DNA of 62,736 nucleotides, the filler included, from an uncultured Thermoplasmatales archaeon (lineage in GTDB: Archaea; Thermoplasmatota; E2; DHVEG-1), in assembly GCA_964517155.1 (NCBI GenBank). It is 3 parts of 3 records of this genome, joined end to end, with 100 filler letters (N's around TTAATTAATTAA, not from the genome) between each part and the next. Parts side by side here need not be neighbours in the genome. Positions count along the whole stretch, not along the records: positions 23,778 to 40,606 come from CAZFAZ010000024.1; 2 more parts are not named here. The stretch is one strand, 5' to 3'. Every line of letters begins with the position of its first letter. Position 1 is the stretch's first letter. The notes under the pieces were generated by a model that searched no databases, was not told the origin of the DNA, and worked only from the letters and a program-made list of their open reading frames with translations. The position numbers and the translations under genes were made by a program. Shown here one piece after another: positions 1-62,736 of this stretch.

Positions 1-19
1 ATTACATACTGATGTTTGC

Positions 20-712
20 TCAGTTCATGATATTTGTTACAAAGTTGTGTATACCTTCGGCCACATCTTGCCAGTTGTTATTGGAAAAAAAATGATGACA
101 ACCATCGTACAGTTCATATTCTGCATTATATTTCATAGATATTCGTTTAACTAATTCAGGAGCACATACTTTATCCTGTTTTGTTGCAATAAATAAAAGG
201 GGACATCTGACTTTTGTTTCATCCACACGTATCCTGTTCATCCCTAATTCATACGTGACAATTGATGATTGTTTCTCTAATCTTTCATATATCTTTTTTG
301 CTTTTTCTTCCTCTATCCCAACCAACATGTATTTTCTAACATACGTATAATCTTGTTTGAATGGAAGTCCTATTATAACATTCAGTGCGTACTTTGCAGA
401 AGACAACACAATACTCCCTTGAAATTTCACTCCTTTAGGTGCTGCAGAGCATACAGCAACGCCACCTTTTATACTTGATTCTTCTGCTAGTTTCTGGACA
501 ATCAGACCACCCATTGAATGGCCTATAACGATATCATCCTTTGTTGCTATGCTCTTTACTTTTTCTACATAATCTTGAAAGTGAACTTTTCTCAGATCCA
601 ATCCTTCCTTCAAATCCACTGCTTTGCATAAAAAATTCCTATCATTAAAATACTTGATCATTGGATTCCAAACCGTCTCATTGGATAACATCCCATGTAC
701 AAAAATAAGCAT
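20..712 (-). CDS. alpha/beta fold hydrolase (esterase/lipase-like)
   Basis: HG oxyanion motif (FVHGM), nucleophile elbow GHSMG, Asp in QDKVC and His in GCHH. Confidence 0.85.
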   Translation of the reverse strand: MLIFVHGMLSNETVWNPMIKYFNDRNFLCKAVDLKEGLDLRKVHFQDYVEKVKSIATKDDIVIGHSMGGLIVQKLAEESSIKGGVAVCSAAPKGVKFQGSIVLSSAKYALNVIIGLPFKQDYTYVRKYMLVGIEEEKAKKIYERLEKQSSIVTYELGMNRIRVDETKVRCPLLFIATKQDKVCAPELVKRISMKYNAEYELYDGCHHFFSNNNWQDVAEGIHNFVTNIMN

Positions 713-1152
713 ATCAATCCCAGATATTGGTTAGATCACTATGTTACTTATTTGATGTACGCTTAAAAAGTAATGGGTTGATATAATTGCATAAAACTTG
801 GATATACTGAAACTAGTATGGTTGTTAACAGACTAAAAACGTTGCTTATTTGTATATTCATTACATAACTCCCTATACATAATATCTATCTAATCACTAT
901 GGTTACACTATGGTTACATCCATGAAGATCTTTTTCGTAATCCCTAGATTGTTACCATATATATAGAGAAAATAATGAATCATATATTTTTAATATTTGC
1001 ATTTAAATATTCATTATAGGAAAAAACTACTTGATATGTTTCTCCTGTAAAGTTTTAATAACAATTATACCCATATCTGTATTATAATCCTCATCAAAAA
1101 GGAAAATTAAACAAGGCGGGGCTGAATCATAAACAATACTACAGGTGAGAAA

Positions 1153-1971
1153 ATATGGGGTTTTGTTAGACTTATTCGACCGGAGATTATTATTCTAGGG
1201 ATAGTCTGTGTTTATGTTGGCGCCCTTGTTGCCGGATCTGAATTATTTACTCTTAGACTGCTTTTGGGGATGGCCGCTGTGTTTTTTATCGGGGCTGGAT
1301 GTCATCCGTTTAATGATTATTTTGACTATGAGATAGATAAAATCAGTCATCCTAAAAGACCTTTACCTTTAGGAGTATTCAAAAGAAAAACCGGTATCTA
1401 TATGGGTGTGATTTTTTTCGTACTTAGTATAGTTTTATCATCGTTAATCAACCTCTTTTGTCTTTCCATAAATATTATTGGGATAGTTCTCATATTACTT
1501 TATGAATCGTCATTAAAAAACAAAGGTTTAGGTGGTAATTTGCTTGTTGCCTTTACTGTTTCATTATCATTTAATTATGGTGGCGCTATTGCAGGTGATG
1601 TTTTCAAACCAATATTTTTCACTTTGATCACATTTTTCATTTTCTTTGGACGGGAGATTATGATGGATGTTAGGGATTTTGAAGGGGAAAAAAAAACAAG
1701 AGTAACATTACCTGCCGTAATTGGAAAAAAAATGGCTGTCTATTTATCTAGCGTCATGGTAGTAATTTCTATGATTTTTCTTTTTGTACCATTTTTAAAT
1801 GGCTTGTTTAGTATTTGGTATGGACTTCTGGCTATTCCCCTGTCTATCTTTACTATTTATGCTTTATCTCTTTCAATTATTAACTTGGAAAAAGTTGGTA
1901 GAACAGCAGAGATGTTGAGGTTAACAATGATCCTAGGATTAATCTTGTTTATAGTCGGTATTTTTTCCTAA
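1153..1971 (+). CDS. UbiA-family prenyltransferase (digeranylgeranylglyceryl phosphate synthase-like); true start uncertain, upstream of the ORF-track start at 1264
   Basis: NDYFDYEIDKISHPKRPLP and DVRDFEGE Asp-rich motifs, many TM segments; the frame stays open upstream to 1126 and encodes the typical RLIRP N-terminus. Confidence 0.8.
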   Translation: MWGFVRLIRPEIIILGIVCVYVGALVAGSELFTLRLLLGMAAVFFIGAGCHPFNDYFDYEIDKISHPKRPLPLGVFKRKTGIYMGVIFFVLSIVLSSLINLFCLSINIIGIVLILLYESSLKNKGLGGNLLVAFTVSLSFNYGGAIAGDVFKPIFFTLITFFIFFGREIMMDVRDFEGEKKTRVTLPAVIGKKMAVYLSSVMVVISMIFLFVPFLNGLFSIWYGLLAIPLSIFTIYALSLSIINLEKVGRTAEMLRLTMILGLILFIVGIFS

Positions 1972-2017
1972 TCACCTTTTTTCGCTGATACAATTGAGTC
2001 CACAGGTCATGTAACAG

Positions 2018-2057
2018 CTAAAACTCCATAGTTTTGTAACTCTAAAACTCCATAGTT
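2018..2057. repeat. 16-bp direct repeat CTAAAACTCCATAGTT, 2 copies
   Basis: Identical copies at 2018-2033 and 2042-2057, each preceded by GTAAC. Confidence 0.8.
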
Positions 2058-2202
2058 GGAGTTGGGATTACTCATCTTAAAAAGTATGTTCTGTTGATAT
2101 TTTACAGGGCTATTCGTACCTCTTTACTGTGCCCTTCAGTCACACCAGTCAAACGTAAAATGTCTAAATACTCTCCAAGAATCTCGGAAGAAATTCTCAA
2201 TA

Positions 2203-2276
2203 TGGGCTTAAGGAGATTCGAACTCCTGACCTCCGCCGTGTGAAGGCGACGTCATAACCAACTAGACCATAAGCCC
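2203..2276 (-). tRNA. tRNA-Val(CAC)
   Basis: Reverse complement GGGCTTATGGTCTAGTTGGTTATGACGTCGCCTTCACACGGCGGAGGTCAGGAGTTCGAATCTCCTTAAGCCCA folds as a cloverleaf with anticodon CAC; no encoded CCA. Confidence 0.95.
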
Positions 2277-2428
2277 TTATTTAAAATCTTATTAGGGTAG
2301 AATACGGGTAATAGATAAATGTTTTTCGACAGATAGCGGTGCGTTTGTTTTGGATTGTTAAGAAAGATTTATCAAGAGCGTTGTTTTTTATATATGTGAA
2401 AGAATTGGTTCATGCAAGGTAGTTTTCT

Positions 2429-2965
2429 ATGAAAAAATTACGATTTATCAATAAACTAACACCTAAGACCGAACAAGAGGATGAGTGTTCTAAAGAACCA
2501 TCTGAGCCCTCTCAACCAGTTGTCTCTGATCAGAAGAAGTATAAAGCGGAGTATCGTGAGACGTTGTATGCTAATGAGGATGTCTCTGCTCCATCGTTTG
2601 ATTCATTTCGTTTTCGTAATGTGGAACACATTGAATCAACTGTGGATACTCTTCATAATCGTTCATCAAGAACCTCAGAGTCAGATATCGAGCGACGAGT
2701 GGATTCTGTGTTGTCCAAACAACCAACTCAACAATCTCGTAAACCCGCTAATGTCATCTATGTGGTGAGTAAACCTACTCCTGGGCAGGTGCGAGGTGAT
2801 TGGGCGGTACGAAGTCATGGAAAGATCTATAGTCATCATCGTACGAAGGAGAATGCGATCAAGAATGCTCGTCAAATAGCATCTGAGAAGGAGGCAACGG
2901 TTCTTGTTCAGAATATGGATGGGACGTTTCGGATGAGTTACAAACCTAAAACGAAAAAGGAGTGA
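2429..2965 (+). CDS. DUF2188-like domain protein with polar/disordered N-terminus
   Basis: C-terminal pattern YVV..DWAVR..HRTKENAIKNARQIA..VLVQNMDGTFR. Confidence 0.65.
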   Translation: MKKLRFINKLTPKTEQEDECSKEPSEPSQPVVSDQKKYKAEYRETLYANEDVSAPSFDSFRFRNVEHIESTVDTLHNRSSRTSESDIERRVDSVLSKQPTQQSRKPANVIYVVSKPTPGQVRGDWAVRSHGKIYSHHRTKENAIKNARQIASEKEATVLVQNMDGTFRMSYKPKTKKE

Positions 2966-3030
2966 CCGTTTATAGGGTATATGAGATACTCTTTTTTTGA
3001 TATGTGTTCTTTTGTATGGATGTGTTATGT

Positions 3031-3564
3031 ATGATAGCGGTGTTACGTCTTGGCCATCGACCGTTTCGTGATAAACGGATCACGACGCATGTGGCATTGG
3101 TGTCACGTGCTTTTGGTGCTGACGAGATCTATATTGATACAAAAGATGAAGGTATTGAACGCACTCTTACGTCTCTCTCACAGCGATTTGGCGGGTCTTT
3201 TAAGGTTCAAACTGGTGTGAACGCGTTAGGTATGGTGAAGAATTGGTCAGGGGTTGTCGTTCATCTAACGATGTATGGAGAGACTCTCTCAAAGGCAGTG
3301 GATGCGTTAAAAAAAGAAGCATCTAAGGATCTTCTTGTCATCGTTGGAGCGGAAAAGGTTCCTCCACAGTATTATGAGCTATCAGATTGGAATATATCTG
3401 TTGGCACCCAGCCTCATTCAGAGGTAGCGGCTCTTGCGGTCTTTTTAGATAGGATGACCGATGGTTCCTGGCAAGAGAAACAGTTCAATGGTGAAATGAC
3501 CATTATTCCTTCAAGACAAGGCAAACAGGTCGCTTCAAACGTAGGATCTAATGGTGAACGCTAA
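3031..3564 (+). CDS. trm56: tRNA (cytidine56-2'-O)-methyltransferase (SPOUT)
   Basis: VLRLGHRPFRDKRITTHVALVSRAFGA, VHLTMYG, VGAEKVP, QPHSEVAALAVFLDR. Confidence 0.93.
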   Translation: MIAVLRLGHRPFRDKRITTHVALVSRAFGADEIYIDTKDEGIERTLTSLSQRFGGSFKVQTGVNALGMVKNWSGVVVHLTMYGETLSKAVDALKKEASKDLLVIVGAEKVPPQYYELSDWNISVGTQPHSEVAALAVFLDRMTDGSWQEKQFNGEMTIIPSRQGKQVASNVGSNGER

Positions 3565-4085
3565 TGGATGAAACACCATCTAGAGAACAATGTATACAGC
3601 TTCTTCGAGATGTAGGATGTTCTAATGAGGTCATCTGTCATTGTAAAGCAGTACGGGATGTAGCGGTACGTATCGCTCAAAAAGCTGGTGCACGCATTGA
3701 CCTTGTTGAAGCAGGTGCGTTATTACATGATATCGGGAGAGCTAAGACCAATACTATCCGACATGCTATCGAAGGAGTGAAGATAGCAAAGAGACTAGGA
3801 TTATCTCAGGAGATAATCGATATCATCGAACGTCATATCGGTGCAGGGATCTCAATAGATGTTGCACGTTCCTTAGGTCTTCCAAAAAAAGAATATATAC
3901 CTTTGACACTTGAGGAAAAGATAGTCTGTCATGCAGATAATCTTCTTGATGATTGTACCCGTCAACCAATAGAAAAAGAGATCGAAAAAGCGTTATCATC
4001 CGGTCATAACGAATACGCGGTACGGCTAGCTCGTCTTCACTGGGAGCTAAGTAAGTTATGCGGTATGGACCTTAACAAGATATAA
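3564..4085 (+). CDS. HD(IG)-domain phosphohydrolase, translationally coupled to trm56
   Basis: GALLHDIGR, ERHIGAG, EEKIVCHADN; TAATG stop/start overlap. Confidence 0.88.
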   Translation: MDETPSREQCIQLLRDVGCSNEVICHCKAVRDVAVRIAQKAGARIDLVEAGALLHDIGRAKTNTIRHAIEGVKIAKRLGLSQEIIDIIERHIGAGISIDVARSLGLPKKEYIPLTLEEKIVCHADNLLDDCTRQPIEKEIEKALSSGHNEYAVRLARLHWELSKLCGMDLNKI

Positions 4086-4155
4086 GATACACTAGAAAAA
4101 GATATATATGGTTTTTAGAATGTAGCCCTTACATCTGTTATGTTTTTTCATCTAT

Positions 4156-4240
4156 GCAGGGGTAGCCAAGCCTGGTCAACGGCGCAAGGTTGAGGGCCTT
4201 GTCCTGTAGAGGTCCGCGAGTTCAAATCTCGTCCCCTGCA
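4156..4240 (+). tRNA. tRNA-Leu(GAG)
   Basis: GCAGGGG..CCCCTGC-A acceptor stem, CAAGG-TTGAGGG-CCTTG anticodon arm, long variable arm, GTTCAAATC T-loop; 85 nt. Confidence 0.95.
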
Positions 4241-4299
4241 TTATTTTATTTATATAAGGTCACAAAATTACACAATAATTATAAGTATTGGATTTTAAA

Positions 4300-4383
4300 G
4301 TGCCCATACATAGTAATTGTTAATCTCGCATGGGCACAAAATTTAACAAAAAAAGATAACTTTATATAATGTTGTGCCCATAC
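4300..4383. promoter_or_regulatory. Promoter of fic (TATA box near 4361-4368) with GTGCCCAT repeats, probable operator
   Basis: ATGGGCACAA (4330-4339) and TTGTGCCCAT (4372-4381) form a perfect inverted repeat around TTTATATA; third copy GTGCCCATAC at 4300-4309. Confidence 0.55.
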
Positions 4384-4389
4384 TTAAAC

Positions 4390-5331
4390 ATGGCTTATTT
4401 AGAGAAAATTGAGAGGAATGGTAAAACTTATTACTACATCACAAAGAATTTTAGAATTAGTAACAAGAAATGGAGGAAAATAAGAAAATATATTGGTGAC
4501 AAACCACCTTCAAAGAAACAGACAAAGGAAGCAACAGAGGAAATTGAATCAGAGGCGTTAAAAAAAGGGTTCATGAAACCTGTTTCTAAAAATAAATATT
4601 TAACTGATGGTGAAACAGAAAAATTACAGGATTTAAAAGAAGTTTTTAAAAAATGGTACGGGAAGCTAAGCCTTATTGGTAGAAAAAAATATGAAGAAGA
4701 TTTTGTCGTTAGATTTACCTATAACTCAAATGCTATTGAAGGAAACCGCCTAAGTCTTCGTGAAACAAGTATGATTCTAACTGAGGATATAATTCCTGCT
4801 GGTGTCACCCCTAAGGATTATAATGAGGCGATAAACTCAAAAGACTGTTATGCGTTTATCAAAAAATATACGGGAGAATTCAATCAAAAATTTTTACTGC
4901 AAATTCATGAATTAATCACCAAAAATACTGACTGCGAAATGGTAGGTGATTACAGAGACCATGATGTTAGGATTTCTGGTTCTGAGTGGATTCCTCCCTC
5001 TTATAAAAAAGTTAAAGAAGAAATGAGAAAAGTATTCCAGTGGTACTACTCTGCCAAGAAGAAACTGCATCCTGTTGAATTAGGCGCTATTCTGCATAAC
5101 AAGTTAGTACAAATCCACCCATTCTCTGATGGCAACGGAAGGATATCAAGGGTTGTAATAAATTGGATATTAATGAAGAATAAATTTCCAATGTTTTACA
5201 TAGAAGTAAGAGATAAGATCAACTATTATGAAGCAGTTGAAGAAGGAGATAAAGGCAATGATGGAGCAATAGTGCATTACATTGTTAAAGTGATGATACA
5301 ACAACATACTTTCGAATCTAAAAAAGAGTAA
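4390..5331 (+). CDS. Fic family protein (AMPylase, class II with internal inhibitory motif)
   Basis: HPFSDGNGRISR Fic motif; SNAIEGN inhibitory motif; ATG 4390 fits a leaderless start from the TATA box. Confidence 0.92.
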   Translation: MAYLEKIERNGKTYYYITKNFRISNKKWRKIRKYIGDKPPSKKQTKEATEEIESEALKKGFMKPVSKNKYLTDGETEKLQDLKEVFKKWYGKLSLIGRKKYEEDFVVRFTYNSNAIEGNRLSLRETSMILTEDIIPAGVTPKDYNEAINSKDCYAFIKKYTGEFNQKFLLQIHELITKNTDCEMVGDYRDHDVRISGSEWIPPSYKKVKEEMRKVFQWYYSAKKKLHPVELGAILHNKLVQIHPFSDGNGRISRVVINWILMKNKFPMFYIEVRDKINYYEAVEEGDKGNDGAIVHYIVKVMIQQHTFESKKE

Positions 5332-5377
5332 TATATGATGGATTTTACTACTCGTTAGGATATCTTATTCAGCATTT

Positions 5378-5416
5378 TTTTACCGGTAAACTCGAGTCAA
5401 TATCTCGTCCCCTGCA
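5378..5416 (+). repeat. 39-bp att-like repeat, copy 1 (palindrome plus tRNA-Leu 3' end)
   Basis: TTTTACCGGTAAACTCGAGTCAATATCTCGTCCCCTGCA; 38/39 identical to 6046-6084. Confidence 0.92.
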
Positions 5417-5482
5417 TTTTTTATATCTGTTAAAGAAAGGTTTATAAATAATAAATTATATAGTAACTATAGGTGATATATA

Positions 5483-5710
5483 ATGGATAATCCAACTACA
5501 ATTCAATTAGACAAATCTGTTGTGAAATCCCTTAAACAGATTAGAGAACATCCAAGACAAACATATAACGAACTAATTTTGCGTATGATAGAACTTTTTA
5601 AAAATATAAAAAAGAGAAACCAATATGATGAGTTTCTTCATAAAATCCAACAACAGAAAATGAAGGAATTATGGGATAACAAAGAAGATGAGGCATGGGA
5701 AGATGCTTAA
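5483..5710 (+). CDS. Putative antitoxin (RHH-like, acidic C-terminus)
   Basis: TTIQL..TYNELILRMI N-terminus, ELWDNKEDEAWEDA tail; GGTGA SD; overlaps the toxin gene. Confidence 0.7.
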   Translation: MDNPTTIQLDKSVVKSLKQIREHPRQTYNELILRMIELFKNIKKRNQYDEFLHKIQQQKMKELWDNKEDEAWEDA

Positions 5711-6017
5711 ATCAGGTGATGTAGTAATCGCCCAAATACAATTTACAGATACTTTTGAAATAAAAAAGAGACCAGCACTTGTTCTTTTTGAAGAATTTGA
5801 TAATGTAGTAGTTGCAGGGATAACAAGTAATCTTGAAATGAAAGGAGTTATTCTTACAAAAAAAGAAGGAGCTATAAAAGATAGTGTGATAAAGTTAAAT
5901 TATATATTCACAATATCAAAATCAATGATATCAAAGACTTTGTTTCATCTCAGTAAAGAGAAAAAACGTATGATTTTTGATGAGTTAACAAAGCGATTAG
6001 ATATATTAAATAAATGA
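5703..6017 (+). CDS. PemK/MazF family toxin
   Basis: GDVV..FTD..KKRPALVL..VVVAGITS..DSVIKLNYIFTI pattern. Confidence 0.85.
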   Translation: MLKSGDVVIAQIQFTDTFEIKKRPALVLFEEFDNVVVAGITSNLEMKGVILTKKEGAIKDSVIKLNYIFTISKSMISKTLFHLSKEKKRMIFDELTKRLDILNK

Positions 6018-6045
6018 ATTGATACAACGGGAGAGAATCTATTTA

Positions 6046-6084
6046 TTTTACCGGTAAACTCGAGTCAGTATCTCGTCCCCTGCA
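6046..6084 (+). repeat. 39-bp att-like repeat, copy 2
   Basis: TTTTACCGGTAAACTCGAGTCAGTATCTCGTCCCCTGCA. Confidence 0.92.
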
Positions 6085-6103
6085 CTAATTTTTACAAAAT
6101 ACT

Positions 6104-7411
6104 CTAGGGTGTCAATCTTGTTCTATCCCTTGGAAATAAAATACATTCTCTAACGTTTTGAATATCCAGTAGTTCCATAAGAAAACGCTCAATACCAAAA
6201 CCAAAACCACCATGAGGCGGCATACCATATCTAAATGCTTTAAGATACGACTCAAAATCCTTAGGATTCAAATTACATTCTTTTATTCTCTCTTTTAAAA
6301 GCTCAACATTATGAATACGCTGACTACCAGAAGCAAGCTCTACTCCTTTACATTCTAAATCAAAACTTCTAGAAAGACTATCGCTTTCAGGCATTGTATA
6401 AAATGGTTTAGCCTTTAAAGGATACTTTGTAATAAAATAAAACTCAAAACCATCTTTTTGCATAATCTCTCCAAGTAATTTTTCTTCTTCAGAACCAAGA
6501 TCTATGCCCCAGTCCATTTTGCAGCCATTATCATTTAATTTTTTAACTGCATCATCATAAGATACACGTTTAAATGGAAGTTTTGGAACTTTAATATCTA
6601 AATTTAAAAGTTCTAATTCATCTTTGCAAGTGCTTGCTTTCTTCCACATACTATGAACAAGACCTTCAAGTATCTTCATAACATCTTCTTCACTTTGAAT
6701 AAAACTCATCTCAACATCAACAGCAGTACTTTCATTTAAATGACGACGAGTATTATGCTCTTCTGCTCTAAAATACCAAGTAATCTCATATACCCTATCA
6801 AAACCAGTAGCCATCATAGTTTGTTTATAAAGTTGAGGAGATTGAGCAAGAAAAGCTTCTTTTTCAAAATATTTAAACTTAAAAACCTCGGTTCCACCCT
6901 CAGAACTACTGGCATTAATATTAGACGTATGAATCTCAGTGAAATCCTGACTTTGCATATACTCATGAACTGCCTTTAAAACCTCATTTCTTATTTTAAA
7001 AATCGCTTGAATTTTAGGTTTTCTAAGGTCGATAAAACGATTATCAAGACGGGTATCCATCTCTGAATCTATTTTATCTACAACACCAAGCGGCAAAGGC
7101 GTCTCAGCTTTTCCTAAAAGCTTAAAACTCTCAGGGATAATCTCATAACCATTACGCGCTTTATCGCTTTTTTGACAAAGACCTGTAACTGAAATAACAG
7201 ATTCGCGTGGTAATTCTACAAGTTCTTTGAAAAGATCAGGATTTTCCTTTTTTAAACCTGTAACCTGCAGAGTACCTTTTCTATCACGTATGATAATAAA
7301 GGCGATATTGCCAATATTTCTAATATCTTCTAACCAACCGGCAACACTAATCTTTTTATTATATTCTTTACTTTTAACATCAACTGAATAATGACTTCTT
7401 AAAGCGTTCAT
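6104..7411 (-). CDS. aspS: Aspartyl-tRNA synthetase, archaeal type
   Basis: OB-fold N-terminus, RLDNRFIDLR, LAQSPQLYKQ, FRAEEH..RHLNE, GMPPHGGFGFGIER, FPRDRTRLTP. Confidence 0.95.
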   Translation of the reverse strand: MNALRSHYSVDVKSKEYNKKISVAGWLEDIRNIGNIAFIIIRDRKGTLQVTGLKKENPDLFKELVELPRESVISVTGLCQKSDKARNGYEIIPESFKLLGKAETPLPLGVVDKIDSEMDTRLDNRFIDLRKPKIQAIFKIRNEVLKAVHEYMQSQDFTEIHTSNINASSSEGGTEVFKFKYFEKEAFLAQSPQLYKQTMMATGFDRVYEITWYFRAEEHNTRRHLNESTAVDVEMSFIQSEEDVMKILEGLVHSMWKKASTCKDELELLNLDIKVPKLPFKRVSYDDAVKKLNDNGCKMDWGIDLGSEEEKLLGEIMQKDGFEFYFITKYPLKAKPFYTMPESDSLSRSFDLECKGVELASGSQRIHNVELLKERIKECNLNPKDFESYLKAFRYGMPPHGGFGFGIERFLMELLDIQNVRECILFPRDRTRLTP

Positions 7412-7426
7412 ACAATATACCCCTAA

Positions 7427-8176
7427 TCAAAACAAAGATTTTAGTCTTTTTGAAATAAACTCACAAGCCTCCAAAATCATTTTACGATTATCCCAATTAG
7501 AAACAAGTTCTTCTAAAGAAGTTTTATCCTGGTTTTTTAAAAGTTTAACCCATCTTTCAATATTTGGAATCGCACGAGTAACATTATCTACAATTGTAAT
7601 ACTTGCATTTTTTGCGGTACGCGATAAAGGATTTAAATCAATTGCGATAACTTTTTTATTCATATTTTTCAAAGCCTGACAGCGATCTCCATCCTCCAGA
7701 GGAACCAAAATAACATCAGAAGAAAAAATACCGTCACTATCACATATGCCCCGATCGTGTTCAAGACCAGGGATACGTGCATCTCCTCTGCAACCATATA
7801 CTTTACTTGCACCAAGAGTCTGAAGATTCCTAGTTAAAAGTCTCATACGTTTATCAGTACGATGAAAAAGATTAACCTCAATTTTTGCAGGTATCTCATC
7901 TGATAAACTGATGCACTCTTTACCTACAAGTGCTACAACATTACCATTAACACTAATAACAGGATTATTTGCAATAATAAGAGCGGCTGCTGCAACCTTT
8001 TCTGCATCATCTGCCGTAGGAATCGTCTTTTCACCTATCAAATAATCAAAAGCTTCTCCTCGACCATGTGCGATAAGACCTGTTTCATGAACAAGTCCTT
8101 TCTTTGTAGCATCAGATATTTTTTTCCTCGTTATCAAAGACTCATAACGAGGATGACTCTTTGGTATATCATCCAT
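7427..8176 (-). CDS. Archaeal 4-phosphopantoate--beta-alanine ligase (phosphopantothenate synthetase)
   Basis: IPKSHPRYESL, GLIAHGRGEAFDYLIGE, VPLEDGDR, IDLNPLSRT. Confidence 0.93.
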   Translation of the reverse strand: MDDIPKSHPRYESLITRKKISDATKKGLVHETGLIAHGRGEAFDYLIGEKTIPTADDAEKVAAAALIIANNPVISVNGNVVALVGKECISLSDEIPAKIEVNLFHRTDKRMRLLTRNLQTLGASKVYGCRGDARIPGLEHDRGICDSDGIFSSDVILVPLEDGDRCQALKNMNKKVIAIDLNPLSRTAKNASITIVDNVTRAIPNIERWVKLLKNQDKTSLEELVSNWDNRKMILEACEFISKRLKSLF

Positions 8177-8252
8177 AAATAAATACAGCAATAACAAACA
8201 CTTTTATAAAAACTCTTTTCAAGAAAAAAAATAAAAAAAGAAGAAAAATTTT

Positions 8253-9014
8253 TTAACCATACATATTAGGCTGAGGTGCCTGAGTTGCAGAAACCATTGG
8301 TTTCGCCTGTTTATGAATCTTCTGCAGTTGCTTTTCAATACGATCAGATTCATCATACAACGGTGTAACATTAATCTCAATATCCATGATGAGAGCCATA
8401 ACATTAATTGCTGCGGCTGCTGCACGAGCATCAGGATAATTTGGATGCGCTTCAGCAAGAATACTTATCACATCAAACTTCTGCTGCTTGCCAATATTAA
8501 GCAATACACCAGAAACACCAGCAATTATACCATTTTTAAACTGAGGAATGTTTTTACCAAGAAGCATACTGCGAGACATTTCAGTAGAACCAATGGCATA
8601 AGCTTCTACAGTTCCCTCTTCTTCATCTGATTTGCCTTCAACAACCATTCCTTCAGGAGAAATCAAAAGTTTACAATGTTTGTCTTTAGCCCATTTCATA
8701 ATAACCTCAGAAATAGAGTTGATAAGATTAGGTTTTGGTTTAAACTCAGATACAAAAACCACGATTTTACCAGCACGCGGTTGGCTACCTGCATAAATTC
8801 TAACCGGTGATAAAGGTTCACCAGTATGAACTACTGAAAGTGCAGGAAACTGTGGAGAACTAACACAACCAATCTGTTTTAAATTAAGTGCATCAATCAG
8901 ATAATTAGCAGCAATAGTGCTAACAAGACCAATAGATGGAAAACCTGCTATAACTGTTGCATCCTTCAAATCTACTTCTTCAAAATCACAGATATAAACA
9001 TCATCTTCACTCAA
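8253..9014 (-). CDS. PAC2-family proteasome assembly chaperone (PbaA/PbaB-like) with C-terminal HbYX motif
   Basis: GFPSIGLVSTIAANYL, IAGVSGVLL, PDARAAA; ends MYG; TTG start after GGTGA. Confidence 0.85.
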   Translation of the reverse strand: MSEDDVYICDFEEVDLKDATVIAGFPSIGLVSTIAANYLIDALNLKQIGCVSSPQFPALSVVHTGEPLSPVRIYAGSQPRAGKIVVFVSEFKPKPNLINSISEVIMKWAKDKHCKLLISPEGMVVEGKSDEEEGTVEAYAIGSTEMSRSMLLGKNIPQFKNGIIAGVSGVLLNIGKQQKFDVISILAEAHPNYPDARAAAAAINVMALIMDIEINVTPLYDESDRIEKQLQKIHKQAKPMVSATQAPQPNMYG

Positions 9015-9082
9015 TTATACATCACCATCCTAAAGTAAATACCTAATACGTTTTCTAGCATTTAAAATTAATTGGTGTTTAT

Positions 9083-10951
9083 TTATCCCTTAACCACACC
9101 AAGAGGCTTAAGTTTTGCAACCTTTTTTGAAAGCCCGGCACCATGTGCAATTTCTACAACTTTTTGTATGTTTTTGTATGCACCAGGTGCTTCTTCAGCT
9201 GCAACTTTTATACTTGCAGGATGAACATAAATGCCTATGTCTCCCAACTCTTTTACTATTTGTTCACCACGCCAATTTTTCAAAGCCTGATGACGAGACA
9301 TAACTCTTCCAGCACCATGACAAGTCGAACAAAACGTTTCTTTTGATTCCTTCGTACCTTTCAAAAGATAGCTTTCTGTACCCATATCACCAGGAATAAT
9401 TACGGGTTGGCCTATATCGCGATATTTAAGAGGAATTTCTTTTTTATCTGGGCCAAATGCACGGGTGGCACCTTTGCGATGAACACAAACCTTTATTTTT
9501 TTACCATCAACTGCATGCTCCTCGATTTTTGCAATATTATGACAAACATCATAAACTATATGCATACCCATATTTTCTGCAGAGTCATTTAAAACTTTTT
9601 CAAAAGATTCACGAACCCAATGAGTAATAAGCTGCCGGTTTGCCCATGCAAAATTTGCAGCACAAGCCATAGCCTTCAAATAATTTTGTCCTTCATTAGA
9701 ATTAATAGGTGCACAAGCAAGTTGACGATCAGGAAGCCAGATATTATATTTCTTAACAGCATTTTCAAGAACCTGCAGATGATCTGTACAAACCTGATGG
9801 CCGAACCCTCTTGAACCTGTATGAATCATAACACAAATCTGACCAATATCTGTAATACCATACGCTTTTGCAGCCTGGTTATCATATATTTCATCTACTT
9901 TTTGAATTTCAAGAAAATGATTACCTGCGCCAAGAGAGCCAACCTGTGAAAGACCACGTTGTACTGCTCTATTAGATACATAAGCAGGATCGGCGAAATC
10001 AATGCAACCATTTTCCTCAAGAAAACTTGGATCTTCTGTCCAGCCATATCCTTTTTCAACAGGATATTTTGCACCAGTTTTCATAATTTCTTCAAGTTCT
10101 TTTTTGCTGAATCTGATTCTAGCTTTAGAACCTAAACCAGATGGAACATTCATAAACATTTCATCTACAATAGTATGGATTTTATTTTTGTCTAAACCAG
10201 AAATATTTAAATTTGTTTTAACAAGTCTGATGCCGCAATTTGAAACAACAAAATTATTTGCAATAAAATTATGAAGAGGGTTAGAAACACTAATATCAAA
10301 AACTTCTTTTATTTTTTTTGGCTTGATACTTTTTACAACATCAAAATTAAACCTTTCATCATAATATCCAATTAAGTCTCCTACTCTTATGTATTTTAAT
10401 TCCTTCATTCCATCGGGGGTAAAAATTGGATGTTCTGAGGTTAACTGAAGTTTATAATTTTTTATGGTTGTTATTTCAAAAGTTTTATCTATTTTTTTAA
10501 GTGAAAAAAAAATTCTAGATTTTTCTATTTTATTTTTTAAATGGTTAAAAACAAAAACGTTGTCTTTTATATTTAAATTTTTTATTTCCTCAAAACTTCC
10601 ATCTCCCATTAATATTTTAGTATCCCCTGAAATGCAGTTAATATCAAAACCTACTCCACCTGGAGAAACCACTCCATTTTCAAAATCTGTTGCTGCAACA
10701 CCGCCTATCGAGAAACCATATCCCCAATGGATATCAGGCATAGCCATTGATTTTCCAACAATTCCTGGTAGCATAGCAACATTTGCAACCTGCTCTGGAG
10801 CGTTATCTTCACGTAGTAAAGGAATCATTGTTTCATCAGCATAAATTATTGCTGAAGTTTTCATTTTAAGATTATTTTTTTCTCCTTTGTAATCTTTTGG
10901 TATTTCGTATCTATATGCATCTATTTTTTTCAAAGGTCCATTCCAGGTCAT
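9083..10951 (-). CDS. rtcB: RNA ligase RtcB, intein-containing
   Basis: MPDIHWGYGFSIGG, GGVGFDIN/CG, GSLGAGNHFLE, HTGSRG, HRKGATR, HGAGR, EEAPGAYK. Confidence 0.96.
   Translation of the reverse strand: MTWNGPLKKIDAYRYEIPKDYKGEKNNLKMKTSAIIYADETMIPLLREDNAPEQVANVAMLPGIVGKSMAMPDIHWGYGFSIGGVAATDFENGVVSPGGVGFDINCISGDTKILMGDGSFEEIKNLNIKDNVFVFNHLKNKIEKSRIFFSLKKIDKTFEITTIKNYKLQLTSEHPIFTPDGMKELKYIRVGDLIGYYDERFNFDVVKSIKPKKIKEVFDISVSNPLHNFIANNFVVSNCGIRLVKTNLNISGLDKNKIHTIVDEMFMNVPSGLGSKARIRFSKKELEEIMKTGAKYPVEKGYGWTEDPSFLEENGCIDFADPAYVSNRAVQRGLSQVGSLGAGNHFLEIQKVDEIYDNQAAKAYGITDIGQICVMIHTGSRGFGHQVCTDHLQVLENAVKKYNIWLPDRQLACAPINSNEGQNYLKAMACAANFAWANRQLITHWVRESFEKVLNDSAENMGMHIVYDVCHNIAKIEEHAVDGKKIKVCVHRKGATRAFGPDKKEIPLKYRDIGQPVIIPGDMGTESYLLKGTKESKETFCSTCHGAGRVMSRHQALKNWRGEQIVKELGDIGIYVHPASIKVAAEEAPGAYKNIQKVVEIAHGAGLSKKVAKLKPLGVVKG
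10238..10636 (-). mobile_element. Mini-intein (133 aa, no homing endonuclease) in RtcB
   Basis: Begins CISGDTKILM, block B TSEHPIF, ends HNFIANNFVVSN followed by Cys; splits the conserved DIN|CG motif. Confidence 0.93.
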
Positions 10952-11007
10952 CAATATCTTACAAATACTAACTATGTAAAAAGATTTTGTATAAAATAAA
11001 TATCTTT

Positions 11008-13914
11008 TTAATTTTTTATTTTACGAAGATAAGGTACACCAGATTTATTTTCTTCTACTTCGTAGCCTTCAGGTATATCAATTGGTTTGGCATTTTCAGG
11101 TTCGCCTTTACTAAAAAATCTAACAGTTCTTTTATTACCTGATTTTGTTGTAATTTCTTTTTCATAAAGACTGTATTCGTTATACATAAATCCATAGATT
11201 GTTCTATCGCCTTTACTTGATTTTTTCTTATCTATACTTTCCCATTCCTCTTCAATTTCGAAATCTTCATTTTTTATATAGGGGTTTTCGTTTATATTGT
11301 TATATTCTTCATCTTCAGTAGTATTTACTTTTGTATATAGTTCTACTTCTTTTTTGATTTGTTTTGCAATTTTTTTACGGATACCTCTTATCTTAGTAAG
11401 ATTATTTATTGGCGTATCATTTAATTTTTCAATTGAATCAATACCGTTTTCTATAAGAAGGACACTTATTTTATCATCAATGCTTTCTATACTACTAAAA
11501 ACGCTATTATTTTTTTCGTCAGGTTTGATTTCTGGTACATCTTTTTCTATTTCTTCTTGGAAAAACTCGGTATCTTCTTCGTCTTTTTGTATTTCTGGAT
11601 CTTCATATTTTTTTATTTTTTCATCTACTTTTCTAAGATCTTCGTCAAACTCTTCTTCAAAATACTCTGTATCGTATTCTTCAGCTATTGGGTTATCAGA
11701 TTTTGTTTCTTTAAATCTGCTTTCAATTTCAAAAATTATGTCTTTTGCTTTTTTCTTTTTAATTCCTTTTACTTTTTTCAAATCTTTTATAGTTGCATTT
11801 TTTAACAAATCTACTGATGTAAAACCATTATCATATAGTAGTACTGCTGTCTCACCGTCTATGCTTTCAATTTCTGCAAATGTTTCTATTTTTTTGATAT
11901 CTTCATCTTCTTTAATAGATTCTTCATCATAGGTTTCTTCTTTGTTTTTTTCTATTTTTTCCTCTTTAAACTCTTGTTCTTCGTCAACAGTTGCCCATTC
12001 TGATTTGCTTAATTCAAATTCGACTTTGTGGTCGTCTTCTTTTTCTTCTTCAAAGACTGTTTTGTTTTTTATCTGCTCTTCTGTTATTTCACCTTCTGCT
12101 GTTTCATCGACATTTATAGGTTTTGGTTCTGCTGATTGAATTATTTTTTCTTCTATTTCAGAAATTATTTGTTTTGCTTTTCTTTTTTTGATACCAGCTA
12201 TTTTTGACAGGTCATTTATTGTTGCGTTTTTTAGAGTGTCTATTGTGTTGTAGCCGTTATCATATAGTGTTATTGCGGTTTTTTCATCTATACTTTGAAT
12301 TTCATTAAACACTGCAATTTTTTCTTCATCTAAAATTATATCTTCTTCTAATTCTTCATCTAATTCTTGAATCTGCTCTTCAGTTACTTCAACTTGTGCT
12401 GTTTCTTGTGTTTCAATTGGTTTGTATCCAAATATTTCATTTGTTTTTTCGTCTATTTCTTTTTTTATTTGTTTTGCTTTTCTTTTTTTGATACCAGTTA
12501 TTTTTGTAATGTCTTTGAGTGATGCTAAATTTATTGCATCTATTGATGTAAAACCATTATCATATAGTGTTATTGCTGTTTCTTCATCTATACTCTGAAT
12601 TTCTCTAAATGCTTCTTTCTTTTTTTCTTTTTCCAGATGTATTTCTTCAGATTCAACAGTTTCTTCTTTAATGTCTTCTTCTAAAACGGGTTCTTCATCA
12701 ACTGATCCTTCTTTTATTTCTTGTTCTTCTTCAACAGGTGTCCATTCTGAGTTACTTGGTTCAAATTCGACTTTGTCATTTTCTTGTTGTTCTTCTGTTA
12801 TTTCACCTTCTGCTGTTTCATCGACATTTATAGGTTTTGGCTCTACTGATTGAATTATTTTTTCTTCAAGCTCTTTTTTTATTTGTTTTGCTTTTCTTTT
12901 TTTAATTCCAGTAATTTTTGATATTTCTTTAGATGATGCTATAGTTAATGCATCTAAAGATGGAAAACCGTTATCATATAGTTTTATTGCTGTTTCTTCA
13001 TCTATACTTTGAATTTCTTTGAATACCTCTATTTTTTTATCTTTTTCAGTATCAATTTCGACTGTTTCTTCTTCAACTTCTGTTTCATCTGTTTCCTCTG
13101 ATGTTTTTTGATACCAGTCTACATCATCTTTTTCTTCTTTTTCAATAGGGATAAAACTTGGGAGTGTCTCTTTTTCATCAGATTCCTTTTCTTTTTCTTC
13201 AAAAGTTTCATTAATTTTAAAGCCGCATGTGTGGCAGAAGTTTACATCTTTTTTTATTTTATTTCCACAGCTTGGGCATAAATTTTCAGGTTCGATTTGT
13301 TGTTCTTGAATTTTTTCAAATTCTATAAAAGACTCATTTTTTAACTCAGATATTTCTTCTTTTATTTTTTGTTCTGTTTCTTCTTCGTTTTTAATAGGTT
13401 CCCATTCTGTTAGTTCTTCTTCATTTTTTTCTTCAGATTTGGTAAAATCTTTTTCAACAGCAGGCTCTGAATAAATTATTTCTTTTTTTTCTGGTTTATC
13501 TTCTTTTTTAACTACTTTTGGTTTAACTTCTAAAAACTCAGGTTCTTTAATCTCGACTTTTTTAATTTCTATTAAGTCCTCTTCAAAATCTTTTTCTTCT
13601 TTTACTTCTTCAAACACTGGTTCAGGCTTTATTTCAATGGATTTTTCTGCTATAATTATCTTAGAGGTTACAGGTTTAGTTTCTTGTTTTCTTTGATGAA
13701 TCGTGACTTTTGGTTTTAAAGAATATGTTTCTGTTTCACTTGTTTCAACTTTTTGTTTGATAATTACTTTTTTATGGGTGGATTCATCAAGTCTTTTTTT
13801 CAAAGTAATTAGGTATTTTTCATCTTTAGGATCTAGTTTCTTTGAGGATTTTTTATCTAATATTATTCGTAATTTTTCAATCCCGTTTTTTTTATTTTTT
13901 TTATCATCTGACAT
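11008..13914 (-). CDS. Large acidic protein with a zinc ribbon and five helix-hairpin-helix modules
   Basis: CPSCG..CHTCG; five copies of (E)IxSIDxxTAxxLYDNG..I.GIKKRKAKQI; Glu/Lys-rich linkers. Confidence 0.75.
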   Translation of the reverse strand: MSDDKKNKKNGIEKLRIILDKKSSKKLDPKDEKYLITLKKRLDESTHKKVIIKQKVETSETETYSLKPKVTIHQRKQETKPVTSKIIIAEKSIEIKPEPVFEEVKEEKDFEEDLIEIKKVEIKEPEFLEVKPKVVKKEDKPEKKEIIYSEPAVEKDFTKSEEKNEEELTEWEPIKNEEETEQKIKEEISELKNESFIEFEKIQEQQIEPENLCPSCGNKIKKDVNFCHTCGFKINETFEEKEKESDEKETLPSFIPIEKEEKDDVDWYQKTSEETDETEVEEETVEIDTEKDKKIEVFKEIQSIDEETAIKLYDNGFPSLDALTIASSKEISKITGIKKRKAKQIKKELEEKIIQSVEPKPINVDETAEGEITEEQQENDKVEFEPSNSEWTPVEEEQEIKEGSVDEEPVLEEDIKEETVESEEIHLEKEKKKEAFREIQSIDEETAITLYDNGFTSIDAINLASLKDITKITGIKKRKAKQIKKEIDEKTNEIFGYKPIETQETAQVEVTEEQIQELDEELEEDIILDEEKIAVFNEIQSIDEKTAITLYDNGYNTIDTLKNATINDLSKIAGIKKRKAKQIISEIEEKIIQSAEPKPINVDETAEGEITEEQIKNKTVFEEEKEDDHKVEFELSKSEWATVDEEQEFKEEKIEKNKEETYDEESIKEDEDIKKIETFAEIESIDGETAVLLYDNGFTSVDLLKNATIKDLKKVKGIKKKKAKDIIFEIESRFKETKSDNPIAEEYDTEYFEEEFDEDLRKVDEKIKKYEDPEIQKDEEDTEFFQEEIEKDVPEIKPDEKNNSVFSSIESIDDKISVLLIENGIDSIEKLNDTPINNLTKIRGIRKKIAKQIKKEVELYTKVNTTEDEEYNNINENPYIKNEDFEIEEEWESIDKKKSSKGDRTIYGFMYNEYSLYEKEITTKSGNKRTVRFFSKGEPENAKPIDIPEGYEVEENKSGVPYLRKIKN

Positions 13915-14085
13915 TTTTTAATTCCTGCCATTAAATAGTTAATAGTTATTATTATATTTTTATTAACTCGTATTTAAATACCTTGTTGAACAACTGTTAT
14001 CATAAATACTATAAGATTTTTATTATATTAATAAATTTTCCTAGTTTTGAGGGTTTTTTTTAAATTAAAAAGTTTATTAAGCTGA

Positions 14086-15519
<1,434 letters not shown>

Positions 15520-15527
<8 letters not shown>

Positions 15528-16779
15528 TTTCTTCTATTATTTCTTTTGCACGATCTAGTTTTACTTTTCCTTCTTTTACAAGTTTTTCTGCCACTATTTC
15601 TATCTGTTTACCCGTGGCTCCTGCCATTACCGCAATATTTTTTGCATGTAGATTCATATGCCCTTTTTGTATTCCAACTGTAGAAAGTGCAAATACTGCT
15701 GCAAAGTTTTGTGCAAGACCAAGAGATGCAACTATTTCAGATAATTCCTTTGCTGTTTTTATCCCAAGTATTTTTTTGCAGAGTTTTGCTTTTGGATGAA
15801 TATTTCCTGCACCGCCAACTATTCCAACGGCTACTGGTAGCTCTATTTCACCTACTAGGTTTCCATTTTTGTCTTTTTTATAATTTGTAAGAGAAGTATA
15901 TTGTCCATTTCTTGCAGCATAGGCATGAGCACCTGCTTCTATTGCACGAAAATCATTACCTGTTGCAATAATAAGTGAATCTATGCCATTCATTATTCCC
16001 TTGTTATGTGTTGCAGCGCGGTATGGATCTATTACGGCTAGGGTGTATGATTCCAGAAAGGCATCTACATTTTTTTCTCCGCCCATTGTTTCTTTATCAA
16101 ATACTGCTTTTGCTTTTACAATTCTTTTATCTGCAAGGTTTGATAAGATTTTAAGGCGGATTTTTCCTCCTGTAAGTTCCTCAAGCATTGGTGCAAGGGC
16201 TTCACACATAGTATTTACTGCGTTTGCACCCATTGCATCACGTACATCTACAATTATATGTGTAACAATCATTTTATCTGTTGGGCTGTCAAGAATCCTT
16301 ACTTCGATGTCTTTTGCGCCTCCTCCAAAATTTACAAGAACTTTATCCTGAGAATTTGCAAGAGTCAAAAGTTGCTTTTTATGTTTTAAAATGTTTTGAG
16401 CAGCATCTGCTACATCCTCAACATTTAAAAGTTGTAGTTGTCCAATCATAAGTGGATCAGAACACTGCGTTTTAAAGCCACCTTTAACACGGGCTATTTT
16501 TGCAGCGTTACTTGCAGCTGCAACAACACTTGATTCTTCTGTAGCCATTGGTATAAGATATTCTTTGTCATTTATCACAAAGTTAACAGCTATACCAAGT
16601 GGAAGTTCAAAGGTTCCAAGCACGTTTTCTATCATTCTATCTGCTGTTTGAATGTCAAGGCTGGATGAAAATAATTTTACATCTTCTTCAGATAAATCAG
16701 AAAAATTTTTTACAAGATCTATTCGTTTTTCAATTGAAAGTTTATAAAAACCAGAGATTTTAGATGTTTTTTCAGACAT
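15520..16779 (-). CDS. Hydroxymethylglutaryl-CoA reductase, class II
   Basis: MIENVLG, PMATEESSVVAAAS, DAMGAN, RAATHNKGIMNG, GIQKGHMNLH. Confidence 0.94.
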
Positions 16780-16898
16780 TTTTATATATCCTCCCTATCT
16801 TGGGATTTTCAGAAAACAACTAAATCTTTTTAAAATTGTTTATTTTATACTCGTCTTTTGCCGAATTAACCTGTTATCTTTTTAATAAGATAAAATGT

Positions 16899-18836
16899 TT
16901 AAAGTTTTTCTCTGCTTTTAACTGCCATTCCATAGTTAAACGAAAGCATTTCATCTCTGTTCATAATACATCTTCCAATAGCTAGAAAATTATCTTTCTC
17001 ATCAACTATTAAACATTCATCCATAGGTCTAAGTTCAGGATCGCAGTCCTTTACAAACTTTGCAAAAACACTTTTTCCTTCTTTTATAAAATCTACTGCA
17101 TCAGTATCTACAACAACTCTGAGACAAGGATATTTAAAATTTTTATGAAGAATCTTTCCTCCATCAAGTTTTAAAGTAAACATGCCGTCATTTGCACGCA
17201 TTGACAAAACGTGTTTACCATCACAATAAACATTGCGTATTTTACCAGTTTTTTTAGATTTAACAATCTCAACTTTTCCATTGAGTAAAACATTTCCTGC
17301 ACCTTTACAGAATTGCATATTGGCAACAGCGCTAATTCTTCTTATATCAAAATTAAAATCTTCTTCATTATCTTCTATTTCCTCTAATGTTTTAAAGCCA
17401 GTCCAACAGATAACATTAATGTTTTTTGTAAAAAGATTAAAAAGACTAGTAATTGTTTTTTCTGTTTCTTCATCAGTAAAAACTGGAAAAACAGATTGTG
17501 CAAATGGATACATTTCATCAAGCTCAACCGGAACTGGGCCAAGCGTAGAATCAATTATGATATTCACATTACTATTTTTACGATAAATCTGCTTTATTTC
17601 ATCTGAATAATATGCTGAGAAAGGTTTACCAGATTCTGGAAAAACAACAAAATTTGAAGAACGAGGAGTAAAACGTTCTAATAACCTTTTATGTGCTCTA
17701 TAAATAATAGGTCTGTGAACTGTTTGACTTCCAGTATAAAACATAGCTTTGTTTTTGGAAATCGGTTCAAATTTTTCAAGCCAGGCATTGTTTTCATCTG
17801 TTCTAAGAAGTTTAACGGCCTCTAAAAGATATGGGTTTTCAGTAGCTCTTGTTTCAACAAGCTCCCATAAAGATCCCTGTGAAATAGCATTTCTAATCTT
17901 TTTTATTTCAGCAAAGCTGACATATAGATTATGTTTTGCAATCTCTTTTGTTTTTTCTTTTCCACCTAGTTTTTTAAGTTCATCTGCAGTAAAACTTGAG
18001 CAGACTGGACAGCAGCATGGTAATTCTGTGATATCCTCTAGTTTTTCTGTGCCCCATGAAAAAATCATGCGATTATCATTTGCATATTTAACGTAGGCTG
18101 ATGAATCAAAAAAATCACAGCCAAGTGCAACAGCAATTGGGAATACAAGAGGATGTCCTGCTCCAAAAAGATGAACTGGTTTACTTGGGTCTAATCCTTT
18201 TTTAGCATTTATTATAACAGTTATAAGATCTGAATAGCGCTGGTTTTCCATTAGTGGAACTACTCCTCCAATTGGATAAAAATCCCCGTCAATTTTTGCT
18301 AGTTCTTTTGCACATTTGAGTCTTAAATCAGGATAAATTGAACCTTGTACCGGCATTGCAAGAATCATTTCTCCTTTGAGTTTAACACTTTTTTTTGCAC
18401 GTTTCACTGTTTCTTTAAAGCCACTTTCTGCTTCAGCATATGTTTGGTCCGGTGTTCCAAAGATATCAAGTATTGTTCCAATATCGCTTCCAATGTCGCT
18501 TTGAAACTTGACAATTTCAAGGGGATCTAAGTTGACATCTCCATAAACATATGATTGGAAAGTTCCTGAATCAGTCATTATTGGTCCGTCAAAATCTATT
18601 AGACTATGCACACCATCTCTGAGTGCTTTTTCTCCTAGTTTTTTATCTTTTTTTATAATGTATGAGTTTGTAATTACAATTTCTGTTCCAAAAAGTTTTT
18701 TCATTTCTTTTGGAGTAATTAACATTTTATTTGGGTTTATCACAGGCATAAGATTTGGCGTAGTAACTGTACCATGTTTTGTAGTAAATTTACATATTCT
18801 TCCCGCTGCATCTCTGTCTTTTATTTCAAATTTCAT
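16899..18836 (-). CDS. tgtA: Archaeosine tRNA-guanine(15) transglycosylase with C-terminal PUA domain
   Basis: IMTDSGTFQ, IGGVVPLME, VHLFGAGHP, DFFDSSAY, PCCCPVC, SVFAKFV PUA segment. Confidence 0.95.
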   Translation of the reverse strand: MKFEIKDRDAAGRICKFTTKHGTVTTPNLMPVINPNKMLITPKEMKKLFGTEIVITNSYIIKKDKKLGEKALRDGVHSLIDFDGPIMTDSGTFQSYVYGDVNLDPLEIVKFQSDIGSDIGTILDIFGTPDQTYAEAESGFKETVKRAKKSVKLKGEMILAMPVQGSIYPDLRLKCAKELAKIDGDFYPIGGVVPLMENQRYSDLITVIINAKKGLDPSKPVHLFGAGHPLVFPIAVALGCDFFDSSAYVKYANDNRMIFSWGTEKLEDITELPCCCPVCSSFTADELKKLGGKEKTKEIAKHNLYVSFAEIKKIRNAISQGSLWELVETRATENPYLLEAVKLLRTDENNAWLEKFEPISKNKAMFYTGSQTVHRPIIYRAHKRLLERFTPRSSNFVVFPESGKPFSAYYSDEIKQIYRKNSNVNIIIDSTLGPVPVELDEMYPFAQSVFPVFTDEETEKTITSLFNLFTKNINVICWTGFKTLEEIEDNEEDFNFDIRRISAVANMQFCKGAGNVLLNGKVEIVKSKKTGKIRNVYCDGKHVLSMRANDGMFTLKLDGGKILHKNFKYPCLRVVVDTDAVDFIKEGKSVFAKFVKDCDPELRPMDECLIVDEKDNFLAIGRCIMNRDEMLSFNYGMAVKSREKL

Positions 18837-18840
18837 AAAA

Positions 18841-19608
18841 CTATGCACCTATTTGTATAGGATTAACAATTCTCTTAAGTGTCGCAATTGCAGAAAGTGA
18901 AGCCATATAACTACTCTTTGGGTTATTAGGATTAGGCATATTTTCAATTTCAGCACGAAATCTACCAAAACCGCCGTGAGCAAGAATTTTATGACTGTTT
19001 CTAGTAGCAACAGGATCTGCAACAATCTCAACACGAGTTTTATCAAATCCTACGCCTGCAAGAGATAAACTTGCAGCAACATTAATATTCTGAGGAAACT
19101 TTTTTACTGCATCTCTTGCGCTACCTCGGAAAACAACAGTGCGTTTCTCAAAATCTTTTCCTAATGATTTAGGGGATTTAGTAGTGACAAGGGTGACCTC
19201 ATCAATTTTGTCTATACTTGCTGCTAATATTCCATCAATTCCGCAAATTGCTCCAGAGGGAACATAGATCTTACAATGTTTTTTCTTTGCGACTTTTTCT
19301 AGTTTCTCTCTAAATTTATCTTCAAAAAGACTGCCGACGCTCATTAAAATAAGGTCTTTACCCGATTCCAGCACGATTTCGGCATATTCATTAACCGCTT
19401 TTTGTGAAGCAGCCTCAAAGACGACATCTACATCTTCAAGAAAATCTTTAACAGATTTGCATTTTCCTTTATGTATTTTTTTTAGAAGAACGTCTTCTGC
19501 TTTTTTGTTAATATCAAAAAGATAAATCTTTTCTATTTCATTCATTTCATCTGCATAAACTGTAACATCGGTGCCAATAGCACCACAGCCAATAATTCCA
19601 AGTCTCAT
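18841..19608 (-). CDS. nadX: L-aspartate dehydrogenase
   Basis: MRLGIIGCGAIG, EAASQ, PSGAICGID, FPQNINVAA, NPKSS; real start at 19608, not the extended ORF. Confidence 0.92.
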   Translation of the reverse strand: MRLGIIGCGAIGTDVTVYADEMNEIEKIYLFDINKKAEDVLLKKIHKGKCKSVKDFLEDVDVVFEAASQKAVNEYAEIVLESGKDLILMSVGSLFEDKFREKLEKVAKKKHCKIYVPSGAICGIDGILAASIDKIDEVTLVTTKSPKSLGKDFEKRTVVFRGSARDAVKKFPQNINVAASLSLAGVGFDKTRVEIVADPVATRNSHKILAHGGFGRFRAEIENMPNPNNPKSSYMASLSAIATLKRIVNPIQIGA

Positions 19609-19657
19609 ATTTGTTACCAAAACCTTAAAACACTGTGCATGTATAAAAAATATTGTT

Positions 19658-20473
19658 ATGTATGATATAGAAAAATTTCTAAAAGAAGATTTAGGTGATG
19701 AGGGAGATATAACTTCTGAAGCTTTATTTTCTTTTGAGACTGCAAAAGCAAAAATTATTGTAAGAGAGAAATGTGTTATTGCAGGTGTTGAAGAAACAAA
19801 AAAATTATTTGAAAAACTAAAAGTTAGAACAAACTTTTTTTTAAATGATGGCGAGTTTGTTAAAAAATCTGAGGTTATAGCTGAATTAAATGGCAAGGCG
19901 GCATCAATTTTAAAAGGTGAGCGATTAGCATTAAATACGCTTGGAAGAATGAGCGGTATTGCAACAGAAACAAAAAATCTTGTAGAAATTGTTAAAAAAA
20001 TAAATCCAAAAACAACTATTGCTGCGACACGTAAAACTACACCTGGTTTTCGTAAATATGAAAAAAAAGCGGTTTTAATAGGAGGTGGAGAGCCACATCG
20101 AATGGGACTTTATGATGCAGTAATGATTAAAGATAATCATCTAAAAATAGTAGGATCTGTAGAAACTGCAATAAAGACAGTTAAGCATAATATAAAAAAT
20201 AAAATAATTGAAATCGAAGTTGAAAATGAAAAAGATGCATTAAAAGCTGCAGAGTTGGGTGTTGATGTTATAATGCTTGATAACTTTGATTGCGAATATG
20301 CAAGAAAAACTTCAGAAAAAATAAGGAAAATAAACAAAAAAATATTAGTAGAGATATCTGGAGGAATAACGCCTGAAAATATCAAGAATTATGCGTCTTT
20401 TGCCGATCGAATATCTCTTGGATGTATTACGCACTCTGTAAAAAACATAGATTTTTCTCTTGAGGTTATTTAA
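19658..20473 (+). CDS. nadC: Nicotinate-nucleotide pyrophosphorylase (quinolinate phosphoribosyltransferase)
   Basis: EDLG..GDITS, TRKTTPG, HRMGLYDAVMIKDNH, IMLDN, EISGGI. Confidence 0.95.
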   Translation: MYDIEKFLKEDLGDEGDITSEALFSFETAKAKIIVREKCVIAGVEETKKLFEKLKVRTNFFLNDGEFVKKSEVIAELNGKAASILKGERLALNTLGRMSGIATETKNLVEIVKKINPKTTIAATRKTTPGFRKYEKKAVLIGGGEPHRMGLYDAVMIKDNHLKIVGSVETAIKTVKHNIKNKIIEIEVENEKDALKAAELGVDVIMLDNFDCEYARKTSEKIRKINKKILVEISGGITPENIKNYASFADRISLGCITHSVKNIDFSLEVI

Positions 20474-20578
20474 TTTTTTAGGAAATATTTAATAATTAAT
20501 ATTGCTTTACAATATTGACAATAATATAAAATTCATACAAAAGAGGGGCTTATTGTTGTGAGGATTTGGTGATTGATG

Positions 20579-21739
20579 ATGAAAAAGATTATAGAAGATG
20601 TAATAGCTAATGAAAAAAAGAATAATTCTGCAAAATCAAAAAAAGTTAAGAATAAATCAAAGAAAAACAACTCTTTAGATAATTCTTTAACTCGTACAAC
20701 TATCAACAAAAGTATGATAGACCGAGAATTGGAAGAAGTTTTATCAGGTCTTATAACAACTATAAAAGTTGTTGGTTGTGGCGGTGCTGGAACAAATACT
20801 ATTTCTCGTTGTATTACAAGTGGTATTACTGGTGCAGAGTTAATTTCGGTAAATACTGATGCTCAGCATTTGCTTCTTGCAGAATCGCCCAATAAAGTTC
20901 TTATTGGTCGTCATTTAACTCGAGGTCTTGGTGCTGGCTCACTACCTCAAATTGGTGAAGAGGCGGCAAAAGAAAGCGAGCAAGATATACGTACTGCACT
21001 TGGTCATGCAGATATGGTTTTTGTCACATGTGGTCTTGGTGGTGGTACAGGAACTGGCTCTGCGCCAGTTGTAGCACAACTTGCAAAAGAAGCAGGTGCT
21101 CTTACAATTGGTGTGGTAACACTGCCTTTCAGCGTTGAAGGTCTTATTCGTATGGAAAATGCAGAATCTGGTTTGAAACGCCTTAGAGATATATGTGATA
21201 CAGTTATTGTTATCCCAAATGATAAACTACTTGATATTGTTCCAAATCTTTCACTTAATGCAGCATTTAAGGTTGCAGATGAAGTATTAATGCGTTCAAT
21301 TAAAGGTATCACTGAAATGATTACAATGCCTGGTCTTGTTAATCTAGATTTTGCAGATCTTAAAACCGTTATGAAACGTGGCGGTGTTGCAATGATTGGC
21401 CTAGGTGAAGCTGAAGGAGAAAATAAAGCGGTAAATGCTGTTGTTGAGGCGCTTAACTCACCACTTCTAGAGGTAGATATATCTGAAGCAACTGGTGCTC
21501 TTGTAAATGTCACTGGTGGTGAAGATATGACAATTTCTGAAGCAGAACGTGTTGTAGAAGAAATATATTCGCGAATTGATCCAAACGCAAGGATTATCTG
21601 GGGTACAACTGTTGATCCAAATCTTAAGAGGAATATCCGTGCAATGCTTGTGATTACTGGTGTTAAATCAAAACAGATCCTTGGTCCTGCTCAAAGAAGC
21701 TTTGAAAATAAGGAATATGGTATAGATTTTGTTGCGTAA
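20579..21739 (+). CDS. ftsZ: Cell division protein FtsZ
   Basis: [30 protein letters not shown]. Confidence 0.97.
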
Positions 21740-21820
21740 ATCTATCTAAACCTTATTTTTCTTTTATTTTAGCCAAATTCTTTATATATAACTATTTATT
21801 TTGCCCATTAGGTTTTAGAG

Positions 21821-22111
21821 GTGTATAACTTGAAGCTCTTTAATCGTGAAAAAACAATTCAGAAAAGTGATAAAAGTTTCGTTGAACGTGCTCGTGATCT
21901 ACAAAAAGAGTTAGAAGCAAAGAGAAGTAGAATCGGTAAAGGTAAATATGGCCGTGTTCTAAAAATGGCTCGTAAACCTACAAATGATGAGTTTACAAAA
22001 ACTTCAAAGATTACATTTTTAGGAATACTTCTAATAGGAAGCATAGGTTTCGCAATTTTTTTAATTGCAACTGAAGTTGCTCCTTGGGTAGCAGGTATTT
22101 TAGGCTTATAA
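21821..22111 (+). CDS. secE: Protein translocase subunit SecE/Sec61-gamma
   Basis: YGRVLKMARKPTNDEF plus one TM helix; conserved ftsZ-secE-spt5 order. Confidence 0.9.
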   Translation: MYNLKLFNREKTIQKSDKSFVERARDLQKELEAKRSRIGKGKYGRVLKMARKPTNDEFTKTSKITFLGILLIGSIGFAIFLIATEVAPWVAGILGL

Positions 22112-22129
22112 AAAAGGTGTGTAAAGATT

Positions 22130-22642
22130 ATGAATAATTCGGATTTTATTCAGGCAGATGAAGAAAAAACAAAGATATTTACATTAAAAACACAAGTTGG
22201 GAAAGAACAAAGTGCAGCAGATTTGATAAATAGTCGTGCTGGTAAATCAAAAGTAAAAATTCCATCTATTCTTGTAACACCTGAGTTACGTGGTTACTTG
22301 TTTATTGAAGCATATGAAAGAGAAAGGATTAAAGAAATGATAAAAACTATTTCTTATGCTCGCAACATGCTTGAAGGAGATATTCCTCTTGAGCAGATTA
22401 AACATTTCTTAGTTCCAGCATCTGCTGTTGCAAAGATTTCTGAGGGTGATGTTGTAGAGATGGTTGCAGGTCCATTTAGAGGGGAAACTGCAAAGGTTAC
22501 ACATATTGATGATGCCAAAGAGGAAATCACAGTTGAACTCTTTGAGTCAGTTGTGCCTATACCTATAACGGTTCGTGGTGAGCAAGTTAGAGTTATCAAA
22601 AGAAAGGAAGAAGATGATAGAAAGAAAGAAAAAAAGGAGTGA
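22130..22642 (+). CDS. spt5: Transcription elongation factor Spt5 (NusG family)
   Basis: GKEQ, LRGYLFIEA, KOW motif GDVVEMVAGPFRGE. Confidence 0.95.
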   Translation: MNNSDFIQADEEKTKIFTLKTQVGKEQSAADLINSRAGKSKVKIPSILVTPELRGYLFIEAYERERIKEMIKTISYARNMLEGDIPLEQIKHFLVPASAVAKISEGDVVEMVAGPFRGETAKVTHIDDAKEEITVELFESVVPIPITVRGEQVRVIKRKEEDDRKKEKKE

Positions 22643-22650
22643 AATAACAT

Positions 22651-23130
22651 ATGACAGAAACTGTTAAAGCATTAGTCGATGGGGGAAAAGCATCTGCGGG
22701 TCCGCCACTTGGTCCTGCGTTAGGTCCACTAGGTGTAAACATAATGCAGATAATAAACACAATTAATGATAAGACTAAACAATTTCAAGGAATGAAAGTT
22801 CCTGTAAAAGTAAAAGTTGATCCTAAAACTAAAAATTTTGAAGTAGAAGTAGGTACACCGCCTGCATCATCTTTAATTCTAAATGAGATTGGTGCTGAGA
22901 AAGGTTCAGGATCTGCAGGTTCTCATAAAATTGGTAATCTTACAATTGATCAAGCGATAAAAGTTGCTAAGATGAAACAGGATAACTTACTTGGTAAAGA
23001 ACTTAAACAAAAAACCAAGGAAGTAATTGGAACATGTATTTCAATGGGTGTAACTGTTGAAGGTAAAAAACCAAAAGAGATACAGAAAAGAATTGATGAA
23101 GGCGAGTTTGATTCTAAATTTCAATCTTAA
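22651..23130 (+). CDS. rpl11: 50S ribosomal protein L11 (uL11)
   Basis: GGKASAGPPLGPALGPLG, GTPPASSLI, IGTCISMGV. Confidence 0.97.
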   Translation: MTETVKALVDGGKASAGPPLGPALGPLGVNIMQIINTINDKTKQFQGMKVPVKVKVDPKTKNFEVEVGTPPASSLILNEIGAEKGSGSAGSHKIGNLTIDQAIKVAKMKQDNLLGKELKQKTKEVIGTCISMGVTVEGKKPKEIQKRIDEGEFDSKFQS

Positions 23131-23326
23131 TTTCATCATCGATTTTTTCTTTTTTTTCAGTAATATTTTTAGTTTTGTTGTTTAGTATTCTACTATGCAT
23201 TCTTTCACGAGGATTTCCTGATAATATATCTTCACGTATCCATCTTTGTTCTTTTTCAATTGCAGTAAGTCTTTCTTTGATTTGTCTTATTTCTTCTGTT
23301 AAGTTATTGAGTGTCTCCTCATCCAT
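23114..23326 (-). CDS. Small hypothetical coiled-coil protein
   Basis: 70-aa ORF with ATG start and heptad pattern, convergent with rpl11. Confidence 0.5.
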   Translation of the reverse strand: MDEETLNNLTEEIRQIKERLTAIEKEQRWIREDILSGNPRERMHSRILNNKTKNITEKKEKIDDEIKIEI

Positions 23327-23365
23327 ACAAAAAATATGAATGCTTTATCATTTTAAACATTTTTC

Positions 23366-23677
23366 CTATATTCTTTTAAAGCCTCTTTCAAAAAATTGTT
23401 TTACTGATTTAATCATTCTATCGCGACGGTAATCTAACTCTAAGGTGTTTCCTTCTCCCCATGTTTTTTTCTTTTCAATTAAAGAAATAATTGAATCGAT
23501 ATTTAGGTTATTTGTATCTACTGTAGTGTAGGCTTCTCCTGCAAAACTTGGGATATGTGAATCACTACCGCCTGTTCCACCAAGATTATATTTTTTTGCA
23601 ATTTTCATTGTTTTAAGATTTGTTTGTGAAACACTACATGCATTAAATACTTCTATTGCTGGAATTTTTTTTACAAT
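23366..23677 (-). CDS. PHP-domain protein, C-terminal part (5' end lost in gap)
   Basis: Frame open to the gap: AIEVFNA..GGSDSH..GEAYT. Confidence 0.8.
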   Translation of the reverse strand: MVKKIPAIEVFNACSVSQTNLKTMKIAKKYNLGGTGGSDSHIPSFAGEAYTTVDTNNLNIDSIISLIEKKKTWGEGNTLELDYRRDRMIKSVKQFFERGFKRI

Positions 23678-23777
23678 NNNNNNNNNNNNNNNNNNNNNNN
23701 NNNNNNNNNNNNNNNNNNNNNTTAATTAATTAANNNNNNNNNNNNNNNNNNNNNNNNNNNNNNNNNNNNNNNNNNNN
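23678..23777. other. Artificial contig linker
   Basis: N44-TTAATTAATTAA-N44 (stops in all frames). Confidence 0.97.
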
Positions 23778-23865
23778 ATAAACTTCTAAAAGTCACTGAC
23801 AGCATCCAAATGATAGAGGGTGTAATAAAAACAACTACTCAAGTTATTGAAAAAGAGATAACATC

Positions 23866-25119
23866 ATGAAGATAAAGATAAGAAAGCGATATCTATTCTT
23901 TGTTCTTGCTTTTTCTTCAGCAATAATTGCAGCAATAGTTGCAGGTATAGATACAATTGCTGTTGAAGAAATAAAAGATCCATGGGCTGTATCTTTATCT
24001 TGTTTTATTTTAGCACTTGTTGTTTCGGGATTATGTGGATTTATCCTTTCTATTCCAATTAAAGATAAAAGTCTTGGTGGAAAAACAATTGATCCAACTT
24101 TTAAACGTTTACGGATTATCAAAAAAACAGAGCTTAAATATCATCTTTTAGCAGGTTTTGGAAATGCTATTATGACTATCGGATATTTTGCGATGTTTCC
24201 ACTTATGAATAACAATGCTGCTCTAGTTTTACCTTTTTCACAAGTTGCAATATTATACTTGATTATTACGGAGTCAATCACTGAAAAAGATACACCCACG
24301 CTTGTTGAAGTTCAATCAGCTGTAATAGTAACATTCGGTGCGATACTTGGTTCATTTAGTATTGCAGGTGCTGCTGCCAATCTTGATAATATTTTTCAAG
24401 CTTTATTGATTGTTTTTTTAGTAATTAACCCGGGAACTGTTCTTTTTAGTATATATCAGAGAAAACTCAAGATGATGAAAATAAACGAAAGACCAAATGA
24501 TGCAATAAATATCAGAGTATGGAATGTTGTTTTTGCTTTGATATTTACAATTATCATTGTTTTACTTTATGATGCTATTTATGGTGGTAATCATTTCATA
24601 GATGGCATCTCAGCTTCAATTGAAAAATTCTGGTTGATGGCATTAATCGCATTTGGAACATTCTTTGCCTTTGTATTTTATATCCGTGCTCTTGGTATTG
24701 GAAAAGCAAGTGTAACACAAGCTGTAAAAGCATCATCAATTATTTTTAGCATACCTGTTACTATGCTTATTGCAGGAGTTGCCTCTTTTATTTCAGACCC
24801 AACTATGCTTGTAATCCGCGTTATGGGTATTGTACTTATGATGCTGGGTATTACAAGTTTTGCTCTTACTCTCACAAAGGCATATATCTTTATTAAAATG
24901 AATCCAGGATATCCAATTGAAGGTACCATGAAACGTTTATGGAATATTAAAGGTGTAAATAGGGTTACGGCGGTTGCAGGACAATATGATTTCATAGTTA
25001 AGATACATACACGTACACTTATCAAAGGATATGAACGGATACTTCGTAAAGTCCAAGAAATACCAGGTATTAATCAATATCGCTGGCAATCTGTTCTTAG
25101 AGAATGGGAAGATCTTTAA
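23866..25119 (+). CDS. EamA/DMT-like membrane protein fused to a C-terminal Lrp/AsnC ligand-binding (RAM) domain
   Basis: About 10 TM segments with RALGIGKASVTQAV; C-terminal KAYIFIK..IKGV..VAGQYDFIVKI..IPGI. Confidence 0.75.
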   Translation: MKIKIRKRYLFFVLAFSSAIIAAIVAGIDTIAVEEIKDPWAVSLSCFILALVVSGLCGFILSIPIKDKSLGGKTIDPTFKRLRIIKKTELKYHLLAGFGNAIMTIGYFAMFPLMNNNAALVLPFSQVAILYLIITESITEKDTPTLVEVQSAVIVTFGAILGSFSIAGAAANLDNIFQALLIVFLVINPGTVLFSIYQRKLKMMKINERPNDAINIRVWNVVFALIFTIIIVLLYDAIYGGNHFIDGISASIEKFWLMALIAFGTFFAFVFYIRALGIGKASVTQAVKASSIIFSIPVTMLIAGVASFISDPTMLVIRVMGIVLMMLGITSFALTLTKAYIFIKMNPGYPIEGTMKRLWNIKGVNRVTAVAGQYDFIVKIHTRTLIKGYERILRKVQEIPGINQYRWQSVLREWEDL

Positions 25120-25179
25120 TATTATATTTTATTTTATTAAAAAACCATTAAATAATGCTTGTTCATTCCCTTTTTTACC

Positions 25180-26622
25180 ATGTGCGGTATAGTAGGAATT
25201 ATTGGGGGAGAACCAGTTTCACGAATAATATATCATGCATTGTTTTCAATACAGCATCGTGGACAGAGTTCAGCAGGCAAATTAACCTATGATGGCAACA
25301 TTCATGTTACAAAGGATGCAGGTCTTGTCCGTGAGATTTTTAATGATGATAAAAAGATTGATACACCTGGTAAAATAGGAATTGGCCATACTCGTTATTC
25401 AACAGCAGGTATGGATGATTTAAGCTCCTTGAAGCTTAATGCTCAACCAGAATATCTTGTAAATCCTTTTCTTGCAGCTGTTCATAATGGTAACATTTTC
25501 AATGGCGCAGAAATAAGCAAAAGCGTTTCTAGAACGCCAAGAACAGAATGTGATATTCAATGGTTATTGCTTCCAATGGCTGATAAACTTTATAAAAAAG
25601 AACTAAGCACAGAGCTTATTTTTAATGCGTGTAAAGAACTTATTCATGAAGTAAAAGGTAGTTTTTCTGCGTTATTTCTTGCGGATTCAGGTGACAATCC
25701 TTTTCTTTTTGCAGTAACAGATCCATATAAGATAAGACCACTTGTTCTTGGTAAAAAAAATGGCATGTACTGTTTGACCTCTGAAACTCGTGTTTTCAAA
25801 AAAATTAATTTCGAATATGTTAAAGATATACCTGGTGGCTCAGTGATAATTATTGATAAAAACGGTAAAATTTATGAAAAACAAGTAATAAAAAGAGCAG
25901 AAAAACCATGTATGTTTGAGTTTGTTTATTTTGCAAAACCAGATTCCCGTATAAACGGCCGCAGTGTTCATCTTGTACGTGCAGAGTTAGGTAGACTCCT
26001 TGCTAGAAAATATCCTGTAAAAGCAGATATTGTAGTACCAGTTCCCGAATCAGGTCGTCATTATGCTACGGGTTATGCTCGTGAATCAGGGATTCCTTTG
26101 GATGAAGGAATTATGAAGGATAAAGATGAACGTAGTTTCATTCAACAAACACAAGAAAGCCGTGATAAAGTTGTAGAAGAAGGTCTTTCTTATCTTCGCT
26201 CGGTTTTTGACGGGAAAAGAGTTGTTTTAATAGATGATTCAATAGTTCGTGGTACAAACATACGCAAACTAATCCGCGGTTTGAAAGACGCGGGTGCAAA
26301 AGAAGTACATGTAAGAATTGGTTGCCCTCCTTTAATCGCACCTTGTTATCTAGGTATTGATATGCGTAGTAAAAAAGAGTTTATCGCTCGTGATGAAGAA
26401 GGCAACATCAAAACATGGGATGAAATTGGAAAAGAAATCGGTGCAGATTCTTTGGCTTATACTAGTATTGATAGTTTAACTGAGGCAATTGGGTTTGACA
26501 CATGCAAAGGCTGTATCGATTTTCCTGAGGGTTATCCTGTTGAATGGAAGAAAGATGTACTTAAAATGTTTAAAAACGATAAAAAAGGCGTACGTGCCTA
26601 TGATGTATGCAACGGTAATTAG
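25180..26622 (+). CDS. purF: Amidophosphoribosyltransferase
   Basis: MCGIVG, QHRGQ, GHTRYST, HNGN, CMFEFVYF, VLIDDSIVRG. Confidence 0.96.
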   Translation: MCGIVGIIGGEPVSRIIYHALFSIQHRGQSSAGKLTYDGNIHVTKDAGLVREIFNDDKKIDTPGKIGIGHTRYSTAGMDDLSSLKLNAQPEYLVNPFLAAVHNGNIFNGAEISKSVSRTPRTECDIQWLLLPMADKLYKKELSTELIFNACKELIHEVKGSFSALFLADSGDNPFLFAVTDPYKIRPLVLGKKNGMYCLTSETRVFKKINFEYVKDIPGGSVIIIDKNGKIYEKQVIKRAEKPCMFEFVYFAKPDSRINGRSVHLVRAELGRLLARKYPVKADIVVPVPESGRHYATGYARESGIPLDEGIMKDKDERSFIQQTQESRDKVVEEGLSYLRSVFDGKRVVLIDDSIVRGTNIRKLIRGLKDAGAKEVHVRIGCPPLIAPCYLGIDMRSKKEFIARDEEGNIKTWDEIGKEIGADSLAYTSIDSLTEAIGFDTCKGCIDFPEGYPVEWKKDVLKMFKNDKKGVRAYDVCNGN

Positions 26623-26643
26623 TTAAAATGCTTGGTTTTTTTT

Positions 26644-26949
26644 ATGATTGAAATAAACCGCGGTACATTAGATGAACAAATAATTAAGATTTTACAAAAA
26701 ACGTATCCTGTAACTGTTGAAGAAATTAAAATAAAACTTCATCTTTCAAAACAACAAATCCTGCGGGCTTTACAAAAGCTACAAGTCAAAGGTATAGTAC
26801 AGCTTGAACCACTACCAAATAAAACATATATTAGACTTCTTAGAAATGATTTTAGTTTTATTGCTAAAAAAAGACAGCGTAAATTTATAAAACATTCAAA
26901 GACTAAAACACATAAATCAAAAGATTATGATGGAATGATGTATTCCTAA
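26644..26949 (+). CDS. Winged-helix protein with C-terminal MYS tail
   Basis: YPVTVEEI..LHLSKQQILRALQKLQVKGIV wHTH pattern. Confidence 0.7.
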   Translation: MIEINRGTLDEQIIKILQKTYPVTVEEIKIKLHLSKQQILRALQKLQVKGIVQLEPLPNKTYIRLLRNDFSFIAKKRQRKFIKHSKTKTHKSKDYDGMMYS

Positions 26950-27032
26950 TAAAGTGGCTCAACAACATTTACCCAGATTATGGGTATGTCTTTTGGGGTT
27001 TTTGTCTTAATTTTTTTGTTTTTCTTTTTCAT
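26946..27032 (-). CDS. Candidate 28-aa small protein MKKKNKKIKTKTPKDIPIIWVNVVEPLY
   Basis: ATG after purine-rich GGGATAGGA; TTTATATA box about 35-40 nt upstream; 4-nt convergent stop overlap with the wHTH gene. Confidence 0.3.
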   Translation of the reverse strand: MKKKNKKIKTKTPKDIPIIWVNVVEPLY

Positions 27033-27125
27033 TCCTATCCCTAGCTTATATTTTGTAGCTTTTAGTATATAAATTTTGTTTAGTATTTTAGCATTTAAAC
27101 TAAATTACAATTAACCAAAAAAGGA

Positions 27126-27527
27126 TTATCCTATTATCTGTATAACTTGATTATTTACAACAAGAAACTCTTTAAGCTCCTCAGAATCCTTAAATTTTTT
27201 TAATAAATCATAATCTAAAACATGTTCATAACGAGATATAACTCGGCTTCCACTAGGGCTCCAACTTGCAATCTCAACTTCTTTTAAATCAAAACTTTTA
27301 ACACTTCCAAGAATCGTAAAAGACTCTGTTCTAATCTTATAATCACACTTGGTACATTCAATGATACTGTCATAGGCTACATATGGATTTTGATAATCTT
27401 GTATTGGATCAAGCTGTATCATAATCATTTTACTGCCACATTTTGGGCAAGCCATAGATTCTTCACTGTTTCTAGACCATAACTTTGAAACAACATTCAT
27501 ATTTTTTTTATTATAACCTGTAGCCAC
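27126..27527 (-). CDS. Hypothetical zinc-finger protein
   Basis: CPKCG..CTKC. Confidence 0.65.
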   Translation of the reverse strand: MATGYNKKNMNVVSKLWSRNSEESMACPKCGSKMIMIQLDPIQDYQNPYVAYDSIIECTKCDYKIRTESFTILGSVKSFDLKEVEIASWSPSGSRVISRYEHVLDYDLLKKFKDSEELKEFLVVNNQVIQIIG

Positions 27528-27657
27528 CCTGATCCAACCTACTATATATGTAACCTTCTACCATAAATAGTTTTTCGTAAAAAAACATGTGTTTTTAGCA
27601 TTCATAGTTATATAATAAAAAAATATTACTAAGAGAAGTATTTGAGGAGTAGATTTC

Positions 27658-28452
27658 ATGAAAATTATAACTTTTACAACAGATTTTGGAATAAATAGTA
27701 ACTATCTTGCTCAGATGAAAGCAGTAGCATTATCATTTGCTCCCGATGCAAAACTGATTGATATAACGCATAGCATTTCAAATCATAATATCTTGGAGGG
27801 TGCATATTTTTTACAAACAACTGTTCCATATTTTCCAGAGGGAACTGTGCATGTAGCGGTAGTAGACCCAGGTGTTGGCAGTAATAGACGAGCAATTATA
27901 GTTGCTACAAAAACACAAATATTAATAGGTCCAGATAATGGTCTTTTAATCCCGGTGGCAAAAAAACTTTTTCCATTTCAGGTTTATGAAATAAAAAACC
28001 AAAAATTTATGCTTAAAAAAATCTCAAATAATTTTCATGGGCGAGATATTTTCACACCGGTTGCAGCACATATTCTAAATGGTGTTTTATTTGAAGAAAT
28101 AGGGCCAATTATCCATGATTATATTGATTTAAAACTCGAACAAGCAGAGATAACAGATAAATATGCAACAGGAAAAATACTTTTTATTGATGATTTTGGA
28201 AATATAATTACAAATATTCAAACTCAACATATCTTGCAAAAGTTTTTAGAGCCAGGTAAAAAATTTATGGTTTTTATAGGTAAAACAAGAAAAGAAATAC
28301 CTTTTGCTAAAACTTATACTGATGTTAAAAAAGCAGCACTTCTTATAACAAATAGCAGCAGTGGATATTTGGAGATTTCTGCAAATCAAAGCAAAGCAAG
28401 TGAAATCTTAAATGTTAAGCCGGGTGAAGAAATAAAGATATTATTTGGTTAA
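27658..28452 (+). CDS. SAM hydrolase / SAM-dependent halogenase (DUF62) family protein
   Basis: TFTTDFG, IDITH, VHVAVVDPGVGS, GPDNG, FHGRDIF, IDDFGNIITN. Confidence 0.93.
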   Translation: MKIITFTTDFGINSNYLAQMKAVALSFAPDAKLIDITHSISNHNILEGAYFLQTTVPYFPEGTVHVAVVDPGVGSNRRAIIVATKTQILIGPDNGLLIPVAKKLFPFQVYEIKNQKFMLKKISNNFHGRDIFTPVAAHILNGVLFEEIGPIIHDYIDLKLEQAEITDKYATGKILFIDDFGNIITNIQTQHILQKFLEPGKKFMVFIGKTRKEIPFAKTYTDVKKAALLITNSSSGYLEISANQSKASEILNVKPGEEIKILFG

Positions 28453-29000
28453 AACTCTTTTTTGATATCACTAATAGTAGTATAGATATTACTTCCAAGG
28501 TAATAGCAAGGTTGAACTTTTTTGTTATTTAGTATATCTTTTTCAAAAGCAGATTCATCTATTTGCGTATTTACAACTTCTCCAACAAAAAACGTGTGAT
28601 CTCCTAGCTTAACTGATTTGTAGAGTTTGCATTCAAGATTTGCATAGCATTCATTTATAATTTTGGTTTTAATTTTCTTTGAATTAGAAAAAGTCAAACC
28701 AGTTTCTTTTATTTTATCTGTGTTTCTTCCACTTTTTGTTCCACAGAAATGAATTTTTTCTACGATTTCATATGGTGCAAAATTTATCGAAAATTCTTTT
28801 GATTCTGTGATTAGTTTATATGAAAATCTACTCGGAGCTATTGAAACGCCGTACAACGCAGGTTTTTTAGAAATTGGCGTATGCCATGCAACAGTAATCG
28901 GATTTGTTTTCCCGTTTTTATCTATACATGTAAGAATTGCTGCTTGCATTGGAAAAGCATATTGATAAAATTTTTCTCTATCTCCTGTTTTTTTAACCAT
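28449..29000 (-). CDS. Flavin reductase family protein
   Basis: CGTKSGRNTDK, ANLECK, GDHTFFVGEV. Confidence 0.9.
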   Translation of the reverse strand: MVKKTGDREKFYQYAFPMQAAILTCIDKNGKTNPITVAWHTPISKKPALYGVSIAPSRFSYKLITESKEFSINFAPYEIVEKIHFCGTKSGRNTDKIKETGLTFSNSKKIKTKIINECYANLECKLYKSVKLGDHTFFVGEVVNTQIDESAFEKDILNNKKVQPCYYLGSNIYTTISDIKKEF

Positions 29001-29010
29001 TTATTTCACC

Positions 29011-29232
29011 TTAAAATTTAATTATTGCATCTAAAAGACCATGTGCATAATTAATGCAGCCAAAACTAGTAAAATAATCTTTTTTATCTTTGTAGTATTT
29101 TGAATCCTCATAATATTGTGTTGCAAGCTTTATTGTTTTTTTTTGAGAACTTGTTAAATCTATTTTTTTTGTTTCTTTTATGTTTTCTTCAAACATTACT
29201 ATGTCTTTTTGAATGCGTGTTTTTTCATCCAT
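29011..29232 (-). CDS. DUF357 family protein
   Basis: YYEDSKYY..D..TSFGCINYAHGLLDA. Confidence 0.85.
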   Translation of the reverse strand: MDEKTRIQKDIVMFEENIKETKKIDLTSSQKKTIKLATQYYEDSKYYKDKKDYFTSFGCINYAHGLLDAIIKF

Positions 29233-29312
29233 AAAAATTTTACAATAAAAAAGTACTAAAATACTTTATGATAAAGTTTTTAGAAAAAATTAAAAAAAAT
29301 AAAAGAGGTGTT

Positions 29313-31427
29313 TTATAATGGTTCAAAAGTTGGTTGGAAAAGGATAAACTTTCCAATCAAAAATCCGCTGAATTCTTTTTCTACTTCATATTCTCCAATA
29401 CTGGCTTTTATTTTTCCAGTAATTTTTCCAAATCCTGCGCCTATTGAACCTGCTCCAGAATTAATCTTTTCTAGATCGTCGCTTTCTATATCGACTGTTC
29501 CATTTGCAGATACATTTACTTTACCAAGCATTCCACCAGTTGCAGTTATTTCCCAGTCAATATCTGCTAAATCATCTTCACCATAGTTTTCTATACTTGC
29601 AGAAATCATTCCTCTTGAAAACATTGGGAGGGTTATACGAAGATCTATTGGATTTTCAATGATTGTTATTTTATGTGGGTAATATGACCAGTCGCTTTGT
29701 ACACCATTTTCATCTTTTGCTTTTGCATATACTTCATATACATCTGCTTGAGTGTATGTATGTTTAAGTGTTATCTCTTGGCTGCTATTTGATGGGCCAA
29801 CCCATATACCTTCTGATTCATCACCCCAATCAATCATATAGTATACTTGATCTCCATCTGGATCAGTGGTTTTTACTTTTATTTGGATTTCTTCGCCTAA
29901 ATCTGCAATAGTATCACCAGTTACACCAGGTGCACTTGGTGGACAGTTTCCATCTGAGTGTATAAGAACTTCATCTTCCATGAAAAAGTTAGGATCTTGT
30001 GTGCAACCAATTTTCCCGCGTACATTTGCATAATTGTAGAATTCTTTTTCGCATTCGCATAACGGACATCCACTAACGCTTATACCTGTTACAATTGCAT
30101 CAAATTCTATGACGATTGTATCTCCATCTTTTACTGTGATGCCTGTTAAGTTCCACCAAATATGCTTGCTATCATTTGAAACTTCTACATACTTTTCTAT
30201 GTCTTCAATGTTTGAATAAAGATTATTAGCATATTCAAGTATGCAAGGAAGCTCATCATAGAATTGAACTTCTTCTAAATCTTCGGCACCATAATAATCA
30301 AGCTTTAATCTGAATCTAAGTATACTTCCTTTAGTTGTTTGTATTTCATCAACCCATTCTTCAGATTTTTCATCCCAGACTAGTTTTTCAAATGTTGTTT
30401 CTTGTGGTGTACAGTCAACTGATGCGTTATCTTGCCCATAAAACGTAGGTCCGCTGCAGCCCCAAGCTTTAACGTAAACCCAGTTTTCATCAATTTCTTT
30501 ACAGTAGTTTGTAACAACGGCATCAAATTCAATGATTAAACTATCTCCGCCATTTAATGTTACTTCGTTATTATATGTCCAATCCCAGATTATTTCTTTT
30601 TTATCAGAAGATACTGTGATATCAGCAGGTTGTGCTGCTCCATTTCCGGTTGTTGTAACTACACTAGAACCATTAACGTATTCAAGACAGCATGGTAAAT
30701 AATCTGTGACTATCATATTTTTTATCACATAATCATCACAAGCATGATATATAATCTCAATTTTGAATTTTACAATATCTCCTAATGTAAGGTCACCAAT
30801 GTATTCGGCCCATGCAGTTCCATTCCATACTTTTTTTATAACTTCGATTCCTGGTTCGCATGGTTCTTCACATTCGACAAAAACAGTTGCATAATCATGA
30901 CCATATAATGGTTCATTGCTACAGGTTTCTTTGCCAGTTACATATACATTGTTTACATTTTCTCCGCAGTCAACTACTGTTGCATTAAACTCTATGCTTA
31001 CCACATCTGGACCAGATTCTGGATTAAGATATAATTCAATGCCATAATCTTCTGTTAAATTCCACCATATATTTTTACCATCTACAAAACTTTCGCCATA
31101 GTATGTGTCTTCTCCAAATGTTATTACTGCATCGTTTGCATATTCAAGACATGTAGGAAGTTCATCCATTACAACTAGATTTGTAGCTTTATATCCTGCG
31201 GGTAAAACTTGATCATAATCTATAACTATTTTAAATCTAACTGTGTCTTCAAATTCTGCATTAATACTATCTGTCCAACTGCATCCATCCCAAACGGTTT
31301 TTTCAACACTGAGGTTTTCTTCGGTATCACTTGCAGTTAATTCATTTGCGTTTACAGACATTGCACTAAATGCAGATGCGATCATCAAAAGCGTCAATAA
31401 TATACTTATTGCTGTTTTTTTATTCAT
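29313..31427 (-). CDS. Secreted Cys-rich surface protein: three DUF11/Ig-like repeats, a PKD-like domain and a C-terminal beta domain
   Basis: Signal peptide; three repeats of K.VW..W..V.FKI..D.LP.CLEY..IEFDA.V; DPDGDQVYYMIDWGD. Confidence 0.8.
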   Translation of the reverse strand: MNKKTAISILLTLLMIASAFSAMSVNANELTASDTEENLSVEKTVWDGCSWTDSINAEFEDTVRFKIVIDYDQVLPAGYKATNLVVMDELPTCLEYANDAVITFGEDTYYGESFVDGKNIWWNLTEDYGIELYLNPESGPDVVSIEFNATVVDCGENVNNVYVTGKETCSNEPLYGHDYATVFVECEEPCEPGIEVIKKVWNGTAWAEYIGDLTLGDIVKFKIEIIYHACDDYVIKNMIVTDYLPCCLEYVNGSSVVTTTGNGAAQPADITVSSDKKEIIWDWTYNNEVTLNGGDSLIIEFDAVVTNYCKEIDENWVYVKAWGCSGPTFYGQDNASVDCTPQETTFEKLVWDEKSEEWVDEIQTTKGSILRFRLKLDYYGAEDLEEVQFYDELPCILEYANNLYSNIEDIEKYVEVSNDSKHIWWNLTGITVKDGDTIVIEFDAIVTGISVSGCPLCECEKEFYNYANVRGKIGCTQDPNFFMEDEVLIHSDGNCPPSAPGVTGDTIADLGEEIQIKVKTTDPDGDQVYYMIDWGDESEGIWVGPSNSSQEITLKHTYTQADVYEVYAKAKDENGVQSDWSYYPHKITIIENPIDLRITLPMFSRGMISASIENYGEDDLADIDWEITATGGMLGKVNVSANGTVDIESDDLEKINSGAGSIGAGFGKITGKIKASIGEYEVEKEFSGFLIGKFILFQPTFEPL

Positions 31428-31730
31428 TTTGTTTTTCCCCCAATAATTTTTATATTTTGGATAGGATTTCCATATATTTATATACTAAATACTATATAAA
31501 TATTCCTATCATATTATAATTATATTTACCTATTATTTTACATCAAAAATAACTTTATATATCTAACGGTTATTTTTTAAATAAAAATCAGTTAATTTTA
31601 ATTTATATCATAGTATATAATACATCTTTCAATAAGTTAGAAAATATTAAATTTTTCCTAGAATCTTAGATATACAATTGATATATTATCTTTTTTTACT
31701 ATAGCTGGTATTTGTTTAAACTTAAACAGA

Positions 31731-34700
31731 TCAGGATTCTTGCATAGAATAATTCAATCCAAAATTAATCATGAAAACATTCATCTCCTGAGTAACAACT
31801 TCACTTTGACCATATGCAACTACTTTTATTGTATAAATGCCAAATGCAAATTCATTGAAAACAAATATATGTTCCTCTGTAATATTATGTTTAAGTTCAT
31901 TGTTTATATAATACTCCACTTTATTTACTTCAGAAAGACCTGTTTCATTTAAATCTAATTCTATAGTAACAGGACCTATTGTTAATGCATTATACTCAGT
32001 GTTTTCAAATAAAGCACTTATATCAATTATAGGTTTATCCCATAAATATAAGTATCCTTCTTTTGGATTTTTAATAATACTTGGTGATCTTTCTGTAACA
32101 AACACAGTTACAGATCCTACATCATATTTACCCTTATTATCTGTTATATTATAGCTAAATACATCTATTCCGACAAAACCTGGATTTGGTGTATAAATAA
32201 CCCTGCCATAACTTATTTCTACTGTGCCGTTACCGGGTTGAGTCTGGATTTTATTTAAACTTATAGGATCGCCATCTGGGTCATAATCATTATCCAATAC
32301 ATCGATTATGTTATTTGTACTATTCTCAAAAGCATAAGCTACATCATCAACTGCTACAGGTGGACTATTAAATAACACTTCATATACTGTAATGTAAACT
32401 GTTGCAGTTGAGTAGGCATTTTTTCCATCTGAGATATTATATACAAAACTATCAAAGCCTATATAATCTGTGTTTGGATTATAATTTATTTTATCTGAGA
32501 ATACTGTTAGAGTTCCATGTTCTGGATAAACATTTATTCCTTGTATAGTTAATATATCATCATCAAGGTCGTAATCATTTTCTAAAACATATATGTCAAC
32601 AGATGTATTTTTTGCAGTGCTTATATTATCATTTACGGCTACAGGTGCGTTATTCGAATCAAACACAGTGATATAAACATCTGCGATAGATTTAGCATTA
32701 GAATTGTCAAGAATCATATATCTAAAGTGATCTTCTCCTATAAAACCAGAGTTTGGCGTATAATATATTATTTCATCGGTATATGTTACAGATCCGTTAT
32801 TTGGATCAGATACTGTAGCTATCCTAATTGTATCTTCAGGATCCTCATCTACATCATTTTCTAAAACATTTAAAATGTTATCAACAGAGTTTTGTAAAAC
32901 GCTGTAATAATCAGTATTTGCAATAGGTGGGTGATTTGCAGGTTTGGGCAAAACTTGAACATTTGCAGTGTCTTGTACATCTATTGTTAGTTCTGAAGCA
33001 AATTCAGATGATTCTTTAAATATACCTATAACTCTTGCTAGATTATCCTCTAGACCAGGTGCTGTTGCAAGTGAATCAAATTCTATTGTGATAATATCGC
33101 CTATATACAAGTCTTGGAATTTCCATAATAAAACATCTGGGTGAATATCAGGCTCGTTTGGTGTGGAATTACCTTGATATGAAAGAATCTCTGCAGGTAA
33201 ACTATCGGTAATTGCTAATTTTGTGAAATTTACTTCTCCATCGTTTTCAACAATTATTCTAAATCTTACTGTTTCGCCTTCTTGAATAGTAGTATTTTCT
33301 TCCCAACTACTTGTATCTTTGTTGAAAACTTTTTTGCAAATATGAAGTGATGCATTTGCCTCTTCAGAATTTGAAGAAATATAAATCTTTACTGTTTGTT
33401 TGTTAGTTAAGTTTATATCATTCATGCTTTGTTCATATTCTTCTATATCTAAATTTAATGTGTGTATCTCTTGTTGATAATCTGTTTGCTGGGATTCCAA
33501 GTCTTGGATGTCCAAAATTATTTGTTGAGAGTGTATGGTATTACTTTCTAACAGAATATTAAAATCTTCTAATTGTGTAGAAAGATAATTGTTGCTTTCT
33601 TGAATTCCTAAAAGAACATTATTACGGCTAGCGATTTGTGTATGAAGTCCTGCTTGTTGTTCAACTGCAGATGTCTTAAGTATCTGTAATGTTTGTTTTT
33701 CTTCAAGTTTTGAGTATTTTAATGTCACAAAATCAGACAAAACTATGTTTGCATCTGTTAAATCCCTCTGAGTTGTTTGCATCTCCTGTGTTTTTTGAAC
33801 TATATTTACTTCAGTAATCGACTTTTGTTCTAATAAGTCATTAAGAGTTTGTTCTCCTTGATTTATATTTTCCAGTGCTGTTTGTAATTCAGCAGATATA
33901 GCTGCTAACTCGGCTTCTTTGTCTGTAAGAATATTTTGCTTATCGACGATAAAAGTATTCTTATCATTTATTAGTTGTTGAGATTCTAAAATTTGAGCGT
34001 CTAATAGATTTTTTTGCTCTTCTTTTGTTGTTTTTAAATTTATTAGGCCCGTAATTGTTGCATTTTGATTTTGTATATCAGATTCAAACTGTATTTTCTG
34101 CAGATTATATGTATCTATATTTGCTTCTAAAAGTGAGATATCAGTTAATGATTGCTGCTTCTGCAGAGATAATGTATCTAAATTATTTTGAATGTTTAAA
34201 CCTGTTTGCTGATTTGCAGGAATTAATGATTGTATACTTTCAAGATCTTGTTCATAAGTGGCTTTTGAGATAGATAATGCATTTAAATCCAAGTTTAATG
34301 CGTCTATTTGTGGTTCTATTTGAGCAATAACTTCTTCTAAATATATCTTCTGACTTTGAACTGTAGATATTTCTGATTCAAGAGCTTGCTCATCGTTTAT
34401 CGATTGATCTAATGTATTATGTAGAAGTAATTGGCTTTCTTGGTTAGTTGAAAGTTGATCTTGAATATTTGATAGTGATTGTTCATATGTTATTTTATCA
34501 CTTAAAAGAGAGTTTACGATGAGTTGTTGAGCATTTAGCTGTGAATACAATAAAGATTTTTGCTCTTCATAATTTAGTATTTGATTTTCTATACTAGATA
34601 CATCGTTTAGCAGACTTTGCTTTTGTAATATTAATTGGTCTGATTCATCTAAAAGTAAGTAGTATGCATCTCTATTTGCTGATATTTGAGCGGCTATATC

Positions 34701-37700
34701 TGTAAGAGTGTTTTCATAATAGACTTGATCAGAATGTAACAAGTCAAGATCTGTTTGTAGACCTGATATTGCACTATTAAGTTGAGTTTCTTGCGAACCT
34801 AAAATTGTAAGTTGTTGTTCAAAGCCTGTAATTTTTATCTCGTTTGTTGTTTCATCATTGTATAGCTGTGCCAAAGTGCTTTGGATATCTGCAATTGTTG
34901 CTTGAACATTTGCTTTTTGTTGTTCAAGATTTAAAATATCTGCTTCTTTAACTGAAATTAAATTCATTAAATCTGTAGTTACTTGGTTGTTCTCTGATAG
35001 ATATGTTAATATCTGGTTGTATTCTTGCTGTAGTTGAGAAAGTATTTGTTGCTCTGCAGATAAACTTGCTTGCAGAGTTGTTTCTATATTATTTTGATCT
35101 TGGAGTAAAGTTTGTTTTATAAGTATTTCATCAGAGTTTGCTTGCATATCAGCTTGTATTTGTGTTATCGCAGTTTCTAAACTTGCGATTTCGTCTTGTA
35201 AAGCCGTTAGTTGTAATTGTGTTTGATCTTTTTGTGAAGTTGTTAGAGTTATTTGCTGAGAAATTGAATTTATGTCGCTGTTTAAACTTATTTGTTGTGT
35301 GTCAAGTTGATTCAGGATGTTTTGTATGGATGTTTTTTCAGAGTTAGCTGTTTGAAGTTGATTATTTAAATCAGCTAATATATCATCTGAAGCTTGAATC
35401 TGGGAAAGATATCCATCTATTGTTGCATCATTCTGACTCAAATCTGATAAAAGTTGTTGATATTGTTGGTTTAGTTGGCTCAATGTTGCTTGCTCATTTG
35501 TTATTGTTTGTTGGAGACTTATACATAAATTTCCCGCGTCTGTAAGTTCTAATTGTTTTGTATCTATTGATGAAATTGCATCTGCAAGATTCTGCTGATA
35601 AGTTGCTAAATCGGAATTCAAAGTAGTAATTTCTGTTTCTGCAGATAGTATACTTGCTTCAAGGTTCGATTTTGCAGTGTATAAAACCTGTAATTCTGCA
35701 TCTATACTTTGAATATTTGTCTGGCTATCTGCTTGCTCAACTAGTTTTTCATCAAGGCTCAAGCTTAGGCTGTTGTACTGCTGTTGGAGTTTTATATGAG
35801 TATTTACAAGATCGTCTTTTTCTACTAAACAAGACCTAATGATATTTTCTTTATCTGTTATTTGTATGCTTATTTGGCTTATCGATGATTCTTTCGAATC
35901 TATTTCGGTCTGTGTTTGTATTATTTCATCTTCATTTAAAACAGGATCGGTTATTAAATTGCTTAGATGTTTTTCAAGGTCTGAGAGCTCTTGTTCTTCA
36001 GTTGCTTTTTGGGTTTCTAATGTGGTTAAAGTAGATGATTCTATCTGAATTTCTAATTCTTTCTCATCTATTGCAATTTGATTGTTTTGCAACTCTATTT
36101 CTTTATCTGATATCTTAGTATTTAATAATGTTATATCTGCGTTTATATCGCCTAATAAAAGTTGCTCCTGGCTTTTTTCTGACTCTTTTATGTAAATATC
36201 ATTTATTTTGTTAGCTAGTTCATTTTCAAGATTGATTTTTTCTTGCGTTTTTAATGGGAGTTGTGTGTTTTCTATAGAATTTATATCTTGCTCAAGTTGA
36301 CTCTTTGTTGATTGTAGTTGTTTTATTTCTTGCTCGATTGTACTCTGATCATTTTGAGCTGTACTCAGTTGGTTTTGTACGTCTGTTATTAAAACATTCT
36401 GCTGGTCTATTTGATTTGATAAATCGGTTAGATCCTGATTTGTTAATTGCTGACTGTCTAGCTCTTGTTGAAGTAAAGCCTTTAGATCGTCATTATTTGC
36501 CTGCTCAGCAAATAATTGTTGCTCTAAACTTGCTATTAAATCAATCTTATTTTGAAGCAAAGCTTGATTTTGTGCTATTTGATCGTTGACTGAAATTAAT
36601 GATGTTTGTTTGCTTGCAAGTGTTTGCTCAAGGGAAAGTATGGTGTTTTCATAATCTTGAATTTGTAAAATAAGTTGATCTGCTTGTTGATTTTTTGTAG
36701 AGATTTGTATGGTCTTTAAAGCAATGCTTTGTTGAAGTTGATTTTGTGTTGATTGTAGTTGTTGTATTGCTTGTTGTATAGTATTCTGTTCGTCTTGTGC
36801 TATTGTTATCTGGTTTTGTATCCCTGAAATTACTGTTTGTTGCTGTTCCATTTCAAATTGTTTATCTGCTAATTCTTGATTATTTAGCTGTTGATCTGCT
36901 ACTTCTTGTTGCAGTTGTTGTTGTAAAAGACTGTATGCATCTTGTTCTTGGACTAAACTTTGTTGCAGGCTATCAAGGATGTTTTGTTTTTCTAAAAGAA
37001 GTGTTTCTTGAGAAGCAATTTGAGTTAATGTATCTTGTAGTAGTTGTTCTTCTGCTGTTTTTAATGAGTTTGTATTTTGTATCTGAGCTAATATGTCATC
37101 ATAATGAGATTGTTTTTGTGTAAGACTTGCTGTTTTTGTATCTATTTGTGCTAATGTATCTTGTAATAGTTGGTTGGTTTGTGTTTCTTGGTCTATCAGG
37201 TCATTATATTCTACTGAGTTTTGATTCATCTGTTGTGTTTTAATTTGTATCGATGTTTGTACGCTCTGTAAACTCTGAGAAGCAGTAGACAAATCATTTG
37301 TTAAACTCGTTATTTGGCTTTCTAAGTTTTGCATATCTGCTTGAAGTTGGGATAAAACTTGTTCTTCTGCTGCAATAGAGCTTATAGCTGACTGTAGGCT
37401 CTGTTGAGCCGAAGCTTCTTGTGCGACTAATTGACTTTCTAGAGATGTTAAATCATTTAATTGTTGTGTTGTTTGTTGTATCGAATCCTGCAGATTTTGT
37501 AAATCGATTGTTTGAGTATTTAAGTTAATATCCAAATCAGCAAGATTTTGATTTGCTGTCTGAAGTTCTGTTTCAAGTTGGTTTAACTCATTTGTATTTA
37601 GATTTATCGCATCTATATCTGCTTGTAACTCTTGTTGCAAAGTTGTTTGTTGTGCTATAAGCTGGTTGTACTCTTGTGTATTTTGACTTAGTTCTTGTGT

Positions 37701-39002
37701 AACTTGTTGAATATTTGCATCAAGATTTGCAAGATTTTGTGTTTCTGTTGCAAGATTATTGGATGCAGTATCTATTTGTTGAAGGGTATCTGAATATGAT
37801 GTTTGCATTTGTGACAGGCTTTGCGTTTCTTGTTGTATCTGTGTTTCTAGAGAACTAATCTCTGATGTTAAATCGTTTTGTAGAGTAATCATTGAATCAA
37901 GATTTGCTTGTTCAACTGCAAGTTCATCTTCTGCAGTTTGTATCGTTTGAATTAATTGAGCTATTTCAGTTTCAAGATTAGATTGTGAATCGATTAAACC
38001 TTGTACATGCTCTTGATTTGCATCTGAGTTTTCTAGCGCTGTTTGTATTTCCAAGTTTATGTTGTTTAAATCTTGCTCTAGGCCTTGTAGCGTTTGAATT
38101 TGTTCATATGTTAAATCTTCAAGATATGTTACTGTATTTTGCTGATTTAAGATTTGATTATCTAAACTTTCTAGTTCTAAATTTATACTATTTATGTTTT
38201 CATCTAAATTAAGAATATTGTCGTTTATTAGTTCAAGATTAGAATTTAAAGATGTTATCTCTTCATTTAAACTTATGATCTGTATCCCTAGGTTATCTAT
38301 ATCTTGGATTATAGATTGTATATTTTCATTTAGTGACTCGATTTCGCCAAGTATGCTGTTGTAATCTTCTTGATTTTTATATATCTGTAAATTTATCAAA
38401 TCTAGTTGATTTATCTTATCAGTTAGTAACTGTTTCATTAAACTAAGTTCTTCATAATATTTTGAATGTATTTCTGCTGTTGCAGCAACTGTGTTTTCTA
38501 TACCTGTAAGAGTTGTTTCAGCAAGTGCTATCATGTTATACTCTATGTATATTTTTTCTTCTGTGTTTAAACTGTCAAAAAAAACTACTAAAGTATTTTC
38601 AATAAGTTGATTAGTTGAAATTTTGCTTACATAAAGTGTTTCTTTTAAAAAACCTAAATTCTGTTCAGAGGGTAATACGTTTATGATTTTGATATTTGTA
38701 AGATCATAATTTTTAATATTTTCTATTGTTATTCTAAATCTTATTGTTGTCCCGATTTCTACTTTTATTTCATTGTCCCAATCATTATTGTTGATTTCAA
38801 TATCATTTATCTTTGTTGCCTGTATTTTTATGTCTATTGCTTTGTTTCCTTGGATATCAACATTATTTATTATTTCATGTATATCATCTATAGTGATTAA
38901 ATTTGTATGAGTTAGGCTTTCTGCAGTAACAAATGATGACGATAACAAAGTAAGGGACGTCAGAAAAACAATTATGCTTTTTATTTCTTTTTTCCTATTC
39001 AT
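31731..39002 (-). CDS. Giant secreted protein: DUF11-like domain with inserted ~1,680-aa Gln-rich coiled coil, second DUF11-like domain, three cadherin-like/Ig repeats, C-terminal domain
   Basis: Signal peptide; IRFRITIEN and VRFRIIVEN DUF11 strands; continuous heptads; three N.PP.A..D..VL.ND.D repeats; ATG 39002 after GGTGA. Confidence 0.85.
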   Translation of the reverse strand: MNRKKEIKSIIVFLTSLTLLSSSFVTAESLTHTNLITIDDIHEIINNVDIQGNKAIDIKIQATKINDIEINNNDWDNEIKVEIGTTIRFRITIENIKNYDLTNIKIINVLPSEQNLGFLKETLYVSKISTNQLIENTLVVFFDSLNTEEKIYIEYNMIALAETTLTGIENTVAATAEIHSKYYEELSLMKQLLTDKINQLDLINLQIYKNQEDYNSILGEIESLNENIQSIIQDIDNLGIQIISLNEEITSLNSNLELINDNILNLDENINSINLELESLDNQILNQQNTVTYLEDLTYEQIQTLQGLEQDLNNINLEIQTALENSDANQEHVQGLIDSQSNLETEIAQLIQTIQTAEDELAVEQANLDSMITLQNDLTSEISSLETQIQQETQSLSQMQTSYSDTLQQIDTASNNLATETQNLANLDANIQQVTQELSQNTQEYNQLIAQQTTLQQELQADIDAINLNTNELNQLETELQTANQNLADLDINLNTQTIDLQNLQDSIQQTTQQLNDLTSLESQLVAQEASAQQSLQSAISSIAAEEQVLSQLQADMQNLESQITSLTNDLSTASQSLQSVQTSIQIKTQQMNQNSVEYNDLIDQETQTNQLLQDTLAQIDTKTASLTQKQSHYDDILAQIQNTNSLKTAEEQLLQDTLTQIASQETLLLEKQNILDSLQQSLVQEQDAYSLLQQQLQQEVADQQLNNQELADKQFEMEQQQTVISGIQNQITIAQDEQNTIQQAIQQLQSTQNQLQQSIALKTIQISTKNQQADQLILQIQDYENTILSLEQTLASKQTSLISVNDQIAQNQALLQNKIDLIASLEQQLFAEQANNDDLKALLQQELDSQQLTNQDLTDLSNQIDQQNVLITDVQNQLSTAQNDQSTIEQEIKQLQSTKSQLEQDINSIENTQLPLKTQEKINLENELANKINDIYIKESEKSQEQLLLGDINADITLLNTKISDKEIELQNNQIAIDEKELEIQIESSTLTTLETQKATEEQELSDLEKHLSNLITDPVLNEDEIIQTQTEIDSKESSISQISIQITDKENIIRSCLVEKDDLVNTHIKLQQQYNSLSLSLDEKLVEQADSQTNIQSIDAELQVLYTAKSNLEASILSAETEITTLNSDLATYQQNLADAISSIDTKQLELTDAGNLCISLQQTITNEQATLSQLNQQYQQLLSDLSQNDATIDGYLSQIQASDDILADLNNQLQTANSEKTSIQNILNQLDTQQISLNSDINSISQQITLTTSQKDQTQLQLTALQDEIASLETAITQIQADMQANSDEILIKQTLLQDQNNIETTLQASLSAEQQILSQLQQEYNQILTYLSENNQVTTDLMNLISVKEADILNLEQQKANVQATIADIQSTLAQLYNDETTNEIKITGFEQQLTILGSQETQLNSAISGLQTDLDLLHSDQVYYENTLTDIAAQISANRDAYYLLLDESDQLILQKQSLLNDVSSIENQILNYEEQKSLLYSQLNAQQLIVNSLLSDKITYEQSLSNIQDQLSTNQESQLLLHNTLDQSINDEQALESEISTVQSQKIYLEEVIAQIEPQIDALNLDLNALSISKATYEQDLESIQSLIPANQQTGLNIQNNLDTLSLQKQQSLTDISLLEANIDTYNLQKIQFESDIQNQNATITGLINLKTTKEEQKNLLDAQILESQQLINDKNTFIVDKQNILTDKEAELAAISAELQTALENINQGEQTLNDLLEQKSITEVNIVQKTQEMQTTQRDLTDANIVLSDFVTLKYSKLEEKQTLQILKTSAVEQQAGLHTQIASRNNVLLGIQESNNYLSTQLEDFNILLESNTIHSQQIILDIQDLESQQTDYQQEIHTLNLDIEEYEQSMNDINLTNKQTVKIYISSNSEEANASLHICKKVFNKDTSSWEENTTIQEGETVRFRIIVENDGEVNFTKLAITDSLPAEILSYQGNSTPNEPDIHPDVLLWKFQDLYIGDIITIEFDSLATAPGLEDNLARVIGIFKESSEFASELTIDVQDTANVQVLPKPANHPPIANTDYYSVLQNSVDNILNVLENDVDEDPEDTIRIATVSDPNNGSVTYTDEIIYYTPNSGFIGEDHFRYMILDNSNAKSIADVYITVFDSNNAPVAVNDNISTAKNTSVDIYVLENDYDLDDDILTIQGINVYPEHGTLTVFSDKINYNPNTDYIGFDSFVYNISDGKNAYSTATVYITVYEVLFNSPPVAVDDVAYAFENSTNNIIDVLDNDYDPDGDPISLNKIQTQPGNGTVEISYGRVIYTPNPGFVGIDVFSYNITDNKGKYDVGSVTVFVTERSPSIIKNPKEGYLYLWDKPIIDISALFENTEYNALTIGPVTIELDLNETGLSEVNKVEYYINNELKHNITEEHIFVFNEFAFGIYTIKVVAYGQSEVVTQEMNVFMINFGLNYSMQES

Positions 39003-39381
39003 AATTTTAATCACCAAGATAAAATCTTTCTACTATAACTAAATATGTTGTTTATAATATAAATAAGTTTTTATAAAGTTATAAAAAGTTTATTATACAA
39101 ATATAACCAAAAAAATAAAAATTTATATATTTTAAACTGCCATTTGCAATTATGTATTTGTTTCTCAGCATCGTTTTAGCAACACATAAGAATGCAGTTA
39201 AGATAGTCGGTCGGTAGCATTTGCAATCTATGAATCTAGTAATGTTAGTGCACCGTCAAAATCATTAGTTATAAAACATCTTCTTTTGTTTTCTCCGATA
39301 TTTGATATTTCGTGGTATTTTTTTCATCTTTTAATAGTTTTTTAGGCATAATTTCGTCGTCTTAATTCCGATTTAATGTTT

Positions 39382-39400
39382 TGTCGTTTTGCAGACGACA
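39382..39400. promoter_or_regulatory. Inverted repeat TGTCGT-N7-ACGACA, candidate operator
   Basis: Lies just upstream of a TATA-like TATTTAAA (39412-39419) ahead of the HTH gene. Confidence 0.35.
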
Positions 39401-39471
39401 TAATAGAAAACTATTTAAACCTACAAAACAACATTATTATTAAAAAAAATTAATAAAAATGGTGCAATTTA

Positions 39472-39873
39472 ATGCAGAGATCAGGTTTAAAATCAGATAA
39501 AAACATCGAAAAAACAATTCGTGATATACTTAAATCTAAATCTAGATCTTGCATTTATGCATATCTTTTAAGAAGAAATGGTGCAAAAACAGAAGAAATT
39601 GTAAGAGGGACTAAACTTCATCCAAGCACTGTTCGCGAAACACTCTCCAAGATGCATTCTCAAAAACTAATCTACAGAAAAAAAATAAAAAACGAAAACA
39701 TAGGAAAAAACCCATATCTTTATTATCCAATACCGCCAATTGAGCTTTTAAAAAGATACACAAAGGATATAGAAGACAGGCTAAATAAACTAGCAAATAT
39801 CGCGATTCCAAAAGAAAATCATGACGATAGTCTTGCAGTTAAAATAAAAATATATAGGGGTGTGAAACAATGA
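39472..39873 (+). CDS. TrmB/ArsR-like winged-helix transcriptional regulator
   Basis: SRSCIYAYLL..EEIVRGTKLHPSTVRETL..GKNPYLYYPIPP. Confidence 0.8.
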   Translation: MQRSGLKSDKNIEKTIRDILKSKSRSCIYAYLLRRNGAKTEEIVRGTKLHPSTVRETLSKMHSQKLIYRKKIKNENIGKNPYLYYPIPPIELLKRYTKDIEDRLNKLANIAIPKENHDDSLAVKIKIYRGVKQ

Positions 39874-40606
39874 GGATTGGTATTAAAACCCTTGCAAACC
39901 TACTCACAAAAAGACCCCGAACAGTAATACTTTTGTTTGTTATTTTTACTGCACTAATAGGTTCACAGGCACAAAACCTTTACATGGTTTCAGATTATTC
40001 AAAATATTTACCACAAGATGACCCTACACTTATGCTTTGGAATGAAATCAATAAAGAATTTAATATAGGATCGACTATAATTATAATTATTAATCAAAGT
40101 GGAAGGGCATATGATGATATTAGATGTCCCGAAATACTTGTCGAAATGGATGAAATATACCGGGTTTTATACGAAAATAGGATAAATCGTGGTGAAAAAA
40201 CAGATATTACTTCAATAAAAAGCCTTTCTGTTCTGATAAGACAAGAAAATGCAAAACCAAAACCCGAGGGTAACAATGATAACAGCATTCCAAAAGATAA
40301 AAATGATGTTTACACTTATATGGAGCGCTTGTCAATCAGCAGTATGAAAGGCATATTATATACTGATGATTACGAATATGCTATTATAATAATCCAATTA
40401 GAGGATAACGCAGATTTTGATGAAGTTCTTAAAATAACCCAGGATGCAGTTGAAAACCGCGGTGTAAAACATGCACACATGACAATCACTGGAACAGTCG
40501 CAATGCAAAAAGCAATACAGCAAAAAAGCATGCAAAATATGGTAATAATATTCCCAATAGCAATTATACTTGTTTCAGCTGTTATTTTCTTTTTCCACAG
40601 AAGTGT
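39870..40606 (+). CDS. RND/MMPL family transporter, N-terminal part (truncated by gap)
   Basis: TM1, YLPQDDP, extracytoplasmic loop, ITGTVAM, TM2 ending FFHRS. Confidence 0.82.
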
Positions 40607-40706
40607 NNNNNNNNNNNNNNNNNNNNNNNNNNNNNNNNNNNNNNNNNNNNTTAATTAATTAANNNNNNNNNNNNNNNNNNNNNNNNNNNNNNNNNNNNNN
40701 NNNNNN
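40607..40706. other. Artificial contig linker
   Basis: N44-TTAATTAATTAA-N44. Confidence 0.97.
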
Positions 40707-40783
40707 AAGAACATATTTTGCATCCCATCCTAAATGAAGGATGGAAACGATGTTCTTCTATCTGTAATTTATGGATGATTTAG

Positions 40784-40972
40784 AAAAAGTGCAAAAGTCT
40801 TGTTACTACAATATTTTATTGGAGGTTTTATAAAAAAAAGATAAAAAAGTATGAAGCACCAATACAAAAAAATCTTAATATTTGCTGTAAAAACTGCGGT
40901 CGGTTGATTGATTCAAACTATAAACTATGTCCATATTGCGGTAAAACTATAAATGATAAAAAAGATGATTAG
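40784..40972 (+). pseudogene. Zinc-ribbon-encoding frame with no canonical start upstream of the motif (gene remnant or frameshifted 3' end)
   Basis: Frame reads ..CKNCGRLIDSNYKLCPYCGKTINDKKDD* after an in-frame TAG. Confidence 0.4.
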
Positions 40973-41091
40973 AATTAAATATTAATACCATTTACGAAAT
41001 TTTTGTTTCACTTTATTAAATAACTATTTTATCTTAAAATATCTGTAAAAATTATTTATGATTTTGAATAGTAACTCTCAAAAACCAAAAA

Positions 41092-41136
41092 ATTATAAAT
41101 ATTATAAAGATTATAATTATTATAGATATTATAAAT
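41092..41136 (+). repeat. Five tandem 9-bp ATTATAnnn units in the toxin-antitoxin promoter
   Basis: ATTATAAAT ATTATAAAG ATTATAATT ATTATAGAT ATTATAAAT directly before the GGTGA SD. Confidence 0.75.
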
Positions 41137-41147
41137 TTGGTGATTTT

Positions 41148-41333
41148 ATGACAAATACAACCATTGCTATAACACAAGAAACAAAAAATGCACTGCTTAA
41201 ATTAGGCTCAAAAGGCGAAACATATGACTCAATTATAAAAAAATTAATAAAACGATTCGCCTGGAAAAAATTAGATGAACAATGGAATGAAATACTAGAA
41301 CATGATGAGTTTATCTCTCTTGATGAGCTGTGA
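41148..41333 (+). CDS. Putative antitoxin (RHH-like)
   Basis: TTIAITQETK..LG.KGETYDSIIKKLI, acidic FISLDEL tail; GGTGA SD. Confidence 0.75.
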   Translation: MTNTTIAITQETKNALLKLGSKGETYDSIIKKLIKRFAWKKLDEQWNEILEHDEFISLDEL

Positions 41334-41337
41334 ATAA

Positions 41338-41613
41338 ATGCTATATACATTGCTTGTATCTAAGACATTTCAAAAAAAATTCAACCAACTTGAAAAAAAC
41401 ACGCAAAACTCGATAAAAAACACATTAAAGGAACTTAAGATTGATCCTTTTTCATCCAGGCCAAAATGTGATATAAAATTACTTAAAGATACACAGACCG
41501 AAAAATATCGCTTAAGAATTGGCGATTATAGGATTATTTATCTGATTGAATCTGAAACTGTAAAGATAATTGACTTATTGAAAAGGGAAATCGGATACAG
41601 CAGATTAGAATAA
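41338..41613 (+). CDS. RelE/ParE family toxin
   Basis: DIKLLK..YRLRIGDYRIIY..KR..Y. Confidence 0.88.
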   Translation: MLYTLLVSKTFQKKFNQLEKNTQNSIKNTLKELKIDPFSSRPKCDIKLLKDTQTEKYRLRIGDYRIIYLIESETVKIIDLLKREIGYSRLE

Positions 41614-41718
41614 AAAATACTTAATGATATCTAACAGTAATCTTCAAAAACCAATATACTATAGTATAATACAATAATTTCGCTCAAAGCAAGCGAGAAA
41701 CAAAGTGGTTAGGTTTTA

Positions 41719-43908
41719 ATGAAAATAATCTTTAAGGGAATTGTTCAAGGGGTAGGTTTTAGACCAACTATTTTTAGGATAGCTCAGAGTATGAATCTAA
41801 AAGGCTACGTTTTAAACAAAGGTTCTGAAGTAGAAGTAGTAATAGATAAAAATGAAGAAAAATTCATAGAAGAACTAAAAAAACAGCTTCCAGCTATTGC
41901 AAAAATTACAGAAATTAAAAAAATTTCTGATACACGTATTTTTAATGATTTTAAAATTTTACATAGTAAAAAAGGCTCTAGGCATTCTCAAATTCCTGCA
42001 GATGTTGGAATATGCGATAGTTGTCTTAAAGAGCTTTTTGATAAAAAAAATAAACGTTATGGTTTTGCGTTTACCAATTGTACAGTTTGCGGTGCGCGTT
42101 ATAGTTTAATCAAAGATGTACCTTATGATCGCAATCGTACTTCAATGAATGATTTTAAATTATGTAAAAGTTGTCAGGAAGAATACAAAAATCCACTTGA
42201 TAAAAGATATCATGCGCAGACTATTTCTTGTCCAAAGTGTGGTCCTGTTTATACTTTGTATAACAATGAGAAAAAAAACCTTGGAAACAATGATGCGATT
42301 AAACGTTTTGCAGAAAAACTTGATGCTGGTAAAATCGGCGTTATCAAATCTTGGGGGGGTATGCATTTATGCTGCAGTTTAAAAGAAGTTTTGCGTTTTC
42401 GCAAATGGTATAACCGCTCTCAGAAAGCATTTGCAGTTATGGTAAAAGATTTTAAAACCGCAGAAAAATATGCAGAAATCACAAGTTCTGAAGAAAAACT
42501 TTTAAAATCCAATGCTCGCCCTATTGTTCTTGTTAAAAAGAAAAAACTAGAAAGTGTATCGCCCGGGCTTGACACTGTTGGTTTGTTTCTGCCTTATACT
42601 GGCCTTCATCATTTACTTTTTAGTTTTTTAAAATCAGATGCACTTGTTATGACTTCGGCAAATGTGCCTGGTGAGGCGATGATTACTAGTGATGATGAGG
42701 CTTTTTTAATTAATGCAGATTGTTATTTATTGCATAATCGTAAGATTCCTAATCGTGTTGATGATTCAGTTGTTAGAATCTGGAATAATAATTATTTTTT
42801 TCTTCGTAAATCTCGTGGTTTTGTCCCCGATCCATTGTCTGTTAGTTATGATGATCATATTTTAAGTGTTGGTGCTGGTGAGAATATTTGTGGTGCTTTT
42901 TCTTCTGATAAAAATGTTTTTGCAACGCAATACATTGGCAACTCAAAGTATTATTCAACAGTTGTTTTTCTAGAAGAAGCACTTCGTCATTTGATGAGTC
43001 TTACTATGAAAAAACCTGGTATTGATGCTGTTGTAATGGATATGCATCCTGGTTATGAGACAAGACATGTCGCTAAAAATTTTTCAGATGAATATAATGT
43101 TTCTTTGTTTGAAGTGCAGCATCATTGGGCTCATGCTGCAAGTCTTTTAGTTGATAATAAATTAAGCGAGGCTGTTGTTTTAACACTTGACGGCCTTGGT
43201 TATGGCTCTGACGGTAATTTCTGGGGCGGGGAAGTATTGTATTCTAATTTTGAAGAATTTAAAAGAATTGGGCATCTTGAAAATATACCTCTTCTCGGCG
43301 GTGATGCAGCAACACATGATCCTCGTAGGCTTGTTTATGCTATTTTTAAGAAGTTTGGAAAAGAAATGTTTTTCAAAGGAAATGAAGCGTTAATTCTTTC
43401 AAAGATTATGAATAACTCACCAGTTTCTAGTAGTATGGGGCGTGTACTTGATGCTTTATCATGTTACTTAGGTATTTGTTGTACTCGTACTTATGATGGT
43501 GAGCCTGCGATGAAACTAGAAAAATACTTAGCATTGGGTAATCCTAAGTATTCTTTTGATGTAAGTATTAAAAATGGTGTTGTTGGAACAGTTGATGTTT
43601 TCAGACAACTTGATGAAAAAATAAAAAAATCTTTATCTGAAAAAGAAAAAGCAGAGTATGCGTATTCATTTGTTAAAGCAATTACAGATAAACTAACAGA
43701 TACTGCAGTTGATTATGCACAAAATAAAGATGTTAAATATATTGGCCTTTCTGGGGGAGTTTCTTACAATATTCCTCTCACTGAAATGGTTGCCGAAAAA
43801 GTTAAAAAATCAGGTTTAGAATTAGTTGTGCACAATAATGTTGCTAATGGTGATGGTGGTATCGCTATTGGTCAGAATGCAATTATTGGTAATAAAATTA
43901 TGAAATAG
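41719..43908 (+). CDS. hypF: [NiFe]-hydrogenase maturation carbamoyltransferase
   Basis: GIVQGVGFRP, two CxxC-x18-CxxC zinc fingers, VMTSAN, QHHWAH, DGLGYG, GDGGIAIGQ. Confidence 0.96.
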   Translation: MKIIFKGIVQGVGFRPTIFRIAQSMNLKGYVLNKGSEVEVVIDKNEEKFIEELKKQLPAIAKITEIKKISDTRIFNDFKILHSKKGSRHSQIPADVGICDSCLKELFDKKNKRYGFAFTNCTVCGARYSLIKDVPYDRNRTSMNDFKLCKSCQEEYKNPLDKRYHAQTISCPKCGPVYTLYNNEKKNLGNNDAIKRFAEKLDAGKIGVIKSWGGMHLCCSLKEVLRFRKWYNRSQKAFAVMVKDFKTAEKYAEITSSEEKLLKSNARPIVLVKKKKLESVSPGLDTVGLFLPYTGLHHLLFSFLKSDALVMTSANVPGEAMITSDDEAFLINADCYLLHNRKIPNRVDDSVVRIWNNNYFFLRKSRGFVPDPLSVSYDDHILSVGAGENICGAFSSDKNVFATQYIGNSKYYSTVVFLEEALRHLMSLTMKKPGIDAVVMDMHPGYETRHVAKNFSDEYNVSLFEVQHHWAHAASLLVDNKLSEAVVLTLDGLGYGSDGNFWGGEVLYSNFEEFKRIGHLENIPLLGGDAATHDPRRLVYAIFKKFGKEMFFKGNEALILSKIMNNSPVSSSMGRVLDALSCYLGICCTRTYDGEPAMKLEKYLALGNPKYSFDVSIKNGVVGTVDVFRQLDEKIKKSLSEKEKAEYAYSFVKAITDKLTDTAVDYAQNKDVKYIGLSGGVSYNIPLTEMVAEKVKKSGLELVVHNNVANGDGGIAIGQNAIIGNKIMK

Positions 43909-43942
43909 TTTTTATTTACGAAAAACTTATCAGTTGATCGTT

Positions 43943-44188
43943 ATGGGAAAACACAAAGATTTAGCAGGAATACTTTTGCTTGTAATAATTGGTATGTTCA
44001 TACCTTTCCTGGGTTCAATTGCAATAACTTATGGTTTTAATTTTACTCAGATAGATAATTGGTTAAAAATTAGTTCAACTTTTGGATATTTTCTTTTAAT
44101 TTTTGCATTTGAGATGTTTGTTGTTTATCTATATTTTACGTTATCAAATAAATTTGCTGAAAAAAAAATTGGTAAATATAAACCATAA
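43943..44188 (+). CDS. Small two-TM membrane protein
   Basis: Two hydrophobic segments and a basic tail. Confidence 0.6.
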   Translation: MGKHKDLAGILLLVIIGMFIPFLGSIAITYGFNFTQIDNWLKISSTFGYFLLIFAFEMFVVYLYFTLSNKFAEKKIGKYKP

Positions 44189-44208
44189 CAAAACAAGATA
44201 AATAGTTT

Positions 44209-45033
44209 TTACTCTTTGTTGTTTTTATATAGTTTTTCTGCTTTGTCTGCAGATATAGTTATTCCTTTTATCATAGCTGAGCTAAAGCCTTGGTGCTCCA
44301 TTTCATTCAAACCTGCAATTGTGCATCCTTCAGGTGTTGTAACTTTATCTATTTCCATTTCAGGATGATTATCCATGTTTAGAACCAATGCTGCCGCACC
44401 TTTTGCTGTTTGTGCAGCCATTGGAATTGCTTCATAGGAATGAAAACCTATTTCTATTCCACCTTGTGATGCAGCCCGTATCGCCCTTAAAAAAAACGCT
44501 ATTCCACATGCGCCTAGTGCTGTTGCTGGTACCATTTTTTCTTCTGATATAATAAATGTTTTTCCAACGTAATCAAAGATTTTTTTTGCATATTGTATTG
44601 TTTCATTTGATGCTGTATCTGATGCTATACATGTCATTGATTCTCTGATTGCAGATGCTATATTTGGCATCGCGCGTACTACTTGAACTTGTTTTTTTAT
44701 AAGTCTTAATATTTCACTTGTTGTGACTCCTGATACTACAGATATTATTATATGTTTTTTTGGGTTTAAATCTGAGTTTATTTTTTGCAAGAGTTCTTTT
44801 ATTTGCTGTGGCGGTACTGCAATTATTATAATTTCTGATTTTTTTACTGCTTCACAGTTATCATCTGAAATAATGCATCCTTTTTTTTCAAAGGCAGATA
44901 ATAGTTTTGTTTTCCTGCGTGTTAGTATTATTTGTTCTGGTTTTATCATTGATGAAAGAATAAAACCTTTTGCAATTGCGCTACCAATGTTTCCAGTACC
45001 AAGTATTGCAAGATTTTGATTAAATATCTCCAA
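44209..45033 (-). CDS. proC: Pyrroline-5-carboxylate reductase
   Basis: ILGTGNIG, VRAMPN, VTTPEGCTIAGL. Confidence 0.92.
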   Translation of the reverse strand: MEIFNQNLAILGTGNIGSAIAKGFILSSMIKPEQIILTRRKTKLLSAFEKKGCIISDDNCEAVKKSEIIIIAVPPQQIKELLQKINSDLNPKKHIIISVVSGVTTSEILRLIKKQVQVVRAMPNIASAIRESMTCIASDTASNETIQYAKKIFDYVGKTFIISEEKMVPATALGACGIAFFLRAIRAASQGGIEIGFHSYEAIPMAAQTAKGAAALVLNMDNHPEMEIDKVTTPEGCTIAGLNEMEHQGFSSAMIKGITISADKAEKLYKNNKE

Positions 45034-45147
45034 ACAGACCACCTTTTATTAAAAAATATTAAGCTATAGTTAGTATTTAAAAAATGTTATTTCTTTTTCA
45101 ATTTTAATTGCAAAGGTTTTATAGGTTTAATCATTGCAGGTTCTTTG

Positions 45148-45933
45148 ATGTTTGAAGTATTATTTGAAATAGTTCTTCCTTTTGTCCTTTCAGCATTAAT
45201 TGTTATTTTAATTACCATTATTGCAGAAAAATATGGTACAAAAGTTGGAGGAATAATCGGTACTCTTCCAACAACGATTATCATTGCATATGTTTTTATT
45301 GCACTTAACCAGGGTGTTAAGTTTGCATCCGATTCAGTTGCAGTAGTTCCGGCTGAGATGGGTGTTAACCTTGTTTTTATTTGTGTATTTGCAGTTCTTG
45401 CTTATCGATCTATTTTTGTTGCACTTATTGGCTCTTTTTCAATTTGGGCTGTTCTTTCAGGTATTCTTTTGTTTTTAAACATGAATTATATCTATTTATC
45501 TTTAGTAATTTTTATAGTTTCTATGATTTTTACTTTTTTTGTTCTTGAGAAAAAATTTAAGATAAAATCACAAGGTAAAAAAATTGTACATTATACACCT
45601 TTGAAAATTTTATTACGCGGGGTTTTAACAGGTACAATTATTACTACATCTGTTTTATTGTCTAATTTTGGTGAGGTTCTCAGCGGTATTTTCACGGTTT
45701 TTCCTGCTATTTTTTCTTCTACTATGATTATTACTGTAAAAGAACATGGTCCTGATTTTTCTGCAGGTATTGCAAAATCTATGATTTTTGGTAGCACTAG
45801 TGTTATGATTTATGCTGCAAGTATTCATTTTTTGTATCCTGTTTATGGTATTTTTTGGGGTAGTATCTTTGCATTTTTAATTTCTTTAGTTGTAACTATT
45901 GTAATTCTTATGTTAAGAAAAAAAATTAGTTAA
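45148..45933 (+). CDS. Multi-pass membrane protein with internal duplication (DUF3147-like)
   Basis: Two halves EKYG..GGIIGTLP and NFG..SGIFTVFP; about 8 TM segments. Confidence 0.65.
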   Translation: MFEVLFEIVLPFVLSALIVILITIIAEKYGTKVGGIIGTLPTTIIIAYVFIALNQGVKFASDSVAVVPAEMGVNLVFICVFAVLAYRSIFVALIGSFSIWAVLSGILLFLNMNYIYLSLVIFIVSMIFTFFVLEKKFKIKSQGKKIVHYTPLKILLRGVLTGTIITTSVLLSNFGEVLSGIFTVFPAIFSSTMIITVKEHGPDFSAGIAKSMIFGSTSVMIYAASIHFLYPVYGIFWGSIFAFLISLVVTIVILMLRKKIS

Positions 45934-45963
45934 TAGTTTAAGCTAAAACAATTAATTTTTTTA

Positions 45964-45999
45964 AAAACAGCTTACCTCATTATATTATATGTTGGCGAA
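45964..45999. repeat. 36-bp direct repeat, copy 1
   Basis: AAAACAGCTTACCTCATTATATTATATGTTGGCGAA, identical to 47410-47445. Confidence 0.92.
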
Positions 46000-46031
46000 C
46001 TTTTAAAAAAATAAAAAGAAAGTGTTTTTTA

Positions 46032-47306
46032 TTAAGAGGGGTTTGTTATTTTTCCCATAAATAAAATTGCACCTGTTTCTTTCTGTTGTATTAAGAATAT
46101 GAATGGATGATCAGCGATAAAGGTGGTTGGTTCTAAAATTGCTGTGAGCTCCATTATTATAGCTGTTGCTGCTGCAGCTTCAGTTCCTTCTTCATTTACT
46201 TCTACATATGCTTTATGAAGGACTTTGCTTATGAATAAATTGTTTGTCCCGTCCATTCCTGAGAAATCAGCTACATACGGAGTGAAAGCATCGGTCATTC
46301 CCATATCTGATAGTATGTTGTTTAATGTGTATTCTGTTTCTAATTTGAATTTTGGAATATTTAGTGTATCTATTTTTGTCTGAGTAAAAGCATTTTTCCA
46401 GTCTACAAGATTTACTGCAATAAGTTCTTTTTCTGCAAGTGTTATATTGTTTTCTTTTGGAAGAAGTAGAATCATCGATGTATCGTTTCCCTGATAATCA
46501 AGTTCTAATATTTTTAAATCATCTGTTTCTGTATAGTTGAATTTTTTATCTTCACCAGTGTAACTCATCATATCAACTGTAACTTTCTCAAAAGTATCTG
46601 TTTCAAAATCTGCTTTATATGTATCTTCTGGGTTGAATTGTTTTTCCCATAGGCCTTTAAAATATATCGCGTTTGTAAGTACTAGTTTTGTTGCAGCAGA
46701 TAACATATCTGGTTTTATCATATCTTTTATTTTATCTTTGGTTTGTTCTTCTATCCAAGTGTTAATTATTTCTGCTGCTTCTGTATTTTTTGAAAAATCT
46801 AGTTCGTTTGCTTCTGCAATATAATAACTGGTTAGAAGTGTTATATAGTCATCTAAAAACTTGTAGTCTTCATTTGCCCAAAAAGCATTTGCAGTGTTTA
46901 TTGTGTATCCTTTTTTGTTTTGGTTAAGTAGGTTATATAGTCTTCCAAAAGATGATTCTGTAACTGAATCGTTTTGTAAGATATTTAAAATATCTTTCAT
47001 TTGAGTAGCAGTATTTGCTTTTGAGCCTTCATATGCCATAGATAGTGCAGTAAATATGCTGTATGGTGAGTAAAATACATTTGATTTTTCATCTTTTATT
47101 ATTTCATTATAGAATTCAAATGAAAAATCATTTAGTGACTCTACTAGTGATTGAACACTTTTGGTTGTTGCATATGTATCTTTTGCAACTTTTTTTTCAT
47201 ATTCTTTCATATCTGAACCATCTGGTGGGCTGTATAATACTCCTACAAAAACTGCGCCTATAAGTATTGCTATAACTCCAACTGGTAAAATATTTTTTTT
47301 ATTCAT
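46032..47306 (-). CDS. Serpin (serine protease inhibitor) with N-terminal membrane anchor/signal
   Basis: NVFYSPYSI, LTNAIYFKGLW, IPKFKLE, hinge NEEGTEAAAAT, FIADHPFIFLI. Confidence 0.95.
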   Translation of the reverse strand: MNKKNILPVGVIAILIGAVFVGVLYSPPDGSDMKEYEKKVAKDTYATTKSVQSLVESLNDFSFEFYNEIIKDEKSNVFYSPYSIFTALSMAYEGSKANTATQMKDILNILQNDSVTESSFGRLYNLLNQNKKGYTINTANAFWANEDYKFLDDYITLLTSYYIAEANELDFSKNTEAAEIINTWIEEQTKDKIKDMIKPDMLSAATKLVLTNAIYFKGLWEKQFNPEDTYKADFETDTFEKVTVDMMSYTGEDKKFNYTETDDLKILELDYQGNDTSMILLLPKENNITLAEKELIAVNLVDWKNAFTQTKIDTLNIPKFKLETEYTLNNILSDMGMTDAFTPYVADFSGMDGTNNLFISKVLHKAYVEVNEEGTEAAAATAIIMELTAILEPTTFIADHPFIFLIQQKETGAILFMGKITNPS

Positions 47307-47409
47307 ATTTTTCACCTAAATTCCTTATAGTCGTTATAAGTATTTAAAAGCCTGGAAAATGTTTGGAAAAAACCAAACAAAGCATACGCTAAAAAGTTAA
47401 TAATTTTAT

Positions 47410-47445
47410 AAAACAGCTTACCTCATTATATTATATGTTGGCGAA
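47410..47445. repeat. 36-bp direct repeat, copy 2
   Basis: Identical to 45964-45999; a partial inverted copy TTCGCCAATATATAA lies at 48037-48051. Confidence 0.92.
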
Positions 47446-47448
47446 TGC

Positions 47449-48003
47449 TTAGTTCTTCTGTAGATAATCCCAATTTTTATAATTAGCAGTTCTTGTTTTT
47501 TCAATGTTTTTATTGCCGTTTCCACCACTGCTTAATCTATCAACTAGTATTCCTTCGATATCACGAACAATTATTTCTGTTTCATCTTCTGAGTAATCTG
47601 TTGTAAAGATCTTTCCATTTTTATAAACTAGTCCTTGTTCTGAGTTATAAACAGGTTTTTTCTCATATTGCAGTTCTGTATCAAAGTCCATTATATCTTC
47701 TAGTGTTTTTAGTTGATACGCATCTTCTGCCATGCCAATCATTGTTCTAAATACACGTATTTTTTTAGGATCAGATTCGTTGCTTATCTGATTTTTAATA
47801 TTTGATATAACTGCGGGTATATCATGCTGTTTTAGATTTAATAGTATATTTTTCCAAAACCAGTTATATGTTTTACTAGCTCTTGCGTTAATGTGCTCTG
47901 GAGGTTTATCTGGCCATAAAATAACCCTGCCTTTTAGAATACGATGTTTTTTACGCCAATCGTTTCTAATCTGGTCTAGCTCTTTTTTTTTGTTTTTGGT
48001 TAT
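47449..48003 (-). CDS. Orphan hypothetical protein, probably 184 aa with an ATA start (ORF track shows only the last 97 aa)
   Basis: Frame is open for 87 codons upstream of ATG 47742 to an ATA 4 nt after GGTGA; TATA-like box at 48044-48051. Confidence 0.55.
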   Translation of the reverse strand: MTKNKKKELDQIRNDWRKKHRILKGRVILWPDKPPEHINARASKTYNWFWKNILLNLKQHDIPAVISNIKNQISNESDPKKIRVFRTMIGMAEDAYQLKTLEDIMDFDTELQYEKKPVYNSEQGLVYKNGKIFTTDYSEDETEIIVRDIEGILVDRLSSGGNGNKNIEKTRTANYKNWDYLQKN

Positions 48004-48111
48004 TTTTTCACCTTCTTCTCCATAATATATATTTATTTCGCCAATATATAAAAATGTTACTAATATTTCATCGTCTATTATCGTAATGTACTTACTGATT
48101 TAAAAAATGTC

Positions 48112-49191
48112 TTATTTTTCTGAATAACGATATTCAATATTGCAACTTCCTTCAGCACTTACCATACAAGGTCCAACAGGTGTTTCAGGAGTACATGCCT
48201 GACCAAAAAGTGGGCAGTCAAAAGGTGTTACAAGACCACGCAAAAGCTCGCCGCATAGACATCCCTCAGGTTCATGTAATTCTTTGTTTTCTAAATCAAT
48301 AAGTGCATCTTCAAATTTAACTGCTGCATCAAAAAATTCAAACTTTTTCTTAAGTTTCAAACCAGATTTAGCAATTACTGGAAAACCACGCCATTTCATA
48401 TCACAAGGCTCAAAAACTTCTTTTAAAATTTTTTGGGCTTTAACATTTCCAGTAGAATGAACAGCTCGTTTGTATTCATTTTCAACAAATACTTTTCCTT
48501 GTTTGATTTGTTTTACAAGCATCCAACACCCCATAAGAATATCAATAGGTTCAAAACCCGCGATAACCTGTGCAACACCATAATCTTTAGATATAAACTC
48601 ATAAGGTTTACTGCCGATAATTGTTGAAACATGACCTGGCTCAATCAACCCATCAATTTTTAGCTCACCCATGTCAAGAATTGCTTTAAGTGCATAAGGC
48701 ATAGTTCGATGGCAGCAAAGTATGCTAAAATTTTTAGGGGGATTACTAAGAATTGTTGCAGCAGTAGCAGGAGCGGTTGTTTCAAAACCAACTGCCATAA
48801 AAACAACGTCTTTAGAAGGATTTTCAACTGCAATTTTTACAGCATCTTCAATTCCATAAACAGTTCTAACATCACATCCTTGCGATTTTAAACTACGAAG
48901 CGATTCACGCTCCCCAGGAACATTCATCATATCTCCAAAACTTGTAACAATTGCGCCATTTCGTGCAAGAAGAAGCATTTTTTCTATTTCCAAAGGTGTG
49001 GTGACACAAACCGGGCAACCTGGTCCCTGACCAATACTTATGCCACAAGTTTTCAAAAGACTATCAAGACCATGCTTGACAAGAGTATCCTGATGAGTTC
49101 CGCATACATGCATAAATTTTGCTTTGATTTTTTCTTTTTTAATATTTGAAACAATATCCTGAGCAAGTTTTTTATCACGAAGGGAAAACAT
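48112..49191 (-). CDS. hypD: Hydrogenase maturation protein HypD
   Basis: MHVCGTH, GPGCPVC, GFETTAP, PGHVS, CPLFG..PVGPCMVS.EG.C. Confidence 0.96.
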   Translation of the reverse strand: MFSLRDKKLAQDIVSNIKKEKIKAKFMHVCGTHQDTLVKHGLDSLLKTCGISIGQGPGCPVCVTTPLEIEKMLLLARNGAIVTSFGDMMNVPGERESLRSLKSQGCDVRTVYGIEDAVKIAVENPSKDVVFMAVGFETTAPATAATILSNPPKNFSILCCHRTMPYALKAILDMGELKIDGLIEPGHVSTIIGSKPYEFISKDYGVAQVIAGFEPIDILMGCWMLVKQIKQGKVFVENEYKRAVHSTGNVKAQKILKEVFEPCDMKWRGFPVIAKSGLKLKKKFEFFDAAVKFEDALIDLENKELHEPEGCLCGELLRGLVTPFDCPLFGQACTPETPVGPCMVSAEGSCNIEYRYSEK

Positions 49192-49193
49192 TT

Positions 49194-49424
49194 TTATTTT
49201 CCCTCCATTGAAAGCATTTCTCCGAAAAGAGCAAGAGTCTCCTTTGCCTCTTTTTCGTTTAAAACCTCTATTGCAAAACCTGCATGAACAAGAACGAAAT
49301 CTCCAATTTTTACATCAACTAACGAAATATTTGCCTTGCGTCGGGTTCCTTCTCCATAATCAACCATTGCATGGTTTTTATCTGAATCAATTTTTATTAT
49401 TTTACCAGGGATTGCAAGACACAT
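49194..49424 (-). CDS. hypC: Hydrogenase chaperone HypC
   Basis: MCLAIPG, VLVHAGFAI. Confidence 0.96.
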   Translation of the reverse strand: MCLAIPGKIIKIDSDKNHAMVDYGEGTRRKANISLVDVKIGDFVLVHAGFAIEVLNEKEAKETLALFGEMLSMEGK

Positions 49425-49545
49425 AAAACAGTGCTTATACAATCATATAATTTAAAACTATGCCAAGATATAATAGAAATAGCTAAATAGAACAATATAT
49501 TTTAGACCCCCAAATATCTTAATTTGATTTAAAGGTTGGAATTAT

Positions 49546-51072
49546 ATGAAAGAATTGGAAAAAACCTCATCAGTATGCCCAGCATGCTATCAAGAAGGAA
49601 AAATTAAGAAAATAGATGCCAAAATTGTTGAGGAAGGCGGTAAAGTCTATATAACTAAAAAATGTGACAAACATGGGGCCTTTAAAGACATCTATTTTTC
49701 AGATGCAGATTTATACAAAAAATGGATTAAATACAAAGTTTTAGGCAGTCCTGCACCAGATGTAAAAACACATGTTTTTGATGAGCCAGCACTCTATGAT
49801 CAGCATATGTCTCAAAGTGTTCTAACAAATCTTTTAGTAACAAATCGCTGTAATCTAAGATGTAGCTATTGCTTTATGAATGCAGGTGCATCTGGATATA
49901 TTTATGAGCCATCTCTTGAAAAAATCCGTGAAATGATGATAATGGCTAGAAACGAGCGGCCTATGGGCTCAAAAGCAATCCAGATAACAGGCGGAGAACC
50001 AACAATTAGAGAAGATATCTTAGATATAGTAAAAATGTCAAAAGAACTAGGTTTCTCACATGTACAAGTAAACACAAACGGTATAAAGCTTGCTGAAAGC
50101 GTTGAATTTTGCAAGGCTTTAAAAGATGCACAGGTAAACACTGTCTATATGAGCTTTGATGGCGTGACAAAAGATACTAATCCTTGGATTGAAAAAAATA
50201 AAAAAGCAATTGAAAACCTTCGTAAAGTAAATCTCAAGTGTGTTCTAGTCCCTGTTTTAATAGGTGATAAAAACCTAAATCAAACAGGTAAAATCGTAAA
50301 ATTTGCACTAGATAATATGGATATAGTTCGTGGTGTAAATTTTCAACCTATCAGCTTTTGTGGTCGTATAACAAAAATAAAAGATGAAAAACGTGAAAAA
50401 CAACGTGTAGACTATGTAATGATGATGCAAGCAATTGAAAAAGAGTTTAACGGTAAAATCTCTAGTGATGATTTTTATCCTGTTCCATTTGTTTTCCCGG
50501 TATCTAAATTAATAGAGTTGCTTAAAGGTGAACCACAGGTTGAATTCACGGCTCATCCAGGCTGTGGGGGCGCGACATACATATTTGTTGATGATAAAGG
50601 TGAACCATTACCTGTTACTCGTTTCATAGATGTAGAAAAACTTCTTGAGTTTATTGATAAAGAAAGTCAAATAAAAGGTCCTCTTAAAAAAATTAGAGTG
50701 GCATCAGCTTTCTTAAAAAACGTAGATAGCTTTGTAGATTATGACAAAGCACCACATGGTTTTGATCTTAAAAAAATGCTAAAAGATGCAGCAATCGGCG
50801 GAAGTTATGATTCACTGCGCGGTTTTCATTACAAGTCATTATTTGTAGGCAGCATGTGGTTTCAGGATGCGTTCAACCTTAATGTCGATAGACTTCAGCA
50901 TTGCGTTATTCATTATGCTACAGAAGAAGGAATAGTTCCATTTTGTGCATATAACGGCATAGGCATCGGAGATAAAATACGTGAGAAGCATTCAATTCCA
51001 ATTAAAGAATGGGAAGAACAAACAGGTCGTAAAATGAAGGATGATCTCAGGAAGGATGTACCTTTAACATAG
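49546..51072 (+). CDS. tes: Tetraether lipid synthase (Tes / GDGT-MAS) family radical SAM protein
   Basis: SVCPAC..KKCDKHG, VTNRCNLRCSYCF, GGEPT, GVNFQPISF.GR, FYPVP, HPGCG, CVIHY, VPFC.YN. Confidence 0.85.
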   Translation: MKELEKTSSVCPACYQEGKIKKIDAKIVEEGGKVYITKKCDKHGAFKDIYFSDADLYKKWIKYKVLGSPAPDVKTHVFDEPALYDQHMSQSVLTNLLVTNRCNLRCSYCFMNAGASGYIYEPSLEKIREMMIMARNERPMGSKAIQITGGEPTIREDILDIVKMSKELGFSHVQVNTNGIKLAESVEFCKALKDAQVNTVYMSFDGVTKDTNPWIEKNKKAIENLRKVNLKCVLVPVLIGDKNLNQTGKIVKFALDNMDIVRGVNFQPISFCGRITKIKDEKREKQRVDYVMMMQAIEKEFNGKISSDDFYPVPFVFPVSKLIELLKGEPQVEFTAHPGCGGATYIFVDDKGEPLPVTRFIDVEKLLEFIDKESQIKGPLKKIRVASAFLKNVDSFVDYDKAPHGFDLKKMLKDAAIGGSYDSLRGFHYKSLFVGSMWFQDAFNLNVDRLQHCVIHYATEEGIVPFCAYNGIGIGDKIREKHSIPIKEWEEQTGRKMKDDLRKDVPLT

Positions 51073-51112
51073 GCTCTTTTGTAAAGACTTTTATGTATCA
51101 AGGAAGAAAAAT

Positions 51113-52279
51113 ATGAAAATAACAATGTTGGGAACATTACCTCCTATAATTGGCATTAGTCCATACTGTGTGCATCTTGCTAATTCCCTTTCAAAGTTAA
51201 CTGACTTAGATTTTTTAGATTTTAAATCATTTTCAAAAAAATCTACTAAATTCGATCGTGAAACCAAAATAGATGAAGAATTTTATATAGGTATTTTAAA
51301 TAAGTTTAACACAAGAAAAACATTGATATGGGGCAATCCTTTATCTGGTTTAAAAGCGGGCTTTAAATTAGATGGGGATATTTTACATATACAATGGTGG
51401 ATATGTACATTGATATTCATTTGCTTTCCACTTGTAGTAATGGCAAAATTGAAAAAAATAAAAATTGTTTTTAGTATACATAATGTACTACCTCATGAAA
51501 AAACAAAAAAAAACATATTTTTGGATTATTTTGCTAACCGGTGTATATTTCCTTTTGTTGATGCCTTTATTTTACACAATGCTAAAAATAAACAAAATTT
51601 CATTGATTTATATAGTATAGATAAATCAAAGATTGCTATCATTACCCATGGCACTTTTGATTTGATCAAAAAAAAAGATATTTCAAAGAACGATGCTAGA
51701 AAATATCTTAATTTATCATCTGAAAAAAAAATCATTTTATTCTTTGGATACATACGTCCTTATAAAGGCATTGACGTCTTGTTAAAATCTTTTTCTAAGA
51801 TTAAAACTAAAATAGAAAATTCTTTCTTATTAATTGTGGGTCAGGTCTGGAATGATACTTGGGAAAATTATGATGTTTTTATCAAAAAAGGTAATCTTGA
51901 TATAAAAGATATACGTGTTGAATTGGGATTTATACCTGAAAATGAAGTTCAATACTATTTCCAAGCATCTGATGTTGTTGTATTGCCTTACAAGCATCTA
52001 GACACTCATGGAGGTGTAGGTGCTTTAGCCTTGTCTTTTAAGAAACCGCTAATTGTAACTGATGTTGGCGGCTCTTCTGAATATATAATAGACAAAAGAA
52101 TGTTGGTAAGACCAGATGATGTAGATGACTTGTATCAAAAACTATACTTGGCTTTATCAGATGAACATATGCTTAATAAAATGAAAAATGACTCCGAAGA
52201 ACTTTCTAAAGAAATTACATGGGATAAAGTCGCAGAAAAAACATTAGATTTTTATAAGGATCTCCTAGTTTCTTCTTAA
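51113..52279 (+). CDS. GT4 family glycosyltransferase
   Basis: HNVLPHE, LFFGYIRPYKGIDVL, ASDVVVLPY, PLIVTDVGG. Confidence 0.92.
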   Translation: MKITMLGTLPPIIGISPYCVHLANSLSKLTDLDFLDFKSFSKKSTKFDRETKIDEEFYIGILNKFNTRKTLIWGNPLSGLKAGFKLDGDILHIQWWICTLIFICFPLVVMAKLKKIKIVFSIHNVLPHEKTKKNIFLDYFANRCIFPFVDAFILHNAKNKQNFIDLYSIDKSKIAIITHGTFDLIKKKDISKNDARKYLNLSSEKKIILFFGYIRPYKGIDVLLKSFSKIKTKIENSFLLIVGQVWNDTWENYDVFIKKGNLDIKDIRVELGFIPENEVQYYFQASDVVVLPYKHLDTHGGVGALALSFKKPLIVTDVGGSSEYIIDKRMLVRPDDVDDLYQKLYLALSDEHMLNKMKNDSEELSKEITWDKVAEKTLDFYKDLLVSS

Positions 52280-53239
52280 TCTCTCTAAATTTACTTTACT
52301 ATATGACAATATCTCTTTGAAGAAATATCTATCAATTTTATCTAGAGGGGATGCTCCTAAATAGCATGGCAGATTGCATCCTTGACAGAAATCATATTTT
52401 CCCACATGTCCATAGAGTTTTTTCCATTCTTCTGAGTGGTACAAAGAGTATAATTTCCCGTTGATTTTTACCTTCTTTTTTACTTTATGAAAACATGGTA
52501 CAAATAAACAATCGTCTGGGCTTATAGCAAACACTGACTTTCCTGCTTTGCAACGTGGCTTTTTTGTATTGTTTCCACCATGATAATAATAACTCAAATC
52601 AGATAAATCAACTCTAACATATGACTCCCAAAAATATTTTTTGATTTGTTTTAAAAATCTTTTGTTTAAATTTTTTCCGTCAAAATAATTAAATACCGGA
52701 TGAATAAAGACTACTAATTTGTTTTTTTTACAAAACTCTACAATATTTGGTATACTATCTATTGAATCATTTGTAACTGTTTTAATCAAGCAAATTTTTT
52801 GATTTAATTTTTTTGCAATTTTTATGCTTTCCATCAAATTATCAAAATTGTCAATTCCTCGAATTTCTTTATATTTTTGAGGATCAAGTGTATCAAAAGA
52901 AAAACTAAGTTGACTTACAGAATCCTTTATTTCTTCCGCATACTTTGGATAAATTGAACCGTTATTTGTAAGTTGGACAAAAAAACCTTTATTTTTTGCA
53001 TACTTGAGCATTTCTGGTAGATCTTTGTTAAGTAAAGGCTCTCCACCTGTAAAATCTACAAATTTTACACCTAATTTTTTTAAATCATCTAAATTGTTTT
53101 TAACGTCTTCTAGTCTTGCATCAGGAACGCTTTTTAATTTCGAATTTTTCCACACATTACAATATATACATTTGGAATTACATCTATGGGTAACCCAATA
53201 ATTGCATGCGTATGGTTTTTCATAAAACATGTTTATCAT
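52265..53239 (-). CDS. Radical SAM protein with Cys-rich (SPASM-like) C-terminus
   Basis: CNSKCIYC, FTGGEPLL, CKAG..PC..CQGCNLPC. Confidence 0.88.
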   Translation of the reverse strand: MINMFYEKPYACNYWVTHRCNSKCIYCNVWKNSKLKSVPDARLEDVKNNLDDLKKLGVKFVDFTGGEPLLNKDLPEMLKYAKNKGFFVQLTNNGSIYPKYAEEIKDSVSQLSFSFDTLDPQKYKEIRGIDNFDNLMESIKIAKKLNQKICLIKTVTNDSIDSIPNIVEFCKKNKLVVFIHPVFNYFDGKNLNKRFLKQIKKYFWESYVRVDLSDLSYYYHGGNNTKKPRCKAGKSVFAISPDDCLFVPCFHKVKKKVKINGKLYSLYHSEEWKKLYGHVGKYDFCQGCNLPCYLGASPLDKIDRYFFKEILSYSKVNLERLRRN

Positions 53240-53254
53240 ATTTTTAAAAAGTTG

Positions 53255-53710
53255 CTAACGTAATTTTAATTCCATCTTATATTGTTTTTTATCATCTGTT
53301 TCACCAATAATTTTGAAACCAATTTTTTCATAGACTTTCTGAGCATGTATGTTTTTTTTATAAGTCTTTAGAATAACTTTCTGATATCCTATGTTTCTTG
53401 CTTTTTCAATTGTCCATTTGGTGAGGTATGTACCATAACCTTTTCTGGTGAACTCTTTTTTTATAAAAATTCCAAAACTTGGAATTTCGTATCCAAACAA
53501 TCTTAGAAACGAATATCCAATTATTTTTTTATTCTTTATCATTACGTAATAATGATCATTTTCGGATTCACAAATATTTTTTATTGTGCCTTCATCAAAT
53601 TCATGTGGGTGGAAAAAATTTTTTATTTTTTTATCAGTATCATTCATCATATTAAAAAGTTCTACAGCATCATTTTTGTTTATCTTCCTTATTAAAAGAT
53701 TCTCCATCAT
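53255..53710 (-). CDS. GNAT N-acetyltransferase
   Basis: RKGYGT motif A, N.HAQKVYEKIGF. Confidence 0.9.
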   Translation of the reverse strand: MMENLLIRKINKNDAVELFNMMNDTDKKIKNFFHPHEFDEGTIKNICESENDHYYVMIKNKKIIGYSFLRLFGYEIPSFGIFIKKEFTRKGYGTYLTKWTIEKARNIGYQKVILKTYKKNIHAQKVYEKIGFKIIGETDDKKQYKMELKLR

Positions 53711-54639
53711 TTGAAAACCTTGCTATTGTAGTAGGACTCTTTAGGTTCAATGAAAGTATATGCTTTTATCATTTCTTGTATTCCATAATCAAGATTATAT
53801 TTTGTTTTAAAGCCGATTTTCCTAATTTTTTTAAATGATACTCTATAATTTCTTTGGTCAGGATCAAATCCAAAATCTGCAAATTTTAGATAATAATCAA
53901 TGTATCTCTTTATCCCGAGTGCAACGTCTACCTTTCTCAAACATAATTCTTCCGAACCTACGTTATAAATTTCATTTCTCATTTTTTCAAAATTATTTAT
54001 CCCAAAAACAAAACTTCTTGCCATGTCTTTTACATGAATAAAAGTTCGCCAGTAGTCTTTTTCATAAACAATAAGCTCTTTGTTTGTCATTGCTCTGTAA
54101 AGAAAATCGTTTACCAATAAATCCAGCCTGAGTCTTAGGGATAATCCAAAACCTGTTGAAAATCTATAAATTATGAATTTTGGATGCTTTTGTATTTCCC
54201 TTTCGGCTTTTTTCTTTGTAACTCCATACTCTGTCCTTGAGTTCAGAGGTGTTTCTTCATCGCATATATCATCAACATATCCATAATTGCTGCCCGTAGA
54301 AGAAAAAATAATCGGTACTTTACAATTTTTTACAAGATTTTTCGTTCCCAAGTAATTCACTTCATTTGCAATATCTGGGCATGATTTGCATGCAGGATAT
54401 CCTACAATAGCAGCTAAATGAATAACAAAATCAACATCTTTTAAAGATTTCTTTATGTCTTTGATGTTTCTTATATCGCCGTTAATAAATTCAAATTTCG
54501 AATTTCCAGCATAAGGGATAATTCCATGGTATCCATATGTCAAATTATCAAGTACTCTGACTTTGTAATTTTTCTTAATAAGCTCTGAAATCAAAATACT
54601 TCCAACATATCCTGCTCCGCCAGTTACAAGAATTCTTAT
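53707..54639 (-). CDS. NAD-dependent nucleotide-sugar epimerase/dehydratase, ATA start
   Basis: (I)RILVTGGAGYVG lies upstream of the ORF-track start; HLAAIVG, YGVTK catalytic motif. Confidence 0.9.
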   Translation of the reverse strand: MRILVTGGAGYVGSILISELIKKNYKVRVLDNLTYGYHGIIPYAGNSKFEFINGDIRNIKDIKKSLKDVDFVIHLAAIVGYPACKSCPDIANEVNYLGTKNLVKNCKVPIIFSSTGSNYGYVDDICDEETPLNSRTEYGVTKKKAEREIQKHPKFIIYRFSTGFGLSLRLRLDLLVNDFLYRAMTNKELIVYEKDYWRTFIHVKDMARSFVFGINNFEKMRNEIYNVGSEELCLRKVDVALGIKRYIDYYLKFADFGFDPDQRNYRVSFKKIRKIGFKTKYNLDYGIQEMIKAYTFIEPKESYYNSKVFK

Positions 54640-54644
54640 CTATA

Positions 54645-55712
54645 TCACCCGTTAAAACTGTTTATTTTTTTGATTACGTAATCTTGTTGTTCAACAATCA
54701 ATTCATGATGCATTGGTAGAGATATGATCTTATTAGATATCTCCTTTGCAACTGGAAAAACTTTATTTTTGTATTCTTTAAAAACTGGTTGTTCATTTAT
54801 CGGTATCGGATAAGTAATTCTCGTTTCAATTCCGTTTTCATTAAGATATTTATTTAATTTTTGTCTATTTTTTGATAATATTGGAAAAAAGAAATTACAG
54901 TTATAGGTATTTTCCAACTCTTTAGGATATTCTATGTTTTTTAAATTCTCTTTGTAATAAATTGCTTTTTCTTTCCTTTGTTTTAAAGTCTCATCAATTC
55001 TTTTAAGCTGCGAAATCCCAACCGTAGCGACTAAATCGATCATCCTATAGTTGTTTCCAAGGCAACTGTGATAATACTTTGATGTTTCTCCTTGGTTTCT
55101 TATCGATTGTGCTTTTAAAAATAAATCTTTTTTGTTAGTAAAAACCATTCCCCCCTCTATAGTCGTTAATATTTTAGCAGCATGAAAACTGGTTGTGTTT
55201 ATCAAACCATGAGTGCAACAGTTAACGTTATTATACTTTGATCCGAAAGATTGTGCACCATCTACAACTAATGGAATTTTATGTTTTCTAGATATTCTTA
55301 TCAGTTCATCATAGTTTGAGGGATTACCTCCGAGATCTATATTTATTATAGCTTTGGTATTTTCGTTTATTTTTTCCTCAATTAAACTGGTATCAATATT
55401 GAGAGTATAATCAATATCAACAAAAACAGGTTTTGCATTATTGTACAATACAGCATTTGCTGTTGATATATATGTGAAAGCCGGTATTATTACCTGGTTA
55501 TCCTTTTTTAATTTAATGCATTTTAAGGCTAAATCAAGAGCAGATGTGCCATTGTTTACTGCTATGGCATATTTGATTTTAAGATACGATGAAATATCTT
55601 CTTCGAAAGTCTTTACTTCTTTACCCATTGAAAACCAGCCAGATTTAATAACTTTCATTATTTGTTTCATCTCTGGCTTTTGAATATTGGGTGAAGACCA
55701 TTTAACATTCAT
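54645..55712 (-). CDS. DegT/DnrJ/EryC1/StrS sugar aminotransferase
   Basis: NNGTSAL, DGAQSFG, SFHAAKILTTIEGG, GNNYRM, ISLPMH. Confidence 0.93.
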   Translation of the reverse strand: MNVKWSSPNIQKPEMKQIMKVIKSGWFSMGKEVKTFEEDISSYLKIKYAIAVNNGTSALDLALKCIKLKKDNQVIIPAFTYISTANAVLYNNAKPVFVDIDYTLNIDTSLIEEKINENTKAIINIDLGGNPSNYDELIRISRKHKIPLVVDGAQSFGSKYNNVNCCTHGLINTTSFHAAKILTTIEGGMVFTNKKDLFLKAQSIRNQGETSKYYHSCLGNNYRMIDLVATVGISQLKRIDETLKQRKEKAIYYKENLKNIEYPKELENTYNCNFFFPILSKNRQKLNKYLNENGIETRITYPIPINEQPVFKEYKNKVFPVAKEISNKIISLPMHHELIVEQQDYVIKKINSFNG

Positions 55713-55913
55713 TTTTTTTCTCCAATTTTGATTTATTATAGACTTCAAATGTGTAATATTAAATATCTTACTTCATTAGATATAAATGTTTTCTATAAAA
55801 GGATAGATTAACAACGGTTATTTATTTTGTGAATATTTTAAAAATTTGTTAATTAACTCTGATTAAAAATTAGTCAAGATTTAATAACAAACAAGATATT
55901 TACAAGAAGAAGG

Positions 55914-56984
55914 ATGAATTTTAAAAACAATGTATGTGCAGGAACAGTTGAATTTTATTCTGAAAAAGATAGAAAAGAATATACCAATTTTTTACTAAGT
56001 CGGGATGAATCAAATATATATCATACAATAGAGTGGAAAGAAATATTGGAAGAATCATATAACATAAAACCAATATATTTAATCTCAAGAGATGCTAAAG
56101 GAAAAATTCGGGCGATTCTTCCTTTATTTTATATTAATAGCTTACTTGGGAAAAGACTTGAGTCATTACCTCTTTCCATATATGGGGGGGTGTTAGGGGA
56201 TCAAAATTATATATTTCCTTTACTGGAAACACTTTTTGAATTAAAAAAAGAAAAAAAATGTAGTTGCGTTGTTTTAAGACAATTACCCGGTTATAATCAA
56301 TTTTTTGATTCTAAAAACTTTAGAAAAATTGATAATAAATGGAATCAAATTATAAGACTTAAAAATCCCGATGTATTGTTTAAAGAGATTAAAAAATCTA
56401 ATCGTAATCGAATTAGAAAAGCAAGACAAAACAAAGTTGAGATTAAAAGAGTTCAAAGTGTAGAATTTGTAGATGATCTTTATACTCTTGAGGTTATGAT
56501 TTGGAGACAAATAGGCTTGCCTATTCCTGAATTAAATTTTTACAAAAAAATTTGGGATAAGCTTAACAGAAAAGGATTTGCAGAAATTTTTATTGCAAAA
56601 TACAATGATGAAGTTATTGCCTCAACTTTGATTTTTCCTTTTAATAAAAGAGTTGTTTGTAGGATAGCAAATTCTAATAAAAAATATAGAGATATAGTGC
56701 CAGGTGTAAACAATCTTTTGTTATGGGATGCAGTTGTTTGGAGTTATTATAAGGGATATGAATATTTCGATTTAGGTGCTACTGATAGAGAAAATCTAGG
56801 TTTGTTCTTTTTTAAATCAACGTTTACAACATATAATTATCCTTTTTCTTTGTATTATTATCCTAAAAACACAATCAGGGTTTCTGAAGAGGTCATTTTT
56901 AATTTAGGTAAAAAAGTATTACAAAAAACACCTATTAAGATTTATGAAAAAATGGGTCCTTACCTAGTTAAAAAGTTTTTTTAA
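55914..56984 (+). CDS. FemAB-like GNAT family protein
   Basis: YHTIEW, SLP.SIYGG, RNRIRKA, NNLLLW, FDLG..GL..FK. Confidence 0.8.
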   Translation: MNFKNNVCAGTVEFYSEKDRKEYTNFLLSRDESNIYHTIEWKEILEESYNIKPIYLISRDAKGKIRAILPLFYINSLLGKRLESLPLSIYGGVLGDQNYIFPLLETLFELKKEKKCSCVVLRQLPGYNQFFDSKNFRKIDNKWNQIIRLKNPDVLFKEIKKSNRNRIRKARQNKVEIKRVQSVEFVDDLYTLEVMIWRQIGLPIPELNFYKKIWDKLNRKGFAEIFIAKYNDEVIASTLIFPFNKRVVCRIANSNKKYRDIVPGVNNLLLWDAVVWSYYKGYEYFDLGATDRENLGLFFFKSTFTTYNYPFSLYYYPKNTIRVSEEVIFNLGKKVLQKTPIKIYEKMGPYLVKKFF

Positions 56985-57027
56985 CTATAAAATCTTACTT
57001 AAAGCATATTATTATTACTGCCCATAG

Positions 57028-58119
57028 GTGTTTCCAATAAATAAAATTACATCTGAAATTAAAAAAAATACAAAACTTTTTGATATTTTTACAAGAAGGG
57101 AGGAGTATCATACTAAAAAATTAGACGATGAAGGTAGATTTAGATATGAATATAGTTCATATGCAGACATATTGAAACCTGTTGTTTCAGAATATTTAGT
57201 TAATAATGGTTTTAAGTCAATATACCCTGAAGATAAAAAATTTGCAGTTGCTTTAACCCATGATGTAGACGATATTTATGTTAATACTAGAGATATATTC
57301 GGATCTTTTACTAATTGCATGATACATGGTAATCTAAAAGAAATACCTCATCTTATAAAAGGAAAAATAGATAAAAAAAAATCCCCGTATATAAATTTTC
57401 AACAAATAATTGATATCGAAGAGGAATACAAAGCAAGATCCACATTTTTCTTTCTTGTAAAACCTGATCCTGATTTTGGGAATAATTATTATTCAAAGGA
57501 TATAGAACCTGAAATTAAAAAAATTCTTGATAGAAATTGTGAGATAGGATATCATACAAGATATCATATTTTTGAAAACGTTGAAAAGATAAAAAATGAA
57601 AAAATAGAATTGGAGCGAGTAATAGGAAAAGAAGTAATTGGTGTTAGAAATCATCATCTAAGATTTAAAATTCCAAATAGCTGGCATGTTTTACAAAAAT
57701 CAGGTTTTGGATATGATTCCACTTTACATTATAATGATATGGTTGGCTTTAGAAATGGCATGTGCCATCCATTTTATCCTTATGATGTAGAGAAAAACAA
57801 AACTATTGATATATTGGAAATTCCTTTAACAATTAGCGATATAGCGTTAAGGAGTTTCATGAAAATAAACCCAAAAAAAGCTTGGGATTATATAAAAACT
57901 ATAATAGATATTACTGAAAAATTTGGTGGAGTAGTAACCATTTTATGGCATAGCTGGACTTTTTCTCTCCCCATATCTGCTGCAGGTTGGTTCTCAAAGG
58001 ATTGGACAAAATTATATTACAAAATACTTTCTTATTGTAGTGAAAAAGATGCCTGGTTAACAAACTGTCAGGATATATGCGATTATGAAAAAAAGGAAGG
58101 AATCTTAAGACGTGTATAA
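57028..58119 (+). CDS. Polysaccharide deacetylase family protein
   Basis: LTHDVD, STFFF, EIGYH, GVRNHHLRF, YDST, GFRNGMCHPF, ILWH. Confidence 0.88.
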   Translation: MFPINKITSEIKKNTKLFDIFTRREEYHTKKLDDEGRFRYEYSSYADILKPVVSEYLVNNGFKSIYPEDKKFAVALTHDVDDIYVNTRDIFGSFTNCMIHGNLKEIPHLIKGKIDKKKSPYINFQQIIDIEEEYKARSTFFFLVKPDPDFGNNYYSKDIEPEIKKILDRNCEIGYHTRYHIFENVEKIKNEKIELERVIGKEVIGVRNHHLRFKIPNSWHVLQKSGFGYDSTLHYNDMVGFRNGMCHPFYPYDVEKNKTIDILEIPLTISDIALRSFMKINPKKAWDYIKTIIDITEKFGGVVTILWHSWTFSLPISAAGWFSKDWTKLYYKILSYCSEKDAWLTNCQDICDYEKKEGILRRV

Positions 58120-58272
58120 ACAATAGTTTATTAAAATACTATTTTACAATAGCTCTATATTAATAATTATAACTCTAATCGTTTTATATTTAAACAATTT
58201 TTAACAAACAAAAATAAATCGATTTATTCTATTTGGAAAAATTTGATTATAAAAGTCACGATCATTGACTTT

Positions 58273-59328
58273 TTAAAAATCTTCCAATCTGTTATTTTTA
58301 ATTCTAATTAATTGTTTTTCTTTTAGTGCATTTTTAACAACTGAGTTATTTGTTTTTATACAAATAATTCCAAACATCTCATTACTAATATTTTCTTTCA
58401 TATTCCATTTTTTTTTGAATTTATACAAACCATCTGTTTTGAAAGGTCTGACTCCGCCAAAAATAAGTGTATCCATATTATTTTCTTTTGCCCATTTGAT
58501 AAAATAATAATAAAGGGCAGAACTTGCACCTTTCCTAAGATAATCGCCCTCTTTTTCAACACCGGTATATGAAAAATATGCTTTTTTTCTATTTTTTGTG
58601 ATTATACATCCAGAAATAATTTTATTTTTGTCTTTGATTACCAACAAGTACCCGTTTTCAAATAAATTTTTTATCTCATCATAATCTATTGATTCAGGAA
58701 TGATTACTTTTTCATGGCGATTTGACAAGTATGGAATATATATTTCTTTATAAAAATAATCAAATTTGTAAGAATCATTTGTAATCTCATATGTAAAATT
58801 ATTTTTTTTGATTTTTCTGACGTCATCCATGGCGCTTTTTTTTACATTTTTTATAATTTTATCAAATTCATTTCTAATATCTAGTCTCATTTCTATCCAT
58901 TCTGGACTTATTAAAAAACCGTTTTTTTCTAAATTATTTTTAAAAATTTTGTCTGTTTTTACAATAATGGCATCGTATTCTCCAGTTATTTTTTTGTTTA
59001 TACTGCAAATAAATGTTTTTTCACATTTTTTAACCGAAAAACTATTTCCAAAAAATATGTAAGAATAATAATTTACAAAATACTCATCTCCAAAAAACAA
59101 AAAATTTAATTTTGTTTTTTTATTTTGATCAATACCTTGAACTTTGAAAGAATCTAATTTTATATTTTTTACTCTAGAAAATAAATATACTTTTATCAAA
59201 AAAGCAAAACTACCAACTTTTCTTCTTAAAGATTGCGGAAGTTTATAGTGTATATTTCTATAATAAAATTCATTAAATCTCCTATCTATAAATGCAAGAT
59301 TACACTCTTTATCCTTTTTTAATTTCAT
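58273..59328 (-). CDS. GNAT-like (FemAB/BioF2-type) protein
   Basis: ALYYYFIKWAKE..FGG.RPF..DGL.KFKKKW. Confidence 0.65.
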   Translation of the reverse strand: MKLKKDKECNLAFIDRRFNEFYYRNIHYKLPQSLRRKVGSFAFLIKVYLFSRVKNIKLDSFKVQGIDQNKKTKLNFLFFGDEYFVNYYSYIFFGNSFSVKKCEKTFICSINKKITGEYDAIIVKTDKIFKNNLEKNGFLISPEWIEMRLDIRNEFDKIIKNVKKSAMDDVRKIKKNNFTYEITNDSYKFDYFYKEIYIPYLSNRHEKVIIPESIDYDEIKNLFENGYLLVIKDKNKIISGCIITKNRKKAYFSYTGVEKEGDYLRKGASSALYYYFIKWAKENNMDTLIFGGVRPFKTDGLYKFKKKWNMKENISNEMFGIICIKTNNSVVKNALKEKQLIRIKNNRLEDF

Positions 59329-59440
59329 ATATCATCCTATTTTTTATCATATGCTATATATGAATAATTGAATTTAATTTTTGTTTTTCTTTTTAAATTA
59401 GAATGTTTTTAAACATATCTTCTATTTAACTTTATTAAAT

Positions 59441-61204
59441 ATGAATAAAAACACTTACATATTAAGTTTTAAACCCGCAGGTACTTTGACAATTCCTGAT
59501 GTACATGACCCTAGTGCCGTTTTATGTAAAAATGGTAAAATTGTTGCAGGTGTTGAAGAGGAAAGATTAAACAGAATAAAGCATTCGGTGGACTGTTTTC
59601 CATTTAACAGCATCAGATATTGTTTAGATCATGAAAACGTTAATCTTTCAGATTTAGAAAAAATAATAATTCCAGATGACCCTGAACTTTTTAAGAAGGA
59701 CGCGTATGGCTTTTGGAATCTTAAAAGAATTGGTTATAAAAGATACATAAAAAAACATTATAAAAATGAATGTGGAACCCTTAACCCCGTTTCATACTAT
59801 GTATTAAAAGAAAAGGCTATGAGACAACGTATTTTGTTATTTCTTAAAAGCTATTTTGGTGACCAGGAATATCCAAACTTAGAATTTATGGGCCACCATT
59901 TGTCTCATGCCGCCAGTTGTTTTTTTCCATCTGGTTTTAACAACGCTGCCATTTTATCAATCGATGGCGTTGGAGATTTCGATTCAACTGTTATTTGGAG
60001 TTATGACGATGAAGATTTCCACAGAGAATATACCTGTAAATTGGATAATAGTTTAGGTTATTTTTATGGAGCTTTTACTGTTCTTTTAGGTTTTAGATTC
60101 TGTAATGGTGAAAGTAAAGTAATGGGTCTTGCACCTTATGGTGAAAAAAATAAGGATATTTTTAATGTTTTTGACGAAATAATTAAGACCGATCTGGAAG
60201 GGTATGATGTTAGCGAAATTTCAATTCCTATGATTTATGGGACAGAAGTTGCAGTTAAGAGAATTGAGGATTTGTTTGGAATAAAAAGAAGACTTTCAAC
60301 ACAGCCTTTCACAAAAGATCACAAAGATCTTGCATATGCTTTACAATTTTATCTAGAAAAGATTTCACTTAATTTGGTAAAACAGGCCATTGATTTAACT
60401 GGAGAAAGCAATGTTTGCCTATCTGGAGGAGTCACGTTAAATTGTAAGATGAATAAAAAAATAATGGAGTTAGATCAGGTAAAAGATCTTTTCATCCAGC
60501 CTGTGGCCCATGATGCAGGGCTTGCTATTGGTGCTGCTTTATATCAGAGCAGTAAATTGGGCTTTGATGTAAAGTTTAAAATGAAACATAATTATTTTGG
60601 GCCTTGTTATGATGCTAAAATAATCGAAGATACACTTAATCAACGTAAAATTAGGTATTCTAAAGTAAATTCTTTAAAACAGATAGCAAATGCAATTGCT
60701 AATGGAAAGTTTATCGGTTGGTTTCAAGGGAACATGGAAATGGGCCCTAGGGCTCTTGGAAATAGAAGTATCTTATGTGATCCGCGGAGGGAGGATTTAA
60801 AAGATAAGCTTAATGAATTTGTTAAACATCGGGAGAAATGGAGGCCGTATGCTCCAAGTATCTTAGAGGAGTATGCCGATGATTTTATTGAAAATTACAA
60901 AGTATCTTCTCTTTTTATGATTAAAACATTTGATGTAAAACAAAAGCATATAAATAGTATTAAAGGAGTGCTTCATCCAAAAGATCTAACTACAAGACCT
61001 CATGTAGTTAATAAAGATGTAAACCCTAATTATTACGAGTTAATAGATGAATTTAGAAAACTTACAGGTGTTCCGTTAGTTCTTAATACAAGTTTTAATG
61101 ATCATGGCGAACCAATTGTATGTACACCCCATGATGCAGTTGAAGTATTTTATAGTACAGGTTTGGATATTTTAGTTATGGATAAATACATGATAGAAAA
61201 ATAA
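59441..61204 (+). CDS. NodU/CmcH family O-carbamoyltransferase
   Basis: HDPSA, EEERLNRIKH, HHLSHA, IDGVGD, KVMGLAPYG, GPRALGNRSIL, LNTSFN..GEPIV. Confidence 0.95.
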   Translation: MNKNTYILSFKPAGTLTIPDVHDPSAVLCKNGKIVAGVEEERLNRIKHSVDCFPFNSIRYCLDHENVNLSDLEKIIIPDDPELFKKDAYGFWNLKRIGYKRYIKKHYKNECGTLNPVSYYVLKEKAMRQRILLFLKSYFGDQEYPNLEFMGHHLSHAASCFFPSGFNNAAILSIDGVGDFDSTVIWSYDDEDFHREYTCKLDNSLGYFYGAFTVLLGFRFCNGESKVMGLAPYGEKNKDIFNVFDEIIKTDLEGYDVSEISIPMIYGTEVAVKRIEDLFGIKRRLSTQPFTKDHKDLAYALQFYLEKISLNLVKQAIDLTGESNVCLSGGVTLNCKMNKKIMELDQVKDLFIQPVAHDAGLAIGAALYQSSKLGFDVKFKMKHNYFGPCYDAKIIEDTLNQRKIRYSKVNSLKQIANAIANGKFIGWFQGNMEMGPRALGNRSILCDPRREDLKDKLNEFVKHREKWRPYAPSILEEYADDFIENYKVSSLFMIKTFDVKQKHINSIKGVLHPKDLTTRPHVVNKDVNPNYYELIDEFRKLTGVPLVLNTSFNDHGEPIVCTPHDAVEVFYSTGLDILVMDKYMIEK

Positions 61205-61220
61205 ACAGGTTGATATTGTT

Positions 61221-62003
61221 GTGACTTCAGAGAAACCAAAATATGAATACTATGGAATCAGGATAATCATTTTTAGATTTTTACTAATCGAATTTTTATC
61301 GATAATGGTTTTTATTTTCGGCTATTTTTTAAAAAATTATTTTTTTGAGATGATTTCAATCATTGGCTTTACTTTAGGTTTTTATATTATATTTTCAAAT
61401 GTATTGGGGATGTTTTCGCTTATAACTCCAAATAAAAAAAATGATGAAATATTAAAAAAGATGGTATTATCTTTAGATATTAAAGGAAATGAGAATGTTT
61501 TAGATGCTGGTTGTGGAAGAGGTAGAATTAGTAATTTAATTGCAAAAAACCTTACAAACGGTAGAGTGATCGGAATTGACAGCTGTAGTGGTATAATAGC
61601 ATCTAAAGATGTAATTGTAAAAGCTAGAATTAACTCAAAGATTGAGAAAGTTGATGAAAAAACCGATTTTTTGAGAGCAGATATTTTAGAAATCCCTTTT
61701 GAATCAAATAAGTTTGATGTTGTTATTTGCAACAGCGTTCTAGATTATTTCACAAATCAAAAATTGGTTGAGAAAGCATTAAAAGAGCTAAAAAGGGTAT
61801 TGAAACCGGATGGAAAACTTATGGTTTTAGAACTTGTAAGAAGTTTTAGGGGTTTTTTAATTTTAACACCTTTTTTCGTATATAAACTTAAATCAAAAGA
61901 AAAATGGGAACGTATTATCTCAAAACTAGATTTTAAATTAATTCAGACTTTTTCTGACAGAGGAAGAGTAATTTTTGTATTCAAAAACAATAAAAACAAT
62001 TAA
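61221..62003 (+). CDS. Class I SAM-dependent methyltransferase with two N-terminal TM helices
   Basis: VLDAGCGRG, IPFESNKFDVV, RVLKPDG. Confidence 0.88.
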   Translation: MTSEKPKYEYYGIRIIIFRFLLIEFLSIMVFIFGYFLKNYFFEMISIIGFTLGFYIIFSNVLGMFSLITPNKKNDEILKKMVLSLDIKGNENVLDAGCGRGRISNLIAKNLTNGRVIGIDSCSGIIASKDVIVKARINSKIEKVDEKTDFLRADILEIPFESNKFDVVICNSVLDYFTNQKLVEKALKELKRVLKPDGKLMVLELVRSFRGFLILTPFFVYKLKSKEKWERIISKLDFKLIQTFSDRGRVIFVFKNNKNN

Positions 62004-62031
62004 ATTACTAATAATGCTTGGAAGATATAAT

Positions 62032-62736
62032 ATGGAGAATGTATTTATTTATGTGGAGGGATGTGAACGAAGAGTTCTAGATGCAAAAAGAATTTTTGAA
62101 TATTTTAAAATAAACAATTTTAAAATTGTATATAAACCCAAAAATGCAGATATAATTATTTACGTGAGCTGTGCTGTTTTTTGTGACGATGTTAAAGCTG
62201 CTATCAAAAAAGTCAAATATTTTCAGAGATATGATGCGGAGCTTATTGTTGCAGGGTGTCTTCCAGAGATGGAAAAAAAGGAGTTATCTAAAATTTTTAA
62301 TGGGCGAGTTTTATCCACAAAAAATATTGATAGACTAGATGAATTATTTCCAGAAAACAAAATAAGTTTTAAAGATTTAAAAGATGCAAATCTCTCTTAT
62401 GTAAATAAAAATCAAAATAGCATGGTTGGTTCTTTAAAATGGATACTTCAATCTTCAAAGAGTTTAGAAAAATTGTCAATTAGTTTTATGAACTATGTAC
62501 TTAAAAAACTTCTCGACGAAAACTCAGTTATTTACAGAATATTCATAAAAGATGAAATATTCCAAATCAGAATTTCTTGGGGTTGTTCATGTAATTGTAC
62601 ATATTGTACCATCCCTTTGGCTATAGGAGATCATGTGAGTAAACCTCTTGAAGAATGTCTTTCTGAGTTTAAAAAAGGACTTAAACAGGGTTATACTCAT
62701 TTTGTTTTGACTGCAGATGACACAGGAGCTTATGGG
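62032..62736 (+). CDS. Methylthiotransferase-like (MiaB/RimO/MtaB family) radical SAM protein, runs off the window end
   Basis: Manual translation: GCERR..D, ADIIIYVSCAV, IVAGCLP, ISWGCSCNCTYCTIP, SKP, DTGAYG. Confidence 0.85.
   Translation, partial: MENVFIYVEGCERRVLDAKRIFEYFKINNFKIVYKPKNADIIIYVSCAVFCDDVKAAIKKVKYFQRYDAELIVAGCLPEMEKKELSKIFNGRVLSTKNIDRLDELFPENKISFKDLKDANLSYVNKNQNSMVGSLKWILQSSKSLEKLSISFMNYVLKKLLDENSVIYRIFIKDEIFQIRISWGCSCNCTYCTIPLAIGDHVSKPLEECLSEFKKGLKQGYTHFVLTADDTGAYG

Follow-up and report, generated by a model that had tools for sequence, protein, structure and literature searches.

CIMEs of the Streptococcus ICESt1/ICESt3 family are cis-mobilizable, integrase-less elements, which are bounded by the att sites of an integrase-bearing relative and stacked by accretion; they are few, larger deletion derivatives tied to conjugative elements. 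The sites of IMEX elements, and of the pdif modules found on Acinetobacter plasmids, mimic dif, and XerC/D of the host are used. Tandem islands anchored on a tRNA-type gene are reportedly present at ssrA of Dehalococcoides and, like the tycheposons, are among the closest known kinds. The tycheposons of Prochlorococcus were identified via an integrase screen and, in the part of the preprint drawn on here, most of them carry replication genes and their remnants include integrase fragments (bioRxiv 10.1101/2020.12.28.424599). Integrons, including archaeal ones, are described in the cited part of another preprint as arrays in which every small cassette, usually of one gene, has a recombination site to itself; toxin-antitoxin genes are frequent among the cargo, arrays lacking an integrase (CALINs) are common and the recombinase is Xer-related (bioRxiv 10.1101/2022.02.06.479319). 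A published description of the tRNA-Leu cassette arrays presented below was not found in the literature searched.

The window, i.e. the whole stretch of DNA analysed, comprises 62,736 nucleotides (filler included) of an uncultured Thermoplasmatales archaeon and joins three contigs (C23, C24 and C28). Within it, two cassettes stand behind tRNA-Leu(GAG): a Fic cassette of 1176 bp and, after it, a DUF7557-MazF cassette of 668 bp. Both cassettes end with one 39-mer, in which the palindrome TTTACCGGTAAA (termed box) is joined through 11 nucleotides to the last 15 nucleotides of the tRNA. The features of the locus are as follows.

4155..4241, plus strand: tRNA-Leu(GAG), intact, anchor of the array on the attL side (ARAGORN; Rfam tRNA, 47.7 bits)
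4241..5416, plus strand: cassette 1, 1176 bp, Fic gene and end site (repeat spacing)
4298..4381, no strand: three copies of GTGCCCAT(AC), two of which form an inverted pair flanking a TATA-like box (repeat and inverted-repeat search, sequence)
4369..5331, plus strand: Fic-domain protein, likely start at the ATG at 4391 (Pfam PF02661, 79.4 bits)
5378..5416, plus strand: end site 1, with box TTTACCGGTAAA (5379-5390), CTCGAG, TCAAT and the 15-nt tRNA 3' end (repeat searches)
5417..6084, plus strand: cassette 2, 668 bp, DUF7557 antitoxin-like gene, MazF and end site (repeat spacing)
5483..5710, plus strand: DUF7557 protein, 75 aa, presumed antitoxin (Pfam PF24434, 28.8 bits)
5688..6017, plus strand: PemK/MazF-like toxin, 109 aa, or 104 aa from the second ATG (Pfam PF02452, 35.4 bits)
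6027..6037, plus strand: degenerate arm motif ACGGGAGAGAA (consensus ACAGGAGAAAA), 20 nt ahead of the box (fixed offset across cassettes)
6046..6084, plus strand: end site 2, with box at 6047-6058, TCAGT variant and core, adjoining the chromosomal flank (repeat searches)
6104..7411, minus strand: aspS (archaeal AspRS), conserved chromosomal gene bounding the array (Pfam and synteny)

The last 15 nucleotides of the tRNA (4226-4240) represent the core common to both cassette ends. Their recurrence downstream, noted in the preliminary description, was confirmed: the 15-mer ATCTCGTCCCCTGCA is found at 4226-4240, 5402-5416 and 6070-6084, these being its only three matches in the whole window with up to two mismatches, a number reached by 0 of 100 shuffles. 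The 39-mer with its 24-nt non-tRNA prefix was likewise recovered at 5378-5416 and 6046-6084, the copies differing in one base, A/G (shuffle mean 0.00). Repeat spacings of 1176 and 668 nt and the Pfam matches bear out the module lengths and the Fic and antitoxin-MazF gene calls. The sequence also shows both palindromes (TTTACCGGTAAA and ACTCGAGT), the dyad CGAG-N7-CTCG and a loop altered from TTCAAAT to TCAATAT or TCAGTAT. At this locus the tRNA gene is intact and its 3' end recurs as a direct repeat at the far boundary, as is characteristic of tRNA-targeting elements. Folded as DNA, the tRNA gene gives a cloverleaf-like structure (z -2.8), and in the folds of both sites the sole stem is the 4-bp T-arm stem; an attC-like single-strand fold was found on neither strand of either site (z -0.05 to +0.81 against shuffles).

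The Fic protein contains HPFSDGNGR, which we take to be the catalytic motif, and upstream of it SNAIEG, presumably the self-inhibitory motif. The three GTGCCCAT(AC) copies may constitute the promoter/operator of this gene. More generally, the proposal that the cassettes carry their own promoters draws on TATA-like boxes that precede the start codons by about 25-40 nt, and such promoters are therefore putative. In cassette 2 the two genes overlap by 23 nt. DUF7557 is partnered with MazF in 9/9 cassettes of the DUF7557-MazF type, and the two proteins form a predicted type II toxin-antitoxin pair, which is MazEF-like.

Neither cassette of the window encodes an integrase of its own (Pfam), a feature present in related elements only, and no PF00589 domain, and with it no integron integrase, was found in the contigs of the window. 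The three tyrosine and two serine recombinase genes of the genome are all located on contigs C85, C32, C83 and C59, so that the earlier statement of a recombinase-free window is true for these two families. The arrays as a whole lack tyrosine integrases: PF00589 was absent from ORFs in and around them (0/108 representative, 0/77 and 0/37). A hidden recombinase was considered for three ORFs (450-490 aa) that lie next to sites in L024, L026 and L031; these ORFs proved dissimilar (19-26% identity, gappy alignment). A single IS110 copy lies in one cassette, and none was found in the genome of the window.

Searching related genomes and metagenomes with the 39-mer revealed a site family. Its pattern is present in 42 of 107 other genomes of the same Thermoplasmata family (43/108 with the window's own) and in 0 of 89 genomes from ten sister families; the reversed pattern, used as control on the genome set, gave 0 matches. 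The variant of the window recurs within three mismatches in 13/118 genomes of the order. Genome contigs yielded 15 stretches with the pattern, each titled as a MAG with a name beginning in Thermoplasmat, and metagenomes 118 stretches with 132 distinct site instances, while viral contigs gave 0 matches for the site pattern and 0 for the tRNA-Leu 3' 21-mer. Judged from these pattern matches across the searched genomes, the site family is restricted to a single family of uncultured Thermoplasmata from sediment. Upstream of the box, the arm motif ACAGGAGAAAA occurs at -18 to -22, mostly at -20, in 39 of 68 cassettes (chance about 0.03 per 50 nt), and the same motif is found at +15 to +17 of the left end in 14/68. 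Both cassettes of the window have poor left arms, and a search for ACAGGAGAAAA upstream of end site 1 found none. In one closed genome (G009) the sites are distant from any tRNA, which weighs against the interpretation favored below.

In the metagenome sample the sites bound 68 different cassettes of 333-6685 bp (median about 1.18 kb), 40 of which are at most 1.3 kb long and combine one or two genes with an intact site. Their cargo is diverse and includes toxin-antitoxin, transporter and peptidase genes. The attachment of one end site to unrelated cargo, as initially described, was corroborated, and the site recurs across genera. On 23 metagenome contigs tRNA-Leu(GAG) is followed by one to four sites. 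Synteny of tRNA-Leu and aspS is kept in G003, G050, G054 and G001 as well as in metagenome contigs, and between the two genes cassette number, order and content all vary. The MazF cassette comes first in the arrays of L114 and G018, second in that of the window and third in that of L056; a HEPN/MNT cassette comes first in G003 and second in L081. A relative of the same genus carries a different gene at the locus.

Cassettes are also exchanged between lineages. Across 14 loci the MazF cassette is 82-94% identical, whereas the flanks are 63-80% identical (72-80% for aspS, 63-68% for the upstream flank), and one cassette was found behind two different tRNA-Leu cores. Counterparts of the Fic cassette in L067, L036 and L110 are 83-88% identical, and on a contig from an independent run tRNA, Fic and MazF are about 95% identical with flanks that do not match. 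It seems that this archaeal family trades single genes via its tRNA-Leu genes.

Like these arrays, tycheposons insert into the 3' end of tRNA-type genes, and they show partial copies of the tRNA between stacked units, displacement of older units outward by newer ones, adaptive or defensive cargo and degenerate remnants (bioRxiv 10.1101/2020.12.28.424599, as far as the cited part describes them). Relative to that description, the common units differ in being archaeal, 0.4-1.5 kb long and limited to one or two genes, and in having an intact conserved att arm while being free of an integrase or a fragment thereof. Integrons, as depicted in the part of the source cited above, resemble the arrays in their small cassettes with individual sites, toxin-antitoxin cargo, integrase-less arrays and Xer-related recombinase. 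However, IntI and attI are missing here, the sites are duplex att-type junctions instead of attC hairpins, the platform is the 3' end of a tRNA gene, the cassettes appear to have their own promoters, and the same site is used by autonomous integrase-bearing elements. The cassettes are hence integron-like in logic, yet they are not integrons.

These autonomous elements are found on six related contigs from five genomes (elements are recorded in G006, G072, G099, G013, G076 and G057). Directly behind a tRNA-Leu gene, these contigs encode a tyrosine integrase that is Xer-like and about 313 aa long, together with a conserved partner of 181 aa (orf181). Next to the tRNA end these contigs hold the box or its inverted copy (box'), and the anticodons of the tRNA-Leu genes are GAG, TAA, CAG and CAA. 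The order in G006 is tRNA-Leu(GAG), box', orf181 and integrase; homologues with at least 55% identity are located at tRNA-Leu(TAA/CAG/CAA), in each case with box' 2-4 nt past the tRNA end. In G013 (contig C50), box' TTTAATGGCAAA is the reverse complement of the site box variant TTTGCCATTAAA. The sole complete integrase element with both ends is that of G072. Its attR, TACCGGTAT-TTTGGTG-CTCAAAT-core, lacks the arm motif and belongs to the site family. Together with box' of the six integrase contigs, which also matches the site family, this attR gives the recombinase-free cassettes the boundaries of an integrase-bearing relative, as in CIMEs. Unlike CIMEs, the cassettes form a large pool of mini-cassettes (68 in the sample), which are exchanged across genera and use at least two tRNA-Leu core types.

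For orf181, the predicted model is of low quality (pLDDT 66.7, pTM 0.33), a Foldseek search against the PDB gave no match at E <= 0.001, with winged-helix regulators solely in rows of E > 5, and nothing significant was detected in Pfam or NCBIfam. Sites are present in 12 of 16 genomes with close integrase homologues versus 30 of the remaining 91, relatives among these genomes being non-independent samples. The integrase family was found neither in the genome of the window (90.8% complete) nor in 107 loci from the 118 metagenome stretches; accordingly, the link between enzyme and cassettes rests on motifs shared by the six contigs from five genomes.

Other integrases were also considered. The P0001-type, present in 82/108 genomes of the family, lies in its best 30 loci at tRNA genes for Glu, Arg, Val and Pro, with Ser, Gln and Lys as neighbours, never at Leu and with no box. 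A single N-terminal fragment of this type is located 500 nt behind a site in L090. In five site-rich genomes, 1 of 18 site-bearing contigs has an integrase, 10.6 kb from the site.

The interpretation we favor, with a probability of roughly 0.65, is that the locus consists of two integrase-less mobile cassettes, which were stacked by successive insertion into the 3' end of tRNA-Leu(GAG) and moved in trans. Each cassette end would represent an attR-type junction, in which an element-side arm with box TTTACCGGTAAA, often preceded by ACAGGAGAAAA at -20, is fused to the tRNA 3' end. A circular cassette composed of box, tRNA-like core and T-rich left arm would recombine with the tRNA 3' end, thereby restoring the tRNA and shifting older cassettes downstream, and the integrase would be supplied in trans by an autonomous integrase-bearing element. 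Terminal overlaps indicative of circular cassette contigs were found in 0 of 107 loci. Shared site, variable arrays and cassette exchange are consistent with an enzyme that acts in trans and inserts cassettes site-specifically at the tRNA, one after another. The integron-like serial insertion put forward in the preliminary description thus gains from the shared site and the variable integrase-free arrays, whereas its likeness to integrons is one of analogy. The prefix, there regarded as non-tRNA DNA, corresponds to the element-side att arm of conventional tRNA-integrating elements, which in relatives have an integrase of their own. It follows that the cassettes are best regarded as satellites or derivatives of such elements that lack an integrase and are moved in trans, and not as a separate invention. 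As the genome of the window lacks such an integrase, its two cassettes would be stranded at present. If the crossover falls within the T-loop, the TCAAT and TCAGT sites of the window, which differ there from the tRNA, could not recombine with it.

Little is known about gene exchange in uncultured sediment archaea. Single genes with a short docking site, stacked at tRNA-Leu and passed between genera, would provide a simple, testable route. They would set an archaeal system based on tRNA genes beside integrons and beside the tRNA-island elements known from marine bacteria, and would account for the breaks of MAG assemblies at tRNA-Leu in these archaea. The candidate enzyme pair can be cloned and assayed, and the short site may serve as a marker to mine accessory genes in sediment metagenomes. 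A further-reaching interpretation, which we advance tentatively, is a cassette-exchange system on tRNA-Leu genes that is an independent functional analogue of integrons: rare autonomous elements would supply the Xer-like integrase and a box-binding partner and move a large shared pool of minimal cassettes, each combining a gene with about 60-100 bp of att site, among several tRNA-Leu genes and genera. The arrays would then be the principal entry point through which the lineage acquires genes for toxin-antitoxin systems, defence, transport and hydrolases.

Dead relics would be an unlikely explanation, in which integrase elements underwent internal deletion, were inherited vertically and were reshuffled solely by homologous recombination between tRNA-end repeats, with no present cassette mobility. 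Integrase-bearing relatives with the same box motif exist, many cores are decayed (in G018, G054, G009 and L039) and the genome of the window has no matching integrase; the poor left arms of both its cassettes and the missing arm motif of the Fic cassette suggest that these two may be inactive relics. However, no fragment of an integrase (tblastn with 21 integrase queries) or of orf181 was detected in 447 kb of array-bearing metagenome DNA. The excess of cassette over flank identity between lineages, the varied ranks, the occurrence of one cassette behind two tRNA-Leu cores and the 40 compact cassettes with intact site likewise argue against relics.

A dedicated integron-like platform, on which a housekeeping recombinase of the host (XerA-like) moves the cassettes as in IMEX/pdif, is improbable. 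IMEX/pdif and the present arrays have in common small recombinase-less modules, often toxin-antitoxin pairs, with sites for a Xer-type enzyme that, in the present arrays, would act in trans. Arrays are far more common (43/108 genomes) than tRNA-Leu-linked integrases (six contigs in five genomes), and the candidate integrase is itself Xer-like, scoring 157 bits against XerA of NCBIfam (cut-off 220) compared to 171 bits for the genome-encoded Xer-like enzyme on C85. Yet the consensus displays no evident 11-6-11 dif-like layout, a spacer is missing from the palindrome of the box, and about 29 nt lie between the boxes. Moreover, the sites are limited to one family, whereas XerA is widespread in archaea. 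Unlike in IMEX/pdif, what the site mimics is the end of a tRNA, and a mobile element carries the best candidate enzyme.

The view that the repeats arose in assembly, or represent a structured RNA or terminator unrelated to recombination, deserves hardly any credence: MAG contigs often break at these repeats (C7 stops 35 nt past its tRNA-Leu), depth shifts across the tRNA and T-runs follow the sites, but the same junctions occur in independent assemblies, closed chromosomes and many metagenomes, Rfam matches nothing except the tRNA, and the single-strand fold is no better than that of shuffles.

Contig C23 may have been joined across the tRNA from two strains. In a check of the sequencing run, which covered assembled contigs, a 4243->5419 joint was considered as excision of the Fic cassette; with a depth of 2.85 and a 24-nt side, it probably derives from another organism with MazF at rank 1. 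RHH proteins accompanied by GGTAAACC arrays are encoded on contig C49, and these arrays have the half-site GGTAAA in common with the box.

Behind an intact tRNA-Leu(GAG) gene on contig C23 (positions 1-23677 of the window, followed by C24 and C28), two small gene modules and two partial copies of the tRNA precede aspS:

4155-4241, tRNA-Leu(GAG), intact (ARAGORN and Rfam)
4369-5331, Fic (Pfam)
5402-5416, last 15 nt of tRNA-Leu, first recurrence
5483-6017, DUF7557 and PemK/MazF (Pfam)
6070-6084, last 15 nt of tRNA-Leu, second recurrence
6104-7411, aspS, on the strand opposite to the cassette genes, 3' of the array

Both downstream copies share a 39-mer with a single A/G difference, the repeat intervals measure 1176 and 668 nt, and the three matches of the tRNA-derived 15-mer (at most two mismatches) were reached by none of 100 shuffles. 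The preliminary description of a tRNA-Leu 3' end repeated behind two small cassettes (Fic; antitoxin-MazF), in a window without a recombinase, is accurate, since the tRNA, repeat and Pfam results agree with it and the three PF00589 and two PF00239 genes of this MAG (1.585 Mb, 91 contigs, 90.8% complete) all reside on contigs outside the window. Ahead of the Fic gene, GTGCCCAT(AC) occurs three times within 4298-4381; two of these copies form an inverted pair around a TATA-like box, and the set looks like an operator for autoregulation.

In the likely source run, an exact-match piece over 3600-4184 has a depth of 9.8 and the cassettes and aspS (4213-7000) have 95-115, so that C23 may join two strains across tRNA-Leu. 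A second tRNA-Leu(GAG) of the MAG is located at C7:20713-20798, where the contig ends 35 nt behind the tRNA and the upstream region is syntenic but strongly diverged (HD protein, tRNA-Val), pointing either to a MAG made of two related strains or to breakage of the assembly at the array. Neither observation touches the order tRNA-cassette-aspS, because it is covered by pieces of about 95-115 depth and recurs in relatives.

With its variants, the 39-mer makes up a site family of the general form TTT[A/G]CC[G/A][G/T]TAAA - 6 nt - TTCAA or TCAAT - ATCTCGTCCCCTGCA, composed of a palindromic box and a core, the tRNA 3' end. The window's variant (at most three mismatches) is present in 13 of 118 genomes of the order, its own included; the other 12 all belong to the same family, f1 (12/107), and none of ten genomes of two sister families contains it. 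The general pattern (at most two mismatches) occurs in 42 of the 107 other f1 genomes and in none of the 89 genomes that represent ten other families of the class, and a reversed-pattern control gave no match in any genome set. An exact scan of genome_contigs returned 15 stretches, all titled as Thermoplasmatales, Thermoplasmata or Thermoplasmatota MAGs and including two closed chromosomes and SG8-52-3; scans of viral_contigs gave no matches. In metagenomes the site was found in 118 stretches, and 107 loci (447 kb) were analysed, yielding 132 distinct instances with the box TTTACCGGTAAA in 96 and the loop part TTCAA in 83 or TCAAT in 40. These counts understate the spread of the site, since genome G018, with no hit by the general pattern, has two decayed sites behind tRNA-Leu.

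Twenty-three metagenome contigs and several MAGs have arrays of one to four sites behind tRNA-Leu(GAG), and SG8-52-3 carries five sites within 6.1 kb. The 68 distinct cassettes extracted are 333-6685 bp long (median about 1.18 kb; 40 do not exceed 1.3 kb) and contain 157 ORFs in 108 groups, whose representatives were annotated with Pfam. The cargo comprises DUF7557 with MazF (9 cassettes), ParE (4), HEPN with nucleotidyltransferase (3), short Fic/Doc (3), long Fic (2) and AAA_14/DUF4143 ATPases (3), furthermore a nitroreductase, methyltransferases, a NikR-ZnuABC set, an MFS transporter, peptidases C1/C25/S8/S15, NosD/PKD proteins, a CN-hydrolase and one IS110 transposase. PF00589 was detected neither among the 108 representatives nor among 77 ORFs near sites in MAGs, nor among 37 ORFs upstream of sites without a nearby tRNA; the latter set includes one DDE transposase and ordinary genes such as an SRP54-type GTPase and an Mnh antiporter. 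A possible rhodopsin cassette is located in the closed genome G009 (C1, about 319.4-324.4 kb), where an intact site is immediately preceded by a heliorhodopsin gene (PF18761, 331 bits) and a DDE transposase is close by.

Sequence comparison indicates that cassettes move as units and are exchanged between lineages. Fourteen loci hold copies of the window's MazF cassette at 82-94% identity, and on their contigs aspS shares 72-80% and the upstream flank 63-68% identity; in L116/117 the values are 93.8% for the cassette versus 74.1% and 66% for aspS and the upstream flank. The Fic cassette recurs at 83-88% identity in three loci (L067, L036, L110). Rank behind the tRNA varies: L114 and G018 have the MazF cassette in first place, the window in second and L056 in third, and the HEPN/MNT cassette takes first place in G003 but second in L081. 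Between tRNA-Leu and aspS, the congeneric genome G001 has one 324-aa ORF and no recognisable site, and G003 has the HEPN/MNT cassette and four more genes, one of which, DUF1761, forms a site-bounded cassette in G100. Contigs of two sequencing runs are read as other organisms: one from the independent run X3 carries tRNA, Fic and MazF, about 95% identical, between flanks that fail to match, and in X5 the tRNA and the MazF cassette are immediate neighbours on a contig of low depth.

In many genomes the same boxes are joined to another core, ATCCCTTCCCCTGCA, which in relatives is the 3' end of tRNA-Leu(TAA/CAG/CAA). The window's own genome holds more such arrays, because box-bearing sites or partial tRNA ends with this core are located at C79:92-791, C42:42077-42498, C37:61-98, C3:26221-26258 and C32:7-21. 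The arm TTTGCCATTAAA-CTGGTG-TTCAA is found with either core; metagenome locus L090 contains two sites with different tRNA-Leu cores 120 nt apart (66-261), followed by the N-terminal part of an integrase of the P0001-type family (756-1433); and on C79 the short Fic/Doc cassette, elsewhere found behind GAG-type sites, has its left end behind a ATCCCTTCCCCTGCA-core site. Cassettes thus appear to pass between different tRNA-Leu loci. G009 has sites at five places, none adjoining tRNA-Leu(GAG), and an additional decayed site about 1.8 kb behind this gene; rearrangement between sites is a possible cause of the scatter.

Alignment of 126 instances extends the site by a purine motif (consensus aAcAggAgAAAac) ahead of the box and by a T-run that follows the core. 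In 39 of the 68 cassettes, ACAGGAGAAAA (at most two mismatches; background 56 matches in 106,742 positions of cassette interiors) is positioned 18-22 nt, mostly 20 nt, upstream of the box. Fourteen cassettes start with TTTTTT(A/G)ACC-ATTTTT-ACAGGAGAAAA, so that +15 to +17 is the motif's position. In about ten further ones, read by eye, the start is the box-like palindrome TTTAC-N4-GTAAA and then TTTTCAGGAAAA; an automatic count of left ends returned largely the TTTTTT(A/G)ACC type again. In the window the MazF cassette has a degenerate arm motif at 6027-6037, and the Fic cassette has none. Single-stranded DNA folding of the sites was no better than that of shuffles (z -0.05 to +0.81), and the sites therefore do not behave as attC hairpins.

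Integrases are not linked to the arrays. In a tblastn search of the 107 metagenome loci with 21 valid family integrase queries, the fragment in L090 was the only match behind a site, and the 18 site-bearing contigs of five site-rich genomes include a single one with an integrase, at a distance of 10.6 kb. P0001-type integrases are abundant (82/108 family genomes) but were rejected as the array enzyme, as in the top 30 loci (L183-L212) their 3' ends abut or overlap, in convergent orientation, tRNA-Glu, Arg, Val or Pro and not tRNA-Leu. In the window's genome an integrase converges with a tRNA twice, at tRNA-Pro on C83 (P0001-type) and at tRNA-Arg on C85 (Xer-like).

Among the tRNA-Leu(GAG) genes of the family, present in 77 of the 108 genomes, that of G006:C31 provides a candidate; there tRNA-Leu(GAG) is followed by 2 nt, TTTTCACCGGTAAAA, a 181-aa ORF (orf181) and a 313-aa tyrosine recombinase with a SAM-like N-domain. 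The recombinase is Xer-like, scoring 157 bits on NCBIfam XerA_Arch (cut-off 220) and having XerA (5hxy, E 6e-15) as best solved relative. Of the 108 family genomes, 30 have homologues (E <= 1e-8), and the order tRNA, orf181, integrase is seen repeatedly, all on one strand. Homologues of at least 55% identity are mostly located at tRNA-Leu genes, namely tRNA-Leu(TAA) with an intron in G076, tRNA-Leu(CAG) in G099, tRNA-Leu(CAA) in G072 and G013:C50, and a Leu-type 3' end in G057; exceptions are two at tRNA-Ser(gga) and G013:C140, which starts at a contig end. More distant homologues are found at tRNA-Ser, tRNA-Arg and tRNA-Gly.

These elements at tRNA-Leu genes carry the same box motif as the cassette sites. 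Every tRNA-Leu case has a box-like sequence (box') 2-4 nt past the tRNA end. In G013:C50 it reads TTTAATGGCAAA, which reverse-complements to TTTGCCATTAAA, a variant of the site box, so that box and box' form an inverted pair around the core. A complete element of about 9.4 kb on G072:C27 runs from an attL with box' through orf181, integrase and cargo to an attR (TACCGGTAT-TTTGGTG-CTCAAAT-CCCTTCCCCTGCA) that belongs to the site family. In G013:C140, arm motif and box follow 3.2 kb past the integrase at the standard 20-nt spacing, without a core. Sites occur in 12 of 16 genomes with close homologues versus 30 of the 91 remaining ones, which lends loose support to the assignment, as the genomes are related and the integrase family targets other tRNAs too. 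The window's genome contains neither orf181 nor such an integrase (best 21-24% identity, to the C85 enzyme), and neither was found in the metagenome array loci. orf181 is conserved, with 45-58% identity among five copies compared, and gave no significant family or fold match; a low-confidence model has a C-terminal helix-strand pattern compatible with a winged helix.

We propose that cassettes or elements, in circular form, are recombined with the tRNA 3' end by the Xer-like integrase, boxes and arm motifs serving as protein-binding arms, perhaps for orf181. Every insertion would restore the tRNA and place the T-run behind it, and integrase-less cassettes would rely on an element supplying the enzyme. 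Occurrence of the same arm with two cores argues for a crossover at or left of the T-loop/stem border, while the window's TCAAT variant, identical to the tRNA solely from ATCTCG onward, argues for one inside this stretch, roughly midway from box to box'.

Among known systems, tandem tRNA-anchored islands such as tycheposons come closest, and CIMEs are the nearest conceptual match for units that lack an integrase but have helper-type att sites. Tycheposons are stacked elements separated by partial tRNAs, were discovered via integrase screening and leave remnants that include integrase fragments (10.1101/2020.12.28.424599). Integrons, archaeal ones included, share the logic of the arrays but not the parts, and the text of a study on archaeal integrons mentions neither tRNA nor Thermoplasmata (10.1101/2022.02.06.479319). 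No account of such arrays in archaea was found in a literature search that covered mainly open-access main texts. Added here are the extended site, the contrast between cassette and flank identity, and the candidate integrase family.

Three further features of the genome were observed. The final 1.5 kb or so of C59 contains, in this order, a tRNA 5'-half-like sequence, ACAGGAGAAAA, a small opposite-strand ORF, a 342-aa serine recombinase and a 941-aa ORF, and may represent a further element integrated into a tRNA gene. At C49:24977-26257, two RHH-type genes hold in-phase repeats of the octamer GGTAAACC, which includes the box palindrome half-site GGTAAA. RtcB of the window (9083-10954, minus strand) has 623 aa versus 489 aa in the relatives G003 and G054, and the extra block, starting with CISGDTKILM and ending with VVSN, looks like an intein.

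Follow-up and report, generated by a model that had tools for sequence, protein, structure and literature searches.

A predicted giant coiled-coil hairpin rod, with arms matched in length, emerging from an Ig-like domain of a putatively exported archaeal protein

Colicin Ia, dynein and streptococcal antigen I/II each send one chain out and back to form a long two-stranded stalk of 10-50 nm with a functional domain at the far end, and in antigen I/II, where an alpha-helix pairs with a polyproline helix, the repeat numbers are matched between the strands. In AcrA, HlyD and EmrA, an antiparallel alpha-hairpin of about 5-13 nm, which varies in length by heptad multiples, is inserted in a small beta domain, i.e. 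the lipoyl domain, and docks on TolC-type channels. Long coiled-coil rods are also found on archaeal surfaces, where tetrabrachion and the SlaB-type S-layer stalks (about 70 nm in Staphylothermus) are parallel multi-chain coils anchored by a C-terminal membrane segment. The arms of SMC and Rad50 proteins measure about 50 nm. One report on SMC-type proteins describes arms of about 50 nm that are folded at the hinge (PMC2141774), and the coil of PrgA, an enterococcal surface exclusion protein (PDB 6z9l), is given as 385 Å in a report that terms it the longest bacterial two-helix coiled coil in the PDB (10.1101/2020.06.18.156562).

Here, we describe a protein encoded in a stretch of 62,736 nt from an uncultured Thermoplasmatales archaeon, referred to as the window, which appears to extend this series considerably. 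Its gene occupies 31731..39002 on the minus strand (2423 aa from ATG 39002; stop codon 31731-31733) within an open reading frame of 31731..39017 (minus strand), which reads 2428 aa from TTG 39017; all ORF residue numbers used below count from this TTG. The ATG at 39002 is likely to be the true start, since GGTGA is located 8 nt upstream of it and a signal-peptide-like N-terminus follows it. This N-terminus (38919..39002, minus strand; ORF residues 6-33), which was read by eye from the sequence, consists of basic residues, a hydrophobic stretch and VTA-ES. The region 31600-39200 is covered with 0 differences by one 10,965-nt contig of a separate assembly, which may stem from the source sample; the two DNA runs with this contig are possibly the source sample filed twice and are therefore not independent support. 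A non-coding low-complexity artefact was rejected in view of the unbroken frame, with homology across at least 12 sequences.

Taking export, as predicted from the signal-peptide-like N-terminus, together with architecture and arm matching, we consider it highly probable from sequence and structure models that the gene encodes an exported protein with the hairpin rod that was proposed in a first-pass annotation of the DNA. The chain would leave a DUF11-type Ig-like beta-sandwich just ahead of its last strand, run outwards as an alpha-helix of ~837 residues, turn in a 7-residue Pro loop and return as a helix of ~843 residues, which would pack antiparallel on the outgoing helix via a narrow a/d heptad seam, before the following chain supplies the missing last strand of the first Ig-like domain. 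The outcome would be a two-stranded intramolecular rod of ~125 nm with a bare tip and all globular parts at its base, namely a second DUF11 domain, three cadherin-like repeats and a C-terminal Ig-like domain, in addition to the first domain. Since both arms must cover an equal distance, only matched length changes survive, and lineages appear to have gained or lost equal, mirror-placed blocks in both arms, each a whole number of heptads in size (77, 147 or 154 aa). The rod would also be kept clear of N-glycosylation sites.

As modelled, the rod is a variant of an already known class, the antiparallel coiled-coil stalk. With the SMC, Rad50 and MukB arms it shares a long intramolecular antiparallel two-helix coil whose sequence-distant halves are matched in length; however, the members of that group are ATPases of the cytoplasm, in which the base bears ABC heads and the tip a hinge or zinc hook, whereas the giant protein has a putative signal peptide, an Ig-like base, a bare turn and arms that are ~2.5 times longer (840 aa). 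NCBIfam models match in the coil only and far below their cut-offs (SMC_prok_B 133.6 vs 567, SMC_prok_A 107.6 vs 729, Rad50 models 18-20 vs 1000 or more), a Pfam search of the giant protein revealed no ATPase domain, and no hinge or zinc hook is present at the apex, which is the 7-residue loop TDPVLNE. An SMC-like ATPase was rejected for its want of heads. PrgA, which likewise has an extracellular two-helix antiparallel coiled-coil stalk and ranked as match 9 in the structure search with the model of a short homolog, differs in carrying a CAP domain at the tip and in being anchored C-terminally to the Gram-positive wall; the archaeal rod would be ~3 times longer and empty at its tip, emerges within an Ig-like domain, shows no sequence relationship to PrgA and has no CAP domain according to Pfam. 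The likeness to the membrane-fusion (periplasmic adaptor) proteins lies in a hairpin set in a beta domain, and the HlyD-type Pfam families gave no match here. Of the stalks with a functional far-end domain, which differ in this respect from the bare tip predicted here, the dynein stalk appears among the fold matches of our tip model (see below). In contrast to the parallel multi-chain tetrabrachion and SlaB stalks, the rod is predicted to be a single-chain antiparallel hairpin inside a domain.

Heptads had been proposed to run from about residue 186 to 1866, and we could recover them in two registers, the first from ~173 to 922 and the second from ~952 to 1877. Based on heptads and AF2, the outgoing arm was assigned to 35955..38465 (ORF residues 185-1021) and the returning arm to 33405..35933 (ORF residues 1029-1871), separated by the 7-residue hairpin turn TDPVLNE at 35934..35954 (ORF residues 1022-1028), all on the minus strand. 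Residues 186-1866 include only four prolines (921, 1025, 1569, 1600) and 17 glycines. The hydrophobic share is 57-76% at the a and d positions and 17-29% at the other five (b, c, e, f, g), so that a narrow a/d seam with heptad periodicity is present in both halves, while the surface of the coil is rich in Q/N/S/T/D/E (K 3.5%, R 0.2%). The proline of the turn is kept in six of the seven aligned full-length homologs and also in P0003 and P0028.

A helix break near the midpoint of the coil had likewise been claimed. For the tip model, ORF residues 850-1350 were predicted with AF2 from a 7-sequence alignment, with the turn put off-centre on purpose, and AF2 nevertheless puts the turn at the proline motif. 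The model (mean pLDDT 85.5) has helices at model residues 11-172 and 180-431, which means unbroken helices of 160-250 residues, and the break at 173-179, equivalent to ORF residues 1022-1028, is the sole one in its high-confidence part. The pLDDT stays at 86-97 until the returning helix has no partner left, at about model residue 340, and amounts to 47-80 beyond this point, including a second fold-back at 432-457 (pLDDT 47-63). The prediction is thus an intramolecular antiparallel two-helix hairpin, in agreement with the first-pass annotation, and its best Foldseek matches (top four, E ≤ 0.001) are Rad50 (7zr1, two chains), the MukB elbow (6h2x) and the Pyrococcus Smc coil (5xg2), with dynein stalks and chemoreceptor hairpins among the lower ones.

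At the other end of the rod, the first DUF11-type Ig-like domain (38466..38885, minus strand; ORF residues 45-184) comprises all strands but the last. The domain is conserved across eight homologs and aligns with the second, uninterrupted DUF11-type domain (32943..33350, minus strand; ORF residues 1890-2025, from profile matches) with 36% identity over 39 aa, and the two can also be aligned over the full domain; TIGR01451 (NCBIfam, DUF11-type repeat) scores 45.3 bits in two stretches, the cut-off being 24, with the best at 1908-1951, and Pfam DUF7507 stays below threshold (23.8 bits vs 27). A contiguous last strand is lacking, and the candidate for it, the closing strand NKQTVKIYISSNSE (33363..33404, minus strand; ORF residues 1872-1885), whose pattern is conserved in homologs, comes ~1690 residues after the rest of the domain that it completes in the models. 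The base was modelled as two chains (ORF 36-330 and ORF 1725-1890) and scored 0.70 (three runs: 0.70, 0.69, 0.70; best of three controls 0.00), a value that 116 of 157 solved complexes attained, as did 2 of 215 mismatched pairs, counts which are only rough because own alignments were used; since the controls were unrelated proteins and not wrong-register coil segments, this score alone does not show register specificity. The runs share at least 97% of their contacts, and the pLDDT of the partner is at least 88. In the base model, the start of arm 1 pairs antiparallel with the end of arm 2, the lowest-error contacts falling at r1+r2 near 293 (286-297), i.e. an ORF residue sum of ~2052, compared to ~2050 implied by the tip model, and ORF residues 1867-1884 contact residues 49-67, 81-94 and 164-183 of the first Ig-like domain. 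The proposal that ~1680 heptad residues interrupt this domain before its last strand is therefore supported by the docking of that strand in the two-chain model. An AF2 model of the short homolog P0028 (residues 31-820) repeats the arrangement in one chain: beta strands are followed by a helix at 139-379, a turn at 380-385 (SNPQGK), a helix at 386-628 and, directly after this returning helix, a strand at 633-643 and then the second domain. From both models, the flanking strands appear to complete one Ig fold, as had been anticipated.

All nine motifs quoted in the first-pass annotation were found in place, among them LITDPVLNEDE at residue 1021 and the pairs LQQSLVQEQ (residue 684, position 36968) and LEQQLFAEQ (831, 36527) in the outgoing arm and QQTITNEQ (1169, 35513) and QASLSAEQ (1316, 35072) in the returning arm, which had been taken as traces of 147-aa duplications in both arms. 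A whole-protein self-BLAST returned the identity match only; the repeats came from segment BLAST, Smith-Waterman and profile self-comparison, and the dot-plot check agrees with the duplications. The outgoing pair (677-778 vs 824-926, offset 147) shows 43% identity with E 9e-16 in segment BLAST and stands out with z=8.9 among all in-phase segment pairs (Smith-Waterman). For the returning pair (1129-1274 vs 1276-1421, offset 147; 32% identity, E 8e-8 in segment BLAST), a z of only 3.8 among in-phase segment pairs is reached as a single sequence, but with five-ortholog profiles it scores 113.8, where the outgoing pair reaches 116.9 and background pairs lie at about 48-55. In the DNA, the 441-nt offset gives an identity of 0.51 for the outgoing and 0.46 for the returning arm, vs 0.36 at offsets of +-21 nt. 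Profile self-comparison further revealed a 77-aa (11-heptad) array in each arm. On the minus strand, the outgoing arm thus carries a 77-aa array at 36948..37964 (ORF residues 352-690) and 147-aa (21-heptad) repeats at 36129..37271 (583-963), and the returning arm carries 147-aa repeats at 34737..35651 (1123-1427) and a 77-aa array at 33798..34922 (1366-1740). The two 77-aa arrays are placed as mirror images around a residue sum of ~2051, and the 147-aa zones mirror across the arms as well. When core hydrophobicity was correlated between the arms in mirror order, no peak stood out (S=2045 r=0.16, the second best; S=2052 r=-0.16).

The family was recovered by an exhaustive profile search, after a word-indexed protein search with ORF residues 30-215 had given no match at E ≤ 0.001 in proteins of similar or lesser length; a search of genome contigs with the single N-domain found no relative. 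In all 12 complete coils, the two arms differ by 6-14 aa only, while the arms themselves span 242-840 aa, a 3.5-fold range. The outgoing/returning lengths are 840/849 in the giant protein, 839/847 in G047, G048, G052 and G051, 838/844 in P0003, 755/761 in P0033, 753/762 in P0088, 685/695 in G046, 649/663 in G014, 493/506 in P0080 and 242/251 in P0028. Turn, start and end markers were set by motif and alignment, those for the turns of G014 and P0080 by alignment only, and because the six 839-aa orthologs are alike by descent, the 12 coils represent about 6-7 independent length classes. The count covers complete proteins, leaving aside the incomplete G079 (cut by a contig end), G011 (divided between two contigs, with a run of N) and the fragments P0038, P0057, P0074 and P0079, and counting P0045, which is identical to the G014 protein, once. 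The most direct view of a matched change comes from G014 and P0080, which are 80-85% identical and whose coils differ in length only by two 154-aa gaps, one per arm (G014 525-678 and 940-1093), with a symmetry centre at 809, compared to an aligned turn at 805 and a geometric midpoint at 812. Together with the equal arms, this mirrored pair bears out the expectation that indels in homologs fall symmetrically on either side of the turn. Six orthologs with 37-79% identity in the coil show no coil indel of more than 2 aa. The tip varies between lineages: most proteins have a 5-7 aa Pro loop, G014 and P0080 a Pro-free irregular stretch, and P0033 and P0088 a clear-cut S/P/G-rich loop of 47-49 aa; none of the 12 complete proteins has a domain there.

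A further property of the coil concerns N-x-S/T sequons: the giant protein has one there, where 21.0+-3.7 would be expected and none of 300 heptad-preserving shuffles gave fewer than 12. Of the 11 other homologs, 10 have 0-2 in the coil, G046 being the exception with 12 observed and 18.1 expected. The depletion spans all heptad positions, not the a/d seam alone, and the sequon frequency outside the rod is normal. Control motifs stayed within about 2.2 SD in 27 of 30 tests (five motifs, six proteins), including all five in the giant protein.

Regarding the role of the rod, we tentatively propose that it may be a passive, glycan-free element with a set length, which projects from the cell surface as a stand-off spacer or to provide reach. 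A more specific and, in our view, unlikely version would make it an extracellular ruler, with a length set in 77-aa steps (~11.4 nm), that fixes a stand-off of ~125 nm, be it around the cell, from one envelope layer to another or from cell to cell. Within a lineage, rod length would then vary by no more than 3 residues in 1680, and an N-glycan-free rod would be needed for zipping up or packing. Length intermediates might be tolerated since one arm can accommodate an extra double unit of 147-154 aa by folding it back into a side hairpin, which could last until the other arm gains a block of equal size. If so, the family would offer a natural system for how very long antiparallel coils find and keep their register.

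The same hairpin could also work as part of a higher-order assembly, i.e. four-helix bundles, fibres or a lattice, and would then belong to an extracellular matrix, sheath or fibre instead of acting as a solitary rod, a reading that we regard as rather doubtful. The loss of sequons at all heptad positions would fit glycan-free surfaces for lateral packing, and a surface rich in Q/N/S/T/D/E with so little K and R is odd for a lone coiled coil stabilised by salt bridges; however, the narrow hydrophobic seam resembles that of two-stranded coils, and a surface so strongly acidic would push like rods apart unless cations bridge them. A conserved neighbour also speaks for an assembly, namely a secreted 704-aa protein combining a PKD domain with several DUF11-like ones, which is encoded downstream of the giant gene (29313..31427, minus strand) and whose best match is the immediate downstream neighbour of that gene in five of the five genomes searched and also in G011.

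Alternatively, the rod might be a tether that acts through its tip loop, which would touch a partner cell, particle or virus at a reach of 125 nm. Variable exposed tips are typical of recognition sites, and the tip does differ between lineages. In addition, the divergence of the giant gene, judged by sequence identity, is out of step with genome taxonomy: G046 and G047 share one genus, which for G047 differs from that of the window's organism, but their identity to the giant protein is ~26% and 42%, respectively. We nevertheless think it improbable that the tip is the working part, since a loop of 5-7 residues offers a very small binding surface, the tip is without an inserted domain in 12 of 12 proteins, and the usual adhesive modules, i.e. 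the cadherin-like repeats, sit at the base.

That the halves pair between molecules instead, in a parallel or antiparallel dimer, or form a string of short spectrin-like bundles, is very improbable, although intra- and intermolecular pairing are not separable from sequence alone, the regular 77-aa units of G014-type relatives contain Gly/Asp that could mark bundle boundaries, and the P0028 model has low-confidence breaks at 213-230 and 534-552, because these breaks mirror each other (sum about 765) as a hairpin joint would, the AF2 helices are continuous, a dimer of independent segments needs neither equal arms throughout the size range nor mirrored indels, and the strand after the coil completes, in the models, the domain preceding it. 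Spectrin-like bundles in particular were rejected, as helix breakers are too few.

If the intramolecular hairpin holds, its ~125 nm would make it, as far as we are aware, the longest single-chain antiparallel coiled coil, compared to 38.5 nm for PrgA, and it would stand outside the cell with nothing at its tip. The open-access literature that we searched describes neither a coiled-coil hairpin in a DUF11/Ig-like domain nor a giant extracellular antiparallel coil of archaea. The family would moreover be a natural record of compensatory length evolution, combining mirrored 154-aa indels, older matched 147-aa duplications and a near-absolute conservation of length within one lineage, and such matched changes bear on the upkeep of register in long coils, which has so far been studied mainly in SMC proteins. 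The purge of N-x-S/T might serve as a sequence signature to find other extracellular archaeal structures that have to remain unglycosylated. In the uncultured Thermoplasmatota with this family, the cell surface has been characterised very little.

The remainder of the base follows the second DUF11-type domain. Three cadherin-like/Big_9 ('tandem-95') repeats (32082..32939, minus strand; ORF residues 2027-2312), present in 3-5 copies in orthologs, are matched in three stretches each by PF17963 (155.8 vs cut-off 23.6), PF17803 (116.9 vs 25.1), PF17892 (95.7 vs 26.5) and NF012211 (110.9 vs 90). The protein ends in a Big_7-like Ig domain (31734..32081, minus strand; ORF residues 2313-2428), for which the Pfam match to Big_7 is under the cut-off (E 0.054) and a feature search gave 0.90-0.93 against Big_7 clusters; no LPXTG anchor motif was seen when the C-terminal sequence was read. 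A Big_7-like C-terminal domain also closes many other secreted ORFs in related genomes.

Structure predictions and homolog comparison support the view that the giant gene (window 31731-39002, minus strand) encodes a single-chain antiparallel two-helix rod, which emerges ahead of the final strand of an Ig-like domain and would be about 125 nm long (837 residues at ~0.148 nm), in line with the 120-125 nm proposed in the first-pass annotation. Residue numbers refer to the long ORF (31731..39017, minus strand; 2428 aa counted from TTG); the ATG at 39002, with a GGTGA 8 nt upstream, is likely to be the true start. The gene is present in a single copy in the genome (1.59 Mb, 91 contigs, 90.8% complete), and an assembly of two public DNA runs, which possibly represent the source sample and possibly one data set filed twice, yielded one contig spanning 31600-39200 with 0 differences.

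Heptads run through the coil in one register from about residue 173 to 922 and in another from about 952 to 1877. Residues 186-1866 include only 4 prolines and 17 glycines, and the hydrophobic share is 57-76% at a/d positions versus 17-29% at the other five; judging from the heptads, such a narrow a/d seam matches a two-stranded coil. SMC and Rad50 profiles (NCBIfam) match the coil with scores well short of their cut-offs. The coil's amino-acid make-up is unusual (Q 16.5%, L 15%, I 10%, N 9%, S 9%, T 8.6%, E 8.4%, D 7.2%, K 3.5%, R 0.2%): the coil (33405-38465, minus strand) is nearly without basic residues, and its surface is made of Q/N/S/T/D/E. Many of its lysines occupy core positions, lysine being the third commonest residue at position 'a' of the returning arm.

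The proposal that the coil interrupts the first DUF11-like domain before its last strand is supported by sequence comparison and by the models. The N-terminal domain (45-184) and the second DUF11 domain are related to each other, and their alignment runs to '...AEIHSKYY', after which one further strand remains in the second domain. In a two-chain prediction of the base (residues 36-330 with 1725-1890), the segment following the coil (1867-1884, NKQTVKIYISSNSE...) contacts the Ig-like domain at 49-67, 81-94 and 164-183. This prediction scored 0.70; in a benchmark that is rough, as own alignments were used, 116 of 157 solved complexes and 2 of 215 mismatched pairs score that high. The best of three controls, which were unrelated proteins and not wrong coil segments, scored 0.00. 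The runs share at least 97% of their contacts, with a partner pLDDT of at least 88. Since the sum of the paired model positions is nearly constant for the lowest-error contacts (r1+r2 about 293, range 286-297), the pairing is predicted to be antiparallel; in ORF numbering the paired residues add up to about 2052.

For the tip, residues 850-1350 were folded with AlphaFold2 (7 sequences), with the proposed turn placed at 35% of the fragment. Although the turn was thus off-centre, the helices (model residues 11-172 and 180-431; mean pLDDT 85.5) break at 173-179, i.e. at TDPVLNE (ORF 1022-1028), the helix-breaking turn that had been suspected near the coil midpoint. The pLDDT stays at 86-97 as far as about model residue 340, the point beyond which the returning helix has no partner left, and is 47-80 from there on; the unpaired overhang folds back a second time (432-457) with a pLDDT of only 47-63, and this second fold-back therefore serves as an internal control. 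The tip sum of about 2050 is close to the sum at the base, so that the models show no net slip over 840 residues, and the predicted pairing agrees with the intramolecular hairpin of segments i and about 2046-i suggested earlier. The best solved-structure matches of the tip model are Rad50, the MukB elbow and an archaeal Smc coil; dynein stalks and chemoreceptor hairpins rank below them. A complete short homolog from the exhaustive profile search (P0028, 1224 aa; residues 31-820 folded, mean pLDDT 78) shows the same order in its model, namely beta strands (15-136), helices (139-379), a turn (380-385, SNPQGK), helices (386-628) and a strand (633-643) followed by a second domain. Its model has two low-confidence breaks, 213-230 and 534-552, at mirror positions, and PrgA (6z9l), a surface stalk of enterococci, is one of its structural matches.

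A search with the N-terminal 200 aa against 117 further same-order genomes revealed full-domain matches in giant ORFs of G047, G048, G051 and G052 and weaker ones in G011, G046, G079 and G014; a profile search added the homologs P0003, P0028, P0033, P0088 and P0080. Arms were delimited by the coil start at an S/P-K-Y motif, the turn and the closing strand, the turn of G014 and P0080 being placed by alignment only. Outgoing and returning arms measure 840/849 residues in the window's protein, 839/847 in G047, G048, G052 and G051, 838/844 in P0003, 755/761 in P0033, 753/762 in P0088, 685/695 in G046, 649/663 in G014, 493/506 in P0080 and 242/251 in P0028. Arm length thus varies 3.5-fold, and the arms differ by 6-14 residues in all 12 complete coils, which, being relatives, are not independent and represent about 6-7 distinct length classes. 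G014 and P0080 are 80-85% identical, and their in-coil differences amount to exactly two 154-aa gaps (G014 525-678 and 940-1093) with a centre of symmetry at 809, next to the aligned turn (805) and the geometric midpoint (812). With an identity of only 41-50% between the flanking repeat copies, assembly collapse is an unlikely cause of these gaps. Homolog indels are thus symmetric about the turn, as predicted, and the evidence supports matched changes that keep the arms equal and a rod tip that is bare. In six orthologs with 37-79% coil identity, indels within the coil do not exceed 2 aa, and all larger length differences among them reflect the number of cadherin-like repeats.

The hairpin tip of P0033 (937-985) and P0088 (930-976) carries an unmistakable Ser/Pro/Gly/Asp-rich low-complexity loop of 47-49 residues, the usual loop having 5-7. 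G046 (locus L065) belongs to the same genus as G047 and G048 (loci L061 and L063) and harbors very different alleles at apparently the same locus, with arms of 685/695 against 839/847. Identity to the window's protein is about 26% for G046 and 42% for G047, though G047, too, belongs to another genus than the window; divergence of the giant gene, as read from these alignments, does not follow genome taxonomy.

The 147-aa duplications reported for both arms were recovered, strongly in the outgoing and more weakly in the returning arm from the single sequence, and with equal strength from ortholog profiles. The 147-aa zone of the outgoing arm (583-963) mirrors about a sum of 2051 to 1088-1468, and the observed zone extends from 1123 to at least 1427. 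Arrays of a 77-aa unit are likewise present in both arms, the outgoing one (352-690) mirroring to 1361-1699 and the returning one being observed at 1366-1740. In the window's lineage, first copies of the 147-aa repeat are 52-53% identical between species, and copies 1 and 2 within a species 34-40%; the copies are thus orthologous by position and the duplications are older than these species. Each arm of G046 contains a 147-aa pair of its own (local identity 61-81% outgoing, 68.5% returning), each copy being nearer its partner than any unit in the window's protein, which points to either independent events or homogenised copies. In G014, blocks of the outgoing arm are directly copied near the mirror place of the returning arm.

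The rod is depleted of N-glycosylation sequons, which is a new observation. We found 1 N-x-S/T site where 21.0±3.7 were expected from heptad-preserving shuffles (minimum 12 in 300). The coils of 10 of 11 other homologs have 0-2 sites with 2-29 expected, the exception being G046 (12 versus 18). For the control motifs S/T-x-N, N-S/T, N-x-x-S/T, Q-x-S/T and D-x-S/T in six proteins, 27 of 30 tests lay within about 2.2 SD of expectation; the outliers were N-S/T (z=-3.1) and N-x-x-S/T (z=+4.3) in the highly repetitive G014, and D-x-S/T (z=-2.2) in G052. Sequons in the globular parts are at or above expectation (14 versus ~10.8 in the window's protein). As N-glycosylation in archaea takes place on exported chains, the rod-specific depletion provides independent evidence for an extracellular rod that must stay glycan-free.

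Based on the bare tip, the glycan-free surface and a length that is tightly held within a lineage and stepwise between lineages, we tentatively favor a passive spacer or reach element at the cell surface. Lateral assembly of the hairpins into fibres ranks second and appears doubtful, and tethering through the tip is the least likely of the three. Antiparallel coiled-coil stalks are known from SMC and Rad50 arms, adaptor-protein hairpins, colicin Ia and dynein stalks. The PrgA stalk measures 38.5 nm (10.1101/2020.06.18.156562). What is new is the combination of extreme length, Ig-like insertion, empty tip, archaeal extracellular setting, mirrored indels and sequon purging; our search of open-access papers found no description of a hairpin in a DUF11/Ig-like domain or of a giant archaeal extracellular coil.

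Beyond the rod, DUF11-type repeats (best stretch 1908-1951) and three cadherin-like/Big_9 repeats (about 2027-2312) were detected with Pfam and NCBIfam, and the C-terminal ~115 residues weakly resemble Big_7 Ig domains. This C-terminal domain (31734-32081, minus strand), ending in ...FMINFG, also terminates many other same-order ORFs of 200-1400 aa, and a single contig often has several of them. A widespread module for surface attachment or export is a possible role. The domain is shared by many secreted ORFs of related genomes and is the only anchor candidate in the giant protein. About 300 AT-rich bases separate the giant gene from a downstream gene (29313-31427, minus strand) for a secreted 704-aa protein that combines Cys-rich DUF11-like domains with a PKD domain. 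Secreted proteins of this type (~700-890 aa, with several DUF11-like domains plus PKD) are encoded directly downstream in all five genomes searched (G047, G052, G051, G046 and G014) and also in G011; the neighbour may be a partner of the giant protein.

The window comprises at least three contigs joined by N runs (23678-23721, 23734-23777, 40607-40650, 40663-40706), the giant gene's own being 23778-40606, and an ORF at 39870-40658 extends into an N stretch. Window order does not imply adjacency of the giant gene to genes before 23678 or past 40706 (HypF, serpin, HypD and others). Nearby window genes are archaeal (archaeosine tRNA-guanine transglycosylase, RtcB, a TrmB/TFIIE-like regulator), and for the transglycosylase the closest records, in 8 of 8 confirmed loci, come from MAGs of uncultured Thermoplasmatota. 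The RtcB tRNA-splicing ligase gene (9083-10954, minus strand) has a weak Intein_splicing match at residues 116-196 (35.4 bits, cut-off 35.8), and 11008-13914 (minus strand) encodes a 968-aa protein with a zinc ribbon, DUF7898 and five helix-hairpin-helix (HHH_5) stretches. On a contig other than that of the giant gene, this archaeal genome carries a full-length serpin gene (46032-47315, minus strand; Pfam Serpin, E 1e-118).
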